Virus record (IMG/VR): IMGVR_UViG_3300025117_000036
Span: 57,860-121,859 of that record
Strand: one strand, 5' to 3'
Source of the DNA: a virus
DNA length: 64,000 nt
Made by a program: the position numbers and the translations under genes. The first letter of the stretch is position 1. Every line of letters begins with the position of its first letter. The notes under the pieces were generated by a model that was given only the letters and a program-made list of their open reading frames with translations, had not been told where the DNA came from and did no database searches. Below are positions 1 through 64,000 of this stretch, piece by piece.

Positions 1-45
1 ATCCTCGCAAAGGGAAGAAAAAAGGATTAACGGACGACTATTATA

Positions 46-207
46 ATGTGTAAAAACATCTTTAATTTTAATAATTCTAACGATCCTAATGGCCCTGGAA
101 AAATTCAATTTCCATCAACTTACGATGATGAATTTGAAGAAGATTCATTTACTGAAACAGAAGAAGTTGAATATTCGGAAATAGACTATGGCGAAGATAA
201 AGCTTAA
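46..207 (+). CDS. small acidic hypothetical protein (53 aa)
   Basis: Manual translation MCKNIFNF...YGEDKA*; below the ORF-track size cutoff and co-oriented with downstream genes. Confidence 0.45.
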   Translation: MCKNIFNFNNSNDPNGPGKIQFPSTYDDEFEEDSFTETEEVEYSEIDYGEDKA

Positions 208-333
208 CCCAACTCAAAATAATATCATTCAACATTTTTTAATTTATCTAGATAAAATAGATAAAGCTTGTTGGTAGACAGAAAAAGAATTATATAAAAG
301 AACGATTGAAATTTATAATACGAAGGATAATAA

Positions 334-966
334 ATGAAAATTATTAAGCCATATTATATAATCGAAACTCCCATTATTAGCGAAGAAGAAATTTTAGTAT
401 TCATTGAAAAAGCGGGTAGAACCGCTTATAAAAGCGAAGATCGAATTACATCTGATTCTGCCAAGAAATTTATTGTCAGCATTATCAAAAGCGGTCACGA
501 ATCCGTTATTGAGCATTTTACAATTAGTGTAAGATTTATTTGTGATCGTGGAATTTCACATGAACTTGTACGACATAGAATTGCCAGCTTTACAGAAGTT
601 AGTACGCGATACTGTAACTACAGTAAAGAAAAATTCGGTAATGAAATCACAGTTATAAAACCCTTTTTCTGGAATGAAGATTCTATAGAGTATTCTCTTT
701 GGAAAGAACATTGTGAAGACGCAGAACGTACCTATATGATTTTACTCGAAGAAGGCGCTACGCCAGAACAAGCACGTTCTGTGCTTCCTAATTCATTAAA
801 AACAGAAGTGTTTCAAACTATGAATTTGCGAGAATGGAGGCACTTTCTAAAACTTAGAACTTCTAAAAAAGCACATCCTCAAATGCGAGAATTAGTAATT
901 CCATTATTACGAGAATTTCAAAGTGAGTTTCCAACTTTTTTTGGTGATATAATTATAGAGGAGTAA
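334..966 (+). CDS. thyX: FAD-dependent thymidylate synthase ThyX
   Basis: GHESVIEH, SHELVRHRIASFTEVSTRY (ThyX RHRx7S signature), EQARSVLP, MNLREWRHFLKLR. Confidence 0.97.
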   Translation: MKIIKPYYIIETPIISEEEILVFIEKAGRTAYKSEDRITSDSAKKFIVSIIKSGHESVIEHFTISVRFICDRGISHELVRHRIASFTEVSTRYCNYSKEKFGNEITVIKPFFWNEDSIEYSLWKEHCEDAERTYMILLEEGATPEQARSVLPNSLKTEVFQTMNLREWRHFLKLRTSKKAHPQMRELVIPLLREFQSEFPTFFGDIIIEE

Positions 967-971
967 AAATA

Positions 972-1589
972 ATGAAAGACAATCTAACGGAAATTGTATT
1001 TATTTTAGATCGAAGCGGTTCTATGCAATCTCTTACCGATGATACTATTGGAGGATTCAATTCTTTTATTGATCAGCAAAAAAACGAACCGGGAGAAGCA
1101 TTACTAACCACTATTTTGTTTGATAGCAAATATGAAATTCTTCATAATGGAATAAATCTTAAAGACGTAAAACCCATTACAAAAAAGGAATATTACGTTC
1201 GTGATACAACCGCTTTACTCGACGCTATTGGGAAAGCAATCAACGATGTAGGTCATCGTCTTGATAATACAAAAGAAGAAAGTAAACCGTCTCAAGTTAT
1301 TTTTGTTATTACTACAGACGGTCAAGAAAATTCTAGTAAAGAATTTACCGCACAACAAATTAAAGAAATGGTTGAACATCAAACTAATGTTTATAATTGG
1401 AAATTCGTTTTCCTGGGCGCTAATATGGACGCTGTAGATGTTGGAAATCAATATGGAATTAGTTATGTCGCTACATATTCTGCAACAACTCGCGGAACTA
1501 AAAGCGTTTATTCTACTGTTGCCAACTTGGTAAGCAATAGTCGCTCATCTGGTGAAATTGATGAAAATTGGTCAACCACAATTGAATGA
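972..1589 (+). CDS. von Willebrand factor A domain protein
   Basis: MIDAS motif FILDRSGSM, TALLDAIG, VITTDGQEN. Confidence 0.92.
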   Translation: MKDNLTEIVFILDRSGSMQSLTDDTIGGFNSFIDQQKNEPGEALLTTILFDSKYEILHNGINLKDVKPITKKEYYVRDTTALLDAIGKAINDVGHRLDNTKEESKPSQVIFVITTDGQENSSKEFTAQQIKEMVEHQTNVYNWKFVFLGANMDAVDVGNQYGISYVATYSATTRGTKSVYSTVANLVSNSRSSGEIDENWSTTIE

Positions 1590-1741
1590 GTAATAATGCT
1601 GATAACTTTGAAAATAACAATATAGAATTTAAACCTCCTGTAATAGGTGTTTTTCTATTGCTTATTCCAACTATGTGTTTGATCTATACTGTTATTGGAA
1701 TAATTATTCATTTTTTAATTCATCATTTACATTTATTCTAG
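1586..1741 (+). CDS. small membrane protein (51 aa)
   Basis: ATGA overlap with the vWA stop; MSNNADNF...VIGVFLLLIPTMCLIYTVIGIIIHF has one hydrophobic segment. Confidence 0.5.
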   Translation: MSNNADNFENNNIEFKPPVIGVFLLLIPTMCLIYTVIGIIIHFLIHHLHLF

Positions 1742-1769
1742 ATTATCAATTATTAATTATATTGTTCTC

Positions 1770-1798
1770 TTGACAACAATTTAGCATCGTGTTATTAT
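1770..1798 (+). promoter_or_regulatory. sigma70/sigmaA-type promoter overlapped by an inverted repeat
   Basis: TTGACA-17 bp-TATTAT with extended TG; AGCATCGTGTTATT/AATAGCACGATGCT inverted repeat covers the -10 box. Confidence 0.65.
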
Positions 1799-1860
1799 AC
1801 CAATAGCACGATGCTTACATAATAAAAAGAGTATTTATATAAAATAATGGAGAAAACATA

Positions 1861-2085
1861 ATGACTAAAAACCCAAAGAAAGTACGAACTTTTTGTATTA
1901 TTTCAGATGAAGATGGACATAATTATGTTTGCCCTACTGATAAAATTGAAGATGCTTATGAATATTTTAAATTTGTTAGTGACGATTTAGTAAATGAAAA
2001 ATTTGACGAAGAACCAGAATGGCTAGTATTTATTAATGGCCCGGTCAATAAAGTACATTTTTCTCATTTCGAAATTGAAGATTAA
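1861..2085 (+). CDS. hypothetical protein
   Basis: 74-aa ORF with GGAG RBS. Confidence 0.7.
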   Translation: MTKNPKKVRTFCIISDEDGHNYVCPTDKIEDAYEYFKFVSDDLVNEKFDEEPEWLVFINGPVNKVHFSHFEIED

Positions 2086-2103
2086 TATAAACAGGAAAAT
2101 ATA

Positions 2104-2379
2104 ATGAATAAAAATAATTTTTTATACGTTGTTACAATGTATCGTTATGCAAATAAAGAAGAACATTCCTATGTTCTAGGTGTATACGATAACCCCAATG
2201 AAGCAATCAAGCATGGAAAAGTAGAAGAATCTTGGCGAGGAAACAAATATACTTGTGAGGTTCTTCGTCTTAAATTAAATGATACTACCAATGATTTCGA
2301 TGAAATTATTCTTTCGGTTGAGCGAAATAAAGCCGATGATAGTATTGCAGAAATGAACTTCTTTGATTGGTGTCCATAA
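2104..2379 (+). CDS. hypothetical phage protein
   Basis: 91-aa ORF with AGGA RBS, operonic. Confidence 0.7.
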   Translation: MNKNNFLYVVTMYRYANKEEHSYVLGVYDNPNEAIKHGKVEESWRGNKYTCEVLRLKLNDTTNDFDEIILSVERNKADDSIAEMNFFDWCP

Positions 2380-2380
2380 A

Positions 2381-4444
2381 ATGAAACGTATTTATCGTAA
2401 TCTAGACTTCGATGATGTTTTAATCAAACCTATTCCTTCTCAGGTAAATTCTAGAGAAGAAGTAGATATTTCTGTAAAATTATCTGATAATTTTACTTTA
2501 CAATTTCCTCTAATTGCATCACCTATGCGAGGTATCGTAGATGCTAATTTTGCATCTGCATTATCTGACTTGGGAGGCATTGCAATTCTTCATCGTTTTT
2601 ATAATTCAAAAGATGAATTATATTCTGAATCTAATACTTTACTTCAAACAAATAAAAATTTCGGTATGTCAATTGGATTAAACGATAATGATTATATAAG
2701 CATCTTAGATCGCTATCAACCCAAAATTTTAGTAGTAGACGTTGCAAATGGCTATACTGAATCATTATTGTGCTTCTGTGAAGAAATAAAAAAATATATT
2801 ATCTCTAATAATCTAAACACCCTACTTTGTTCAGGTAATGTGTGTACTGTGCAAGGAGTAGAGAATTTAAGAAATTCAGGGGTGGACATTGTTAGATTTG
2901 GGATTGGGTGTTTTACTAAAGGAACCAGAATTCTCTTATCTAACGGAACTTATAAAAACATAGAAGATATGATCATTGGAGATAGAATTATCAATAAAAA
3001 TGGAAATCCTGCAACCGTTAAGAATGTAATATATAATGGAAAAAAGAACGTTAGAAAAATAAAAACAAATCATTTTTATAAAGAAACATTTGTTACCCCC
3101 AATCACAAATATTTATTGGCAAATATAAATCAAGAAAAACTCGCAAGTAACGGTTATTTATCGGCAATTAAAGATATTGCCTGGAAAGAAATTTGCAATG
3201 CAGATAATACTACCGCATTATTTCCTGCCAAAATTAATTTTGAATTAAAAGATACGTTTTTAATTAATCTTTATAAAAGAAGCGGCGGAAATTGGAGAAC
3301 CGGATATAATTACGCATTAGATATAAATCTAACGCCCTCCTATGAATTGGGTTATATTTTTGGATCGTTCTTAGGAGATGGAAATAGCAATACCCCCTAT
3401 TATAAAAAATCCCATAGGGGCTTTATTAAATGGTATTTTGGATATTCTAAAGATAGAGCAATAAAAAAACTTCCTCTTTGTGTTGAAAAAATATTTAATA
3501 AAAAATTAAAAGTTAATAATACTAAAAATACAATAATTTATACATTTAATTATAAACCTTTTGCCGATTTTTTAAAAGAATTTGGCAGTAAAGAAAATAA
3601 ACAATTACCATCATCTTTACTTGTAAATAATCCTGAATATTTAAAAGGTATTTATGACGGATTAATTGATTCAGATGGAAATATAGAAAAAAAATCAGAT
3701 GTAATAACATTTAGCAATACTTCAATATATCTTGGAGAATTATTTTCTATCTTGTCATTTTTAATCAATGGGTCGTTACCCGTTGCATATGAAAGAAAAA
3801 TAACAACGGGATTATCAAATATGAATTTAGAAAATTGTAAAGATTCCTTTGCATATAAAATATTAAAACAGCCAAATAGGAGAATTTATAATAATAAATA
3901 TATATTAGTAAAAATTTTAAAAAATGAAACAGAAAACAATGATATATTTGAAGATGTATATGACTTAGAAATAGACGACGATACTCATAGCTTTATTGCA
4001 AATAATTGTATTGTTCATAATTCTGGAGGTCTATGTACCACTCGTCTTGTTACTGGAATTGGAAATCCAAGTATTTCGGCTTTACAAGAAACATCTCAAA
4101 TAAATGATGTAATTATCTGTATGGATGGAGGAATAAATTCGAGCGGCAACTTTGTAAAAGCAATTGTGGCTGGTGCAGATTTATGCATGGCAGGATCGAT
4201 TTTTGGAAAAACTTTCGAAAGCCCTAATGATGGTAGTATATTCGGAATGGCGAGTCGTAAATTAAATGAAATGATGTATACTCGAATTAAATCAATTGAA
4301 GGAATTGAAAAAACCGTCAAGAAAGAATATTCTCTTGAACAATTTGTAGAAGAATTTTCATGGGGAATTAAAAGTGCCGCAACCTATTTGAATGCAAGAA
4401 ATCTATATGAAATTTGGTTAAATGGAACATTCATTTTAAAATAA
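2381..4444 (+). CDS. guaC: GMP reductase / IMPDH-family enzyme containing an intein
   Basis: LDFDDVLIKP, ASPM, GGIAILHRF, VDVANG, GNV, GIG|SGGLCTTR catalytic loop, DGGI; no CBS domain; ATG at 2381 preferred; guaC versus guaB is not certain. Confidence 0.8.
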   Translation: MKRIYRNLDFDDVLIKPIPSQVNSREEVDISVKLSDNFTLQFPLIASPMRGIVDANFASALSDLGGIAILHRFYNSKDELYSESNTLLQTNKNFGMSIGLNDNDYISILDRYQPKILVVDVANGYTESLLCFCEEIKKYIISNNLNTLLCSGNVCTVQGVENLRNSGVDIVRFGIGCFTKGTRILLSNGTYKNIEDMIIGDRIINKNGNPATVKNVIYNGKKNVRKIKTNHFYKETFVTPNHKYLLANINQEKLASNGYLSAIKDIAWKEICNADNTTALFPAKINFELKDTFLINLYKRSGGNWRTGYNYALDINLTPSYELGYIFGSFLGDGNSNTPYYKKSHRGFIKWYFGYSKDRAIKKLPLCVEKIFNKKLKVNNTKNTIIYTFNYKPFADFLKEFGSKENKQLPSSLLVNNPEYLKGIYDGLIDSDGNIEKKSDVITFSNTSIYLGELFSILSFLINGSLPVAYERKITTGLSNMNLENCKDSFAYKILKQPNRRIYNNKYILVKILKNETENNDIFEDVYDLEIDDDTHSFIANNCIVHNSGGLCTTRLVTGIGNPSISALQETSQINDVIICMDGGINSSGNFVKAIVAGADLCMAGSIFGKTFESPNDGSIFGMASRKLNEMMYTRIKSIEGIEKTVKKEYSLEQFVEEFSWGIKSAATYLNARNLYEIWLNGTFILK
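2909..4021 (+). mobile_element. intein with LAGLIDADG homing endonuclease (371 aa)
   Basis: N-terminal CFTKGTRILL, block B VTPNHKY, LAGLIDADG motifs GSFLGDG and GLIDSDG, C-terminal VYDLEI...HSFIANNCIVHN followed by +1 Ser. Confidence 0.95.
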
Positions 4445-4457
4445 AACGGAGTATATA

Positions 4458-4688
4458 ATGAATAATAAAAAGTTTTCTGTTAAAGCATATACATTAGAAA
4501 AACAACTTAATAGTCCTCTTCAAGGAAAATACGGTAATATTGATATTTATAAAACTAAGATCACTCTATTAGCCAGAGATTTAACCTGGGGTCAAGCTAA
4601 AAAGATTAGAAATGAAAACAGGGCGTTAAAAGCTGGCATTTTCCCCAATTGTCCAGAACCAGAATTAAAAATTATTAAATTAAACTAA
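4458..4688 (+). CDS. hypothetical protein
   Basis: 76-aa ORF with GGAG RBS. Confidence 0.65.
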   Translation: MNNKKFSVKAYTLEKQLNSPLQGKYGNIDIYKTKITLLARDLTWGQAKKIRNENRALKAGIFPNCPEPELKIIKLN

Positions 4689-4699
4689 ATTAAAATAAA

Positions 4700-5332
4700 A
4701 TGACTCCTAATCTTAATCAATCTATTGCTGAATTAGTAAGGTTGTTCAATATTTTCAATGATGAATTGTTTGACGGTGAATTAGAAGAACCTATTATCAC
4801 TATTCAAAGTTCATGTAAGAAATTTGTAAACGGGTGGTTTACTCCCACCCAAACATGGACAAATGAAAGTAAATCAATTGCTAAAAATGAAATTGCCATT
4901 ATTGCCGAACGGTTGTGCCGACCTCATAAAGAAATAGCAGAAACCATGTTACACGAAATGATTCACTATTATGGATACATTAAAGGTATTAAAAATACCA
5001 ATGGAGAAATCCATAATAAAAAATTCAGGGATATGGCATTGGAACATGGTTTAAATGTTACGAAAGATAAAAAACTAGGTTGGGCTTTCACCTCTTTTAA
5101 TGAAGATGGAGAAAAAGTCTATAATGGAATCGATCCAGACTTAGAAGCTTTTTTGATGTATCGTATTCCAATTGAAAAACCAGAACGAGAAAAAACTATA
5201 AGTTATAAATATACTTGCCCCGAATGTGGCAAAAAATTCACAATCAAACATGATGTAGAAGTTATCTGTAAAGATTGTAACACTGAATTTGACATGGAAG
5301 AAAAGAATCCAGAGGAAGAATCGGAAAGTTAA
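4700..5332 (+). CDS. SprT-like zinc metalloprotease with C-terminal zinc ribbon
   Basis: FNDELFDGEL, TMLHEMIH (HExxH), HNKKFR, CPEC...CKDC. Confidence 0.85.
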   Translation: MTPNLNQSIAELVRLFNIFNDELFDGELEEPIITIQSSCKKFVNGWFTPTQTWTNESKSIAKNEIAIIAERLCRPHKEIAETMLHEMIHYYGYIKGIKNTNGEIHNKKFRDMALEHGLNVTKDKKLGWAFTSFNEDGEKVYNGIDPDLEAFLMYRIPIEKPEREKTISYKYTCPECGKKFTIKHDVEVICKDCNTEFDMEEKNPEEESES

Positions 5333-5333
5333 A

Positions 5334-5879
5334 ATGGAACTAATTGCACTAGTTGATCTAGATGATGTATGTTGCGACACTGTTCCAGCATGGCTAAAAC
5401 TTTATAATCGTAAATATAAACAGAAACTACGAAAGGATGATATTTTAGATTGGAACATTGCAAAATACACTGTTCCTGAATGTGGAGATAAAATCTACGA
5501 TTTATTGAAAAGTAAATCTTTATATAAGCAAATACAGCCTCTACCAGATGCATTAGAAGGTGTAAACTTATTGAGAAATACGGGTTTTACAATTGTATAT
5601 GCTACTGGTGGAAAACCAGAATATTCAGTATATAAACAAGAATGGTTAATAAATAATGGATTCTTTCAAAAAGAGGATCATTATATACAAACCGCAAGTA
5701 AACATCTAATTCGAAGTCATTTAATTATAGATGATAACTATGATAATATTTGTAAAAATCAAGCATTTGCTTTGCTATTTGATGCGCCGTGGAATCAGCA
5801 ATATTATTTTAAAAATAGAATGATGGGATGGAATCAAATTATAAAAGTTATAAAAGATTATAAGGATAGTATTGTATGA
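5334..5879 (+). CDS. 5'(3')-deoxyribonucleotidase (HAD, NT5C family)
   Basis: VDLDDV motif I, LIIDDN, LLFDAPWN; ATG at 5334 preferred over 5289. Confidence 0.88.
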   Translation: MELIALVDLDDVCCDTVPAWLKLYNRKYKQKLRKDDILDWNIAKYTVPECGDKIYDLLKSKSLYKQIQPLPDALEGVNLLRNTGFTIVYATGGKPEYSVYKQEWLINNGFFQKEDHYIQTASKHLIRSHLIIDDNYDNICKNQAFALLFDAPWNQQYYFKNRMMGWNQIIKVIKDYKDSIV

Positions 5880-6409
5880 AAAAGATTGTGGTTATTGGAG
5901 GTAGTGCGAATCACGGAAAAGACACTTTTGGAAAATACTTAAAAGAACAGTTAGAACAAAGCGACAACAAAGTTTTAATCATGCATTTTGCAGATTATTT
6001 AAAATATATTTGCAAGCAATATTTTCAATGGAACGGTGAAAAAGATATTGAAGGAAGAACGTTATTACAATTTGTTGGAACTGATAAAATTCGTTCTGTT
6101 TATCCTAATTTTTGGGTAGAAAATATTGAAAATTTTATAAATATATTTAAAAATGATTTTGATTATTTTCTTTTGTGTGATTTTAGGTTTGAAAATGAGT
6201 ATTGGTATTTCAAAGATTTAAATTATCCAATAATTTCAATAAGAGTGAACCGCATAGGTTATAAAAGCAATTTAACGCCAGAACAACAATCCCATCCTAG
6301 TGAAACGGGTTTAAATGATTTTGAATTTGATTTTGTAACTTACATCGAAGAAGGATTAGAAAACGTTGAAGGCGCAGTAGAAAGATTTATAAAAATTTAT
6401 CAGTTATAA
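5876..6409 (+). CDS. deoxynucleoside monophosphate kinase
   Basis: GGSANHGKDT P-loop, FADYLK, RTLLQFVGT, DFRFENE, HPSE. Confidence 0.88.
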   Translation: MKKIVVIGGSANHGKDTFGKYLKEQLEQSDNKVLIMHFADYLKYICKQYFQWNGEKDIEGRTLLQFVGTDKIRSVYPNFWVENIENFINIFKNDFDYFLLCDFRFENEYWYFKDLNYPIISIRVNRIGYKSNLTPEQQSHPSETGLNDFEFDFVTYIEEGLENVEGAVERFIKIYQL

Positions 6410-6435
6410 TTCATATCAATAAGGAGGTATAAAAG

Positions 6436-6684
6436 TTGAAACTATATAAATTCTACAAAAAGGGGTGTCCACCATGTTATTCTTTATCTCGGATTTTAAA
6501 AACTATCAATATTCCTGAAAACATTGACGTTATTAATGTAGATACCGCAATTGAAAGCAATAAAGAGTTAATTAATATTTTTGACATAGATCAAATTCCG
6601 GCACTAGTTTTTGAAAATGGAGAACAATTAATTGGAATGCATAGTAAATTAGAAATAGAACAATTTTTAAGAAAGGTGGAATAA
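6436..6684 (+). CDS. thioredoxin/glutaredoxin-like protein
   Basis: CPPC active site, IPALVF; AAGGAGG RBS; immediately upstream of the RNR gene. Confidence 0.88.
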   Translation: MKLYKFYKKGCPPCYSLSRILKTINIPENIDVINVDTAIESNKELINIFDIDQIPALVFENGEQLIGMHSKLEIEQFLRKVE

Positions 6685-6689
6685 TTAGT

Positions 6690-8315
6690 TTGGAAAATTC
6701 ATTTTCAAAATCAATCATGAATCTTCGTTATTCATGGGACAAAGAAAACGGAGAAAAAGAGACTTGGGAAGATATTGCCTACAGGGTTGTTCCAAATGTT
6801 TTCAACATTGTAGACTTTAAAGGTAAACAAGATATTGTCAATGAAATCATTCAATTATTTATTAATAGAAAATTTATCCCCGGAGGTAGATTTTTAGCAC
6901 AAGCAGGTAGAAGCTACCACCAAACAAACAATTGTTTTTTACTTCGCGCGGAGGATAGTCGTGAAGGATGGGGAGATTTACTGAATAAAGCAACCTTATT
7001 CTTAATGAGTGGTGGAGGAATTGGAGTAGATTACTCTAACCTACGCCCAAATGGATTTCCTTTAAAAAGAAGCGGAGGTTTTTCCTCCGGCCCTTTACCA
7101 CTAATGAAAACCATCAATGAAGTAGGACGTGGGGTAATGGCAGGAGGAAGTAGGAGAAGTGCAATTTGGGCAGGATTAAAATGGAATCATGATGACATCG
7201 AGTCTTTTATTGCTTGCAAAAATTGGATTCCAGAGGTCAGAAAATTAAAAGAAAAAGATTTTGATTTCCCTGCAACAATGGATATGACAAATGTATCGGT
7301 AATTTTAGATAAAAATTTTTTTGATGCTTACCATAATGAAAATAATTCACAACATTCTTTAGCGCAAAATATATATTGGCAAACAATCAAAAAAATGATC
7401 AAAACAGGAGAGCCGGGTTTTAGTGTGGATTTCGACAATCCGAATGAGTCTCTTAGAAACGCGTGTACAGAAATTGTTTCTGAAGACGATTCTGATGTAT
7501 GTTGTCTTGGTTCAATCAACTTAGCAAATATTTCATCTATGGAAGAATTAAAATATGTTACAGAGTTAGCACAATTATTTTTAATTGTCGGAGTAAAATA
7601 TTCAGATGTACCCCATCCTAAGGTTAAAATAGTTAGAGAGAAAAACCACAGAACAGGATTAGGATTAATGGGAATTCACGAATGGCTGATTCGTCATAAT
7701 CACGCCTATGGTCGCAATGAAGAATTAGCTGGCTGGTTACAAGTTTGGAAAGACACATCGGATAATTCAGCTTTAAATTGGTCAAACCAATTAGGATTTA
7801 ACACACCAATTAAAAAACGTGCTTTAGCACCAAATGGCTCTATTTCTATTGCGGGTGGAATGACAACATCTGGATTAGAACCCATTTTTTCAACAGCATA
7901 TCAAAGGCGTTATCTAACGCCTGACGGATGGAAAAAGCAATATGTAGTTGACTTTGTTGCTGAAAAATTATATTCGGAAGGATATAATATCGACAACATT
8001 GAAGATGCATATTCATTAAGTTTCGATGTTGAAAGACGAATTGATTTTCAAGCATTCCTTCAAGAATATGTAGACAATTCTATTGCTTCAACAATAAATT
8101 TGCCCACTTTTGGAACAGCAGGAAATGAAAGCGTTGAGGATTTTGGAAACATTTTAATTAAACACTTACCAAAGCTTCGAGGAATCACGGTATATCCAAA
8201 TGGAGCAAGAGGGGGTCAACCCCTCACCCCCGTAGAATTTGAATTTGCCATCAATCGAAAAAACGTAGTTTTTGAAGGTAATGAAGAATGTGAAAATGGA
8301 ATATGCGGAGTATAA
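6690..8315 (+). CDS. nrdJ: class II (adenosylcobalamin-dependent) ribonucleotide reductase
   Basis: ETWEDIAYRV, PGGR, NNCF, GGGIG, RRSA, GEPG, NACTEI thiyl-radical loop, CCLGSINL, APNGSIS, C-terminal CENGICGV cysteine pair; no beta subunit nearby. Confidence 0.9.
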   Translation: MENSFSKSIMNLRYSWDKENGEKETWEDIAYRVVPNVFNIVDFKGKQDIVNEIIQLFINRKFIPGGRFLAQAGRSYHQTNNCFLLRAEDSREGWGDLLNKATLFLMSGGGIGVDYSNLRPNGFPLKRSGGFSSGPLPLMKTINEVGRGVMAGGSRRSAIWAGLKWNHDDIESFIACKNWIPEVRKLKEKDFDFPATMDMTNVSVILDKNFFDAYHNENNSQHSLAQNIYWQTIKKMIKTGEPGFSVDFDNPNESLRNACTEIVSEDDSDVCCLGSINLANISSMEELKYVTELAQLFLIVGVKYSDVPHPKVKIVREKNHRTGLGLMGIHEWLIRHNHAYGRNEELAGWLQVWKDTSDNSALNWSNQLGFNTPIKKRALAPNGSISIAGGMTTSGLEPIFSTAYQRRYLTPDGWKKQYVVDFVAEKLYSEGYNIDNIEDAYSLSFDVERRIDFQAFLQEYVDNSIASTINLPTFGTAGNESVEDFGNILIKHLPKLRGITVYPNGARGGQPLTPVEFEFAINRKNVVFEGNEECENGICGV

Positions 8316-8364
8316 TAAATAATCAAATAAAATAAAATATTTATTATAAGTTATAAAAATAAAT

Positions 8365-8904
8365 ATGAATAAAAATATTCTAAGTTATGAAGAAATAATG
8401 TATTTTTTAAAACAAGAAATAAAAACCAGCCCATATGCCCACATGACATTTGAAGAAAAATTTTGGTTACAAGTTAATATTAAATCAAAAAATGAATGTT
8501 GGGAATTCACTAAACATTTATATAGCAATGGATATGGAATGTTTAATATAAGTTATCGATCAGTATTAGCCCATCGATTATCTTATATGATACATTATGG
8601 TAAAATTCCAGACAATAAAATTATTATGCATTCTTGCGATAATAGAAAATGTGTTAATCCTTTTCATTTATCAGCAGGAACTCAAAGTGAAAATGTACAA
8701 GATATGCTGTCTAAGGGTAGAGATAATTTTTCTAAAGGAACAAATCACTTTCGATGTAAGCTAGATGATAATCAAATTAAAGAAATTATCGATGCTAGGA
8801 AAAAAGGAATACCAGGAAAAGAATTATCTGAAAAATATAACGTATCTTGCCCTCAAATATATAGAGTCGCTAATGGAAAAAGGAGAAACAATGCTAATAA
8901 ATGA
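8365..8904 (+). CDS. free-standing HNH homing endonuclease with C-terminal HTH
   Basis: CWEF, NGYG, AHRLSY, HSCDNRKCVNPFHL, ENVQD. Confidence 0.92.
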   Translation: MNKNILSYEEIMYFLKQEIKTSPYAHMTFEEKFWLQVNIKSKNECWEFTKHLYSNGYGMFNISYRSVLAHRLSYMIHYGKIPDNKIIMHSCDNRKCVNPFHLSAGTQSENVQDMLSKGRDNFSKGTNHFRCKLDDNQIKEIIDARKKGIPGKELSEKYNVSCPQIYRVANGKRRNNANK

Positions 8905-9244
8905 ATATGTAAAAAATTCTCAGCGCACTTTGGCAAAATTAGAAAATAAACAACTAGACAATTTACATGTTACTCTAGGAATGCTAACCGAAGTTGGAGA
9001 ACTTGCAGATCAATTCAAGAAAAATATGGCATACAATAAAGAAATTGATTGGGTCAACGTTCAGGAAGAAATCGGAGATTTAATGTTTTATGTTGCGGGT
9101 CTTTGCACTATCAACAACTTTGACCTAGAAAAAATTCTCTTTAAAAACATTGAAAAACTAAAAGCCCGTTATCCAGAAAAATTTACTGAGAAAAACGCCA
9201 TTAATCGAGATTTAGATAAAGAGCGAGAAGTTTTAGAAAAATAG
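8891..9244 (+). CDS. MazG-like nucleotide pyrophosphohydrolase
   Basis: GMLTEVGELADQFKK, EEIGDLMFYV, NIEKLKARYP; AGGAG RBS before ATG 8891. Confidence 0.9.
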   Translation: MLINEYVKNSQRTLAKLENKQLDNLHVTLGMLTEVGELADQFKKNMAYNKEIDWVNVQEEIGDLMFYVAGLCTINNFDLEKILFKNIEKLKARYPEKFTEKNAINRDLDKEREVLEK

Positions 9245-9266
9245 TAAATTTTTATCAAAAAAACGA

Positions 9267-9306
9267 AAAAAATAGGTTGCTAACACGTGTTAGCAACCTA
9301 TTTTTT
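9267..9306. terminator. bidirectional intrinsic terminator between convergent modules
   Basis: Perfect palindrome AAAAAATAGGTTGCTAACACGTGTTAGCAACCTATTTTTT. Confidence 0.85.
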
Positions 9307-9363
9307 GCAAAAATTATCGAAATTTTACCTATAAAATATTTCTTTTATTATAAACCCTTTTTA

Positions 9364-10257
9364 TTATAATTTCCTCGTATACCATAAACTAATCCAACCC
9401 AAATCGGTTCTTCCCCACCCATTCAACTCTTCCAAGATCACAACACTATTTTTATAAAGATAGTATTTTCCAGTTTTGCCATAACTAACTCCTGGGCCTG
9501 TTCGAATAGTTAAAGCAAAGGCCGTTATCTCTACTTGATAAGGGATAAACGATGGTAACGGAATAATTTCTTGATCGCCAAATATTTTTTCAAATTCGGC
9601 AATTGGCATTAGGTTTACATCAATGGGACGATTTGCACATCCCGGTAAAATTAATCTATCGCCAGAAGTTTGCCATATAGATATTTTAGAATTTGGATTT
9701 GGGGCAACATAAGGTATCCAATATAATCTAGAAAGCATTTGTTTTAATACTTCATAAGTAATAAATATGCGTTGAGGAGGATACATTGAATATAAATAGC
9801 CAGCAATCCAATACATTACATCACTAGGCCAATAATCCAGTAAATTATATCGCCAAGGGCCAGTATAAACAATCACTATAAATCCAGAGTTTTTCAATAA
9901 AGAGCATAAACTTCTTACTAATTTACCATATCCCGCTCTTGTTACCCCAAACCGAACAATTTCAACATCTATAGCAATAATTTTACAGCCCAAAGGAATA
10001 TTTTTAATTATAAAATCATATTGATTTTGAGCGGAAATTAAAGGTGAAACTACCCAATATGGAAATTTATTAAAATTGTTTGCTTCATACCATTGTTTCA
10101 AAAAATTATTATCTAATCTCAATTGTCCTGTTGTGGTATTCATTCGAATAATTAAATAATCAATTCCCCCATTTTTAATTATTTCTTCATCGATATTTAA
10201 TGAACCTTCCCATACATCAAAACCTATTTTATATTGACTCAAATCTATTTTCGGCAT
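9364..10257 (-). CDS. endolysin: GH25 muramidase with C-terminal SH3b cell-wall-binding domain
   Basis: GFDVWEG, AIDVE (DxE), VYTG, WIAGY, IWQTS, IDVN; C-terminal LTIRTGPGVSY...NGWGRTDLGWISL. Confidence 0.88.
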   Translation of the reverse strand: MPKIDLSQYKIGFDVWEGSLNIDEEIIKNGGIDYLIIRMNTTTGQLRLDNNFLKQWYEANNFNKFPYWVVSPLISAQNQYDFIIKNIPLGCKIIAIDVEIVRFGVTRAGYGKLVRSLCSLLKNSGFIVIVYTGPWRYNLLDYWPSDVMYWIAGYLYSMYPPQRIFITYEVLKQMLSRLYWIPYVAPNPNSKISIWQTSGDRLILPGCANRPIDVNLMPIAEFEKIFGDQEIIPLPSFIPYQVEITAFALTIRTGPGVSYGKTGKYYLYKNSVVILEELNGWGRTDLGWISLWYTRKL

Positions 10258-10283
10258 TATTTTCTCCTAAAAAACTAATAATT

Positions 10284-11093
10284 TTATCCAAAACCATATA
10301 ACGATAATACTGTTCCCGCCCCTAAATTTCTACGAGTACTGTCAGTACCCAAAGTAAAAATACGCAAACGAGTAATTGCACTTACCGATTTCCATACACC
10401 CCCTTGCAAACTTGCTAAAGATTGGCCTCCACCATAGCCAGCAGGAAGATAACTAGCAGTAAATCCAGACGCGTTTTTATAAAAACCGCTACTGCCACTA
10501 TAATTAGGAATTATTGCAAATACAGTTGTTCCATATTTATATGTTACTCCCGCGGTATAGTTATTAACATGACCAATTAATATACTGCCTATATTAGACG
10601 ATGTACTCATAACTTCATAAGGAGAAGTAGTAGAATACCAATATGTACTATCATAATTAGCACTATTTGCATCTCCATTAAAATCTATACCTAACAACGG
10701 ATTTCCTGTTGAAGTTGCATAGCCAGAACAAGTTGTTCCCATAATTAATAGATGTTTATGAGTTTGATCAATACTTGTAAAGTCTGCCTGTCCTGTTCCT
10801 GTAAATTCATCTAATTTTTCTAATCTTCCTAAAATAGTTGTAATATCAGTATTTAAAGTTACAATAGACGCGCTAATCGAAGTTGCCTGATTATTTAAAT
10901 TAGTCATAGATGCGCTAACGCTACCGCTTAATGCTACAAACGATGCGCTAACCTGTCCGGCCCAACGATCAATTGTATTCATATTACTAGTATCAGAACC
11001 AGACATATTTTGTGTCCAAGTTAAAAAGCTACCTGATTGATCAGTAGTAGCATTATATAAAATTAAACCTAAATTTGTACTTAAAGATGTCAT
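10284..11093 (-). CDS. tail tip / short fibre protein
   Basis: STNLGLILY N-terminus, coiled segment, S/G/T-rich C-terminal domain ending LSLYG; paralog of the next gene. Confidence 0.6.
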   Translation of the reverse strand: MTSLSTNLGLILYNATTDQSGSFLTWTQNMSGSDTSNMNTIDRWAGQVSASFVALSGSVSASMTNLNNQATSISASIVTLNTDITTILGRLEKLDEFTGTGQADFTSIDQTHKHLLIMGTTCSGYATSTGNPLLGIDFNGDANSANYDSTYWYSTTSPYEVMSTSSNIGSILIGHVNNYTAGVTYKYGTTVFAIIPNYSGSSGFYKNASGFTASYLPAGYGGGQSLASLQGGVWKSVSAITRLRIFTLGTDSTRRNLGAGTVLSLYGFG

Positions 11094-11891
11094 TTAATAA
11101 ACTCCATATAAACTAATTACAGTGTTTTCTAATAATTCTCTCCTTGCAGTATTACCAATAGTAACATACAATCTAACCCTAGTAATTGCCGATGAACTTA
11201 AATATACACCACCATTTAATGACACTGACGCTATAGGAGATAAAAGGAAAAAAATACTATTAAATCCCATTGCCGTTTTGTAAAGTTCAGAACTTCCAGA
11301 GTAATTTGGTATAATTGCAAATATTGATGTTGAATAACCTGTACTACCAGAAAAATAATTATTAATACTACCTATAGGAATACCCCCAACAATATATTCA
11401 CTTGCCATATATTCAGTAGTAGATGCACCAGAACCAGTTTGAATATATCGAACTCCTTTATAACTGTCACTTCCCGATACAGAATTGAAATCACATGCTA
11501 ACATAGTACTTGCACTTGTCACACTACCCGCAGCAGTACCCATTATTAATAAATGTGTATAATCTTGAGAAATACTATCAAAATCTACCTGACCGGAACC
11601 TGTATGTTCTGCAAGTTTTACAATTCGATTACTAGATGATACAACATTAGTACTACCCGATATTGTTTGCGCGGCATATAAAGTAAGCAATGTATCCATT
11701 TCTGAAAAATATGATGTTGACGAATTATCCATTTCGCTTATATCTGAAATTGCGGAACCAGCAAAACTATCAATTATCATCATATTACTATTAACTATTC
11801 CATCTAGGTTTGCTCGATACATTTCAAAACTCTGTTCTTTATCTACTTTATGATGATATAAATTTAAATTTAAATTTGTTGAATTGCTCAT
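11094..11891 (-). CDS. tail tip / short fibre protein (paralog)
   Basis: Shares STNLxLxLY, GxGQxDFxSIxQ, HLLIMGT, FAIIPNYSGSS, AITRxR and SLYG with 10284-11093. Confidence 0.6.
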   Translation of the reverse strand: MSNSTNLNLNLYHHKVDKEQSFEMYRANLDGIVNSNMMIIDSFAGSAISDISEMDNSSTSYFSEMDTLLTLYAAQTISGSTNVVSSSNRIVKLAEHTGSGQVDFDSISQDYTHLLIMGTAAGSVTSASTMLACDFNSVSGSDSYKGVRYIQTGSGASTTEYMASEYIVGGIPIGSINNYFSGSTGYSTSIFAIIPNYSGSSELYKTAMGFNSIFFLLSPIASVSLNGGVYLSSSAITRVRLYVTIGNTARRELLENTVISLYGVY

Positions 11892-11899
11892 TTTATTAT

Positions 11900-12148
11900 T
11901 TACCCTGTACTAGTGGTTATCGTTAAAGTTAATTCATTAACATTAATGTAATCAGGTAGTGTGATTCCGTCTAAAGCGTCCGTTGCAGGAATTGTACTTG
12001 CAGACGTACTATTTAATCCAGATAAAATTGACCCTGAAATATCAGAAACCGATAAAGGATCATAAAATTCCAATAGACCCGTTCGAATTACATTACTTCC
12101 TGTAACAACATATAATGTTTTTTCTGTAATAGGATAATTATTTGGCAT
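11900..12148 (-). CDS. small tail-associated protein
   Basis: Operonic in the tail module. Confidence 0.6.
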   Translation of the reverse strand: MPNNYPITEKTLYVVTGSNVIRTGLLEFYDPLSVSDISGSILSGLNSTSASTIPATDALDGITLPDYINVNELTLTITTSTG

Positions 12149-12495
12149 TATTCAATCTCCCTAATTAATGTAATAATTCCTTGCGCCGGAATAACCGTAC
12201 TTCCATCAGAAAAAACAATTTTTGGTTGATAACTATATTTTCCCGCCAATCCATCTGTGTCTTCAGCGATAAATAAAATAGTAAAAATATTTGTTGCAGT
12301 TATACTTCCTGTTTTTGTTAATAACGCTGTACTCGAACCATATTCTGCCAATCTCAAGGTACAAGTTGCCCCAGTTAAATCAATTGCTGTTCCATTTTGA
12401 TCAACAACAGTAAATTTAAGTTGATAAGTTGTTCCCGCAACAAATGAAACATCTCCAAGAGAGTTAATTGTGCTGTACGATGTACTTAAAGCCAT
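12148..12495 (-). CDS. BppU N-terminal-like baseplate protein
   Basis: FVAGTTYQLKFTVVDQNGTAIDLTGAT...DTDGLAGKYSYQ beta-sandwich pattern; tail-tip context. Confidence 0.6.
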   Translation of the reverse strand: MALSTSYSTINSLGDVSFVAGTTYQLKFTVVDQNGTAIDLTGATCTLRLAEYGSSTALLTKTGSITATNIFTILFIAEDTDGLAGKYSYQPKIVFSDGSTVIPAQGIITLIREIE

Positions 12496-12521
12496 ATTTA
12501 TAACTCCTTTCTTTTATAAAA

Positions 12522-14657
12522 TTATGAACCTATTGAAACATACTCGATTATAAAATGATCTGTAGAAAAAATTGAATCGTACATCGTAAATGATTGCAAA
12601 TCGGATTCTTCTGCATATGTATAATCTTTTCTTTGCATTACCCCATTTATGTATACGCGTAGTGAATTTGCTAAATAAACCGACGATGCAGAAAAACTAG
12701 TTCCTGTACTTCCTGTCAAATCTTCAAGAGTAACAATATTACTTCCCGGCTCAAGCCCTGCTCCACCAATAAAAATACCATTGCGAAACATGATTTGACC
12801 CCCTCCTGCCATATCGAGGGTTGCGTCAATTCCAATATTTCCATCTGCATCATATAATTTAGGATCGCGAATGGTTACACCGTCTTTATCTATTAAAATA
12901 TTAGTAATACCCGTAGTAGAATTTATATTTTCAATCGATAAACTAGAACCAGCTAAAATTGTTCCAACCAAATTTGAACTTTTAGTTCCATAAACAATAA
13001 TTCCATCAGGGGTAACAACTTTCCCAACAATTAATGATTTATTATTTTTCCAATCATTCCAATTAGAATAATTAAAATCTACAGTAGATGTAGTTTGAAT
13101 TGTATTTCCCATAAAATCTGAAAAAATAAAACTAGAATCATCTAATCTTTGTCGATTTGACAATGTTATTTTAAATTTTTCAGGATCATCATAAGTAAAT
13201 TCATATTGTAATAATGTGGCAGTAATTGTATAACCTTTTCCTGTATCTACTGTAATTTGATCGCCTAATTCTAATTGATCAATAAAATGAGAATAATCTT
13301 GTAGAGCAAGAAAATTTACAGAATTGATTGTAATTTGATAACGAGGAATAGATAGCTTTGCCAGTGTTTCTACAGCTTTATCATATAATTTCTGTGTTTG
13401 CTCTTGAATTTCTGTTTCTGTCATAGAATCCGTTATAATGATAGTGTTATCAACAAATCCATTTTCAAAAATAAAATTATTTAATTCTAACCATTGAGCA
13501 TTAGTAAAATTGTCGGTATTCGAAAAAGCCAATAAATCATTTACTGTTTCCATTCCTTGAGTTACCGATGAAATATCATCAACTATTTCATCTACTATAA
13601 TTGTTTGATCATTAACATAAGTCGTATCAGTTAATATTTGATTATCAATATCGGTTGTATCTAAACCTTGTTGTAATCTAGCCGCACGTACTGCTTGATC
13701 GGCACTTAGTTGAGCCTCATATTCTGCCAATAAAGCCTGTTCAATAAGCCAATTGGTTTGTAATTCGCCTAATTCAACCGCAGAAGCACTATAAGAATCA
13801 GCGTAACTATCAAACTTTGTTTCCCACGCGTCTATAGCAGTTATTAAACTTTGGCTCATCCAACTTGTAGTTTTATAATAATCAAAATTATAAATTGTAT
13901 TTGTACCCAAAGGATTCACGCTTCTAATAGTTAAATCTCCACCTCCGTTAGGATACAAACAAGTTGCAATTTCATCAGTAATTTCATTATAATTTGTATT
14001 TAGAATTAGATTATCAAACGATAAAAATATATCTGTTTCATTTCCACTTCCACTAGATGAAACAATAGAAATAGTTCTATTCAAATAATCAAAATCAAAG
14101 ATACAGCCATAAGATTTAGATGCTTCCTCATTTAATAATTGATATACGTTTGAATTAGACACATCAAACGTTCTATAAATACTATTTAAACTTGATTCTA
14201 CAGTTCCAATTTCCCAATTGGGAACCAAATTTATCACGTGTCCCATTAGCGAATCAGGATCAGTAGGGCTTCCAGAATTATAAAGTAAATAAGTTCCAGA
14301 AAAAGCATTTATTTTTTTATAAACTAATTCCCCATCTAACGATACACAATCAACATCTTTAATATAAATACTTCCATTACTATTTTCAGATACATCCGAA
14401 ATTAAAAAATATCCCAAATCCCCTAACAAAACAATTCTTTTTCCAGCAATATAATCATATGCGTCTAAATCAACACCATCTATTTCTTCTGGAAACTTAA
14501 AAGATAATTCAGATAATGCATTCCATTTAAATTTCAATTCGACTTCATATGCCGATTCTAAAGAATAAATTTGATCCAAATTAGGATTGCATAAAGTCAT
14601 AGATGGACGTTCCTGCTTGCTAAAATAATCAAAATTTTGTTGCATATTACGCTCCAA
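12522..14657 (-). CDS. baseplate hub / Tal-like tail protein
   Basis: Directly downstream of Dit; SELSFKFP, FDFDYLNRTISI, IRSVNPLGTNTIYNFDYY, LELGDQITV. Confidence 0.8.
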   Translation of the reverse strand: MERNMQQNFDYFSKQERPSMTLCNPNLDQIYSLESAYEVELKFKWNALSELSFKFPEEIDGVDLDAYDYIAGKRIVLLGDLGYFLISDVSENSNGSIYIKDVDCVSLDGELVYKKINAFSGTYLLYNSGSPTDPDSLMGHVINLVPNWEIGTVESSLNSIYRTFDVSNSNVYQLLNEEASKSYGCIFDFDYLNRTISIVSSSGSGNETDIFLSFDNLILNTNYNEITDEIATCLYPNGGGDLTIRSVNPLGTNTIYNFDYYKTTSWMSQSLITAIDAWETKFDSYADSYSASAVELGELQTNWLIEQALLAEYEAQLSADQAVRAARLQQGLDTTDIDNQILTDTTYVNDQTIIVDEIVDDISSVTQGMETVNDLLAFSNTDNFTNAQWLELNNFIFENGFVDNTIIITDSMTETEIQEQTQKLYDKAVETLAKLSIPRYQITINSVNFLALQDYSHFIDQLELGDQITVDTGKGYTITATLLQYEFTYDDPEKFKITLSNRQRLDDSSFIFSDFMGNTIQTTSTVDFNYSNWNDWKNNKSLIVGKVVTPDGIIVYGTKSSNLVGTILAGSSLSIENINSTTGITNILIDKDGVTIRDPKLYDADGNIGIDATLDMAGGGQIMFRNGIFIGGAGLEPGSNIVTLEDLTGSTGTSFSASSVYLANSLRVYINGVMQRKDYTYAEESDLQSFTMYDSIFSTDHFIIEYVSIGS

Positions 14658-15438
14658 TTTGTCTTAAGAATTGATATGTTAAAGACAATGTAGAAACACT
14701 TGAGCCACTAACCGCAAGCACGTTTACGCCGGGAACAAATCTTAAAAAATTCTTATTAAATTTGCTTAATATTGGAGAACCAGTAGAACTTGTAATAATT
14801 CCTAAATCATTATTTACATTAACAATTTCAGACCCCAACAATCCAGTAAATGAAAAAATTCTATCATCGTCATTAGCATTCGTCATAGATAAGTTTCCAC
14901 CACTCGTTCCCATTGTAAAATTTAATGTTGGATATAAATACCCATTATCACAATGACTATTATTTTGAAAAGTGATAGATGTTGGTAAAGGATTTGTATA
15001 TGTAATTGTTTTTGATCGAGTATAAGCAAATTGAGAATCTAACTTACATGTTCCTGATACTCCATATACAACATTGCCAATTCTTCGAACTACAGGATCA
15101 GTAAATATGCATTGCATATAATATTCATCCATATCGTCTTGCATAATAGCAAAGTTTCTATAACTTGATTTATTAAATAACCAATTTAAAATAAAACTCA
15201 ACATAGAAGCAGTAATTTCATTTTCCGAAAAGAAAGCTACAGGAAATTCTAATCTGGAAGTATATTGTATTCCATAAAAATAAGGTTTTGGCTTTTTGTA
15301 AATAAAAGTCTCTAAAATTTCAGTATTGCCACTAGCCTTATTGCTACTCATTCCTCCTGCTTCTATACTCGCTATTTGTAAACCATAAGTATCTGAATCG
15401 ATACTATCATAAACAAAAGATTTAGCGTGAAATGCCAT
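14647..15438 (-). CDS. distal tail protein (Dit)
   Basis: FVYDSIDSDTYGLQI, ILNWLF, YLYPTL, FNKNFLRFVPGVNVL; follows the tape-measure gene. Confidence 0.85.
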   Translation of the reverse strand: MAFHAKSFVYDSIDSDTYGLQIASIEAGGMSSNKASGNTEILETFIYKKPKPYFYGIQYTSRLEFPVAFFSENEITASMLSFILNWLFNKSSYRNFAIMQDDMDEYYMQCIFTDPVVRRIGNVVYGVSGTCKLDSQFAYTRSKTITYTNPLPTSITFQNNSHCDNGYLYPTLNFTMGTSGGNLSMTNANDDDRIFSFTGLLGSEIVNVNNDLGIITSSTGSPILSKFNKNFLRFVPGVNVLAVSGSSVSTLSLTYQFLRQIGA

Positions 15439-15452
15439 AATAATTTCTCCTT

Positions 15453-15489
15453 AAAAGGGAAGATGCAATTTATACATCTTCCCTTTTTT
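15453..15489 (-). terminator. hairpin terminator or processing site after tape-measure gene
   Basis: AAAAGGGAAGATG-loop-CATCTTCCCTTTT. Confidence 0.6.
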
Positions 15490-15515
15490 ATTTTATTTTA
15501 TATCTATATTTATGT

Positions 15516-18500
15516 TTATGTTTGAAATAGTTGCGCTCCTCGTGTATAACCACGTTTTGTTAAACTATTGTTTAATTGTTTGATAACCTCATTAGCCACG
15601 ACTCTAACATCACCTAGAACATTTTCATCTAAATTGCCTTCAACATTAATTAAATTTTGAATTACAATATCTCCAACGGAACTTATGTTTCCCCCGATTA
15701 TATTTGTAGTTAAAGAATTTAATAACGAAGACAATCTATCTCCTCGTAAGAATGTATCGGCTCTAAACCCACCCGTAACCATTTCTGGTGAGAAACCATA
15801 TTTTCTACCACCAGTAACCATTTCAGGAGAACTAGGATCATACCTAAATCCACCAGTAACCATCTCTGGCGAAAAGCCTTGACCTTTTCTACCACCAGTA
15901 ACCATTTCAGGAGAATCTATAGGATCGGCTCTAAACCCACCTGTAACCATCTCAGGAGTAAAACCCTCTCGTCCATTACCTCTAAACCCACCAGTTACCA
16001 TTTCAGGAGTAAAACTTTCTCCTTCTGCCCTAAATCCACCAGTAACCATCTCAGGAGTAAAACCACGATTGGCTTTTCCAAAAGTCCCATTATCATTACC
16101 ACTATCACCAGGAACATATGGTTTGCCACTACTGAAATCGCTTTTTCCAAGAATAACATCTAAAAGATTGTTATACTCTTCCAATGCTCTTACAGCCTCA
16201 TTCCACGCACGAACAATATCTTCTTCAATGCCGGAACCATAAACTTCATTCCATGCTACCAATTCTTCATATAAATCTGGCCCCATTTGCGCCATTCGTT
16301 CTAATGCGGCTTGACCAATCAAGCCAGATTTACTTAAAAATTCATCGATTGCATCAATAGTGTCTTGCAAAACATCATATTCTTGATCTAATAAGTCAAA
16401 TTGGGTTTGTAATAAGGTCTTTTGGTTTTCGATATATTGTTTATATAATTCATATTCTTCGTCAAGACGATTTTCCGTTAATTCTATTTCGTGTTCTCTT
16501 TGAGTTTCATCTAAATCAGAAAGTTCTTCTTCTAGTTCTTCCCGTAATTCCAATTGACGCTTTTTTGATTCCGCTGAATCGTCTAATGCTAGTATAGCCA
16601 ATTCTTTTTGAAGTTTTTGAATAGATTTATTTTTATCTGCAATTTCTTCTTGATAATCTAATTCATCTTCTTGTGTTTGAAGAATTTCTTTTCGAGCATC
16701 GATTATCTTTTCATAATCTTCTAACTGTTTATCTAAAGCGTCTTGCTGTTGCTTTAGTATTTCTTGTTCTTGACGGAGAGCATCTTGCTTTTCACGAATC
16801 AATTCTTTTTCAGCTTCTTTTTCTTGCCGAATAAGATTAATAATCATCTGGTAGAGGTTTGCGCCGGAATATGTAGGTTCTTCTTTGGCTTTTTCAGCCC
16901 CACCTCCACCACCGCCACCTCCACCACCGCCACTTTTAGGCGGCTCAGAAGGTGTACCTTGATGCGCATTTGCCCAATCATAACCCATTGAACCATATGC
17001 AATGCCTTCATCGTCTACTGTTACATGAAAACGAATATAATAATCACCAGCCGCCGCCAATGCCGCTAATCTAACTCTATCTAAAACAGCAATGGCTTCC
17101 TCACCCGCGCCTGACATAGCCAATGTAACGAATTCGGTCATGCCTTGAACAACGGCAGAAGTATTTGCATCAATAAGGCCCCAGGCTGTTCCAATATCGT
17201 CCATCATTTTAAAAGCCGCTTGCTGTATTGCTAAAGCTTGAGCGGGGTGAAGACGACTTAAATCCATTTGCATAACACGTTGTAGCATCATTCCATAAAT
17301 AATGCGTCGTGTTGCTAATTCATGTTCAGCGGCAAGTGCATCAACCGCCCTAGAGGTATTGTTAAATTCTTCTTTTAATTTAATTAACTCAGCCCTTTGT
17401 TCATCAGAAAAAGGCTGTGCTTCAACCCTCATAATTTGTACTCTTAATTCCGCTAATTTATCAACAAGTTCATTATGACTTTCTATATAACTATCACGAG
17501 CATCGGTCATACTTGTATCTAAAGAAGCCGCAAGATCACTAAAAAGACCAGCAATTTCATTGCGCGCATCTTCGGTAGCAGGAATTAAATCATTTTTAAT
17601 CATCTCGACCCATGCACCAACAAGGTCTGCTTGTATATACAATTCAGCACTATAAGGATTAGCTTCAGAAACACCTCTAGCTTGCAAAGCAACTAAATCT
17701 GCTTGTGCTTGAATATACGCCCTTACTGCTTCTTCGTTTAGTACTAATTGATCTCCTTCAAGTACAAGAAAATCAGTATAATCCTTATTGACAGCAGATA
17801 ATGCCGCAATGTCATCAGCAGATAATTGTTGTCCACTTTGCGATTTGCTTAATAAATCTAAATAAACTTTTAATTCAGTATTTAAATTTGTAATTATTGT
17901 AGATAAATCGCCAAACCCCCCCGCAATTTGAGGGGCAATAGTTAATGGTTTTGGAAGATTAACGTTACCGCCAACATCTTTCCAATCATCAACCTCTGAT
18001 TTCATTGCTCCCCTTCTACTTACACCAACATCTTGCCAGCCAACAGAAATATCAGCTAATACATTAACATAATGTTCATATTCAATTATAAGAGACTTAG
18101 CAGCAGAAATTTCATTATTTAAAGTCTCATATTCTTTACCCATTAATCCGGTAATATCTTTATGAGTCTCTAAATATTTACCTAGTTGAGTTAATTGTTC
18201 TTCGGGAGTGCCATATAAATCAACTCTTTGCCACGCGGGGCCAGCCCCACTCATCGTTTTTGCTTCTAGGAATTTTTTTTGTTCTTCATAGGCGCGTCTA
18301 TTCTTATTAATGAACTCTATTTCTTCAAATTTTGCTTTTTCTTTAAGCCATTCGATATTTTCATCAATCGCTTGACTATTCCTATCAATTGCGTCTGAAT
18401 ATAGTGTAATGCCCTCAGTTAACCCACCATATTTAGTATTTACAATTGTTTGTATATCAAGCAATCTAATTAAATCATCTGAATTTTTATTTTGTTTGTT

Positions 18501-21500
18501 TGCTAATGCTTCATATTCTTTGGCTAAACTAGAAAGTTCGTTTTTATTATCGTCTGTTTGACGTTTTAGTTTTTCAAAATTAGTATAGGTTTCAACCGCT
18601 GAAGTATTCAATCTATTAAATAAAGCGATTAAACCAACAATAGCTAGACCTAAAGTCATTCCTCCTAAAGAAATAGACAACGCATTTACTGCCGTACTAG
18701 TCATAGTGACAGTACCAGTTAAGCTAATAAACGCGGTAATTAATGTATATATTGTACTAGTTAATCCAGGTATAACCAAAGCAAGTTTAGTTATCATGAA
18801 AGTAGCTAAAGCTACTAATGCTATATTAAGAACCCCCAAATTATCTGCAACTTCTAATAACACAATACCAAACTCAAGAAATTTTTTTACCAATTCTTCA
18901 GTAATGGTATCTTGAACTACTTTTTCCCAAGTCGCAGTAAATTTATTAGTGGTTGCCTCTAGACCTTCCATATATATACCGAATCTTTGGGCGGCAAGTC
19001 CAGAGGATTCAGTTTGAATTTTTTGTGCTTCTAATACTTGGTTGTAATTCTCCATAAGTGCGATGAAATTTTCACGTTGCCGAACTTTTCTGTTGCTTTC
19101 GCACCGTGAATATGCTACTAACCGTTATTCTTCAACGGCGATTAAGTATTTCTACTTAATTCTGCAATTTCAATATGTTATAGTTGCAGAGCAGACCATA
19201 TCTTTTTCTTATATAAAATAAGAAAGATGACGCGGACATTTATATCACTATAAATATCCAATTGGTCGTTACGGATTTTCAAAAATTATAAAAACTGACT
19301 AAAAATAGTGTGTAGTTTAGTCAAATCTTTTCGATAAATTTCAATTAATTTTATATTATTATCTTTGCAAATACTTCTTTTTTCTTCCATTCGTTTATAA
19401 TAAACAGGTTTTTCAGGCATTCCAAAAAATTCTATAAATACACTTTTATTTATTACCCAATCAACTCTTTTCAAACCACATCTTTTATCATTACAATGTA
19501 GGTTATATAATTCTTCTTTTTTATATTCGATACTATTATTTATTAAATAATTTGTAATAGATAATTCAGATTTTGAAAAGCATAAATCGTTATTTAAAGA
19601 ATAATAAATATTAGATTCTCCATATAGTGAGGAATTTGCATCTAATTGTGCTAACTCACAAGCATTTCTGTAACCCCCAAAACGCCTTTCATATGTTTTC
19701 ATAGATGGAAGTCCAAATGCAGCAAGTTCTGATCCATAAGGAGTTCTCCCTAACTTATTGCCTAATTCTTGTAATTGCTGTATCATAATATTTTCATCAT
19801 ACCATTTTACGCTCTTTTCTTTACTCTTGTGCAATCCAAATTTTAACGCCATCGTTCGTATACTTTCAGGAGTTCTATTAAAAAAATATTTTTCACACAA
19901 ATATTTATTTGTATAATCAGGATAGTATTTTTTTAATAATGCTATATTTTCATCAGTCCAATCTTGATTTATTTTAAATCCTAATTTACTTATCTTAGTG
20001 CGAATTGCAGATAGTGTTCTATTTAATTTTTTAGCAATATCAGCATAAGACATCAAATTATAATTAGAAATTATAAAGTCAATTTCTTTAGACGTATAAT
20101 CTCTATTTTTTTCAACAATTATTCCTAATTCGGAAGCTTTATGTCGTATTGAATCAATGTCATTATTTTCTAGTTTTTCCATCAATAAAACATAATTTCC
20201 ATAGGGATATAACTCCTTTAATATTTCAAGTCTATTTTCAGTCCATTGATATCTGCCTATGCCTAGTTCTGTAACCAATTTATAAATAGCATTTTTATTC
20301 CTGTTTATATGTTTGGCTATTTCATCAATGGAAATTTTTCCATAGTTATTTATTAAATATTCTTTATCTTGCGTTGTAAATACTTTTATTTTTCCCACGA
20401 TTATTTCTCCAGAAATATTTGCTACACATCAAATATTTCTAATAAATTATTGTTTATAATTTTTGAATCTTTCCTCGGAGTTGTCTACTTCTAGAGTTTC
20501 CCCGATATGGTCATCTTCTGAAATTTTTATTTTACCACACATTTATGCATGATAAAAAATGCAAATTTCCATATGTCACCATATGTTCTGGCATTCTATT
20601 TTTACCAGCAATAGCATTTGCAACAGCACTTTGTTCTACCTCATTCATGTTCTCCCACTTACCAGCAATTTCGTCTAAAACATCGCCCATTGGACGGAAT
20701 GAGGTTTCTGAATCACGTAGTTTAATGTTTACTAAGGAGAGTGCTTTTTCTACATCGTTGATATTTGTAACTTCATCTTCGAATAATTTACCTAATTTTA
20801 TTGCTTGGAGTCGTGCGAATATGGTTTTGAAGGATTCCAATTTTGTTATCGCCAAGCTTTTTATCTTGACTTCTTATGCTTTTCCATTGCATAAGTTCGG
20901 CGTACATTTTTATCCACAAGGGATAACGGATACTCTTGGAGAGATTATATTTATTCACTCTCTACGCTCTACGGTATCAAAAAACCTTTCGCTATTTTTT
21001 TGATTACCTCGGTATTTTCCATTTTTATTATTTGGAGGAATTCACCGATTTTACCCATTCATAATTTTATGCATTACTGTATAAAACGGCAATTAATCTT
21101 ACCAATGCTATCCGCACTTTTTCTAGTGGTTGCCGAAACGATTGACACGTAACTAGCCAGCTCGTCAAAGCTGACTCCGGCTTGCTGTGCAGAATTTGCA
21201 GACCTTTGCATAGCACTACTAATTTCTTCCACTGACGTCGCATACTGATTGTCTAATGCCCAATCTGTTACTTCGAGTTCGACAAAACTCTTATGACCTC
21301 AATAGAGGCGTTTAGGAATTTCTTCCTAAATCAGCAATTTTAATACCTCACATAGTATTTGCTGTTCCGACTGTATATTCACCCTCATAAGAGGGGGATG
21401 ACTTCAGGATACTTGTTACCAAATACCCCCCGCAGTCTGTAGAGGTTCTTTATTTTATATTTAATGAATATATTCTTCAAAAATAAACAAAAGATTACTT

Positions 21501-23990
21501 AAATCTTTTTTATATAAATCCAAAAGTGAAACGTTATTATTTTTACAAATTTCCATTTTATTTTCTGATTTATCGGCATACCCCTGATCACGCTCCAATC
21601 CAAAATATTCTACAACTAATCCATCTTGTAAAACCCAATCGGCCCTATATTTTCTGTCAAAAAACGGAATAAATTCAGAATATAAAACTTCTTTTGTATA
21701 TGAAATATTATTATCAATAAAAAAATCAGTAATATCTTTTTCTGGAATAGAATAACATAAATCTCCATTTTTAGAAAAGCATCTTTTTCCCATACTGGAA
21801 TCCGAAAATATATCTACATTGGCTAAAACTAAGGCATTTGTATAACTTCCAAAACGATCATAATAAGTGTCAACAGAAGGGAGTCGCCTATCTTTTTGAA
21901 CATCGTCTATGGACGGAGTCCTTCCTAATTCTTCTTCCAATATCTTAAGTGATTGTAATAAATCATCATCTGAAAAATCCATCAATATTTTTCTTTGACG
22001 AAATGGTTCTATTTCCAATATTCTACAGCGTCCTTCAACAAAAATAGCTGATCTTTTTAATTTTCTACCCATTTCTATTGATGTCATATTCACATAATTT
22101 TGTAAAATAAATCTATCTTCTTCATCCGTAGCAAATTTTACAGCAGTAAACTTTTCACCATTGGATTTTATTCTATTTAAACCCATTTCGCGAGCCTTTT
22201 TGCCAATTGCCTTCCAGCTTTTGTTTAATGTTTCGCAAATAAAAATCTTATTTCCGGTTGGAAAATTATCAATCAAAAATTGTTTATCTTCTTCTGTCCA
22301 CCAAAATCCAGATTTTACATTTAGTAAATTAGCCATTCCATGAATACAAGCTTGAGTTCTTCCTAAATCTTTTGCTATTTCTTTATAGGTTTTATGTAAA
22401 GAATTTTTCTTTATATATTCTTTTTCTTCTTCAGAAAAATATCTTGATCCATCCGATTTTATATTTCTTTTTAAACCTAATTCACTTGCCTTACTAGCAA
22501 GAGAACCTTTACTTCTTTTAAATCGTTCAATTAATTTTTCCATTGGCTCTGTTGGATATAATTCTATAAATAAATTTAAATCTTCTTCGCTCCAAACATT
22601 TTTCATATCAATTTTTTATTACTTCCTTATCCATTATTTTATTATCTTATTATTTCATTAAATATAAAACAAAGTCTTCCTTCGGTCTGACCTTTGTGAA
22701 TAGGCTTTAACCGATATAGTCATCTTCTAATCGGCAATATTACAAAAAATTATATCAGTAAATATAATAATTTACAATACCGCCAACCCATGTGTTACCA
22801 CATGTTCTGGCAAAACTTACCAGCTTTGACACAACATCTTGTGTATCTTCCGCTTCCAACTTGAAACCATTAATAATTGCAGTTAAAGCTTCTGTAGATT
22901 CTGCCGCTTCCATATTTCCAAGTTTAGACATCATCATGGTAGAACGCATTAACTCGCTAATTTCTTCTACTGTTTTACCTTGCCTCGCCCACTCCAGGGA
23001 ACCCCGACTAATCTGTAGCGTTGTAGACCCTAGCTCTAAAGCCAACTGATTATATTTACTTGCCAACTGACCAATTTTTTGACTACTCTCCCCCGTAACA
23101 ATTTGAGTATTAGTTAATTCTTTATTCAAATCTCGAATATACTCAATACCATCTCGAATCTTTCTCATAGTACCATAAATTGCCATCGTGCCTACGCCCC
23201 ATACGGCAATTTTCTTAATACCAACATCTAACATCGAAATAAAGTTAAATCCTGATTTATTAGCACTTCTCATTTTCTCGGCGGCTTGGGCAACTGAATT
23301 ACCTAAATTACCAAACGCTATTCTAACATCCTCTAACGTTGCCTTCCCTCTTTTAAATTGATCAAAAATAGCATTATAATCTTTCAACGCAGATTGTATA
23401 TCTGTCTTATTAAAAACGTCTTTATTTTTTATTTTCAATCTTTCTAACGCTTGCTCTTGCCTTTTAATAGCAATTTCTTTTTGACGATCTAATTTTTCAT
23501 TTTGAGCATAAGCCTCACGCAACATTCTTTCTTTTCTCAGATTATATTCTTGATCCATCTGATAAGCAGAACGATACATTTGTTCTTGTTGCTTTGCAAA
23601 TTTTTCAGCTTCTTTTCTTGCTTGATCAATATTTTGAGCGGTACTACGAGATGCTAATTCCCACTTCCCTCCACTTTCGGCAATTTTCAAATACGCTTGT
23701 TGTACCAAATTCAATTTGTCACGATATTGAACGATTGCCCCTGTCACTTCTCCCGATGGGCTTTCAAAAATCTTAACTTTTCCAAATGCTTGCACATCGC
23801 CAAAAAGTTTTTCTACTTCTCTTTTTGCACTTTGAATAGCTTCATGATTTACTCTATCATCAAACAGTACAATTTTTCTTCCCGCCGCTAATTGATTTAA
23901 TGTGGCTTGTACTTTTGAAAACTGTTGTTGAAGTTGTGCTTGATCTACAATCGCTTCAACTATAACTTGATATTTATTACTAGGTGGCAT
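15516..23990 (-). CDS. tape measure protein, four exons: complement(join(15516..19085,20604..20837,21101..21260,22819..23990)), 1711 aa
   Basis: TMP core motifs run continuously across the junctions (VSKLV|ALDNQYATS; KSADSIG|ESFKTIFARL; NAIAG|VRQRENFIALMENY); exon lengths 1172+160+234+3570 = 5136 nt in frame; lies upstream of Dit. Confidence 0.92.
15762..16064 (-). repeat. seven in-frame (S/T)PEMVTGG(FR/RK) peptide repeats near the TMP C-terminus
   Basis: Seen directly in the translation; synonymous codons and linkers vary between copies. Confidence 0.95.
19086..20603 (-). mobile_element. group I intron 3 in the TMP gene (IA-like, carries an endonuclease ORF)
   Basis: P1 CUGGU/GCCAG with U-G at the 5' splice site; P3 GAUGAC/GUCAUC; P4 AUCGGGG/CUCCGAG; R CCGUAACGACCA; S AAGAUAUGGUC; extra stem between P7 and P3. 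Confidence 0.9.
19286..20398 (-). CDS. intron-encoded putative homing endonuclease
   Basis: Tandem Myb/HTH-like W/F-T-x-E repeats, LGRTP...LPS..TY..RFG repeat, C-terminal nuclease-like RVDWVI...FIEFFG. Confidence 0.8.
   Translation of the reverse strand: MGKIKVFTTQDKEYLINNYGKISIDEIAKHINRNKNAIYKLVTELGIGRYQWTENRLEILKELYPYGNYVLLMEKLENNDIDSIRHKASELGIIVEKNRDYTSKEIDFIISNYNLMSYADIAKKLNRTLSAIRTKISKLGFKINQDWTDENIALLKKYYPDYTNKYLCEKYFFNRTPESIRTMALKFGLHKSKEKSVKWYDENIMIQQLQELGNKLGRTPYGSELAAFGLPSMKTYERRFGGYRNACELAQLDANSSLYGESNIYYSLNNDLCFSKSELSITNYLINNSIEYKKEELYNLHCNDKRCGLKRVDWVINKSVFIEFFGMPEKPVYYKRMEEKRSICKDNNIKLIEIYRKDLTKLHTIFSQFL
20838..21100 (-). mobile_element. group I intron 2 in the TMP gene (ORF-less, 263 nt)
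   Basis: 5' splice site UUGGU| with guide GCCG; P3 AAUGGGUA/UAUCCGUU; P4 AUCGGU/ACCGAG; P7 GCGUA/UACGC; ends ...ACAAAAUUG|GAA. Confidence 0.88.
21261..22818 (-). mobile_element. group I intron 1 in the TMP gene (carries an endonuclease ORF)
   Basis: P1 CUGGU/GCCAG; P3 GAUGAC/GUCAUC; R CUACAGACUG; S AAUAUACAGUC; ends UAACAGAUUG|G, rebuilding a GTG Val codon. Confidence 0.92.
21461..22606 (-). CDS. intron-encoded putative homing endonuclease
   Basis: Same architecture as 19286-20398: WSEED/WTEED repeats, LGRTPS...LPSVDTYYDRFG, C-terminal RADWVL...VVEYFG. Confidence 0.8.
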   Translation of the reverse strand: MKNVWSEEDLNLFIELYPTEPMEKLIERFKRSKGSLASKASELGLKRNIKSDGSRYFSEEEKEYIKKNSLHKTYKEIAKDLGRTQACIHGMANLLNVKSGFWWTEEDKQFLIDNFPTGNKIFICETLNKSWKAIGKKAREMGLNRIKSNGEKFTAVKFATDEEDRFILQNYVNMTSIEMGRKLKRSAIFVEGRCRILEIEPFRQRKILMDFSDDDLLQSLKILEEELGRTPSIDDVQKDRRLPSVDTYYDRFGSYTNALVLANVDIFSDSSMGKRCFSKNGDLCYSIPEKDITDFFIDNNISYTKEVLYSEFIPFFDRKYRADWVLQDGLVVEYFGLERDQGYADKSENKMEICKNNNVSLLDLYKKDLSNLLFIFEEYIH

Positions 23991-24020
23991 TAAAAACCTC
24001 CCTTCTTATAAAATTTATTT

Positions 24021-25034
24021 TTATAAATTAAACATGGTATCAATAACTTCTTCGGTATGATCCTTAGAGTAATCTAGAGTTGTCTTAGGGTCTGAGTGAT
24101 GTAAAAATATTTGAACTTGCTCTAATGGAAATTTTTTAGGAAGACCAGTATTTTTATCTATAATTCTGGTATCTGCACCTTGCAACATACATTCCGTTCG
24201 ACTATGCCTATAAGAATGGGGAAAAATATTTATTTCTTTTCCTTCCAATTCGGTTATAACTTTACGAATTTTCATAGTCCATTCATATAGAATCTCATAT
24301 GATGCTTCTCGCTTATTTTCACCCTTTCCTACAACCCATAAACAGTCTATATTATCTTCACCTCTTTCATCTAACCATTGTCTAATCAATTCTTTTGTAT
24401 CATCTAAATATACTAAAGAAAATACCTTTCCTCGTTTTCCTATTACCGAATTAGTTTTATTTCCATTTAATAAATTATATTTTTTTATTTGAGCAACTTC
24501 GTTTCGTCTTGCCCCACTATCAAACATAATCATATGAAGTACGGCAAGCTGTATTTCTCCCATTTCAATTAGCTTTTGCCGCACTCGCATAATCTGATCA
24601 AAAGTCATAAAAAAATCATTCTCGTCTGTTCTTACTCTTTCTTTAGGCAAACCTTTTACTTTCTTTGCGACATTGGTTAAATACTCATATTCATCACTGT
24701 CTTCAATATAAGTTAACATAGACCGACACGCACTCATTATGCGATTTGTTCTAGCATTAGACATTTGACAGTCATCACTTAACCAGAGACTCAATTTTCT
24801 AAAATCTTTTTTAGATAAATTTAAAAAGAATTGATTATCGCAAAATCTTTTTACAAACAATGCAATAATCCTAAGATCGTTTGCATACTGCATTAATGTA
24901 GTTTTCTTTATTTTTCTCTGACGATACTCTTGAAGAAAATCGTCAATTATTTCTAAATTTTCTACATTAACCAATTTATATTCTTCTTCGTTATAAATTC
25001 TATTATAAATTTGTTTTTTTTTCATTTTTTCCAT
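24021..25034 (-). CDS. tyrosine recombinase (XerC/D-integrase family)
   Basis: SGARRNEV (R), IGKRGK (K), PHSYRH (HxxR), LHHS, TTLDY (catalytic Y). Confidence 0.93.
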   Translation of the reverse strand: MEKMKKKQIYNRIYNEEEYKLVNVENLEIIDDFLQEYRQRKIKKTTLMQYANDLRIIALFVKRFCDNQFFLNLSKKDFRKLSLWLSDDCQMSNARTNRIMSACRSMLTYIEDSDEYEYLTNVAKKVKGLPKERVRTDENDFFMTFDQIMRVRQKLIEMGEIQLAVLHMIMFDSGARRNEVAQIKKYNLLNGNKTNSVIGKRGKVFSLVYLDDTKELIRQWLDERGEDNIDCLWVVGKGENKREASYEILYEWTMKIRKVITELEGKEINIFPHSYRHSRTECMLQGADTRIIDKNTGLPKKFPLEQVQIFLHHSDPKTTLDYSKDHTEEVIDTMFNL

Positions 25035-25501
25035 TCTCGTTTCTTTATTATTCCTTTATCCAACATATAACAAAGACCGACTCCACATGCATCAGATTGA
25101 TCATCATTTTCAAAATTTAAATAGGGCCATCTTTCTTTTATTTCTCTTTGTACATCTTTTTTATCGGCCCTCCCGTTACCCGTAACTGCTTTTTTCACAG
25201 TTGACGGAGCATAAAATAGTTGCTCACAATCCCAAAAAACATAAGAAATTACACCAATAACTTTGAATAATGCTTGAGTACTAATGGAATAACGAGAAAA
25301 ACCTTGTTCAAAGACAACAATATTTGTCGGATATTTTTCCCTAAGTTTTAGAAAAAAATCAGCAATTATTTTTAATCTATTTGCATGATTATATTTTGCA
25401 TTTGTTTGGATACTAAATACTTGCTTTGGTTTTCCTGTTTCAGATTCAAAAATACAAATTCCAGTATTGGCAAGAGATGAATCTATTGAATATATGTACA
25501 T
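25022..25501 (-). CDS. ruvC: RuvC-like Holliday junction resolvase
   Basis: SIDSSLANTG, VVFEQ, PSTVKKAVTGNGRADKKDV, DDQSDA. Confidence 0.9.
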   Translation of the reverse strand: MYIYSIDSSLANTGICIFESETGKPKQVFSIQTNAKYNHANRLKIIADFFLKLREKYPTNIVVFEQGFSRYSISTQALFKVIGVISYVFWDCEQLFYAPSTVKKAVTGNGRADKKDVQREIKERWPYLNFENDDQSDACGVGLCYMLDKGIIKKREWKK

Positions 25502-25532
25502 AAAAATTCCTTTAAATTTTAAAATTTAAAAA

Positions 25533-25562
25533 AAAAGAGTATGCCAAAGGGCATACTCTTTT
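25533..25562 (-). terminator. intrinsic terminator
   Basis: AAAAGAGTATGCC-loop-GGCATACTCTTTT with a long T run on the minus strand. Confidence 0.7.
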
Positions 25563-25582
25563 AATAAAAATAATTATTTTTA

Positions 25583-25888
25583 TTATTGCTTTTTACTTGT
25601 GAGTTTATCAAACTCATGGGCCTTAGTTCCTAAAAATACAGTTGTAAAAATCATCGCTACAATTGCAAAAATTGGAGCGATTTGATTTAAAATATCTGTT
25701 GGAACATATGTAACAGTAAAATAACCAGCCAAAGCAATAACCGCGGCTACTACAAAAAATACCCACTTTCTAGCTTCGGATGCTAATTCTTGATATTTTC
25801 CACTTCTTTCTAAAATAAAACTGGCTACCACAGCACTTCCACCTGAAGCGAATAGCCAAGTTAAAAATTGAACTAATGTCATTGTCAT
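25583..25888 (-). CDS. holin-like membrane protein
   Basis: 101 aa, three hydrophobic segments, basic C-terminus. Confidence 0.6.
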   Translation of the reverse strand: MTMTLVQFLTWLFASGGSAVVASFILERSGKYQELASEARKWVFFVVAAVIALAGYFTVTYVPTDILNQIAPIFAIVAMIFTTVFLGTKAHEFDKLTSKKQ

Positions 25889-25901
25889 AAATAGTTTCTC
25901 C

Positions 25902-26408
25902 TTAAACTTTAATATAAACTATTCCTCTTTTTTTAAATTCACTTTCTAGAATTTTATTAACTGTGCCATTTTCAAGCATTTCTAAAAAAGGAGTCCAAAA
26001 GTCTCTTGCGGCTGTCCAAAAACCGCTTCCGAAAAGTGGGCCTGAACCACCACCAGCAACTAAATCAATCAGCATATCGCGAATATCATCTCCTCCAATC
26101 CAATAATTAGAGCCGTGTATAAAATCATCGGGATCATGAGAAAGTAAATCTGAATCGGCATAAATTTGATAAGAAATTCCTCGTCCACTAGACTTTAAAG
26201 GTTTCTTCTCCCACATTCCCAATAACCCTCCTGAATCTCCTTGTCGCGCATATGCCTTTGGACTATTAGCCTGATAAATAATTGTATCGATTAATCCTGC
26301 ATCATCGGCCAATAAATCTAATAATTTTTGTGCTACACTTTCCATAACGCCACTCATTATAGAAACTAAACCTTTAGTTAATTGTTCATCATTATAATAT
26401 TGTGGCAT
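25902..26408 (-). CDS. putative neck / tail-completion protein
   Basis: IIYQANSPKAYARQG and ARDFW motifs; structural-module context. Confidence 0.45.
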   Translation of the reverse strand: MPQYYNDEQLTKGLVSIMSGVMESVAQKLLDLLADDAGLIDTIIYQANSPKAYARQGDSGGLLGMWEKKPLKSSGRGISYQIYADSDLLSHDPDDFIHGSNYWIGGDDIRDMLIDLVAGGGSGPLFGSGFWTAARDFWTPFLEMLENGTVNKILESEFKKRGIVYIKV

Positions 26409-26415
26409 TTATAAT

Positions 26416-26694
26416 TCACTCCTCATCTACAAAGTTTTCTTTTTTATTATTCTGACAACCCTTTTGTTTATATTCTTTTTTATATTCGCAAACACTACAA
26501 AAAAGATATTTTTTGAAATAAGTAACTCCATCTGAAATTTTTTTATCAACAATTAACACTAAAGAATTTTCTTCACATTCAGGACACTTTTTATGATAAC
26601 CATTATTAAAAGAATCTTCTTTATCTTCATAATATTTATTTTTGCTTTTGCTTTTGCTTTTGCTTTTGTGTTTAGCAAACTTATTCTTCTTCAT
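26416..26694 (-). CDS. basic zinc-ribbon protein
   Basis: CPEC...CSVC, KS repeats. Confidence 0.6.
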   Translation of the reverse strand: MKKNKFAKHKSKSKSKSKNKYYEDKEDSFNNGYHKKCPECEENSLVLIVDKKISDGVTYFKKYLFCSVCEYKKEYKQKGCQNNKKENFVDEE

Positions 26695-26707
26695 GATGAA
26701 ATTAAAA

Positions 26708-27349
26708 TTATTGAACCTTTTTCTTTCTTGGTTTCCTTACAGGCTCCGCAGAAGGAGTTTCTTTTCTAGGCTTGCCTGTTTCTGTAAGACCTGGATATTT
26801 TTTATTTAATTCATCTAAATTATTTGTAAATTCTTTAGATATATTTTTTAGTGTATCCACATCAATGTTTTTAATTTTATCCAGTAAATCAATTACTTTG
26901 ATAGAAATGTCATTAACAATTTTACCTACAGAATTACTTAGAAGAATTTCTGTTTCTTTAATTTTAACAACTTCATTTAATTCTTTTTCAAATTCTGAAT
27001 AATTGTAAATTTCCGAAACCAATTTTCCCCATAATCCACTATTATATACTAAATCTATACTCAAACTTTCCACATCAATATTTGTCAATCTCTCAACAAT
27101 TTCTAAAATTAGCATATATTTACTTGCTATATATTTAGTGGATATATTTTCTTCTACGTTATCTTCGTATAAACAATTGATATAATTTTGAATTATTTCT
27201 ACCTTATTGGAAATAGAAATATACGGAATTAAACTTATTTTATATGTTTCTTCTCCGATATCAAACCTTATTACTTTTTCAGCAATAGGAGCCAAATCAA
27301 TTTTTGACTTTTCGATTTCGCTTTTTTCATTTTTACTTTTAGCTGGCAT
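26708..27349 (-). CDS. hypothetical protein
   Basis: 213-aa operonic ORF. Confidence 0.75.
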   Translation of the reverse strand: MPAKSKNEKSEIEKSKIDLAPIAEKVIRFDIGEETYKISLIPYISISNKVEIIQNYINCLYEDNVEENISTKYIASKYMLILEIVERLTNIDVESLSIDLVYNSGLWGKLVSEIYNYSEFEKELNEVVKIKETEILLSNSVGKIVNDISIKVIDLLDKIKNIDVDTLKNISKEFTNNLDELNKKYPGLTETGKPRKETPSAEPVRKPRKKKVQ

Positions 27350-27361
27350 GAAAATTACCCT

Positions 27362-27823
27362 TTATTTTAAAAAATTTTTTATATGATCAAAATTAGAGCG
27401 TACAATTTCAAAAATTGCAGTAGCAATCCCCAATAACCATATAATCTTATTTGACAAAACTTCTTTGATAATTAATCTAATATCAATTTTATTTTTTTCT
27501 TCTGCTTCATCAAATCTTTTTTTTACTCCCCCAATTTCAACCTTTAATTCAGAAGTCAACTGACCAACTGTTTTAATTTCATATCGCATAGAAGCTAATG
27601 TATCTCCCATACTATTCATAACCTGAATATTTTTTTCAAAAGCGGTTTCCAATCGACATAATACAGCTTCTAAAACGTTGCCTTGAGTATCTATATTATT
27701 AATTGAAACTCTCATATCTTCCACTCTGTCTTCTAGTCTATCTACGCGCTCAAATAAATGTTTTACGTCATTACATGCTGTTACACATCTAGGGTTATCA
27801 TTGCTTTGATCTGTCATAAGCAT
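27362..27823 (-). CDS. coiled-coil protein with C-terminal TM helix (XhlA/holin-like)
   Basis: RVDRLEDRVED coiled coil; IIWLLGIATAIF. Confidence 0.5.
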   Translation of the reverse strand: MLMTDQSNDNPRCVTACNDVKHLFERVDRLEDRVEDMRVSINNIDTQGNVLEAVLCRLETAFEKNIQVMNSMGDTLASMRYEIKTVGQLTSELKVEIGGVKKRFDEAEEKNKIDIRLIIKEVLSNKIIWLLGIATAIFEIVRSNFDHIKNFLK

Positions 27824-27918
27824 TTACCCCCACGTTCTAAAATTATTTAAGTTTTTATTATCGAGCATAATTCAATATGACACCTCGCTAGTTCTTTTAT
27901 TTATTATATTTCTACTTA

Positions 27919-28776
27919 CTATGTTTCTATTTGCATCTCCCACAATTTCTCAATTTCCTCTTTGGAAATATCGTTTAATTTTGCTTTCCACCCGTAAAAT
28001 TCTATTGCGGCTTCATTGTAGGCTAGAGCAGCTTCGAGTTCTGTTGGGAAGTAACCAATGTGTAATTTCTTTCTATTATAAGTCAATTGCGACCCCCATT
28101 TATTTTTACATTTCTGATAATAAACACCAATATATTTACTTGTAGAAACCATATTCTTCTTGCGTCCTAATTGAATGCGTGATATTTTATCAGTTATTTC
28201 TTTATTAAGAGATAATCCAAATCGACAATTCTTTTCACCCTTTCTTGATTCTGATATTCGTCGCCTAGTTTCTTCTGAAGCCGGTTCTCTTTTATTTCTA
28301 GAAATACGCATCTTATGAAGGGTATTTTCAGTATGTTTTTTTCCAAACCAAACACTGTTTTTTCCTCCATTAGCCATTGACAATTTTTGTTTAGTTTCTT
28401 CTGATTTCGGCTTTCCCTTATTTATATCAGATAACTTTTTTCTTGTTTCTACCGATGGGTCTAAAAGGCCATCACCCCCTCTTGTGAGATTATACCCTTC
28501 ACCATCATCTCGATAAGAATTGTAATAAGAAATCCAATAAATTTCCATTAATGGCAAGTTTTCATTAGAACATTCTTGAATTATCCAATATTTAAAAATA
28601 TCTTTGCCATATTTATTATATATATTTTGGAGATATCCATTATCGTGTCTATTCAATCTTAATTCACTGTGATGCTTTTTCCATCTTCTAAATATGTTTT
28701 TGGCATAACCTATGTACTTTTTTCCATTTAATATATTCTCTATACAATATATTCCACTTATTATATTCTTTTTCAT
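27919..28776 (-). CDS. GIY-YIG homing endonuclease with NUMOD3 repeats and AP2-like domain
   Basis: SGIYCIEN...KYIG, GYNLTRGG, SEETKQKLS repeats, SKYIGV...HIGYFPTELEAALAYNEAA. Confidence 0.95.
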   Translation of the reverse strand: MKKNIISGIYCIENILNGKKYIGYAKNIFRRWKKHHSELRLNRHDNGYLQNIYNKYGKDIFKYWIIQECSNENLPLMEIYWISYYNSYRDDGEGYNLTRGGDGLLDPSVETRKKLSDINKGKPKSEETKQKLSMANGGKNSVWFGKKHTENTLHKMRISRNKREPASEETRRRISESRKGEKNCRFGLSLNKEITDKISRIQLGRKKNMVSTSKYIGVYYQKCKNKWGSQLTYNRKKLHIGYFPTELEAALAYNEAAIEFYGWKAKLNDISKEEIEKLWEMQIET

Positions 28777-28821
28777 TTTCTCTGATTTTCCTTTTTTATA
28801 AATTACTTATTATAAATTATA

Positions 28822-28900
28822 TTCTCTGAATTAAATTAAAAAGGGGAAGGTTGTCAGAGAAGCAACTTTTCGGTAGAGTAATTACTTCTACCTATCCCCT
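28822..28900 (-). ncRNA. candidate cis-regulatory three-way-junction RNA upstream of the GIY-YIG gene
   Basis: AGGGGA/UCCCCU closing stem, GGUAG/CUACC stem, GAAA junction, GUUG/CAAC stem whose loop UUCUCUGA is complementary to downstream UCAGAGAA. Confidence 0.6.
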
Positions 28901-28957
28901 ATTTTTTATTTTACCATAAAGTTACAAATTTGTTTAACTTTAATTTATAAATTTATG

Positions 28958-29983
28958 TTAAGCTTGTGCTTGTACTGTCATGGTGTCTGTTAAAGACCCG
29001 CTGGTGCTATCATAATAAGTACTCGTAATCACACAAGTACTATCTGCCAGAACAGCAGAAGTAGCAGTAATTAATCCGGCGGCACTTACCGTAAAGGTAG
29101 TACAACCTGAAGTTCGGGTAAAACTACAGGAAGTCGTAACATTCACGTTCGCGTATGTGCCCCCTCTGATCCCAAGAACCGTAATTTGAGAAGTATCGGG
29201 AAGATCACTCACATCGAAAGTAACAGTACTGGGGGTGGCCGCAATGTCCGTATATGCCACCGAGGTAGTACTTGCGGGAACCCACCAAACTTTGTAGTAA
29301 TAATCTCCGCCTGTAGCTGCTTCCACAACAGCAGTACCTTCCAGGTTATCACTCGATACACCATTAGCATTCAAACTCATATTATAGTTACCAGACAGGT
29401 TAAAGTTTGGAATATCAATAATCAAATCATAAGTTTTAGTATTTGATGCATCTCTTACTTCACTAATAAGAGTTAGGTGAATACCAGTTGGAGGTAGTGT
29501 AGCATAACCTACAACCTGATCAACCAGAGTTTCACTATAATCATAAATACAGTCAACGGTTTGATTTAAACCACCAGAAACAGTAATAACCGCCCCTGAA
29601 GGAGTAATATTTTGAATTGTGCCGTTAGGGAGAATTACACCAACGGTTGAACTAGTTGGAGTTTCAGAAAGAGTGACAGAACCACCACTTAATGTTTTCG
29701 ATTCTTTCTTACAAACAGTATAGGTACTGTTAGTAACAGTAGTACCCGCATTTAATGCAATAATCGATTTATTAAATGTTGCGGATTCAACCTTAACAGA
29801 AACTTCACGATCATGATAATAAGTATACAATAGTGGGTTGTTAATACCACCACGCACATCTGTTTTTTGAGTAGTAATTCCAAACGCACTAGTAATATTA
29901 GCTTTGCCTAGAAATAGTAAAGCATCAGTGGTTGCGTCTCTACCAATTACATCAGCCACACTAACTAAAAATTCATTTGCCAT
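28958..29983 (-). CDS. major tail tube protein with C-terminal Ig-like domain
   Basis: FLVSVADV, DVRGGINNPLLYTYYHD, IDIPNFNLSG; C-terminal Big-like FTVSAAGLITA. Confidence 0.8.
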   Translation of the reverse strand: MANEFLVSVADVIGRDATTDALLFLGKANITSAFGITTQKTDVRGGINNPLLYTYYHDREVSVKVESATFNKSIIALNAGTTVTNSTYTVCKKESKTLSGGSVTLSETPTSSTVGVILPNGTIQNITPSGAVITVSGGLNQTVDCIYDYSETLVDQVVGYATLPPTGIHLTLISEVRDASNTKTYDLIIDIPNFNLSGNYNMSLNANGVSSDNLEGTAVVEAATGGDYYYKVWWVPASTTSVAYTDIAATPSTVTFDVSDLPDTSQITVLGIRGGTYANVNVTTSCSFTRTSGCTTFTVSAAGLITATSAVLADSTCVITSTYYDSTSGSLTDTMTVQAQA

Positions 29984-30014
29984 ATTTTACGCTCTCCTTT
30001 TAAAATTTATAAAT

Positions 30015-30812
30015 TTATACATTACCTAATTTCCCTCCATCTACCATTTCTGGATGCTCAGTAAGATAAGCATCAGTCGAAACCAAAATACTAGAGTATC
30101 TTCCTTTTTTATCAATTGGAGATAGGAAGTGTTTTATGATTTCTGAACCATTTTTAGATTTTATTTGACCAGAAATTTCCAGAGGGGAGTAAAGATTATG
30201 ATTATAAGACAATATTAATCTTTCAAAATGCTTGTTAAATTGATATAATGTATAGTCTTCAATTTCATGTATAGTCTTATGCATTATTGAACAAAATGCC
30301 CATATTTCATCCTCTAATGATAAATTCGAAAATTTACGAGAACTATATTGCAGAACTTTTTCCAACTCAGGATGATATTCTTCTACATATTCAACAGATG
30401 ATCCGTTTTGATTTAAGATAATTTCTCGTATAACTTCAAATTCTTGTTCTGTAAAAACAGTTGCGCCAATTTTTATACTAATCTCTAGCGATACATCAGA
30501 AAACCCTATGTATACATCGTCATCGTGTTTAGTAATAATTTCTAAAAACCTTATCAATGAAACATCTAAAGATTCGCCCAAATCTTTACTCCATTGAGAA
30601 TTAATGTATATTAATAAAAACTTTAAATATGATGCTTTAATTATTTCTTTTTGAGAAATAAAGTCTTTTGGATATTGAAAAATTTTATAATATAAACTTT
30701 GGGCCTCAAAATCTTTTAATTTTATCGGATAAAATTCTACACCTTTATATATTTGAGGAAGTCCAAACATATCGTTCTTATTATTATAAAACTTTTTTGT
30801 AATTTTTCTCAT
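30015..30812 (-). CDS. conserved tail-module protein (possible assembly chaperone)
   Basis: FYPIKLKD, IREIILNQN, IEDYTLYQF; adjacent to the tail tube gene. Confidence 0.5.
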   Translation of the reverse strand: MRKITKKFYNNKNDMFGLPQIYKGVEFYPIKLKDFEAQSLYYKIFQYPKDFISQKEIIKASYLKFLLIYINSQWSKDLGESLDVSLIRFLEIITKHDDDVYIGFSDVSLEISIKIGATVFTEQEFEVIREIILNQNGSSVEYVEEYHPELEKVLQYSSRKFSNLSLEDEIWAFCSIMHKTIHEIEDYTLYQFNKHFERLILSYNHNLYSPLEISGQIKSKNGSEIIKHFLSPIDKKGRYSSILVSTDAYLTEHPEMVDGGKLGNV

Positions 30813-31355
30813 TTATACCGCCCAATTGCAAAAGATTATCGATTTTCCTACAAATGGAGTATAGCCAACAACCCTAAGACGACAACGAGGATTCATTCTT
30901 GCATCAAAGTATAACTTTCCTAATCCTCCCACATCTGCACCATTAAAAATTCTAATTAATTCTTGTGCTAACATATCGGCTCTTGTCTGATAATTACTAA
31001 GTTGAGCAACCTTCGCGTGAGGGTATATTTCCATGCCTATAGAAATATTCCCTACAACATAATTCACAGGATCGGCGGTTAAAACAGAAATTCGTAATTG
31101 GCAACATTCTTCTACCCATGCCGAATCTAACCCCGTTGTCATAAACACCCTACAATCCGTCATAGTTTTTAAACCATCGTAAATCAACGCTCCCTTTTGA
31201 GATTTTGTAAGATCAGGATGGGAACTATCTTCTTTCCAGGCATTTGCATCATTATATTGTAATAACTTCCACACTAATTCACTATTATCAATTAAGTGTG
31301 TTATGCAATTATAGGGTAAAATAGGGAGAATACCAAAATCATTATAGTTTGACAT
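30813..31355 (-). CDS. putative tail terminator / completion protein
   Basis: LVWKLLQY, RADMLAQELIRIFNG, GLGKL; position. Confidence 0.55.
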   Translation of the reverse strand: MSNYNDFGILPILPYNCITHLIDNSELVWKLLQYNDANAWKEDSSHPDLTKSQKGALIYDGLKTMTDCRVFMTTGLDSAWVEECCQLRISVLTADPVNYVVGNISIGMEIYPHAKVAQLSNYQTRADMLAQELIRIFNGADVGGLGKLYFDARMNPRCRLRVVGYTPFVGKSIIFCNWAV

Positions 31356-31382
31356 TTGCCATAAATTCTCCTCATTAAAAGC

Positions 31383-31415
31383 AAAGAGAATATTAATTTA
31401 ATTAATATTCTCTTT
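31383..31415 (-). terminator. hairpin terminator
   Basis: AAAGAGAATATTAAT/ATTAATATTCTCTTT inverted repeat. Confidence 0.5.
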
Positions 31416-31465
31416 ACATTTTATTAATAAAATAAAAACAATATTTTATTTAATTCAATCTTATT

Positions 31466-31729
31466 TTAATTTTTCTGATTTTCTTGATCTTCTTGATTTT
31501 TTTGACCGGAATGTTCATCACGATCTTCAGCTTCAAGTTCTAAAAGAATTTCTTTTAAAGAATCGATTTTACCTTGTAGTTGAGCAACGTGGACATTAGT
31601 TTCATGAATAAAATCTAAAATGCCCGTTTGTCTCATAAATTCATTAAGTTTATCTTGATTTTCTTTTTGATATTTTTTTAATTCTTCATCTAGAAATTCA
31701 ATCTTTTCTTGAATAATACTCGATTTCAT
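31466..31729 (-). CDS. small coiled-coil protein (possible fibre chaperone)
   Basis: Follows the large fibre gene; GGAG RBS. Confidence 0.55.
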   Translation of the reverse strand: MKSSIIQEKIEFLDEELKKYQKENQDKLNEFMRQTGILDFIHETNVHVAQLQGKIDSLKEILLELEAEDRDEHSGQKNQEDQENQKN

Positions 31730-31765
31730 TTTTTAATTATCTCCAATATTCAAAACATGTATAAA

Positions 31766-34700
31766 TTAAATATAATATCCCCATATTTGTAGTATAACAT
31801 CAAATGTACCTACACCACTGGCCCCTATTTGATAATAAATATCTCCGTTACTATCACAAGGAATATCATCCCCTCCTCGATACCATCTATCATTTACTGT
31901 AAGCGGAGAAAACGGAATTCCTAAGCCATCAGTATCAGTAGGGCCAAGAACCAAATACGTATCTGTTCCCGCTGAATCACTATCTCTTACGCCCACATAT
32001 ACTTTAACTGCTTTAATTCCCGCGGGCGCACCAAATACAGTAGATAAATCAATTAGCGTTTTAGCCGTAGTGCTAAATGAATCTCCATCCCAAGATGTTG
32101 AAGTTAAAGGAACAGTCAAGGGAACAAAAATATAACCCGTATATGATGTTGAATTTTTATAACTTATTAATGATCCGGTATAAGCAATATTGCTTCCGCC
32201 AGGGTCTACGTTCCTGCCTACATAAATACCACCTGTACCAACAATTAAATTGGCAGACCCCGCAGGAGATGTTTTCCAACCTCCAATATATATACCATCT
32301 GATAATCTTAATTCTGTATTACATTCAAGATATTGTCCCTCGGTAATATCGGCAACTAAAGTCATCAACGATGATGTAATTCTATTATGAGCATGTAAAC
32401 TTATTTTAGCACTACTTAATGCCTCGCTTCCAGATGTTGATTTTAAACTAAGAGTATTGCTACTCCAAGAAGATGTTGAATATATAGCTAAAGAATTGCT
32501 TCCTAGGCTATTGCCTGTGCCATACATTCCGCCTACAGCAGAACCAGCATAAACAAATTTATAAGCTAAAGTAGCATACTCAGAATCAGCAACATCTATC
32601 CGTATACCAGTATTATCAAGAATCGTGCTTCCTGCCATTATAGCACCTGAAGAAGAAATGATTACTTGAGAAACTATTCCATCTGTTCCCCCTCGAAAAC
32701 TCATAGTACCTTCTGATACATCCCAAAATACATTTGCTTTATTCGTAGCAACATATCCTAATGTAATATCGCCGTTATTTAGCCATTGACCATTTAAATT
32801 ACCACTACCATACATTCTTAAACCATTGTTGGGGTCAATACTAATGTATTCTCCACTACTGGCTAAACCCAATATTAAAGAACCAGATGTTAAATTTGTA
32901 TAAATATTATCTCCGGCTTTAATATATACGGCACTTGAAGACACTATTAAATGATCATTAGAAGAAACTCCAAGTGTAAGAACTCCTCCTACTAAATTAG
33001 TATAAACATTTGCACCATCTTTAATTTGAACGCTTCCCGAATCAATAAAAATATGCTCCGTTGAAGTGTTACCAACCGTAATGTATCCACTTGCATTTAA
33101 ATTAATCAAACTTGTTATATTATTTCTTAACGATAAAGTACCTTCACTACGATCATAAAGCAAATTAACTTGATTGGTTCCAACACTACCGAATAAAATA
33201 TCACCAGCATTTAAACTGGGACTTCCAAATTCTGTACCTAAATTAACTCCGTCACTTGTAATTAATGCAAATGAACCAGTGTTATTAGAACCACTCGTAC
33301 TTGAATAACCTAATAATCCATAGGCATTTCCTCTAATATATCCGGTTTCACGTGTACCTCTAAGATAAATACTATTAACACTCGTAGTTACTACAACCGG
33401 AGCATTTGATTGATAAACATTTTTAATTTCTTGAGAACTTAAAGCTGTAGGCAAAATAACCACTTCGTCTATTAAACTATCAATAAAATTGCCCGCCGCA
33501 TGATTTTGTCCCACCCAAAGAGTACTTAGTGTTCCCGTTGGGGGAACATAGTTAGCAATTGCCCCCGATTGAACACCATTTAGATACAGTATTAAGCTTC
33601 CAGTTTTCCAAGTTGCGGCTACATGATTCCATCCAGAACCAGCAGTTATTGCGCCCGTTCCAGTACTAACAATTATGCTACCAGAACTACTTGCGGCATA
33701 AGGTGTAGCTACAGCACTTGTTGAAGCATAAACTCTTAAATAATCACCCCCTCCAATAAAAGCAGTTGCTAAATGTTTAACGCTAATATAATCACAATTT
33801 TCTAGATAATACCAGCACATAAAAGTACCAGTATTTAAATTAATTATATTTGATCCAGAACTAGTATTATAGCCAAAAATTGCATCAGCACGATTACTAA
33901 TTGAATTATGAGCAGCACCACTCCAAGTATGTCCAACACCTAAAGAACCATCCATATAGGGAGTACATTGATCTACTTCTGCTTGAATTCCATCAAACCA
34001 TACAGCCGTCGATGAATCTGTATTTCTATTGCGTAGATGAACTCTTACAGCTACAGAACCACCAGTTGTATTTGTCCAACTTCCAGATATCTTTTCCCAA
34101 GTATTTTGAGTTGCAGGATATATTTGCGATCTAATTGCTGCATTGGTAACATCATAAAGAAGCATATCTCCATAGTCTAGCGTACCCCCATTTTGCCATA
34201 TACATCCACTATAATAAACCGTTTCTCCATCATCAATGTTTCTTGACAATGGCATAATAGCAGTAACATTTGTTGCAGAACCAGCAATTGTTTTTAAACA
34301 ACTTTGACCATAATAACTTTTTTCTTGATCAATCAATAAAGAACCACTTCCTAAACTTATTGACCATCCAGATAAATTTACTTCGAAACTACCATTAGTA
34401 ACCTCGTTTTGTCCGGCTCTTGCTAACTGAAGTGATTTTCCAAATTTACCAGGACGAAAGATAGTTCCACCTGAAATTGTAGGAATTTGCCCTTTGTGAC
34501 CAATCAAATCTCCCGTATAATCGCTTTCATAGGGCTGAGGGCCATCGAATCTATTTACTAGATAAGCATCTCCAACATTAATACCATATCCAATTGCGCC
34601 ATCGCCTACAACTACATTGCCTCTAATATATAAGTTGCTTCCATCCCAAGACCACCCTTTTAATAATGCCGATCCTGAAACTGTACCAACATGCATTTTA

Positions 34701-36166
34701 TATAAATTATCAGCACTAGACTTTCCAAACCATATTCCGTTTTGACTCAAATATCCCGTAGGAATTGGATATCCAATTGCCATATAAGGATAAGAACTTG
34801 GTTCTAATGCCATTACTCTAGATGAACTACTATATAATCGAACGGGTAAATTATGTGCTTCAATAAATTGATTACTAATTCTTAAATAATTAGAATCATC
34901 TGTAACGCCTGTTCCGGCATACATTCCGTATTCACCAAATGATGCAAAAATACCATATAAATTCCCTAGTCGATTATTAACAACTTTACCAGAATGAGGG
35001 TGAACAGTCCAACTAACAATTTGAGTATAGGGAGAATTTTCCCCTCTATATCCATCAATTGCATTACTTTCAATAAAGCCATTACCACTAATTCCATAAT
35101 CGGGAACGGTTGCACCAGCAGAAATTGTTGCTCCAACCGTTGCCGCACCACTGTTGGGTGAAGCAGAACGAATAAATGTATAAGTTTGAATTTTATTAGT
35201 TGTATCGGTTGAAACCCAAGTTACACTTCCATAACAATTTGAAATACTAAGTGAACAACCACTTCTATCAAACTGTCTAATATTTACAATATCATTATCT
35301 AAAAATACCCTAAAAGTATCAAATCCTTTAAAGGAATCTACAATTAAAGTTGCACTTGCTCCCGCGGCAGGAACAATAAAATCAGATGCTAAAACAGATG
35401 CCGATGGAAATATACCGTGTACACCCGCGCGTACAGCCTCTAAATCAGCAATAAATGCTCTAGCGTGTAATTCATCTGCATACAAATAACGAAAATCACC
35501 ACTTCCAGCATAACTAATTCCCCAACCTGTAGTTTGAGATACATAATCATCACTTTGAATTCTAACCCCGGTAGTCAATCTTACTCTACTTCCCGATGGA
35601 GTTAAATTCAAATCTTGATCTGGAACAATTGAAAGACTCGCTCCAACATTAGTATCAATATATGGAACAGTAATTTTTTCAGTTGCTTCAATTTTATGTA
35701 CTTTGATATCTCCCGATGCATCACTTTTAATAATGGCACTAATGGGAGTAGAAACATCTGAATAACTTGCTATTTCATGCCAATGATTTGCACGAGCAAA
35801 ACTAGTAGACGTTCCTTCTGCATTTGTAGAAGAACCCGATAAGCTAATTCCCGTAGCGGTAGAAATCGGATGTATATGATCTAATCTAGCCGCCATAGGG
35901 GAACTACCAATAGAACCTGATGCATCCGGTAAAATTGTTACAGGCAAAACATTATTAAAAATATTAAGGGCATGGGTATGACTTCCAGAAGCACGATTTA
36001 CAGCACTAGAAGAAATTGTTCCTGGTAAAATCAAATTTACGGAACTACCAGAAACAATTAAACCATTTCCTTCACCAACAATTATTTGACTTGCACTAAG
36101 ATATAAACCACTACCCGTAATTTCAAAAAGTGGTAATTGGCGCGGGTGTAATTGAATAACTGCCAT
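31766..36166 (-). CDS. large fibre / adhesin-like virion protein with CBM-like and LamG domains (1466 aa)
   Basis: AARLDHIHP and FARANHWH fibre motifs; NEVTNGSFEVNLSGW...VWFDGIQAE (CBM4/9-like); WNHVAATW...LYLNG...IDEVVI (LamG). Confidence 0.75.
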   Translation of the reverse strand: MAVIQLHPRQLPLFEITGSGLYLSASQIIVGEGNGLIVSGSSVNLILPGTISSSAVNRASGSHTHALNIFNNVLPVTILPDASGSIGSSPMAARLDHIHPISTATGISLSGSSTNAEGTSTSFARANHWHEIASYSDVSTPISAIIKSDASGDIKVHKIEATEKITVPYIDTNVGASLSIVPDQDLNLTPSGSRVRLTTGVRIQSDDYVSQTTGWGISYAGSGDFRYLYADELHARAFIADLEAVRAGVHGIFPSASVLASDFIVPAAGASATLIVDSFKGFDTFRVFLDNDIVNIRQFDRSGCSLSISNCYGSVTWVSTDTTNKIQTYTFIRSASPNSGAATVGATISAGATVPDYGISGNGFIESNAIDGYRGENSPYTQIVSWTVHPHSGKVVNNRLGNLYGIFASFGEYGMYAGTGVTDDSNYLRISNQFIEAHNLPVRLYSSSSRVMALEPSSYPYMAIGYPIPTGYLSQNGIWFGKSSADNLYKMHVGTVSGSALLKGWSWDGSNLYIRGNVVVGDGAIGYGINVGDAYLVNRFDGPQPYESDYTGDLIGHKGQIPTISGGTIFRPGKFGKSLQLARAGQNEVTNGSFEVNLSGWSISLGSGSLLIDQEKSYYGQSCLKTIAGSATNVTAIMPLSRNIDDGETVYYSGCIWQNGGTLDYGDMLLYDVTNAAIRSQIYPATQNTWEKISGSWTNTTGGSVAVRVHLRNRNTDSSTAVWFDGIQAEVDQCTPYMDGSLGVGHTWSGAAHNSISNRADAIFGYNTSSGSNIINLNTGTFMCWYYLENCDYISVKHLATAFIGGGDYLRVYASTSAVATPYAASSSGSIIVSTGTGAITAGSGWNHVAATWKTGSLILYLNGVQSGAIANYVPPTGTLSTLWVGQNHAAGNFIDSLIDEVVILPTALSSQEIKNVYQSNAPVVVTTSVNSIYLRGTRETGYIRGNAYGLLGYSSTSGSNNTGSFALITSDGVNLGTEFGSPSLNAGDILFGSVGTNQVNLLYDRSEGTLSLRNNITSLINLNASGYITVGNTSTEHIFIDSGSVQIKDGANVYTNLVGGVLTLGVSSNDHLIVSSSAVYIKAGDNIYTNLTSGSLILGLASSGEYISIDPNNGLRMYGSGNLNGQWLNNGDITLGYVATNKANVFWDVSEGTMSFRGGTDGIVSQVIISSSGAIMAGSTILDNTGIRIDVADSEYATLAYKFVYAGSAVGGMYGTGNSLGSNSLAIYSTSSWSSNTLSLKSTSGSEALSSAKISLHAHNRITSSLMTLVADITEGQYLECNTELRLSDGIYIGGWKTSPAGSANLIVGTGGIYVGRNVDPGGSNIAYTGSLISYKNSTSYTGYIFVPLTVPLTSTSWDGDSFSTTAKTLIDLSTVFGAPAGIKAVKVYVGVRDSDSAGTDTYLVLGPTDTDGLGIPFSPLTVNDRWYRGGDDIPCDSNGDIYYQIGASGVGTFDVILQIWGYYI

Positions 36167-36191
36167 AAATTTATACTACTCCTTTCGCGCC

Positions 36192-37463
36192 TTAATATGA
36201 TCCCTTTAATAAAATAGAAATTTCTTTAGATAAAGAATCTGAAATAGCATTAATAACTAAGGGATTATCTAGATAAAATTCAAGATTTTCTAGGCTAAAT
36301 GAATTACTACCCGTAGTAGTTAAAATATAATTATCTGTTGGAACATCATCATTAGCTACAACAAACACAAATGATCCAGCAGTAACTACTCCATTATTAT
36401 AAATATACACAGTATATTCCTGTGTATCTCCTTGTAAAATATATGAAGGAGAAGGAGTTACCTGAATATTGTTTTCAACTACAGATGCACTAACTGTTAT
36501 ATCAACCGTATCATAAATAGTTGAATTATCAACTAATCTACCTGTAATTATACAATTTCCAGAACCACTTAATGTTACAATACTTCCACTAATTACCGCA
36601 ACCGACGATGAACTTGTAGTATAAGTAATTGCTTTAGAAATTACTAAGCAATTTGAAGTTACAGTATCATATAATTGATAAGTATCTCCAATTCCACCAA
36701 CAATGGCGGAGGGAGAAATGGACAATAAAAGAACATTTTTATTATAATCTGCAATTCCGTTTACAATATCATCTGTGCTTTCATTAACAAATTGCTTTCC
36801 CATTGCAAATTGAAGCAATTTAGTGGAATCATTATCTTCTGTTGATTCGTTTAGAAAATTTAAAATTCCTCCACCGTATACACGATAGCAATTCCAAGCA
36901 CCGCTATTACCAAATAAAAATCTTTGATTTTCACGAATGGTTTTAGTTTTTGAATTTCCTTGACAAAAAAGCTGAATTGTTCCATCTGGTAACAATGGAT
37001 CAGTACGATTAATATTATTAGGAGTGCCAACTTTATAATCAATTACACAATGTTCAGTATAATAATTACCGTTTGTATCTACCCATCTTAAAACATTGTT
37101 ACATCTACGAACTAAAACTGAGCAATAATGTCTTTTTATATTGTCAGTATTTGTAACTAAATAATAACTACCATTAAAATAAAATTTTTCTCCCAATACA
37201 ACTGATCCAGAACTACCACTAAAATAAATATTTTTGAAATCATCGCCTAATTTTACACCAGTAATATTATCAATTGCACTTGTGACTCGCACATTAACAT
37301 TTACATATGAACCTGTTGAAAAAGGAGATTCTTTTTCTATTGTTCGATAGGTTGACGCATTCGAAAACATATCATCCGAATAGTCTTGAAATGCATCCTC
37401 CCAATTTTCTTGATTTGTTTGTAAGAAGGTTGGAGAGCCAGCAATAAGATATTTATAAGCCAT
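36192..37463 (-). CDS. head-closure-type protein with Ig-like domains
   Basis: LGDDFKNIYF, RRCNNVLRW, DDIVNGIADY, YTTSSSSVAVI (Big_2-like). Confidence 0.6.
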   Translation of the reverse strand: MAYKYLIAGSPTFLQTNQENWEDAFQDYSDDMFSNASTYRTIEKESPFSTGSYVNVNVRVTSAIDNITGVKLGDDFKNIYFSGSSGSVVLGEKFYFNGSYYLVTNTDNIKRHYCSVLVRRCNNVLRWVDTNGNYYTEHCVIDYKVGTPNNINRTDPLLPDGTIQLFCQGNSKTKTIRENQRFLFGNSGAWNCYRVYGGGILNFLNESTEDNDSTKLLQFAMGKQFVNESTDDIVNGIADYNKNVLLLSISPSAIVGGIGDTYQLYDTVTSNCLVISKAITYTTSSSSVAVISGSIVTLSGSGNCIITGRLVDNSTIYDTVDITVSASVVENNIQVTPSPSYILQGDTQEYTVYIYNNGVVTAGSFVFVVANDDVPTDNYILTTTGSNSFSLENLEFYLDNPLVINAISDSLSKEISILLKGSY

Positions 37464-37472
37464 TTACCCTCC

Positions 37473-37940
37473 TTATCGAAAATCCTGATCTTCCCACGCG
37501 TCCCAATCATTATTTCTATAACCATATTTTTGCAAAATTCTATCAATTTCTTCTTGCTTAGTATTATAAAATTCTCGTTTTTCTTTTAGATTATTTGCTT
37601 CTGCAAATGTTTTAAAATCTCGATCTTGCAAGTGTAATCTCATTTGATTTACATCTTGCACTTCTTTTTGCATCCAATATTTTGTCATAATTTGAGCAAG
37701 AATATTTTTATGTTGTTGGATTAAATCTAAAGTAAACACTTGAGTTGTTGTACTATAAGATAATGCTTGAGAACACAAATCAAATTCGTCAATTGCCATC
37801 AATAACCAAGGCTCTAAATATGTATTTAAACTGGCGCTTCCAGACGTTTGATATAATGCTGTTAAACGATAATCATCAATCAAAGTTAAAGCGAGGTCAC
37901 AAATTTCATCTAGTGTTGTTGCCATTTGACCTCCTTTCAA
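37473..37940 (-). CDS. head-tail adaptor protein
   Basis: TTLDEI...IDDYRL, ILAQIMTKYW, DFKTFAEANNL; true start is probably the ATG at 37925. Confidence 0.6.
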   Translation of the reverse strand: MKGGQMATTLDEICDLALTLIDDYRLTALYQTSGSASLNTYLEPWLLMAIDEFDLCSQALSYSTTTQVFTLDLIQQHKNILAQIMTKYWMQKEVQDVNQMRLHLQDRDFKTFAEANNLKEKREFYNTKQEEIDRILQKYGYRNNDWDAWEDQDFR

Positions 37941-37967
37941 AAAAGATCATTTTTATTATTTGTTAAA

Positions 37968-38699
37968 TTACTTTTTCTCTACAAATTCTTTATAAATAGG
38001 TTTACTATTTTCGTATTTTTCAATAATCTTAATGCCAGAAATACGAGTTAGCCTATCTATTAAATTTAAATCTACTTTTTCATTGGCTAACATTTTAGAA
38101 ATTAACATATCTGTAATTACTTCTCGTTGAGATTCATTCGCTGACTTAAACAGAGAAACAATATTATCATCATTTGTTCCCATTAAAATCATTTCTATGT
38201 TTTGATGGGTAAGTACGTTTCCGCAAACATCGTCTAGACCATTTTTACGAATGACATTTCTATTCATTATATAAAAATATCCTTTTTCTAAAAAGTGACG
38301 ATAAACTTCTAAAATTTCCACTAAGTCAGAATATAAAATGCGTTTTGTTTCTCCAAAAGATTTAAAAGTAAACGCTTTTCCTTTTCCACTGGCCTTAGTG
38401 CTTAAATTTAACCAACCAGGATATAATGAAACCACTTTAATATATGCATCAGGACGAATTTCAATTCTATCAAATTCATCCTCAGTATCGTCAAATTCTA
38501 TATTTGTATTTGTAGATTTTTGACCTAGACTATTTTTTTCTAAAGATGCTTGAACAGGAGTTAAAGCATTAATCTTTTTTTCCAACTCATCAATTTTTTC
38601 TAATAACTTAGAAACCATTGTAGTTTCAGCACTTTCTTCACCAGAAGCATCATCTGAAACTTGTACTTCCGCAATATGCGATTTTTTAGGACGAGCCAT
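37968..38699 (-). CDS. conserved hypothetical protein following the capsid gene
   Basis: 243-aa ORF with AAGGAG RBS. Confidence 0.7.
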   Translation of the reverse strand: MARPKKSHIAEVQVSDDASGEESAETTMVSKLLEKIDELEKKINALTPVQASLEKNSLGQKSTNTNIEFDDTEDEFDRIEIRPDAYIKVVSLYPGWLNLSTKASGKGKAFTFKSFGETKRILYSDLVEILEVYRHFLEKGYFYIMNRNVIRKNGLDDVCGNVLTHQNIEMILMGTNDDNIVSLFKSANESQREVITDMLISKMLANEKVDLNLIDRLTRISGIKIIEKYENSKPIYKEFVEKK

Positions 38700-38720
38700 T
38701 TAAATTTTCTCCTTCAATTT

Positions 38721-38750
38721 TGGCGCGTGGGAATAATTTCCCACGCGCCA
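38721..38750 (-). terminator. strong hairpin after the major capsid gene
   Basis: TGGCGCGTGGGAA-TAAT-TTCCCACGCGCCA. Confidence 0.7.
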
Positions 38751-38790
38751 TTTATTTAATTAAAAATTTAGAATATAGAAATTCTGAATT

Positions 38791-39906
38791 TTATACGGTC
38801 ATTACTGCCGCGATGGAATTGGTTGCTACAGCGACCCCCCAACTCTTCAGTAAAGTAGAGCGTTGCAGTAAATTAGCATTATCATAATAATTATCAGTAT
38901 ATGCAACAGTCGAACCTTCGAGAACTAGTTTTAGAAGTTTTTGAGCAGATGGAGAAACAATCCATAGACGATCAGAAGCAAGGCGTAAAGCCCACTCAGT
39001 TCCGTGATCTGCTACTTGGGGTAAAGCTAAAATATCATAACCAAAGGCTGTGCGAACATAGCCAAGTTTCATGAATTCATCATTTAGGGTATAACGATAG
39101 TTAGCATCGTCGGGTAGAATATTAACTAGTGCCAGTTGAGTACCCATAATAATCGGTTTGGCCCCACCATTCCAAGCACCGACTTGTTGGCACAGGCGAA
39201 CAAGAGAAGCTTGACTGTAGCCAGCAACTTGCAAACCAGTTGTAGCGGTAGTAGGAAGTGCCGCCATTGCCGCGGCGAATGCATCATAAGCATCCAGGGT
39301 AACTTGAGTTTCCATAGCGCGAACCATTTTGCTAACAAATACTGCTAGAGATTCGTGACCGGAAAGAACACGATATAGAGAAACACCAACGGTTAATTCA
39401 CGTGGTTCTGGCACAATGGTAACGTTACCACGGAATTGTTTGTGCATTTCGGTAGTGCGTTGATTGCGGCCAGCTTTGCTAACAACAAAAATATCTTTTG
39501 GATCAACTTCGAAATTGGCAGAATCACCCCAACCAATAGTACGAACATCAGTATAAATACCAATGCTGTCAATAATGGTTTCGGGAAGAATCATATCGAC
39601 CATACTCGAAATAACCGCAAAAGTAGCCCAACCAAGAGTAGGGTGAGTTGCCATTTGAGCAAGAGGAAATTCAGTGAAGTTTTGAATACCAGAAACGCGA
39701 AGAATTTCACGTTTAAGAGCGGCATTCATAAGTTTTTCTTTATCCTCAAATGTAATCGGCTGACCTTTATCGTCAATAGACGAAAATTCTAGTTTTTCCG
39801 CGCCCTCAAATTTAGAGCGATATTGATTGTAATAATCGCGAAATTGTGCGTAAGGGGCAAGATTAGTTTCTCCTGCAAAATTTAAAACACTAGCGGGAAT
39901 TTTCAT
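38791..39906 (-). CDS. major capsid protein
   Basis: 371 aa after protease and decoration genes; AAGGAGG RBS; strong hairpin downstream; DVRTIGWGD, IIMGTQLALVNILP. Confidence 0.85.
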   Translation of the reverse strand: MKIPASVLNFAGETNLAPYAQFRDYYNQYRSKFEGAEKLEFSSIDDKGQPITFEDKEKLMNAALKREILRVSGIQNFTEFPLAQMATHPTLGWATFAVISSMVDMILPETIIDSIGIYTDVRTIGWGDSANFEVDPKDIFVVSKAGRNQRTTEMHKQFRGNVTIVPEPRELTVGVSLYRVLSGHESLAVFVSKMVRAMETQVTLDAYDAFAAAMAALPTTATTGLQVAGYSQASLVRLCQQVGAWNGGAKPIIMGTQLALVNILPDDANYRYTLNDEFMKLGYVRTAFGYDILALPQVADHGTEWALRLASDRLWIVSPSAQKLLKLVLEGSTVAYTDNYYDNANLLQRSTLLKSWGVAVATNSIAAVMTV

Positions 39907-39962
39907 ATTTTAAGAATCCTCCTTAATAAAATAACTATAATAAAAGCGTATAAAAATATAAA

Positions 39963-40505
39963 TTAGTTGGCTAAACAAACTAGTTTATACGCGGTTACGC
40001 GTTGCGAAGCAATGGCCGAACCACTAGCAATAGTAATATATTCCGTTGCGAGATATTTGAATGCTAGAGCATCAGCATCATGATTTGCATTCCATGCCAA
40101 TTGCCAAGTACCAGTAGCTAGACAAGCATAACCCTCAGTAGAACGCGCACCAGTAAATAAATCAGCAGAAGCAAGAATTAAATCGCCCGGTTGAGGCTTA
40201 AATGCATCAATCATATCCCCTGCTTTAGTATAGAAATTGCGAGGATCAAGATCAATACCTTTATATGCCGAATTTCCAGCGTATAGAGTTACAATTTCTG
40301 GACTATAAGCCATCCAAACATTTACTAATGATCCAGTTGCGGCTTGAGTTACTGCAAAAACTTCACCTTGCCCGCTTCCGGTAGAATATGAATCAAGACG
40401 AAACACCATTCCGTTTTCAATATCCGAGCCACTAACCGCAGTACGATTTAGAGTATCGATATTGGTTGCCATAATTTTACTAGGAACTAAAACTCCGTAT
40501 GCCAT
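39963..40505 (-). CDS. head decoration / capsid-associated protein
   Basis: DIENGMV, FYTKAG...AFKPQPGD; between protease and MCP; AGGAGG RBS. Confidence 0.65.
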   Translation of the reverse strand: MAYGVLVPSKIMATNIDTLNRTAVSGSDIENGMVFRLDSYSTGSGQGEVFAVTQAATGSLVNVWMAYSPEIVTLYAGNSAYKGIDLDPRNFYTKAGDMIDAFKPQPGDLILASADLFTGARSTEGYACLATGTWQLAWNANHDADALAFKYLATEYITIASGSAIASQRVTAYKLVCLAN

Positions 40506-40575
40506 ATTTTAAAAACCTCCTATAAATAATAAATTTATAAATACAAAATCAAAATCTAAATTAAAAAATTTTACG

Positions 40576-42267
40576 TTATTCACGATGCCAAACGGAATTA
40601 TACGATTTTTGTTTTTCAACATTGTTTGGCAAAGCATATCGCTCATAATCTGATTTAGTGTTTTCAATTGCAAAATCTAAAGCTGTTGCTTTTGCATAGT
40701 TGCGCCAAGCATCAATATCAGCCATAGAAAATTCTTTTGCTTTTTCCCTTAATTCCTCTAATTTTTCAGTGGAAATTTTGGTTTTTTCTTCAATCTCTTT
40801 TAACGTTAAGTTTACAGCAAAAGTAAATTGCTCTAATTCTTTTTCAGCCTTAAATTCTTTTAAAGATTCCAATTCACTTACATGTGTATTTACTTTGGCA
40901 AATAATTCTTCTTTTTCAGTTGCTAAATCATTTATTTTAGCAAACATATATCCCATCATTTTGCCATAGTTCATTTCACCAAACGGTTTAGAAACTTCAT
41001 TAACTAATTCAGCATTGGAATCAGTTTCATTTTGAAGCATAACTAATAATGCACTTACATCCAAATATTGATCAAGAGACATTTCTTTTTCTTCACCTTG
41101 TTCTTCTTTGTCTTCTTCTTTGTTTTCTTTCTCGTCTTTTTCTTTATCTTCTTTTTTGTTTTCTTCTTTGCTTTCTTCTTTGTTTTCTTGATCTTCAAAT
41201 TCTTCTTTTTTTTCTTCGTCTACTTCTTTCTGAAACTCTTCTTCTTTCGCAGAAGTTTTATCTTTATCTTCTACTTCTGATTCCTCAGACATTTTTCGAT
41301 TGCACATTTCTTCTGTTTTTTCTTCTTCGGTCACAGGTAACTCCTCCTTTGCAAAATTATTTTTGGTCATAAAATCTTCATCAAAATAAGCCATTTCCAT
41401 ATTGTCAATTTCAGCTATTTTTTTCAAAAGTTTCATTGACCAAATACGCCCCGCATTTCCCCCTCTCAATTGCCAAGCAATCCAACTACTTGATACCTTG
41501 TCATCTAAATTATCTTCAGCGTGGCGAGAAAAATACTTTGCAATATTTCGTATTTTTTCAGGGTTTGTAACATCACTTTTTGTTAGATGTGTGGCAATTG
41601 CTAAATTTCTTCCTGTTCCTCCAAGACCATGTTGTTTATATAAATCTAAACCTTCTTTGGCATTATTTTTAACTACATTAGGAATTTTAAAATTTAGTTC
41701 ATCATATTTTCCAAATTCTAATTTTACAATTTCTTTATATTCTTCTGCAAATTGTAAAACGGTAGCTTTTGCCATAGGTATAGCCGGAGTTACAAAAGAA
41801 CCTAAAATTGTAATTGCCTCAAATTTAAAATCTTTTAACTCTTCAATATCTCCATTTTTTTCTGTTTCAAAAACACTCATTTCTACGCTAACAGGTTTAT
41901 CTCCATCGCGTTTGAAAAATTCTAAAATTTTTCCAGAATATTTTTTCCACACATACGCGATAACGGAAAGCATAACTCTACCATCCGGTAATCTGGAGTC
42001 TTTTATGGTTGCGGATTCAGGAATGAATCCGCAAGGAACCTCGCCAGGATCATGAGTATAAATATCATCCAATCTATCGTCATATTTCCAAACAAGAGGA
42101 ACATTTTTAATAGTATGGGCATTTTTCATCAAAGATTCTTCACTAACAAATAAATGATGACGATTATCACCAGATGCAAAAAAATCAATTGATAAAATTG
42201 CAAAACTAGAATCTATATTTTCGCTAACTAATTGAACATCATTTACATCAAAATGAATCTTATTCAC
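40576..42267 (-). CDS. prohead protease / scaffold protein
   Basis: TIKNVPLV, H-D, VWKKYS, SVEM (protease Ser), FEAITILG...PAIP; acidic coiled-coil C-terminus. Confidence 0.8.
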   Translation of the reverse strand: MNKIHFDVNDVQLVSENIDSSFAILSIDFFASGDNRHHLFVSEESLMKNAHTIKNVPLVWKYDDRLDDIYTHDPGEVPCGFIPESATIKDSRLPDGRVMLSVIAYVWKKYSGKILEFFKRDGDKPVSVEMSVFETEKNGDIEELKDFKFEAITILGSFVTPAIPMAKATVLQFAEEYKEIVKLEFGKYDELNFKIPNVVKNNAKEGLDLYKQHGLGGTGRNLAIATHLTKSDVTNPEKIRNIAKYFSRHAEDNLDDKVSSSWIAWQLRGGNAGRIWSMKLLKKIAEIDNMEMAYFDEDFMTKNNFAKEELPVTEEEKTEEMCNRKMSEESEVEDKDKTSAKEEEFQKEVDEEKKEEFEDQENKEESKEENKKEDKEKDEKENKEEDKEEQGEEKEMSLDQYLDVSALLVMLQNETDSNAELVNEVSKPFGEMNYGKMMGYMFAKINDLATEKEELFAKVNTHVSELESLKEFKAEKELEQFTFAVNLTLKEIEEKTKISTEKLEELREKAKEFSMADIDAWRNYAKATALDFAIENTKSDYERYALPNNVEKQKSYNSVWHRE

Positions 42268-42315
42268 ACAAATATTTTCCTCCTTTCTGAGAAAGGAGTT
42301 AGTCTTTCTCTAAGT

Positions 42316-42519
42316 TTATCGAAATAACTCTAAAAGTTTTATAGAAAAGGGTCTTTCGCTATATGCTTTTTTAAACTTATCTGTTTTTACAAAATAGTAA
42401 TTCTTACTTTTATCAATATAAATGACAGGAAAATGATTCATGAAATGTTGGGCGATTCTTTCATTACATTTATACCATTCACTTAATTGATCCTGAGTTG
42501 GATTCAAAAAAAACCCCAT
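42316..42519 (-). CDS. small hypothetical protein
   Basis: 67-aa operonic ORF. Confidence 0.6.
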   Translation of the reverse strand: MGFFLNPTQDQLSEWYKCNERIAQHFMNHFPVIYIDKSKNYYFVKTDKFKKAYSERPFSIKLLELFR

Positions 42520-42542
42520 AATAATTCACCTTTTAAGTATCG

Positions 42543-43040
42543 TTATAAAATTATAAAATTTTCTATATCTTGATCAAACTGCATCCAATCTTTATAATTT
42601 TCAGCTTTATCTAATAATAATAAACATTGGGCCGTTACCGGAATTAAATTTCTTGAAAATTCTTGAAGAAAAGAATAAGTTGTAAAATCGTCTTCGTCTT
42701 GGGCTAATACCGCCGCTTCTGCCACTAAATTTTCAAGATCAATCATATATTGAAACATAATATCAAAGAAATCTAACGGAGAAGTATAATCTGAATTATC
42801 AGCCGGAGTTACACCATAGAAAGTAAGATTATTACGAAAGCCTTGATAAGAACTAATCTTATCTGCTAACGAAGGATATAAATGAGCCAATTTAGCATGT
42901 AAAATATTCTCTGTTTTATTCATAGCAAATTTAACACCTAAAACGCTCATTCCCCTATCAGCAATTCTATTACCTTCAAAACATTTTGTTAGAATTTGAT
43001 CTAAACGGTTATTTAATTGTTGTGGAATTAAAGAATGCAT
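42543..43040 (-). CDS. ferritin/Dps-like four-helix-bundle protein
   Basis: HAKLAHLYPSLADKI, AQDEDDFTTYSFLQEF resemble ferritin-like helices. Confidence 0.55.
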   Translation of the reverse strand: MHSLIPQQLNNRLDQILTKCFEGNRIADRGMSVLGVKFAMNKTENILHAKLAHLYPSLADKISSYQGFRNNLTFYGVTPADNSDYTSPLDFFDIMFQYMIDLENLVAEAAVLAQDEDDFTTYSFLQEFSRNLIPVTAQCLLLLDKAENYKDWMQFDQDIENFIIL

Positions 43041-43077
43041 TTATTTATAATCTCCTTTCTTGAAATTAGGAGATTAA

Positions 43078-43464
43078 TTAAAATGCAAACCAATGAATAG
43101 TATCAGTTGTCATTAAAATACCACTTAACATCCCGACAATGGTTATACTTCCGCTAGAGTTGGAAACTTTAATTTCGGAAGCACTTGTAGGAACAAGTAA
43201 AGACCCTGATCGTAAGATAGTAAGAACTTGTCCATAAGAAGTACCAAGACCAGTATTGATAATTACAGTACTTGCCCCACATTGAGCGGCAGAAATTTGT
43301 ACAGAACCAGCAGTAACCACACTACCAACCTCTAAGGCCGTGATTTGACCTTGAATAGTAGCAATGTTAGTTTGGGCAGTTTGAAACGCAGTACCAAGAA
43401 CGGCGTCCGCAGATGCACGATTCATTTTATTAATTTTTGTAGCAACACTATTTGAAATAGCCAT
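43078..43464 (-). CDS. putative virion protein
   Basis: 128 aa, AGGAGG RBS, S/G/T-rich. Confidence 0.6.
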   Translation of the reverse strand: MAISNSVATKINKMNRASADAVLGTAFQTAQTNIATIQGQITALEVGSVVTAGSVQISAAQCGASTVIINTGLGTSYGQVLTILRSGSLLVPTSASEIKVSNSSGSITIVGMLSGILMTTDTIHWFAF

Positions 43465-43565
43465 AAAATTTTCCTCCTAAATTTAACTAAACTATAATAA
43501 GATAATCTTTATTTACGAGGCCAATTAAACAATTATTTAATCGTTATAAATAAAGATTTGTTTTT

Positions 43566-45161
43566 TTATTTATTTTTTCCACCTCTTTGAATATTTCCCC
43601 CTGCCTGTCTTGTTTGCGCTCCTGAATCTTCAAGTTCACTTTCTGATTTTTGAGGTCTGCCTTTACCTTCTTGCGCGCTTTGTTGAAACGATGAAATAAT
43701 TGGAGTAAGTAAATCCACAAATCCCATCGCTTTTGATTCTTCAAGCATACGATACAGTTCTTGAGGTTTTAAACCCAAACTGCTCGATATTAATTGAGGT
43801 AATACGATGCCTTGAGTTGCCAATCCCATCGCTTTATCAAATCGCTGTTGACGATCCAAATAATAATCATTGCCTTGAAATTGTATTGAATATCTAAATT
43901 TCGTTCGCTTATTTACCCAATATTCCATAAATAAGGCAAATTGAGGATACAAGGATTGTTCTACAATTTTTGAATCGCTTTGGAAACTAAGTTGAGAATC
44001 AACTAGATTAGCCTTCAATTGAGATGAATATATTAAGGCAGTATCCATACCCGAAGAACTCATTTCAGAACGAGTCCAATCATCTAATATTTGGGTTTCA
44101 CTATCAAATGAAATAGCCTTCATATTTTCTAGGGGCGCACTAGCTACTTTAATTGCAGATGTAAGACTTGCCTTTATCAATGCTAAAAATTGGCCCAATG
44201 TTTTTGGGTCAATGGCAATCATATCTTTTACAGAAGCTTTTGATTCTTTAATTAAAGGAACTTCCCCTAACAAAATCTTACTAGCCGCCGCCATATTTGC
44301 ATCTTTCTGCAAAGTAATCATTGTGCTATCATGAATTAAATAGCGTAACATACCAGTAAATAACGGTGTAGCAACCATCTGAGACGTATCTAATTTAAAT
44401 GCTGTTGCAACATGAGGGGGTAAATCAACCCAATATGCAAATTGAGAATTTCCACGTAATTCAGGAGGCAAAGAAGGTATATATTCTTGTTTTTTATTAA
44501 GATTTTTGAATATTTCTCTAAATTTTTCAGCAAAAAACGGGTGATAAAGAGCAATGTCAATTCCCGATTGCAAAAAATAAGAAAAATCAAATGAAACCAA
44601 AAGATTATAACTACCCCTAGCCGTTATTTTACAATACCTTAATGGTAATTCTTGTAAAACAATTTTATCTTTATCTTCTCTAAGAGAAACTACACAAACT
44701 TCATTTCTCAATAGTTGTTTTACAACATTTCTAAAAAACAATTTGTATTCAAATTTATCTAAAAATTCATAAAGAATTTGTTGATCTTTCTTATACTTAG
44801 GAGAAGCATAATCTTTAGAATCAGCATTTGACACAGTATAAAGTAAATCAAACGATAAATGAGATGCCATATAAGATAAAATTCTTTTAAATGGCATATG
44901 CACCGCTTCAAAATATTCAATATAAGAACGAATAACCTCTTCGCTATCTTTAAGATTAGAAAATGCATTAGATACATCTGTTTCTGAAGGAGATAGAGGA
45001 GAATAAGAAATTTCCTTTAATCTAGCATTTAGTAAATCTGGTGTATAAATACCTGGATAAAAACCCGCTAAACTTTGAGCAAAATCTAATACATTCCAAA
45101 CTTGCTCTTTCGTTAATAAAATTTCATCTTTTTTTTGTTCAATTTTCTTTGATCTAGCCAT
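43566..45161 (-). CDS. portal protein
   Basis: 531 aa directly after the terminase; LQELPLRYCKITAR, FDFSYF, C-terminal GRPQKSESELEDSG. Confidence 0.8.
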   Translation of the reverse strand: MARSKKIEQKKDEILLTKEQVWNVLDFAQSLAGFYPGIYTPDLLNARLKEISYSPLSPSETDVSNAFSNLKDSEEVIRSYIEYFEAVHMPFKRILSYMASHLSFDLLYTVSNADSKDYASPKYKKDQQILYEFLDKFEYKLFFRNVVKQLLRNEVCVVSLREDKDKIVLQELPLRYCKITARGSYNLLVSFDFSYFLQSGIDIALYHPFFAEKFREIFKNLNKKQEYIPSLPPELRGNSQFAYWVDLPPHVATAFKLDTSQMVATPLFTGMLRYLIHDSTMITLQKDANMAAASKILLGEVPLIKESKASVKDMIAIDPKTLGQFLALIKASLTSAIKVASAPLENMKAISFDSETQILDDWTRSEMSSSGMDTALIYSSQLKANLVDSQLSFQSDSKIVEQSLYPQFALFMEYWVNKRTKFRYSIQFQGNDYYLDRQQRFDKAMGLATQGIVLPQLISSSLGLKPQELYRMLEESKAMGFVDLLTPIISSFQQSAQEGKGRPQKSESELEDSGAQTRQAGGNIQRGGKNK

Positions 45162-45230
45162 TAAACCTCCTTTCTTTCCTGAAGATTCAATGACTTTTCC
45201 TCAAGAATAAAATCCATCTTTTATAATTCC

Positions 45231-47066
45231 TTAAAAATTAGTTACTGCTAACATTGCCGCTAAATCATCACTTTCTTCTTTTTCTTTTAGCAACTCTATA
45301 TCAAAAACATCTGAAATAATAGAATTAGCATATAAAATAGAACTAAATCTGTCTTTATAACAACCCGGTCTTTCAACTAATTTAACTAAACCGTTTACTA
45401 ACTTCATATCCAAATTAATACATTCATTAATAAATAAAGATGTATTAACATAAGGGCTAAGAAAAAATGATGAAGTTGCAGAATCATTGCTGTCTTTTCT
45501 AAATTCTTTATTGGTTCTAATTAAAAATTCTTCTGCATCTATTTCAGATTTTAAAAATTTCCATAATTTTTTCTGTAAAGACGATCTTAATGCAGATGCC
45601 ATAACACTATTGCTTTGTTGTGATGCTCGAATAGGATATATTACGGGCATTGCACCGATTCCTAAAGTACGATCCATCAACTCTATTCTTAATGTTTCAT
45701 CAATGTAAGGATCGTTAGCTACTGTCATAGGAGGAAAAATAATTCCTCTTTCGTCACAATTAGTATTTTGACTTAGCGTGTCGAAAATTCCGATGCCCGC
45801 GTTCTGTAAATCCAGTACTAAAAACGAACTTTCACTGTCAAAGAAAATTTCTTTAATTCTTTTTGTTTGCAATAACGTATTGATGCCCTTAAAACTTTCT
45901 TGGTATATTAAGTGTCTCTCGTATCCTTTTCCCTTCAACGGAATAAGCCTTATGACTGAAACAATAGTAAGATCATTCGCTTTTCCAGCCCTTGTAGCAA
46001 CATCTACGCTAACTATTTTAATTTCACCCTCTACTGATTTAAGTTGATAAGGATTATGCCTTGGATCAAATGTAGATTCTCTTTGAGGATAAAAAGCTAA
46101 ACTTAATGTTCTAGAAAACATTGACGGTTTGAAAAATGCTTTACTACTACTTCCAGCGGGAATATTTAAGTATTCCATCTGAATAGAAACAGCATCCATA
46201 TCTGCCATTTCATTTTTCAGCATTTCTTTAGTCTTAATATTATGATAAAGACTTATTAAATAATCAAACGCTAAAAAGTTTGCAGTTTCATCACCTGAAA
46301 CCATCCTCCGAATACACGTTTTTACATACTGATACCAATATTCTGCAATATACCAAGAAGATGTAATATAAGAAATAATTCCTTCTTCAATAAGGTCTTT
46401 ATCTTTAGAATATTCTGGTTTTAAACGATAAGGAGGAGTACGAACTTCCAAAAATGGTTTAATTACCGATTCCAAAATATCTTTTGCTACCAAGCGAGAT
46501 TCCTCTACAATAATGTAGTTTGCCCTGTTCCCTCTCGAACTATCCGAACTTGGTACAACCTTAATTGTACTTCCACAATGCATAATGACTTCATAAGTAT
46601 TTGCATTGGCAGTATATGAACGTACTTCTCTAGCCACATTAGGATGAGTTTCAATTAATCCTTTTATTTTTTCACTAATTAAAATGCCACCTTGCTTTAA
46701 TGTTTTAGCACATACAATTATTTTAATACCTGGATACAAAACACCTAATGTTAAAGCCCAAACAGCAATCAACCAAGTTTTAGCACTTGCACGACTTGCA
46801 ACAATATAAGCGAGATTGCTTCGTTGTAAAACCCAAATCATAAGAATTTGATAGGGGTGAAGATGAATACCAAAGTACGTATTAATTAAGCGCGCTGGAT
46901 TGCGACGAAAGAAAGTAATCCATCTGATTAATCTTGATTTTTCTTCTTCGTCAATTACTCCATGAAGAACCATATCTTTTGGTTTTTGAAAATCATTATT
47001 ACTTTGAGCATGTTTTTTAAAATCAGATTTAAGATGTGCTGATTTTGGCATAATATTAACTTTCAT
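45231..47066 (-). CDS. terminase large subunit
   Basis: LHPYQ, ASRASAKTW (Walker A-like), RGNRANYIIVEESR (Walker B), VSVDVA, KDRFSS nuclease domain. Confidence 0.92.
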   Translation of the reverse strand: MKVNIMPKSAHLKSDFKKHAQSNNDFQKPKDMVLHGVIDEEEKSRLIRWITFFRRNPARLINTYFGIHLHPYQILMIWVLQRSNLAYIVASRASAKTWLIAVWALTLGVLYPGIKIIVCAKTLKQGGILISEKIKGLIETHPNVAREVRSYTANANTYEVIMHCGSTIKVVPSSDSSRGNRANYIIVEESRLVAKDILESVIKPFLEVRTPPYRLKPEYSKDKDLIEEGIISYITSSWYIAEYWYQYVKTCIRRMVSGDETANFLAFDYLISLYHNIKTKEMLKNEMADMDAVSIQMEYLNIPAGSSSKAFFKPSMFSRTLSLAFYPQRESTFDPRHNPYQLKSVEGEIKIVSVDVATRAGKANDLTIVSVIRLIPLKGKGYERHLIYQESFKGINTLLQTKRIKEIFFDSESSFLVLDLQNAGIGIFDTLSQNTNCDERGIIFPPMTVANDPYIDETLRIELMDRTLGIGAMPVIYPIRASQQSNSVMASALRSSLQKKLWKFLKSEIDAEEFLIRTNKEFRKDSNDSATSSFFLSPYVNTSLFINECINLDMKLVNGLVKLVERPGCYKDRFSSILYANSIISDVFDIELLKEKEESDDLAAMLAVTNF

Positions 47067-48096
47067 CCATTGACGTTATATCAAAATCTTCTTCGTCACC
47101 ATCGGAATCATCATCTACATTAAAATCCCGCGAAAGCGTAATAAAATTTTTCAATGGCCTAGAAACATATTTTTCAAAATACCATTCAATATTATCAAAA
47201 TCTTTAAATAATTTTTTATCTTTATAATATTCCGCGGGTTCATTTTCTTCAATAGTTTTAATAAACGACGAAAAAGTATCTTGACTTTTACCCGCTCCTG
47301 CAATTGAAGTTTTAGCGGGATCAACGCTTGCCGTTTTCATTAACTCTTGAAGCATTTTTACTCCGTTCGACACAGATTTTCCTTCTTGACGCATCTTACG
47401 AATATCCAAAGTGCAAAAACAAATTTCTCTCAATAATGACTCTTCTGCCGCTGTATCACATTTATGTGTTTTTTTAAATCGGGAAAGTTCTCTTTCCAGA
47501 AAACTATAATCTTCTGATTCCATTCCTTCCCCCCAAAAACTAACCAATTTTTCAACAACATCATCACCATATTCTGTAGGATCAAGAGGAGGAGCATCGT
47601 ATTTTGTATTTTCTCGAAATGACAAATTGTCTAAAGATGAAAAACCAATTCCAATACCTGTATTATTAAGATTTTTTCGATATACACCAAATACATTTTT
47701 TGCTATACCACCCTTTGCCTCTATTCCATCAACATATTGTCTTGTAACTTCTACTGCCGTTGGTTCATAAAGAACATTTAAATCCTTACAAGTTCTATAT
47801 ATTGCTTTTTCAAAAGACTTTTCAGAAGAAAGATAAGTATGGTAAAGATCATTGACGCAAAATCGGCAAACACTCATTCTTCCAGTTCCCATAGCGTCAA
47901 TTGGGTCTGTAGCAATATAAAAATCTTTCAGAGGATGACGACTTAAACACTTTCCGCGGCATACCCAACTTTTTAATTCTCTTACGTTTTTGTCATTGTC
48001 AAAAAACCTGGAAACTCCCATTTTAATTGACTTTTTTTTTAAATCTTTTTTATTGCTGTCACCATCATTATCATTATCATCTAAATTCATACCCAT
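47056..48096 (-). CDS. putative terminase small subunit / Zn-binding protein
   Basis: CRGKC...CRFC, FWGEG...DYSFLE, FIKTIEENEP; overlaps the terL start. Confidence 0.55.
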   Translation of the reverse strand: MGMNLDDNDNDGDSNKKDLKKKSIKMGVSRFFDNDKNVRELKSWVCRGKCLSRHPLKDFYIATDPIDAMGTGRMSVCRFCVNDLYHTYLSSEKSFEKAIYRTCKDLNVLYEPTAVEVTRQYVDGIEAKGGIAKNVFGVYRKNLNNTGIGIGFSSLDNLSFRENTKYDAPPLDPTEYGDDVVEKLVSFWGEGMESEDYSFLERELSRFKKTHKCDTAAEESLLREICFCTLDIRKMRQEGKSVSNGVKMLQELMKTASVDPAKTSIAGAGKSQDTFSSFIKTIEENEPAEYYKDKKLFKDFDNIEWYFEKYVSRPLKNFITLSRDFNVDDDSDGDEEDFDITSMDES

Positions 48097-48129
48097 ATCC
48101 TAATACTCCTAACAATAAATAAATATTGT

Positions 48130-49431
48130 TTATACGAAAATATTCAAAGCATCTAAAATTCCTAATTCTCCATCAATAATAAAAACCTGTGTCCTTTGAT
48201 CATTTTGAACATAACCCTTACTGGCACTCCATCTTGAAAAACCGGAAATAGTAGGCCAGCGAATAATTTCTAAAGAACCCTGATTGTCATATTGCATAGC
48301 TCGATGTAAATGTGCCAAAAACCAATAATATTTATTACAAAAACTCCAATTTTCCTTTGATTCTGTTGTCATTAAAGAAAGAGCGTTTTTAATGACAATA
48401 TCATGAGAAAATCCAAGTAATACTTTATCAAACCGATAATACTTTCTAGGTAGTTGACTTATATCTACGGTTACATCTTTATTATCTTTAAAATAATATT
48501 GAATAGCCTTCATTACACCATACATTGATTGATGATCATGATTTGAAACTACATTAACAATTTTTACTTTAGATATTTCTAACAAACTCAAGGTTCCAGA
48601 AATAATTAGTTCGATTGCTTTATCAAACATTTCAAACCAAAATGAATCATTGTCTTGTGCTGTTCCAGCCGTAGTTGTGCCGGATAAATTGTCGAAATTT
48701 AAAAAGTCGTTTCCGACAACAAAAACTATTTCTTGAAATCTTTGATTAGCAACTCGCTCTTTTATTTGAGCAATTGCATTATTGAATGAAAGTTCAGCAA
48801 TTTCAATGTTGTATTCATTACCTGTAGAAGCTTGAGTTGCCAATAATCCAAGATGCAAATCTGCAATTGGAACAACTAAAACCTTATTGTTTGGGAAATA
48901 AAAGTTTGGTTTTATCTTAATTGGAGATAAATTTTTTATTTTTAAACTTTCAAAGAGCCTATCTACTAATTCAGTAGACCATTCGAGTTGTTTTTTGGGA
49001 GCAACAGTAATCTTAGATTGATAAAGAATTGTCCGATCTACTCCACCTTTCTGTAAACCATGCCACAAATTGTTGCGCGCGTAGACAAGATTCCACTTAT
49101 TCGAATCAAATCCATGCGCATTCAATAAAAATTCAGGAGTTTTTTCTTGTGCATTACAAATTTCTATAAGTTTATCCGATGTAATACTACCATCTTTATG
49201 ATATTCTATAGATTCTCCATATTGATTGTAGGCATATGCACCTTCTTCTTCTAGTTCTTCTTTTCGATCTTCATCGTAAATTTCTTGAATTTTTCTCTTA
49301 ATTTTTTCTCTACGAAAAGCAGAACGAATTGCATCTTTTGAAGAATATCCAAATTTCTTAGATAGTATGTCCCAAGATTCGTCTTTATTCTTATTTAGAC
49401 AATATTCAAAAATTCGCTGTTTCAATTTCAC
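48130..49431 (-). CDS. calcineurin-like metallophosphoesterase
   Basis: ADLHLG, GNDF, SNHD, SHD, AHLH. Confidence 0.85.
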   Translation of the reverse strand: MKLKQRIFEYCLNKNKDESWDILSKKFGYSSKDAIRSAFRREKIKRKIQEIYDEDRKEELEEEGAYAYNQYGESIEYHKDGSITSDKLIEICNAQEKTPEFLLNAHGFDSNKWNLVYARNNLWHGLQKGGVDRTILYQSKITVAPKKQLEWSTELVDRLFESLKIKNLSPIKIKPNFYFPNNKVLVVPIADLHLGLLATQASTGNEYNIEIAELSFNNAIAQIKERVANQRFQEIVFVVGNDFLNFDNLSGTTTAGTAQDNDSFWFEMFDKAIELIISGTLSLLEISKVKIVNVVSNHDHQSMYGVMKAIQYYFKDNKDVTVDISQLPRKYYRFDKVLLGFSHDIVIKNALSLMTTESKENWSFCNKYYWFLAHLHRAMQYDNQGSLEIIRWPTISGFSRWSASKGYVQNDQRTQVFIIDGELGILDALNIFV

Positions 49432-49621
49432 CTCTTATCTAATTATTTTTTATAAATAAGCACAGAGAATCCCGCTCATTCTCTGGCACTCTCACAAGCT
49501 AATCGCGGGGCTTGCTATTTGCACGTATACGCGCAAATAAAATGAGATTTTTATTAATTAAATTTAATGTTAGTATTAATATTAAATAAATTTTTAGTTT
49601 CGATAATGCTCCTTATCGCTA

Positions 49622-50719
49622 CTACCAATTAACCTTGAAGCTGTACTGCATAAGGTTGGCCTCGGCCATAGACCCCTTGTACGTCACCACGCGATAAGTG
49701 TCCGTAGCTCCGTCATAAGTCAAATCGCCATAACCGCCATCCTCAGCCGCGTCATCCAGGTAAATGGGTTTCGTCCAGGTTGCCCCTGCGTTCGCTGAAA
49801 GCCAAATCGCATTTCGCCGGGGGTGGCTGGTGCCCGGACTAGTCAGCACAAAACCGCACATAATCAGGTGAGTGTCCGTCCACCAGTTCGCCTCACCCTT
49901 GAGATGAGCATCGGTAAACATCCGATTGCGGCCAATCACGTTGATCGACGACTCTACTCTGTATAGTGGCCCCCACGTCGCTCCAAGATCATCTGACTGC
50001 TGCCGTCTGCTGATTGCATTGGAAACGTCTCGGTGATAGACAATAATTTTGTTGTCGCCGATATACTCAGCAGCCGCTTCGTGCGTTCCGTCGGTATAGA
50101 CCGACATATCACTCACCCAGGCCCAGGTCGCGCCGTTATCCTCGGACTTGTAAAGGCACATTTTGACGGTGCTGTAGATCGTCCCGTACACTCTACCGAC
50201 CATGTAAATCGTGTCGCCTAAGATAAAGTGCTGCTCGGTCATCCCCGAATAATCGTCTTCTACCAGCGATTGCCCGGTGAAGTGGATCTGCTCCCAGGCT
50301 CCCCAGGTTATGCCGCCATCTGTAGACTTGATGCGCCAGGTCCCGTGCATGGAAATCGGAGCAGTGTAGTTCGCCTTCCAGGTGTGCAGGTAAACATCAC
50401 CGTTCGGAGCCTGGAAAATATAGGTGTCACCCGGTCCCTCCGGGTCTTCCGCTCCCGCATCCGGGTAGGCCGGGAAGCCAGCAACGGGATTACCGTTCAG
50501 GTCCGTGTCTTCCGCTGTCCAGGTTGCGCCGCCGTCATCGCTAAAACGGATATGCACCACGTCGTCCAGGTTCTCGGGGTGTGATGTAGACTCTTCGTAA
50601 ACCAGAATAGTATTGCCGTCTGACAATGTTTCCATCGTCGCACGCCCAAACCAGCGCGTCGATTCTGATGCGATAACACTGGACGTTAGTTCTGAAAGCG
50701 TAGGCCCGCCAGCGACTAA
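49622..50719 (-). CDS. sialidase-like BNR/Asp-box beta-propeller (start uncertain; possibly reached by -1 frameshift)
   Basis: Five Asp-boxes: SDDGGATW, STDGGITW, SEDNGATW, SDDLGATW, SANAGATW; DGGYGD. Confidence 0.85.
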   Translation of the reverse strand, partial: LVAGGPTLSELTSSVIASESTRWFGRATMETLSDGNTILVYEESTSHPENLDDVVHIRFSDDGGATWTAEDTDLNGNPVAGFPAYPDAGAEDPEGPGDTYIFQAPNGDVYLHTWKANYTAPISMHGTWRIKSTDGGITWGAWEQIHFTGQSLVEDDYSGMTEQHFILGDTIYMVGRVYGTIYSTVKMCLYKSEDNGATWAWVSDMSVYTDGTHEAAAEYIGDNKIIVYHRDVSNAISRRQQSDDLGATWGPLYRVESSINVIGRNRMFTDAHLKGEANWWTDTHLIMCGFVLTSPGTSHPRRNAIWLSANAGATWTKPIYLDDAAEDGGYGDLTYDGATDTYRVVTYKGSMAEANLMQYSFKVNW

Positions 50720-51489
50720 GGGTTTATGTCCGGGCCTCCTATCAGGCGGTCCGCATAGATGTTTGCCATGTCCGTATCTGACCAAATAGAGCCAAACCGG
50801 AAAGTGTTGTATGCCAGCCAGCCTTTCCACACACTTGAATTTTCGGACGCCAGCCCAATCCTCATTATGCTGGGCGTCCCCGCCCATACTCCAAACCCTG
50901 TTTTGGTGGTCCCTATCTGAGCGCCGTTGAGGTACACCTTACCTTCATCGCCGTTCGCAGAGTCTTTCCAGGTAACGCCCCACATAATCCAATCAGTTGT
51001 GGTTTGTGCGCTTCTTTGCAATCTAGAAACCCCCCCAATGACAATATTTGCTTGCAACCCCAGAGTGCCGTGTTTGGACAGCTCTATAAAGTTGCTGCCA
51101 TCAACTCTATAAATCGCTAATGTTTTGTCAATGCCGTCGCTCCAATCTTCAGCGGCGGATGCTCTTACAAACACAAATAATCCACCAATCGCGCCATTCC
51201 AAATAAGGGCAAGTGAGCCGAGATTGCTATTTGCGGTTGATCCGTCCAGATACGGCGCAAGCCCCCCTGTCGCCGGTCCGGCCCCGTTTTGCAAAGTCCA
51301 GCTTGCCAGAGTGCCATCGTGCGCCGCGCTTACAAACGCTAGGATGTCTGTGCCAGAAGCAATATTTGTCAGCGGGTAAACCTCTGACGCTCCGTACGTG
51401 TCGCGCAGGATTTCGGCGTAGGTTGGCGGGGTGGCTCCGGTCGCCCGGCCCCAGCTTCCGGCCATCAACGCTCTACGCAGTCTCAACAT
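50716..51489 (-). CDS. LamG/concanavalin-like domain protein
   Basis: APYLDG, WIMWGVTW...KVYLNGAQIG...WKGWLA; GGGAG RBS abutting the right recombination-like site. Confidence 0.8.
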   Translation of the reverse strand: MLRLRRALMAGSWGRATGATPPTYAEILRDTYGASEVYPLTNIASGTDILAFVSAAHDGTLASWTLQNGAGPATGGLAPYLDGSTANSNLGSLALIWNGAIGGLFVFVRASAAEDWSDGIDKTLAIYRVDGSNFIELSKHGTLGLQANIVIGGVSRLQRSAQTTTDWIMWGVTWKDSANGDEGKVYLNGAQIGTTKTGFGVWAGTPSIMRIGLASENSSVWKGWLAYNTFRFGSIWSDTDMANIYADRLIGGPDINP

Positions 51490-51555
51490 AGCGCACGCTC
51501 CCAGGTTCGATAATACAAATTATCGCAACTATATATATACATTATTTCACCAACA

Positions 51556-52062
51556 TTATTTAACTTGTTTAAAATGTTGTAAATGTGCCACACTAGAGCC
51601 TCCAATTATCGCCAAAGATGTGTAATTACTTAAAACAGGCACAATATCCATCATATTTTGAGCAACAAAACCAGAACTAGAACCAGATGCGCTACCGTTC
51701 GTAGGATTAATTTCATAATATACATCTCCTACCCTAGCGGCAATTTTGGTCGCAACTGTACCTGTAGGCAAAGACACATTTACGCTAGTTCCATTTAAAA
51801 CAATCATGGAACCACCAGTAAAATTATATGCTTTTTCAATTGTTGTTTGAGCAATTTTTTCTACTGTTTTATCGGCTGTAACTCGATAATATTCATTTGT
51901 GTCAAGATCAATACCTACTGCCCCAATATAACCAACAGGAGTTGTAGTATCATTAATCACTGAACCGCTTGTTAAATCACTTGTTCGAAATAAATAAGTT
52001 GGGGGATTTCCCGGTACAAAAGTAACTGCCATATAAAATTCTCCTTTCATCATCCTCATCAT
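51556..52062 (-). CDS. putative virion protein
   Basis: AAGGAG RBS before MAVTF (true start probably 52032); SGS-rich. Confidence 0.6.
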   Translation of the reverse strand: MMRMMKGEFYMAVTFVPGNPPTYLFRTSDLTSGSVINDTTTPVGYIGAVGIDLDTNEYYRVTADKTVEKIAQTTIEKAYNFTGGSMIVLNGTSVNVSLPTGTVATKIAARVGDVYYEINPTNGSASGSSSGFVAQNMMDIVPVLSNYTSLAIIGGSSVAHLQHFKQVK

Positions 52063-52113
52063 AGGAGGAAATAAAAAATAATAAAAATTAATAAAATAAA
52101 TAAAAATATCGGT

Positions 52114-52578
52114 TTATTCACCGATATTTTTTTCTGATTCAAATTTTTCTTTAAATTTTCTAAACTCTTCTTCGTTTTTAATTGCTTTCTCTTTTAAAGA
52201 CGGTAAATAATATTCTCTACTTTCTTCCATATCTCGATGTTTTTTAACCAAATATCTAAAATATCGGCTAAACCTGAAGTGCATCTTATCCAATGGTATT
52301 AATAGATCATATTTATATCCTATACCATCATAATGCAATCCCCCTTTTTGAGGTTCCATATAGCAAGAAAGAAATCCCACTATGACTAATCTTTTTCCAG
52401 AAATTATAATTCTAGCAAAAACTTTTATAAAAGCTTTCAAAAAAGTAAGACAATCTTTTTGAGTAAATTCTGTTTCATCTGATAGTAATTTTATAAATGC
52501 ATCAGTATTAACATCATTTTCAGTTCTATAACTACCGTTAGTATATTTGGGTTTTGATTTAGGTTTAGGTTCTTCCAT
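52114..52578 (-). CDS. HU/IHF-like DNA-binding protein
   Basis: FIKLLSDETEFTQKDC..FLKAF...GKRLVIVGF...HFRFS; synteny like SPbeta yonN-yonO. Confidence 0.7.
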   Translation of the reverse strand: MEEPKPKSKPKYTNGSYRTENDVNTDAFIKLLSDETEFTQKDCLTFLKAFIKVFARIIISGKRLVIVGFLSCYMEPQKGGLHYDGIGYKYDLLIPLDKMHFRFSRYFRYLVKKHRDMEESREYYLPSLKEKAIKNEEEFRKFKEKFESEKNIGE

Positions 52579-52659
52579 ATCTTTTGCCTTTTTTATGAAA
52601 AATACATTATATGTCCATATTTAAAAAATGTTTTAGATGCGCGGAAAAAACTATACGCA

Positions 52660-53439
52660 TTACTCACATAAATATTTTTTTCTATTTAAATTTAAACGAT
52701 AACGTTTTTTATCTCTTGTTTTTCTATGAGTATTTTTTTCTAATTTTTGGCATTCTATACACATGTTTTGACTTCTATAAACTTTAGAAAATTCTTTACC
52801 GCAAATCTTACAATATGGAGGATAAAAAGAAATAATATTAGATATATCTTTAACTATTATTTTTGGTTCAGAATCATCATCGGCAGTAGTAAATGTTAGA
52901 ACAAAAGAATCTGTTAGTTTTATATTATTGATAAATCCTTTTTTATAAAGAATATAAAAAATATCTTCGTTTCTTTTCTTAACGGTGTGGGCGAGACGAT
53001 GAATTGTATTAGCATTTTCTCCAATATAATATTCTTTAGATTTACTTTTTGAATCCATAAGTCTAAAATATTTACCTAATACCAACATTGTAAATAATAT
53101 TTTTTCATACCGATAATTATTTAAACTCCGAATACTTTCTAGTTCACGTTCAGTAATCGGAACATCTTTAGGAACTCGTAAAGGATATTCTCTTGATCTA
53201 GCAATAGCTTTTTCTATTTTTAGGGAAGAAAGAATAGAAGAAAATTCGCCTGCATGTTTTTCACAAAATTTACATAATTCTTTTCTTATTTCACTTTTCT
53301 TTTTACCAAAATAACGATAATATTTTGCTAAAATAATTAAATCTGACATAGACATAAATCTAGAAAAACCATTTTTTATTAATTTTTCAGCATATTCTAG
53401 CTCATTCAATATTCTCATAAAAATAATAATCATCCTCAT
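52660..53439 (-). CDS. conserved protein coupled to the RNA polymerase gene, C-terminal Zn finger
   Basis: ILNELEYAE, ILAKYYR, EKILFTMLVLGK, CKIC...CIEC. Confidence 0.7.
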   Translation of the reverse strand: MRMIIIFMRILNELEYAEKLIKNGFSRFMSMSDLIILAKYYRYFGKKKSEIRKELCKFCEKHAGEFSSILSSLKIEKAIARSREYPLRVPKDVPITERELESIRSLNNYRYEKILFTMLVLGKYFRLMDSKSKSKEYYIGENANTIHRLAHTVKKRNEDIFYILYKKGFINNIKLTDSFVLTFTTADDDSEPKIIVKDISNIISFYPPYCKICGKEFSKVYRSQNMCIECQKLEKNTHRKTRDKKRYRLNLNRKKYLCE

Positions 53440-56266
53440 TGTCTAAATTATAATTATAATCAGAATCATTTTTCATTACTTCTATTTCAGTCATTGAATA
53501 ACTACTATATAAATAGTTTATGTTACCGTTATCATCTAATACAGGAATAAAGCATTTTTCTTGTTTATTTTTTGCAATATTTTCAATTATTTCATTGCTA
53601 AATATTTGCCATAAAAAACTCTTATTGTCGCCAGGAAAAGCTACATAGCAAATATCTACTACTAAATTTACTAATTCGGCCCCATTTGATGATATTTCAT
53701 ATGCTTTTTGACGAATGAATTTATTGAATTGATCAATTGTTTTAAAATAGGCGGCAACATCTGTTTGAGAAGTGTTCCCTCCAGCATAAGCATTAGAAAA
53801 TTTTCTTTTTTCCTTTTTATAAATACGATAGAGAGCATCTAATTTTTTGTATTTTTCTTCATCGAATGAAATACTTGAGTCTTTTAATATTTGAATGTTT
53901 TCGTCTGTTATGGGAATAATAGTGGATATTTTTAATTGTTTAAATTGTTCTTCCATATACCAAGCAATTTTATTCATTAAACAATTAGTTTCCAAGAGAG
54001 GATTATATCTTTGATGTTCGAAAATAAACTTACATTCTTCTACATCTGTAGTAATTCCGGCATTTTCTAAAACTTCATTTATTTCTTTATTAAAACGCAT
54101 ATGAGAATCTTTAGAATATGCTTTTTTAAATTTTATATAATTTCGATTATAGTGACTATATACCCATCTCATGAAATAAGGACGTTTATTAATTACAATG
54201 CGATTTAAAAATTTTAAATTTTCTTTTTCTTCATCTTCCATTTCTTCTGATATTTTTTTCCAGCGAGTCCAATGTATCGGAAATGGTTTAATAATCAGTC
54301 CTTTTGTTGCATCTATCGTAGAGCCTTGTTCTTTTCGAAAACATTTAAGTCGATTGATTAATTCTGTATATTCAGGAGAATCTTTTTCAAAGTCAGGTAA
54401 CATAGCAAATGCAGTAGTTGCAACATTAGTTACAAATCCTACCCTATTATTAAATCCGTTTAAATCAGCTTTATATAATTCTTCTTCAATAATTTCTTGT
54501 TTTGGAGATTTCTTACTATCATAATAAATGGGCAATCCACCAGGAAGATTGGTTATAATTTCGGAATTATTGGTGATACATACTATATCACCATCAAAAT
54601 CTGAACCAGATTGATATAGACAATCATTTCCAAAAACATTATAAACAATGCAATTATTTAAATATTTATACCATTCTTTTATTTTAGAATTTTCTTTTAA
54701 GTTGATAGGATTAATTTCGCTTTTCCAGGTTAAAGGAGCGCGCATAGCAACTAATTTATTTTCTTTTTGATCTAGCCAATAGCGATTATAATGTTCATCT
54801 CTATTTAGTAATCCTTTTAGTGGAAGATTAAATAAATTTTCCATAAAAGCATAAGGATCACTTACTGCCATTGTATAAAAACCATGAATTAAAAGATTAC
54901 CAATATAAGATTCTTTTATTTTTTTATTTAAACTATGAATAAGATAATTTTTTATATAAGGATCGTGAATTAATTCGTTATTGAGAATTAATGCTTTTGT
55001 AACAACATCTTGAATTTTATTAAATACATTATCTAAATTATCTAAATCATTTGTATTTACATTAACATTTGCATTATTATATTTCTGATTAGAAAGTTTT
55101 CCTAATAAGTATAATAATGTATATTCAATTTTGTTTTTTATAATATTACTAAAAAAGTCTAAAGTTGGTTGACATAATTTCTTAATCGTATCGTTATCTA
55201 AATCTAAAACTTGAACAAATTGATAATTCAAAAATGTATAAGGCGTTTCAGTTTTTGGAGTAACCCGGCTAACTCCCCAAGTTAAATTATTTTTTTTGCA
55301 ATTAGCAACATAATGATCCAGTGAAAAAAATGCTTCCCATAATTTAAATTGACTTTCAGTTAGAATAATGTCTGCATTTCGAAGGTTATACTTATTTCCC
55401 CAAATATCAGTAACAAAATGTTGTTCTGCTATTTCTTCAGCAAAACGATGGAAATCAAAAACACAAACCATCCCTTTAATAAAATTGGCTCGAATAATAA
55501 ATGCAGATGGAATATAATTTAAACCTAAATCATCAGCCCATTGTTTTGCAAATTTAGGAGATATTAATCCTTGCCCATCCCATAAATTAAATTCTATTTC
55601 TTTTTCGCAAGGAATGACAATATCATCGCCATCTTCTATTTCTTCAATATAATCTACCATTTCTGTTCTTTTTATTTTTAAGTCGGGTACAACACAGAAA
55701 TAAGGAGTAGATACCTGTAATGTAGCACTAGCATTTAAACCAAAATAAGCATTAAATTTAGCAGGAGAAATTAGAATTGAATTTCGATCATTATTTAATA
55801 TTTCTTTTAATGGTTTTTCATATTCTTCTGAAATCCATAATGAATTATTGCGCCTTGCCTGTCCTGCTCCACACAATAAACGTACAAATCTTATTCCATT
55901 AATATAAAATCCATTTTGACCAAGATATTCATAATGTCTTAAATCACTTACAGAAACAGAAATAATTTCAGGAACAAATAAAAGAGAATCAATTTGATTT
56001 TCTATTTGTAACAATGTCTCTGAATTTTCAGAAGAATGTTTTTTCCGTTTTATTTTTCTTTTTTCTAAGAGTAGATCATCAATTTTTTCTTGAGAAAAAG
56101 AAATATTTTTAAGTTGTCTTAGAGAACGAAATACTTGTGAATCTCCAATAGAAACAATTTCTCCTGATTTACGGGCATCGTCAATAGTCAGAGTAAGATT
56201 ATATTTTGAATTTTTTAGTCGTGATGTAGATATTTTAAAAATATAAAATTGCTGTAGCTTTTTCAA
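53402..56266 (-). CDS. yonO: YonO-like single-subunit (RdRP-like, two-barrel) DNA-dependent RNA polymerase
   Basis: DGQGLISP, AFIIR, KGMV, SQFK, LNYQFVQVL, RAP, GSDFDGD catalytic motif, IDATKG. Confidence 0.9.
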   Translation of the reverse strand: MKKLQQFYIFKISTSRLKNSKYNLTLTIDDARKSGEIVSIGDSQVFRSLRQLKNISFSQEKIDDLLLEKRKIKRKKHSSENSETLLQIENQIDSLLFVPEIISVSVSDLRHYEYLGQNGFYINGIRFVRLLCGAGQARRNNSLWISEEYEKPLKEILNNDRNSILISPAKFNAYFGLNASATLQVSTPYFCVVPDLKIKRTEMVDYIEEIEDGDDIVIPCEKEIEFNLWDGQGLISPKFAKQWADDLGLNYIPSAFIIRANFIKGMVCVFDFHRFAEEIAEQHFVTDIWGNKYNLRNADIILTESQFKLWEAFFSLDHYVANCKKNNLTWGVSRVTPKTETPYTFLNYQFVQVLDLDNDTIKKLCQPTLDFFSNIIKNKIEYTLLYLLGKLSNQKYNNANVNVNTNDLDNLDNVFNKIQDVVTKALILNNELIHDPYIKNYLIHSLNKKIKESYIGNLLIHGFYTMAVSDPYAFMENLFNLPLKGLLNRDEHYNRYWLDQKENKLVAMRAPLTWKSEINPINLKENSKIKEWYKYLNNCIVYNVFGNDCLYQSGSDFDGDIVCITNNSEIITNLPGGLPIYYDSKKSPKQEIIEEELYKADLNGFNNRVGFVTNVATTAFAMLPDFEKDSPEYTELINRLKCFRKEQGSTIDATKGLIIKPFPIHWTRWKKISEEMEDEEKENLKFLNRIVINKRPYFMRWVYSHYNRNYIKFKKAYSKDSHMRFNKEINEVLENAGITTDVEECKFIFEHQRYNPLLETNCLMNKIAWYMEEQFKQLKISTIIPITDENIQILKDSSISFDEEKYKKLDALYRIYKKEKRKFSNAYAGGNTSQTDVAAYFKTIDQFNKFIRQKAYEISSNGAELVNLVVDICYVAFPGDNKSFLWQIFSNEIIENIAKNKQEKCFIPVLDDNGNINYLYSSYSMTEIEVMKNDSDYNYNLDNEDDYYFYENIE

Positions 56267-56324
56267 ATATGGTTTCGCTCCGAATATTATAAATTATAAA
56301 TATGAAAAAATAATTTATTTTTTC

Positions 56325-56960
56325 TTATCGTTGATTGGATTTAGTATATATTAACTTTCCAGTTTCGGAATCTCTTATAATGTCAATTCTTAGAATTTCA
56401 TTGTTACAGCCAGGACAATAGCATTTTGTCCAACCCGTATCACCAACAATTAATTCCTCGCCACAAGTACAATTGAATTTCATAACTCGATCTAATTCAA
56501 TTAACCCGTTGGTTACAATACACATTGGACAAGCTTCACCTCCTTCCCATTGAAAATGGTTCCCGTTCTTATTATCGTTAGTTTTTTCATCTTCTAAAAA
56601 GTGATATACATTCATAATCTTGATTTCATGTTTAAGATCGAGTCTCAATATTTCCCAACTATTTTCACCTAAACTATCATCGCAATAAAAAATTACATCT
56701 TCATAAACTTCAGAGAAACTTCTTCCTAACAAGTGAAAAATATAAACGGATTCGGTTATAGCATCGTAAACTTCGATTTCATATAATAGCGGCAATGGTA
56801 AAAAAGATTCATTGTCGTCTGGTGAGGAAGAAGAAGAAAATGGTGGAGATATTTCGTCGTCATTATCATTATTATCATTATTGTTATTATTGTTGTTGTC
56901 AGCCATATTTTTTAATTTATTGTAATTATAAAGTAAAACGAAATAGCAGTAAAAATACAA
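56325..56960 (-). CDS. hypothetical Zn-binding protein
   Basis: CPMC, CTC, CPGC; likely starts at MADNNN. Confidence 0.65.
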   Translation of the reverse strand: MYFYCYFVLLYNYNKLKNMADNNNNNNNDNNDNDDEISPPFSSSSSPDDNESFLPLPLLYEIEVYDAITESVYIFHLLGRSFSEVYEDVIFYCDDSLGENSWEILRLDLKHEIKIMNVYHFLEDEKTNDNKNGNHFQWEGGEACPMCIVTNGLIELDRVMKFNCTCGEELIVGDTGWTKCYCPGCNNEILRIDIIRDSETGKLIYTKSNQR

Positions 56961-57071
56961 TTATTAATTACAATATTAAATCTCCTTTAATGGTATAATT
57001 GCAATTATATAGATATACGATAAATACGATAAATATAAATATCCATGCTTAACAAATACATAGATAAAATA

Positions 57072-57100
57072 ACTTTATCATATTACATAATCCTTGTCAA
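57072..57100 (-). promoter_or_regulatory. sigma70/sigmaA-type promoter for the RNA polymerase operon
   Basis: TTGACA-17 bp-TAAAGT with extended TG on the minus strand. Confidence 0.6.
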
Positions 57101-57296
57101 GACTTATAAGAACGTAAAAATGTAAATATATAGAAATTTGCAATAAATTTTATAATAATAAAAGAGAGAAAAATAATAAGATATAAAGAAATGTATGTGG
57201 TAAAATATAAGATGGTGTGCATATGTGCATAGCTTCTATACCTGTGCATGACGGATTCTTTTTTCTTATAATTCGTAAGGAGAAAATAATTTTATA

Positions 57297-57857
57297 ATGG
57301 AAAATGCAAATAGCAAAAACAAAAATAAGAATAAAAGTAGCAATGGCAGTAACAATAGCAATAATATATTTGGAATTGGCGATGATTCTTTATTTTCCGG
57401 TTACTATGTAATAGCATCTGATGTTTTACTTCAAAAAACTACTCCTGTAATTGCCCTGGTATATGGAAAGATTTGGTTACTTTCTAGATCATCGGGGTAT
57501 TGTTATATGGCTGTAGGAAAGATTGCTAAACAATTAGGTTTTTCTAAAAATGCAGTTAGAGATGCAATTGATATACTGTCAGGAAAAGAAATAGTTGGAT
57601 CAGGAAAAAGTAAGCGTAAAAATATTTACTTTGATCCCAATACGTCTTTAATATTAGATGTTACTCCCAAATCACATATTTCCAAAAAACAAGTTCGATA
57701 CTATGCTCCACTACAAGAAAGATTTGAAGCATATATTGCAAAATATAATTCTATAGAAAATGGCGAATTTGATCTTTCTTTTGAAGAAGAAGCAGAAATT
57801 GAATTGTTGTTAGAAATGGTGAAAAAGATAAAGACCGAAACGAAAACACAAGAATAA
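57297..57857 (+). CDS. winged-HTH protein, putative replication initiator
   Basis: ALVYGKIW...GYCYMAVGKIAKQLGFSKNAVRDAIDIL (HTH_36-like); iterons downstream. Confidence 0.6.
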   Translation: MENANSKNKNKNKSSNGSNNSNNIFGIGDDSLFSGYYVIASDVLLQKTTPVIALVYGKIWLLSRSSGYCYMAVGKIAKQLGFSKNAVRDAIDILSGKEIVGSGKSKRKNIYFDPNTSLILDVTPKSHISKKQVRYYAPLQERFEAYIAKYNSIENGEFDLSFEEEAEIELLLEMVKKIKTETKTQE

Positions 57858-57996
57858 TAAAATTATGAATTATAATAATTATAATCACGAAGATAAACTA
57901 AATAATTATAGTCTAATAGTAATGTCGGCAAAAGTGCGAGAATATTTCTGGCAACTAAAAATGGTAAAAGTCTATATTTTTTTGCCATTTCAAGAG

Positions 57997-58105
57997 TCAG
58001 GAGATTATCGAAATCGATCAGGAGATTATCATTAATGGTCAGGAGATTATCAATATCGATCAGGAGATTATCGAAATGAGTCAGGAGATTATCGAAATGA
58101 GTCAG
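57997..58105 (+). repeat. five 21-bp iterons (TCAGGAGATTATC core), candidate replication origin
   Basis: Copies start at 57997, 58018, 58039, 58060 and 58081, with a partial copy at 58102. Confidence 0.85.
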
Positions 58106-59118
58106 CGCCTGGACACAAAGATACTATATAAGAAACTATAAAGAGAAGACTTAAGAAAAAAGAAAGAGATTAAAGAATTATATTAGGAAAATATAATTTT
58201 CTTTTTGTCTCCTTTTTGGTGGGAGTTTGGAAGTTTTTTTGTTTTTAAAAATTGTGTGGTTTATTATTGGTTTAGTGTAGGTTTGGCATGAATGTTTATA
58301 GTTGTCGGTTCATTCTGGTAACTTGACTGACAGATTCATTTTTCGGATATTCTTAATTTCGAATATTTCTTAATTTAAATATTTTCTTTCTAAATACTGG
58401 ATACTGGATACTAGATACTGAATACTCCTCCTTGCTGGCAGGGACGGAGTATTTTTGTTTTTTATAGTGGGTGTTTATGTTTAATGGGGATTAGATTTGT
58501 AGGCATTAGGTATTAGGTAGAAATAAAAGATAAAAGATCGGTAAAGAAATGCAGAATGTAAAATACAAAATGCAGAATGCGGGAGTATGAAAAGTAGAAA
58601 AAATAAATAAGTTTATTTGAATATTTTTAGGGTTTTAGGGTTTTAGAGCGGAAATGTGTGTGGAAATGCGTGTGGAAAATGGGGTCTATTGGGATGTGTC
58701 AATGCTTATTGGGGGTCTATTTAATATTATAGCAAATTATTTTAGGGTAAAAATAATTGGTGTTGGGTGGTGTGATGATTGGGGAGTAGGGGTTTAAGGT
58801 GGTTCGAGGTGGGTGTGTGAGTTGAATAGCTGTGGGCATTTTTTCTGTTTTTTATCATAATAATCATGTAAAATGGGGGTATATGCGAATGATTCTCAAT
58901 AAGAATCACTGAGAATTTGCCATAATGTATATATTATAGCAAATTAGTAGGGTTTTCAGGGTATAAGTCAGATATTTTTATTATCTCTTTAAGATTGTTC
59001 TTTTAAAAAACAATCTTTTTTATTTTGTCTGATAATAAGACAATCAAATCAGCACAATATGTATAGAAAAGACTTATATCAGATAATGAACGAACGTTCA
59101 TTCATTTATCTGTTTACT

Positions 59119-59245
59119 ACCATATACATATATACATATATATACATATATACATATACATATATACAAATATATATACAATACCTATACAATATCTATA
59201 TACATACATGCCTATATGCATACATACATATATACACCTACCATA
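59119..59245. repeat. imperfect (CATATA/TA)n low-complexity tract
   Basis: Seen directly. Confidence 0.85.
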
Positions 59246-60090
59246 CCCACCTATTCCTACCCAATATATCCACTTTCCCTGCTCGTCTCGCCATCCTATC
59301 ATCGAACCCACTTATACTTAGATCATCCGTTCTATCTATTCCTCCAATTATGCTGCTTGTGAAACCTATCACTATATTGTGAAATGCTTGTGAAACCCCA
59401 CACTAAAAGGTACAATAGCCCTATTCTAGAGATACTCGTTTATTTCTGTCATCTTATCCACTTCATTTCACTTTGCTTATATCATCATACTATACCTTAT
59501 ATAATGAAGGATACTCTTTCTCACTTCTTACATTTCTCCTCATTTCGTGCTATCCATGCATTATCCATGCATTATCCATTATTGTTTGATCTGGTATCCT
59601 GGTATTGTCTATTGTTCCATAGTTGGCAGCATCTTAGTATCTTAGTATCTCAGTATCTCAGTATCTCATTCTATTATAATGAAGTAGTATCACTCTCACT
59701 ATTCCCTATTCTATTTACATAATATCCCACATACCCTATCCATCCCACTAATAAATTTGTGTCATTTATTATTATTCCCTGTTATTCCCGAATTATCAAG
59801 ATACAAGACCATTTCTATCCGAACGGCATATATAGACAAATCGAAACCTATACCCCTACATATAGGGGTTGAATGCAAAAAGAATCCGAAAAATTTTGTT
59901 CTGACAAATCAGTAATGTTAAAGACTATTATTGTATTTTTAAAACCCTATTCAATAATCCTTGAATTTTGATTGTACCTACTTTCACAATAGCCATATAT
60001 AGGGGTTAAATCCTTCCATACCCCCATATATAGGGATTAAACATATCCCACATATCCTAGAAAAAACGATAAAAATTTGAAAATTTTAAG

Positions 60091-60118
60091 TTGACATACT
60101 TTTTTTTGACGGTAAAAT
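60091..60118 (+). promoter_or_regulatory. sigma70/sigmaA-type early promoter
   Basis: TTGACA-16 bp-TAAAAT, AT-rich upstream region, overlapped by the palindrome AAATTTGCTTGT/ACAAGCAAATTT. Confidence 0.6.
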
Positions 60119-60212
60119 TTGCTTGTAAGTAACAAGCAAATTTTATATAAATTTATCCGTTTTTCCCTTCTGGATTGGAAATCCAGAAACCGCAAATTTT
60201 CAAACTGAATAG

Positions 60213-60447
60213 GTAGGGTAGGGATATCATCCGATAAGGGAAGTGTATACCAGAGGGGCAAATCTAGGAAATTACTAGATAGACTGGTTACACGCTAAAT
60301 TGATAATTCTAATCGGGTATGCTTAGATGAAATTCGAGGATATCAGACAAAATTGAGTTAAACCCTCTTGCGTCTCGAATATGCCCCAAACTATATCAAG
60401 AAAACGATTATCAAATCACTTTACAGGGATATCCAGAAAAACCCTAC
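60213..60447 (+). ncRNA. candidate multibranched structured RNA in the early leader
   Basis: Nested complementary segments (see findings). Confidence 0.5.
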
Positions 60448-60586
60448 AAATTGAACTTTACAAATTTACAAGCTTCAAACCAGAAAATAAGCGAAAATTT
60501 GTTTATTTTCTGGTTTAAGGTTTGTAACCTTAGAATAATCAAACCTATTTCAATTGTCAGAACCAACAAAAAAGAAGGAGTCTAAA

Positions 60587-60856
60587 ATGAAAATTTCTAC
60601 ATCTCGTAAAATCGTTTATAAACATATGGCAGTATTCGCATTATCACAATTGACAATGGAACAAACCCCAAAAGATGAGGATACTCTAATCAATATTGTA
60701 GTACGTGCAATGGATGATTATTGCCATACTAATACTTGTAACGCATATGATTTTGTTATGCCCTACCTGTCAAACCTTATTAATCCATCTTTCCCCGCTT
60801 GTTTTTATGATCTTTGCAAAGCGTGGGATAAATACATGAACGAAAACGAGAATTAA
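60587..60856 (+). CDS. hypothetical early protein
   Basis: AAGGAGTCTAAA-ATG leader. Confidence 0.75.
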   Translation: MKISTSRKIVYKHMAVFALSQLTMEQTPKDEDTLINIVVRAMDDYCHTNTCNAYDFVMPYLSNLINPSFPACFYDLCKAWDKYMNENEN

Positions 60857-60907
60857 ATTTTATTTTCAAACCCCACCAACCAACACAAACAAAAAAAGGA
60901 GTCTACC

Positions 60908-61039
60908 ATGTTTGCAATTGATCCGCGCGTTCTCGCTTTTCTCGCTTTGGTTATCCTGGTTATCTTGATTGTTTGGTTTTTTGTTTGGCCCGCTGTTCAA
61001 ATTATGCTTAATACCGCTGTCACTTTTGGAAACTTCTAA
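60908..61039 (+). CDS. small single-TM protein (43 aa)
   Basis: AAGGAGTCTACC-ATG; MFAIDPRVLAFLALVILVILIVWFFVWPAVQ... Confidence 0.7.
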   Translation: MFAIDPRVLAFLALVILVILIVWFFVWPAVQIMLNTAVTFGNF

Positions 61040-61215
61040 TTTTCCCTAAATTTTCTCAATTTTTCTAATCAGACCATAGTACATAAGACACAGGAAAACA
61101 AACCATATAAGCTTATAGCCTCTTATAAAGAGCTTGAATAAAAAAATATTCAAGCTCTTGAAAGAGCTTATAAACTCTAATCCAACCCAACCAACAAAAA
61201 AAGAAGGAGTCTAAA

Positions 61216-62547
61216 ATGTGCGCATCTCGAAAGTCTACATCAAACCCTATTCAATCCATTACATACCCTATCAGTCTTTCTCAATATGTATCCTACTGGA
61301 CTCAATGGGATATTGTAAGAGAAGTCGTTTCTAATGCGCTTGATACACAAACCAAAGTATCTATCACTCGTGAAAATGACAATCTGGTTATCTCAGATAA
61401 TGGAAATGGATTTTCCGTTGACGCGTTGATTATGGGCATTTCCACAAAACCGGATGAAACCGCAATCGGTCAATTTGGTGAGGGTTTAAAAATCGGTTTG
61501 TTGGTTTGTTCCCGTCTCAATATTGACGTTGAAATTTATACGTCAAATTTGAAATTTTGGAACGAAACAACGAAAATTGGGAATACGGACGTTTTGAAAA
61601 TTTGTTACCAGGAAACCGGAAAATCTATCACTGGTACGCGCGTAGTACTTAAATCCTGGTATCCTGAAAATGAGGACTATAAAGACAGATTCTTATTTAC
61701 AAACCCCCAAAATATCCTAATTTCTACCGATAACGGAAATATCTTAGTGAATCCTCAATCTGATATTTACGTAAAAGGGGTTTCACTTGCATCGAATCCA
61801 GGCTTCAAATTTGCCTACAATATCACCTCAAATTCAGTAAAAATGAATAGAGACAGAAAATCAGTAAACATGGGGGATTTGTTCACTGGAATAGGCGAAA
61901 TTTGGAATAAAATCGAAGATTCTAAGTTGTGGGTAAAATTTTGGGAAAGTGTTAAATCCGGAAAACATGAAAATTCGGTTTATCTGTCACGCCACAATAT
62001 GACAAATGATATATATGCGACTTGTCAACATACCTTTTATAAGGTGTTTGGAGTAAAACCCGCTTTGGTTGAAGATGACTCCGAGTACAGCGAGATTAAA
62101 CATAGGGGTTATGCCCCTATCTTTGATACCATCTTTGGAGGACAATTAAGATGGTTTATTCGCGACTTTGTACCCTATGCCTCTTCAATCATTGAAGAGT
62201 TAAACAAGCAAGAAATAATTTGGGTATCCTCTCATAAGATGGATAATACCCAAAAAGATACAATGTCCACCCTCCGCAAGGTTTGCAAGCGTTATGGATT
62301 TGACAGTAAAATGGTACGCGGTGCAAACCTCTCTAATCATCATGCGCGCGGGTTATACAATCCTCGTGACGGTTTCATTTACATTGATGTATCTTGTCTC
62401 TATGATTTGGTTGAGTCAATCGGAATATTGTTACACGAAATATCCCATGCGGTAACCAATGGTAATGATCTTACTGACACACACGTACAGGGTATTCAAT
62501 CGATTAGTGGAAAGATCATTGCATCTTACAGTAAACACGATTTTTAG
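61216..62547 (+). CDS. GHKL (HATPase_c) ATPase fused to an HExxH metallopeptidase-like domain
   Basis: REVVSNALD, ISDNGNGF, IGQFGEGLK, GTRV; C-terminal LLHEISH. Confidence 0.85.
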   Translation: MCASRKSTSNPIQSITYPISLSQYVSYWTQWDIVREVVSNALDTQTKVSITRENDNLVISDNGNGFSVDALIMGISTKPDETAIGQFGEGLKIGLLVCSRLNIDVEIYTSNLKFWNETTKIGNTDVLKICYQETGKSITGTRVVLKSWYPENEDYKDRFLFTNPQNILISTDNGNILVNPQSDIYVKGVSLASNPGFKFAYNITSNSVKMNRDRKSVNMGDLFTGIGEIWNKIEDSKLWVKFWESVKSGKHENSVYLSRHNMTNDIYATCQHTFYKVFGVKPALVEDDSEYSEIKHRGYAPIFDTIFGGQLRWFIRDFVPYASSIIEELNKQEIIWVSSHKMDNTQKDTMSTLRKVCKRYGFDSKMVRGANLSNHHARGLYNPRDGFIYIDVSCLYDLVESIGILLHEISHAVTNGNDLTDTHVQGIQSISGKIIASYSKHDF

Positions 62548-62704
62548 ACAATCGTAAATTTTCCTCTTTCATGCGCTACAGGATATCTAACAGATAATTC
62601 ATTTTATAAGATATCCTGTAGCGAAAAAAGAGAAAAATTTGTAAAATTTTTTCAGAAAATAGTCAATTAACAGACAGAATAAAACAAATCAAAAGGAGTC
62701 TAGC

Positions 62705-64000
62705 ATGAAAACCTTGCCTCTATGTCCGGTTTGCAAATCCCCTCTTGTCAAACGCAATGGCAAATTTGGGGATTTTTGGGGGTGTTCTATGTTTTCAAAA
62801 ACCCATTGTAAGGGAAGTCTTTCACCTTACAAGTATAATGCTTTGCTTGAAACCTTAAACCCTACTAATAACGGTAACAACAAAGATAATCAGGAAAACC
62901 CTATCAACAAACCCGAAAAAACGATAATTTTTTCAAAATATCAAGAGGAAATCATTAGGGTTTTTACTGAAACAACAAAAAATATGATTATCCGCGCGTG
63001 TGCTGGAAGTGGTAAATCTTTTATGCTGGTGCAATTGGCAAAACGAATCCCTTCCACAAAGAAAACAATCTTCATTGCTTTTGGAAAAGACCTGGTTAAA
63101 GACTTATCCCCTAAAATCCCCGAATATTGTATCTTCAAAACATCACACGCTTTAGGATTGTCTAATTTTTCTCGTTTCATGGGTAGCAAAAAATTTGTTG
63201 TTAATGTCAACAAACTATACGATTTGTTGAAAGTTTACATGGCGGAAAATCCGACCATAGCAGAAGAAGTTAAAGCGAACGAAAGTACAATCATCCGCAT
63301 TGTAGATTTGATCAAAGAATACATGTTAGATTGTAGCATGGAAAGCATATCCTACATATCAGACAAGCATACCCTAGTACTTAATGGCAATACAAGTATT
63401 ATGGTTAATGCTATTAATTGGCTATATACCACCTCGCTTGCAAGCTTGAATCAAGTAGATTTTACCGATATGTTATACCTATGTGCTACAGGAATTGTAC
63501 CATGTGAAACATTTGATTATATTCTGGTTGATGAGGTGCAAGATTTTAACGCTTGTCAGATCATTTTAGTAGAAAAATCCCTTAAACCTGGAGGGAGAAT
63601 TATAGCCGTAGGTGATGAAAATCAATCTATTTTTGCATTTCGCGCCGCGGATAGTCAAGCAATGACAAAAATCGAATCCCATTTCACATGTGTCAATTTA
63701 CCGCTCAGTATATGTTATAGGTGTCCTCAAACCGTCATAGACTTCATTAATTCCGAATTCCCTGGAATTTCTTTTGAAGGGAAACCAAACAACACAAAAG
63801 GTATTTTAGAGTCTATTTCTACTCAACAATTTGAGGATATCGTAAGGGATGGAAATCTTGTACTTTGTCGCAATAATGCCCCTCTTGTCAAGTATGCTTA
63901 TAAACTACTCTCTAGGGGCATTAAGGTTACAATTAAAGGGCGCGAAATCGGTACAAACCTCATTAACCTAATCGTCAAAATCGAAAAGAAGTACAATACA
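62705..64000 (+). CDS. UvrD/Rep superfamily-1 helicase with N-terminal topoisomerase-type Zn ribbon (runs off the window)
   Basis: Manual translation: CPVC...NGKFGDFWGC, ACAGSGKS (Walker A), LVDEVQD, AVGDENQSIFAFR, LSICYRCP. Confidence 0.92.
   Translation, partial: MKTLPLCPVCKSPLVKRNGKFGDFWGCSMFSKTHCKGSLSPYKYNALLETLNPTNNGNNKDNQENPINKPEKTIIFSKYQEEIIRVFTETTKNMIIRACAGSGKSFMLVQLAKRIPSTKKTIFIAFGKDLVKDLSPKIPEYCIFKTSHALGLSNFSRFMGSKKFVVNVNKLYDLLKVYMAENPTIAEEVKANESTIIRIVDLIKEYMLDCSMESISYISDKHTLVLNGNTSIMVNAINWLYTTSLASLNQVDFTDMLYLCATGIVPCETFDYILVDEVQDFNACQIILVEKSLKPGGRIIAVGDENQSIFAFRAADSQAMTKIESHFTCVNLPLSICYRCPQTVIDFINSEFPGISFEGKPNNTKGILESISTQQFEDIVRDGNLVLCRNNAPLVKYAYKLLSRGIKVTIKGREIGTNLINLIVKIEKKYNT

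Follow-up and report, generated by a model that had tools for sequence, protein, structure and literature searches.

Three group I-type introns split a phage tape measure gene, the third of them ending in A

The tape measure protein (TMP) gene of an environmental phage is split into four exons by three elements with a group I fold, and we consider it very probable, by group I chemistry, that all three splice out to leave a single 1711-aa TMP, the third joining taking place after a terminal A. The window, meaning the whole 64,000-nt stretch of DNA that was analysed, comes from one contig of 121,859 nt (31% G+C) carrying terminase, portal, tail, integrase-like and RdRP-family (PF05183) genes, and the DNA is found in soil and groundwater metagenomes; the phage presumably resembles SPbeta-like phages. 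Introns 1, 2 and 3, all on the minus strand of the window, are referred to as introns A, B and C, and the exons that they separate are as follows.

22819..23990, minus strand: TMP exon 1, 1172 nt, ending CUG GU (phase 2); PF10145 positions 1-81 and PHROG tape measure matches
21101..21260, minus strand: TMP exon 2, 160 nt, without an ORF call; PF10145 positions 85-135
20604..20837, minus strand: TMP exon 3, 234 nt, 78 codons, phase 0 on its 5' and 3' sides; PF10145 positions 137-201
15516..19085, minus strand: TMP exon 4, 3570 nt, beginning GUU CGG CAA (V-R-Q)

An earlier note on this DNA had read three ORF fragments and the uncalled 160-nt exon as one interrupted frame, and joining the four exons indeed gives 5136 nt encoding 1711 aa plus a stop. 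The tape measure motifs are continuous across the joins, as it had stated, with PF10145 positions running in order over exons 1, 2 and 3. Alignment to intronless TMP homologs, which it had put forward as a check, is collinear and free of gaps against the best of them: the spliced region matches P0003 at 63% over 365 aa and P0001 at 65% over 357 aa, each with 0 gaps. In the comparison with 30 homologs, conserved motifs continue across all three junctions (KLV/ALDN, SIG/ESFKT and IAG/VRQRENF); four of these 30 break off at or close to junction 2 or 3, probably because they too are split genes. Identity as a tape measure gene follows from the PF10145 domain in the long ORF and from the DUF6558 and YomG-like distal tail genes that come next. 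The insertion sites are as clustered as the claimed figure of about 400 nt, junctions 1 and 3 being 394 nt apart in the mature message. Full-length TMP requires the removal of all three inserts, a retained intron bringing in a stop 64 nt (A), 27 nt (B) or 72 nt (C) into the insert. Any retained intron stops translation within 72 nt, and tails would therefore depend on three splicing events.

Near the C-terminus, exon 4 also encodes a peptide containing PEMVTGG that recurs about eight times in degenerate form (15763-16064, minus strand; units of 42-51 nt), and it has a poly-Gly run at 16900-16933. Among other genes, the product of 53402-56266 (minus strand) is a 954-aa protein that matches the RdRP family PF05183 at E 8e-21; it is probably a phage RNA polymerase of the single-subunit type, presumably YonO-like. 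An IMPDH/GMP reductase-family gene at 2363-4444 (plus strand) contains an intein (PF14890, PF05203), and a GIY-YIG/NUMOD3/AP2 endonuclease gene lies among structural genes at 27919-28776 (minus strand), with no intron profile match nearby. A promoter scan returned 29 sites against 25.1 in shuffles, which is no excess. Nine MAG loci were matched, and their unrelated labels point to no one host.

The three inserts and the ORFs that two of them contain are laid out as follows.

21261..22818, minus strand: intron A, 1558 nt, group I (IA-like), terminal G; IGS GCCAG 22811-22807; P3 22724-22719 with 21402-21397; P4 22714-22710 with 22686-22682; P7 21439-21433 with 21373-21368
20838..21100, minus strand: intron B, 263 nt, ORF-less group I of a subfamily other than that of A and C, terminal G; IGS 21090-21086; P3 21058-21052 with 20932-20926; P4 21048-21044 with 21013-21009; P7 20969-20963 with 20904-20899
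19086..20603, minus strand: intron C, 1518 nt, group I (IA-like), terminal A at 19086 (omega-A); P10/IGS 20596-20588; P3 20515-20510 with 19231-19226; P4 20505-20500 with 20480-20475; P7 19269-19263 with 19198-19193, G-C binding pair intact
21461..22606, minus strand: intron A ORF, 381 aa, in the P6 loop; it has Myb/HTH-like repeats, an HNH_repeat match (PF18780) and acidic residues that are invariant in its C-terminal domain
19286..20398, minus strand: intron C ORF, 370 aa, in the P6 loop

Reading the boundaries bears out the earlier description of them: the exon before each of the three introns ends in GGU, and each 5' splice site carries a U-G P1 pair (CUGGU/GCCAG in A and C, UGGU/GCCG in B). 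P3, P4 and P7 cores are likewise present in all three introns. The guanosine-binding G-C pair of P7 sits beside a bulged A or C in introns A, C(A)GACUG/CAGUCG, and C, A(C)GACCA/UGGUCU, and is found in intron B as G(A)GCGUA/UACGCC. Between P7 and P3 the A/C-type introns have one hairpin, and we tentatively label them IA-like on general subgroup criteria. The group I covariance search that the earlier note had suggested came back blank, Rfam giving no group I match (RF00028) when the window was searched at the gathering score, nor when 18500-23500 was searched at E<=5; this model is incomplete for phage introns, according to the available text of PMC11878797, and the fold was therefore tested by covariation among relatives.

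A profile built from intronless TMPs served to map the breaks in relatives. Of the 19 A/C-type introns, 16 have a P3 that pairs fully with its own partner, and among 208 cross pairs in which the 5' strand differs, four pair fully; the three misses (L043, L082, L108) look like wrong script anchors and are still counted as misses. P7 gives 17/19 for own partners and 62/254 across introns, and P1 also pairs better with its own partner than across the same 19, with compensatory changes in L043, L082, L108, L109 and L188. For P10, four of four pairs form in intron C and three of four in intron A, and the family mean is 3.5 for own against 2.3 for cross partners, weak intron B being left unscored. 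Placed on seven ORF-less relatives, the group I structure has 91.8% of its cells paired, with P4, P5 and P6 at 93-100%, 34 of 56 pairs changed on two sides and none of 500 shuffles as high; it was hand-drawn from the same alignment, and the score is therefore biased towards the structure. A sequence-only profile of these seven relatives, with no window sequence inside, was run against the 121,859-nt genome, where its only strong matches were to the two halves of intron A and of intron C, at E 6e-35 to 4e-14, with intron B at E 0.03.

The intron A site is also occupied in L108 and that of intron C in other phages (the 522 set). A search of 50,697 phage records with the 3' core of intron A found nothing. 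Viral contigs, scanned twice by pattern, gave five and nine loci; beyond the known set they added only L208, in another gene, and left the set of introns with a placed terminus unchanged. That element (L208:2201-2510) is an A/C-family intron that lacks an ORF and interrupts a gene other than the TMP. A related intron at L105:6735-7041 has a C-A pair in place of U-G at its 5' splice site.

Intron B has matches in 28 of the 50,697 phage records, and its P3 and P7 show compensatory changes, judged by eye, against six phage elements; its P1 and P10 are weak. Its site is also occupied in L188. The TMP gene of Arcanobacterium phage TPWB06 (PQ358086.1) contains an insert (L189:5920-6172) with 72% identity to intron B across 67% of its length. 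This insert is unannotated and splits a gene recorded as a hypothetical protein plus a TMP, but it is the single insert seen there, in another phage and at another site. In phage vB-SscS-F1 (MW589261.1; L217), an intron-B-like element, unannotated as an intron, splits the terminase gene.

If these elements act as other group I introns do, each IGS (GCC...) would pair with the exon-final GGU to set the U-G pair at the 5' splice site, and free guanosine, bound at the intact P7 G-C pair, would cut there. The freed exon would then attack after the last intron base, aligned by P10, and in intron C that base would be an A.

In the U-G register at its 5' site, intron C obliges exon 4 to begin GUU (Val) and makes A 19086 the last intron base, a feature absent from the earlier note. 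Introns A and B end in G (omega-G); intron C departs from this canonical terminus. Fourteen distinct introns occupy the intron C site, ten ending in G and four in A (the window, L009, L031 and L106), a count made without L105 (resolved to 530+2), the duplicates L006, L024-L028, L032 and L034, later repeats, and the breaks in L083, L126, L131, L141 and the first of L023, which are not placed to the base. Contigs of runs X7 and X11 have the same terminal A, and no difference at this base is listed for a diverged contig of X9. The L009 intron, 76% identical overall to that of the window, keeps its A, and it has its first 60 nt in common with the L031 intron, the 3' end regions of the two being different. 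The last intron of L106 also ends in A: the exon after it begins ACC, with P10 altered accordingly, and none of the collinear joins gives a terminal G. P10 of intron C (exon GUUC with intron GAAU) lies in the same register as in the G-ending sisters. The ORFs of the four omega-A introns group together at no more than 83/84 support, and the core tree fits one or two omega-A origins. We think it likely that A-ending phage introns form a stable lineage whose sisters at the same site end in G. The Coxiella 23S intron Cbu.L1917 is said to be omega-A as well.

DNA alleles without the introns also bear on this junction. In contigs from two of the four runs compared (X9 and X12), intron C is exactly absent (1522 nt skipped with 4 letters between, hence 1518) and so is intron B (290 skipped, 27 between, hence 263); one 2095-nt DNA contig keeps intron A and lacks B. 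These contigs are DNA alleles of related strains from the same habitat, as distinct from spliced RNA, and they read Gly-Val at the intron C join.

The terminal A could be avoided if intron C ended in G and its splice sites lay one base downstream (GGUA, G 19085), giving Gly-Ile-Arg. Such a join is as good for the protein, the profile scoring 68.7 against 68.9 for the GGU join; of 26 homologs, nine have Ile here and 13 have Val, and the spacing of six bases from P9.0 to the end occurs in G-ending sisters too. It would, however, place A-U where U-G is expected at the 5' splice site, whereas the GGU register fits all ten G-ending sisters at this site; L106 has an A with no G available, and the intronless same-habitat alleles read Val. 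We regard the shifted join as unlikely.

A further reading accepts the A and takes intron C to be crippled by it, or to slip to the next G, leaving the gene defective or reliant on intron-free co-infecting relatives. Omega-G is near universal, intron-free alleles occur in the same runs, and use of the exon's first G as the intron end with a normal 5' site shifts the frame and truncates the protein at residue 540. Against this, L009 and L106 have kept omega-A with TMP exons open and ORFs intact, and the hexacoral mitochondrial ND5-717, a group I intron ending in A, ligates its exons perfectly without the G, according to the available text of PMC6545197. We hold a crippled intron to be very improbable and favour intron C as an omega-A variant of group I, a kind for which the same text provides precedent (PMC6545197). 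Unlike ND5-717 as described there, intron C interrupts a protein gene of a phage, contains an ORF, has G-ending sisters at the identical site and is followed by an exon whose first base is G.

Both intron ORFs are intact, lie between the P6 strands and match PF18780 above its cut-off. That of intron C is 28% identical to that of intron A and 70% to that of L009, and residues E278, D313 and E323 of the C-terminal domain are invariant in all 14 aligned relatives. Atlas returned DUF559/Vsr-like matches at 0.85-0.87, below its bar, and a PDB search with an intron ORF matched the repeat region only. By their sequence, the two ORFs are probable homing endonucleases, and DUF559/Vsr-like nucleases are only a lead as to their family. 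The three introns are best pictured as selfish elements that have accumulated within the 130 best-conserved codons of an essential gene, where the two ORFs would spread their introns into the intron-free alleles present in the same habitat and ORF-less intron B would be a passenger.

The earlier note had gone on to suggest that skipping of exon 3 could shorten the tail, and of this the arithmetic stands: exon 3 is 234 nt, a multiple of three in phase 0 at its 5' and 3' junctions, and among exon skips only its loss stays in frame, giving a 1633-aa product. The tail-length function found no support, the block being kept in homologs. Exon 3 makes up the last third of the PF10145 domain and spans 77-84 aa in all 24 full-length close homologs, the two most distant matches having 73 and 64 aa and four truncated homologs being set aside. 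Were alternative splicing to set tail length, some of the transcripts would lack exon 3 and the ruler made from them would be about 78 residues shorter. The IGS of intron C can also pair with the 3' end of exon 2 (-4.9 kcal/mol, against -6.9 at its own site), which would open the distal-site route described in the available part of PMC10136302, and exon skipping is reported for Twort orf142 and phage SIOphi in the available accounts (PMC10136302, PMC11878797). Yet the P3 strands of introns B and C are mismatched, and a Twort-like joint ribozyme is therefore not favoured. The best-matched pair is A and C, which have the same IGS, exon end and P3, but their skip is out of frame with a stop at residue 409. 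The skipped exons in these accounts are 23 and 34 nt long, against 234 nt here, and close alleles lack intron B. Some skipped RNA is plausible by analogy with Twort and SIOphi, whereas splicing as a setter of tail length has only a slender chance of being right, and we give no better prospects to an extended form, in which exon 2 as a distal site drops exon 3 and the terminal A limits the full-length ruler, so that splicing tunes the virion. If true, phage tail length would be set by ribozyme alternative splicing. Under the reading that we prefer, a single 1711-aa TMP, inclusion of exon 3 would be the productive path and skipping mostly noise.

That the inserts are nuclease cassettes or assembly errors breaking the gene, as the blank Rfam result might suggest, has been largely refuted and is negligibly probable: the P3/P7 pseudoknot covaries, removal is exact and in frame, exact intronless alleles exist, the same sites are used in other phages, and one contig from X2 (possibly the source sample) spans 18981-21739 with no difference.

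Split TMP genes are widespread among the relatives examined. In a sample picked by similarity to these TMPs and hence non-random, 189 loci were examined; the 167 that extend across the region form 102 distinct clusters by a rough 90% rule; 28 of the 102 are split, with one break in 20, two in five and three in three, leaving 74 without a break. On closer inspection, the TMP genes of L106 (3960-6570) and L108 (5490-8300) have four group I-type introns each, with exons down to about 12 and 18 codons, and the break counts are therefore lower bounds. In our own numbering, intron sites in the TMP901 domain lie near codons 335, 391, 393, 402, 429, 440, 444, 447, 461, 522 and 531, and the domain is an intron hot spot among these large environmental phages. 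The idea that such a layout is very unusual finds no support, given these 28 split clusters, two relatives with four introns, and the TMP and Twort cases in the available published text (PMC2504315, PMC10136302, PMC11878797).

As far as the available text of the sources goes, TMP introns, a three-intron late gene with exon skipping, and omega-A are each already in print. Bacillus cereus-group prophages have group I introns at three TMP sites, TMP-IVS1, IVS2 and IVS3a/b (PMC2504315, available text). By description they too are group I introns in a phage TMP gene, assigned there to subgroup IA, and several prophages have two; the same text describes no single gene with all three and no A-ending intron, and concerns another TMP lineage (PMC2504315). 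Staphylococcus phage Twort orf142 is, like the present gene, a single late structural gene with three group I introns, and it supplies the precedent for exon skipping (PMC10136302 and PMC11878797, in their available parts). There, near-identical IA2 introns flank a 23-nt exon, whereas here introns 2 and 3, of different subfamilies, flank 234 nt. No three-intron TMP gene was found in the literature searched, which took in few subscription journals; PMC3984707 contributed nothing further to the comparison.

The main lesson is one of annotation, as split TMPs escape gene callers. TMP introns are missed by gene callers and by Rfam, and TMP length, together with the tail length inferred from it, is therefore undercalled. 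Because A-ending and G-ending introns occupy one identical site and share their P1, P10 and G-binding pair, they form a natural comparison set, with which exon ligation without omega-G would be directly testable in vitro.

Follow-up and report, generated by a model that had tools for sequence, protein, structure and literature searches.

Short recombination sites bounding accessory genes are known from the dif modules of Acinetobacter, in which such genes lie between two 28-bp sites of 11-6-11 architecture (pdif) with different 6-bp spacers, alternative modules sharing their left and right spacers and encoding no recombinase of their own, as far as the available part of that account goes (PMC13141974). 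According to the same partial text, pdif recombination is governed by spacer identity, the observed events taking place between identical or nearly identical spacers, and the replacement of one single module by another with the same left and right spacers is explained by a cointegrate and its subsequent resolution; in 2026, these modules were described there as unique to Acinetobacter (PMC13141974). Single-recombinase Xer systems, namely XerA/dif, XerS/difSL, XerH/difH and XerL, act on near-symmetric 11-6-11 sites; the XerA site has inverted repeats of 11 bp on either side of 6 bp, with one enzyme on both arms, and in the accessible sections of these reports the sites are lone chromosomal dimer-resolution sites, sometimes adjoined by the recombinase gene (PMC5357621, PMC9765430). 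Phages carrying a dif-like sequence that may use the host Xer are found among the IMEX (CTXphi, TLCphi and dif-type DJR phages), which have no integrase and integrate the whole genome through one attP, as the accessible text describes them (PMC5357621, PMC12715192). In the class 1 integron, ORF-11 at attI1 is a short ORF that is initiated on the platform, extends over the point of crossover, ends at a stop codon supplied by the incoming cassette and couples its translation to that of the first cassette gene, again from the part of the account at hand (PMC8876359).

The locus reported here belongs to a 122-kb tailed phage, identified as SPbeta-like by its terminase matches (~33% identity), its portal and an RdRP-fold polymerase, and not to an Acinetobacter Rep_3 plasmid or chromosome as the dif modules of the available account do (PMC13141974). 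A preliminary description of the window, i.e. the whole stretch of 64,000 nucleotides that was analysed, had read a GC-rich block between two dif-like sites as a lectin and sialidase-like cassette captured by site-specific recombination. The cassette is indeed real, exchangeable and site-bounded, a single slot for phage accessory cargo rather than an array as in dif modules, and it is arranged as follows.

51556..52032, minus strand: small gene upstream of the cassette
51503..51530, minus strand: upstream 11-6-11 site, AGTTGCGATAA-TTTGTA-TTATCGAACCT on the coding strand
49624..51502, minus strand: foreign cargo block of 1,879 bp with 54.6% GC
49596..49623, minus strand: downstream 11-6-11 site, AGTAGCGATAA-GGAGCA-TTATCGAAACT on the coding strand, the first arm of which overlaps the last cargo stop codon
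48130..49431, minus strand: downstream backbone gene, exonuclease/phosphoesterase-like (phrog_704, E=5e-60), 97% identical in relatives

The designations upstream and downstream follow from reading the cargo on the minus strand. Both 28-bp near-palindromes noticed earlier are present at these coordinates, each with two mismatches to AGTTGCGATAA-N6-TTATCGCAACT and two between its own arms, which makes them near-symmetric. The consensus search that had been proposed for the genome retrieved only these two sites in 121,859 bp, the next best place having five mismatches, and two consensus matches occurred in none of 100 shuffles. As for the spacers, TTTGTA and GGAGCA are equal at 2/6 positions, or at 1/6 if one is inverted.

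The GC-richer block of about 1.9 kb stands out against a genome of 31.4% GC, and the only three 1-kb bins of the genome above 0.41 GC all cover it. The GC profile that had been suggested as a check places the maximum-likelihood change points at 49633 and 51505, not more than about 10 bp from the inner edges of the sites, and GC3 reaches 0.57 and 0.64 in the cargo genes against 0.18 and 0.20 in the flanking genes. The tight fit between genes and sites was likewise recovered, since the TAG stop codon of the BNR gene (49622-49624) overlaps the downstream site and the GGGAG ribosome-binding sequence adjoins the upstream site, 8 nt ahead of the LamG ATG.

Relatives were retrieved through the exonuclease gene, yielding three loci at 97% protein identity, namely L011 and the near-duplicates L010 and L012. 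Their backbone is 92-97% identical to that of the window phage and both sites with both spacers are kept at the same place; between them lies different GC-rich cargo, with similarity ending at the sites, as the preliminary description would have it for a swapped cassette. In L010/L012, the cargo comprises genes for a LamG protein of 306 aa and a second, small product of 139 aa (1,484 bp and 57.6% GC in L010); that of L011 comprises genes for a leucine-rich-repeat protein of 315 aa and a small product of 209 aa (1,583 bp, 57.0% GC). Backbone similarity stops at 51492 and 49625 with L010, and at 51482 and 49618 with L011. In pairwise comparisons of the window, L010 and L011, identity amounts to 0.77-0.94 for backbone flanks of 200 nt and 0.79-0.96 for the sites, and drops to 0.47-0.52 well inside the cargo; the cargo-side sequence beside the sites, at 0.48-0.62, is far more diverged than the backbone, and over the 30 nt adjoining the upstream site identity goes down to 0.56-0.77 with the cores unchanged. 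Site ends aside, nucleotide similarity among the cargoes is confined to the first ~80 bases, and all cargoes share a related but diverged RxxxMxG-type motif at the N-terminus.

A metagenome scan with the downstream core returned 87 loci, two of them already known contigs. Among these 87 is L075, a phage-like contig with ~45% GC and no relation to the window phage. Its cargo shares 75-82% identity with that of L010 and lies between ATGGATGCTAA-TTTGTA-TTATCGGATGG, with one degenerate arm (ATGGATGCTAA), and AGTAGCGATAA-GGAGCA-TTATCAATACC. This pair of sites, spacers included, encloses three cargoes unrelated to one another among close relatives, and in a phage unrelated to these it encloses a cargo akin to one of the three. 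Throughout these four independent loci (window, L010, L011 and L075), the upstream 15-nt core TAATTTGTATTATCG, the downstream 17-nt core CGATAAGGAGCATTATC and both spacers are unchanged, outer arm bases vary, and the last cargo stop codon, TAG, overlaps an arm of the downstream site. Over the adjoining 100 bp on the outside, GC content is 0.25-0.33 in the window, L010 and L011, and 0.67 and 0.57 in L075, where GC-rich DNA runs ~100 bp further. Donor-type DNA extends past the sites in L075 and the window lineage took only the intervening part; L075 got its own block with borders outside the sites. On its cargo side, the downstream site has one and the same arm in the window, L010 and L075, though the window cargo is unrelated to the other two; the cargo-side arms of L011 are unlike the others and L075 is a mosaic, combining an L011-like upstream arm with an L010-like downstream arm. 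Some cargo has been replaced inside the sites by another route, given the shared cargo-side arm and N-terminal motif.

Farther from the window phage, eight distant-relative records (~60% terminase identity) contain site-like matches at control level, and the two of these loci that reach upstream of the exonuclease gene have neither site nor GC island. Outside the three relatives, viral matches to the cores (8 of 11 upstream, 1 of 4 downstream) come with no genome similarity and no cargo-bounding pair, and all 9 are treated as chance. The small gene at 51556..52032 ranks first of 584 genome ORFs against the profile of the upstream-gene family of L075 (E=0.089), direct BLAST to that family being not significant; it is possibly, on this weak sequence similarity, a member of the family whose genes lie ahead of variable accessory genes elsewhere among phages. 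Another locus of this family, L155, has two site-like matches with other spacers. Among the 15 sequencing-run rows, none of which is an RNA run, two contain 0.70 of the words, about what is expected for the backbone without this cargo.

The reading that we hold to be rather probable is that the two dif-like palindromes are tyrosine-recombinase sites at which a single Xer-type enzyme, probably not encoded by the phage, would swap phage accessory cargo by two crossovers. Given a co-resident phage or prophage that carries both of these spacers, recombination at one site would first produce a cointegrate, and its resolution at the other would swap a single module, so that one crossover at each spacer would replace one cargo with another; the incoming cargo would then be read from phage transcripts, with help from a leader ORF that spans the upstream site, and the cargo of the window would yield a lectin as well as, via a -1 frameshift, a lectin-sialidase-fold fusion. 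The cointegrate model of pdif modules fits this locus and predicts neither excision nor an empty site, and none was found: all three close-relative loci are loaded with cargo. Counting against this reading are the replacement of cargo inside the sites, the coding capacity of the upstream core, the degenerate arm and the outlying block borders of L075, site-less variation at loci of this type and in L120, and the Sak4-like annealing protein as another route. What stood of the recombinase-exchanged cassette proposed earlier is the exchangeable, site-bounded cargo; excision with formation of a circle is not to be expected, the spacers differing at 4/6 positions (5/6 if inverted). With two spacers that do not match, neither excision or inversion nor an empty site is to be expected.

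With respect to enzymology, the 13 distinct arms reduce to a single consensus, AGTWNCGATAA, with GATAA in 12 of them; the arms are symmetric and without XerC/XerD-type polarity. This differs from dif modules, which in the available text have distinct XerC and XerD arms and inversely oriented sites (PMC13141974), and the cassette, though it resembles a dif module in its workings, is not filed as one because both the XerC/XerD polarity and the plasmid location are lacking. Symmetric arms with one consensus suit a single enzyme, as in archaeal XerA, going by the accessible part of that report (PMC5357621). The likeness to single-recombinase Xer systems stops at the arrangement, as the cargo here lies between two sites that do not match and has no recombinase gene next to it. 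The cassette is neither an IMEX nor an integron. Rather than one attP for the whole genome, there are two internal sites around a 1.9-kb cargo, in a phage encoding two recombinases; compared with the class 1 integron, there is no IntI, no attC and no array, and sites stand on both sides of one slot. The integron-like route of the preliminary description needs correcting on this point, there being no adjacent integrase and no array.

One likeness to attI1/ORF-11 concerns expression.

51483..51542, minus strand: short leader ORF of 19 aa, MYIYSCDNLYYRTWERALC, a predicted translational coupler

This ORF has its start on the phage side, encodes D-N-L-Y-Y-R across the upstream site and has a stop codon that overlaps the cargo ATG. 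Its equivalents in L010 and L011 (17 aa and 16 aa) also end on the cargo start codon, so that leader ORFs overlap the cargo start in 3/3 relatives, the coupling itself being predicted; in L075, the leader frame forms the in-frame N-terminus of the LamG gene. In agreement with the earlier remark that no cassette promoter is evident, none convincing was seen inside the block, no conserved promoter was found at the cassette and Rfam gave no match.

The cargo of the window comprises two genes, between which a frameshift signal is predicted.

50716..51489, minus strand: LamG/ConA-like lectin-fold protein of 257 aa, ending in NP-stop
50716..50739, minus strand: likely signal for programmed -1 frameshifting, GGAGG and, after 9 nt, A AAC CCT TAG
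49622..50719, minus strand: BNR/Asp-box beta-propeller with a sialidase fold, 365 aa in the -1 frame

Both labels given at first sight find support. The LamG protein, for which no Pfam match was obtained, has an Atlas score of 0.98 to viral Laminin_G_3 clusters and TM values of 0.63-0.78 to LamG models; its three nearest Atlas clusters are 98-100% viral, and the C-terminal N256 and P257 are invariant in 8/8 aligned LamG sequences. The propeller matches PF13088 (E=6.5e-12) and PF02012, and structure matching assigns it the sialidase fold, the AlphaFold2 model (pLDDT 93.4) matching a Micromonospora sialidase in Foldseek (E 4e-16, TM about 0.7); the best PDB sequence match is an exo-arabinanase. 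A GH33-type sialidase has an Arg triad, a Glu and a Tyr nucleophile. In the propeller, R19, E207, E211, R223, R257, R259, R294 and Y323 are invariant in 14 sequences. The predicted Asp-box propeller, the conserved Arg/Glu/Tyr residues and the lectin-fold partner recall GH33-type bacterial sialidases with lectin domains (Micromonospora viridifaciens 1eus/2ber), with the differences that identity is 14-17% and that the lectin partner would here be joined by a predicted frameshift.

A homologous gene pair occurs without any site between terminase and portal in a complete 61.5-kb phage (L120/G004), where the propeller homolog is 67% identical and two residues longer than the window BNR gene, which terminates at the site. 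In both genomes, the LamG stop codon lies inside an identical AAACCCTTAG, with GGAG(G) 9-10 nt upstream. Over 31 codons in the -1 frame, 8 synonymous and 6 non-synonymous differences separate the two; 13 of the 18 differences are third-position changes, and reading frame 0 is interrupted by stops. In the propeller frame, the first in-frame Met comes after the invariant W16 and R19, so that no earlier start is usable. A conserved slippery site and a startless -1 frame, the pair of features taken as the mark of a programmed -1 frameshift, are together found at the DNA level in two genomes. Slippery sites follow the rule X XXY YYZ, by which the window heptamer, with C as Y, is non-canonical. A likely programmed -1 frameshift would produce a 622-aa LamG-BNR fusion.

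The site-less pair of L120 makes the cargo genes independent of the sites. Relatives with the same genes but without flanking sites had been named beforehand as evidence against the cassette; this is partly borne out by L120, which is, however, not a relative of the window phage. The idea of captured host cargo has to be corrected on account of the viral clusters and of this phage homolog: the cargo looks, from sequence comparison, like a phage accessory gene set and not like host genes. The lectin and the lectin-sialidase-fold fusion, as modelled, likely act on host surface glycans, and the folds, together with the position among late genes, would suit a role in the virion or at the host surface.

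Rather unlikely is the alternative that no site-specific enzyme is involved, the palindromes being kept as an operator or as coding/translation signals and serving merely as 15-17-bp homology linkers for a Sak4-like annealing protein, whose gene is present in the genome.

C1:36011-37081: Sak4-like annealing protein gene (phrog_124)

The upstream core codes for NLYYR in all four loci, which could account for part of its conservation by protein coding; yet AAT TTG TAT TAT is the same in 4/4 at four synonymous positions. Also against this alternative, some 165 bp of non-coding DNA come after the downstream site in the three related phages (window, L010 and L011). A weak 10/12 sigma70-like match ending 25 bp upstream of 51530 could speak for a regulatory signal, were it not that the last T of its -10 is not kept in L010 and L011. 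An operator is expected to keep its arms while the spacer drifts; the opposite is observed, with both spacers invariant and variation in the outer arms. This alternative can also point to site-less variability, which is common at this type of locus (25 of 26 phage loci among those listed, of 33 fetched).

Unlikely too is the same exchange catalysed by one of the recombinases of the phage itself, the first of which was put forward in the preliminary description.

24021..25034, minus strand: tail-module tyrosine recombinase (PF00589), a candidate enzyme only
C1:31207-32100: second phage tyrosine recombinase (PF00589)

Alignment reveals intact R-K-H-R-H-Y-type catalytic motifs in both, the symmetric arms would suit a single enzyme and a phage enzyme would be present during infection. 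The tail-module enzyme, the nearest recombinase at ~25 kb, has no integron-integrase match in NCBIfam and a 45.5% ortholog in one distant relative; it belongs to a widespread phage family with homologs in 176 phage records, mostly Firmicutes (at the level of protein matches), and is retained as a candidate only. An ortholog of the second enzyme is encoded by phage G072, where site-like matches nevertheless stay at control level (7 vs 5) and no homolog of the upstream gene was found. Just upstream of the second enzyme stands a different, perfect 11-7-11 palindrome, not seen before the 32%-identical ortholog, and the cassette sites occur in the unrelated L075 as well. Over these two recombinases, a cellular or mobile-element enzyme of the single Xer type is favoured.

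The least likely alternative, a single site-specific capture followed by illegitimate or short-homology swaps inside, the sites being maintained relics or having another Xer role (dimer resolution, integration), would explain the cargo-side arm and N-terminal motif common to unrelated cargoes and the truncation of the window BNR gene at the site by two residues, but it fits poorly with the differing cargo-side arms of L011 and their mosaic pattern in L075, with a cargo-side sequence near the sites far more diverged than the backbone and with cores that stayed invariant as the 30 nt beside the upstream site drifted.

The favoured exchange by a single Xer-type enzyme from outside the phage raises the matter of site-like sequences in cellular genomes. 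As perfect palindromes, the arm consensus occurs sporadically among GTDB genomes, at 9 loci, one of them (L009) near a tyrosine recombinase gene. In two loci (L105 and L069), a site adjoins a recombinase gene, as is sometimes the case for single-recombinase Xer genes. In L105, a cellular contig on which it lies beside tig-clpP, the site GCTTTCGATAA-GGAGCA-TTATCATAACC stands 40 bp ahead of an Xer-like gene; its arms agree with those upstream of the L010 cargo at 9/11 and 10/11 positions, and its spacer match was imposed by the search pattern. This contig may belong to the Chloroflexota, going by a 30% plasmid match to Thermomicrobium, no such site being found near that match. Tyrosine-recombinase matches were obtained in 6 of the 87 GGAGCA-core loci, a count that includes 3 from the training set and has no formal background, the Pfam scan having covered 22 of the 87. 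Two wider assignments were set aside. The proposal that all GGAGCA-spacer sites form one family rested on 127 against 91 +/- 8 in shuffles (68 distinct sites), without GC control, and under a positional control palindromy beyond the core is weak (22.8 against 16.8 +/- 3.8 of 63). The proposal that the consensus is the chromosomal dif of Verrucomicrobiota was rejected with the core in 9/61 genomes and the full consensus in 1/201. In the accessible part of a table of predicted dif sites, TTATCG appears in two rows only, both Alphaproteobacteria (PMC3025954).

As a broader and more tentative proposal, which we regard as possible without leaning towards it, tailed phages that are unrelated but infect one uncultured host from the subsurface might share a plug-in slot, in which modules for binding and cutting glycans are traded at two non-matching single-enzyme Xer sites by natural recombinase-mediated cassette exchange and a leader ORF activates the cargo; one of the spacers may be that of the host dif. 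In the phage itself, Pfam on 67 ORFs revealed no host-diagnostic gene.

Taken as a whole, the preliminary interpretation stands for site-bounded cargo that differs between relatives, and not for excision, host-gene origin, integron likeness or the link to the recombinase at 24021-25034. A literature search, mostly at abstract level and with few subscription journals, found no dif-module-like slot in a tailed phage. Phage mosaicism is usually ascribed to illegitimate or short-homology recombination. If the present reading is true, a slot with fixed, spacer-coded borders that unrelated phages have in common would allow accessory genes to be exchanged in a directed manner, and the range of dif modules would widen to include tailed phages and symmetric sites served by one enzyme. 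Beyond phage biology, a recombinase with natural pairs of non-matching sites would be a candidate tool for cassette exchange.

Besides the tyrosine recombinase of the tail module, the phage encodes a second one, upstream of which lies a perfect 11-7-11 palindrome; no such palindrome was seen before the ortholog of this gene (32% identical) in phage G072. Palindromic sites were also found in the following places.

G000:C1:31159-32100 (whole phage genome; L124:5160-6101), second tyrosine recombinase with the preceding palindrome
L105:3102-4191, site and Xer-like gene in a cellular metagenome contig, adjacent to tig-clpP
L002:1501, L005:1501, L009:1501; L001, L006-L008; L004, perfect AGTTGCGATAA-N6-TTATCGCAACT palindromes in GTDB loci

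In L105, the Xer-like gene lies 40 bp downstream of the 11-6-11 site, an arrangement resembling that of xerS/difSL. Metagenome locus L069 carries a different recombinase about 180 bp from a site having the same right arm; the sites of the two loci could represent an undescribed single-enzyme dif class. The perfect palindromes occur as one identical site per genome in three Verrucomicrobiota MAGs (with a recombinase near one of the three), several times in short Acetobacteraceae contigs and once in Shewanella, and are probably mobile-element sites. In metagenome contigs L032, L042/L071 and L093, CCCGATAA-N6-TTATCGG sites are paired at a spacing of 1.1-1.3 kb with differing spacers, and may delimit cellular modules sharing the architecture of the cassette.

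Elsewhere in the phage genome and its close relatives, further features were recorded.

G000:C1 about 15700-34900 (L195, L196, L124), large sugar-nucleotide/glycosyltransferase cluster (epimerase, two GHMP kinases, two SIS proteins, nucleotidyltransferase, transaldolase, GT2s)
L195:11184-11344, tRNA-Ile (TAT anticodon) adjoining tRNA-Leu(TAA)
Window 2363-4444, IMPDH/GMP-reductase-like ORF, apparently intein-interrupted
Window 15516-23990, tape-measure-like gene, apparently split
Window 53402-56266, RdRP-fold polymerase (PF05183), with the cassette and the late genes downstream of it
L010:8358-11255, two terminase-region insertions of about 1.2 kb each

The insertions are present in relatives L010 and L012 and absent from the window and L011. 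SPbeta-like phages have an RNA polymerase of the YonO type, to which this polymerase presumably corresponds. The tape-measure-like gene apparently comprises three ORFs separated by two endonuclease-like ORFs, possibly introns; close to the C-terminus, its last part contains about seven repeats resembling xFTPEMVTGGFR.

In many unrelated phages, highly variable LamG-type accessory genes follow a member of a small beta-rich gene family with a QALTQNIRFTLDGT motif (515 representatives; L127-L159), which possibly acts as an adaptor for virion add-ons.
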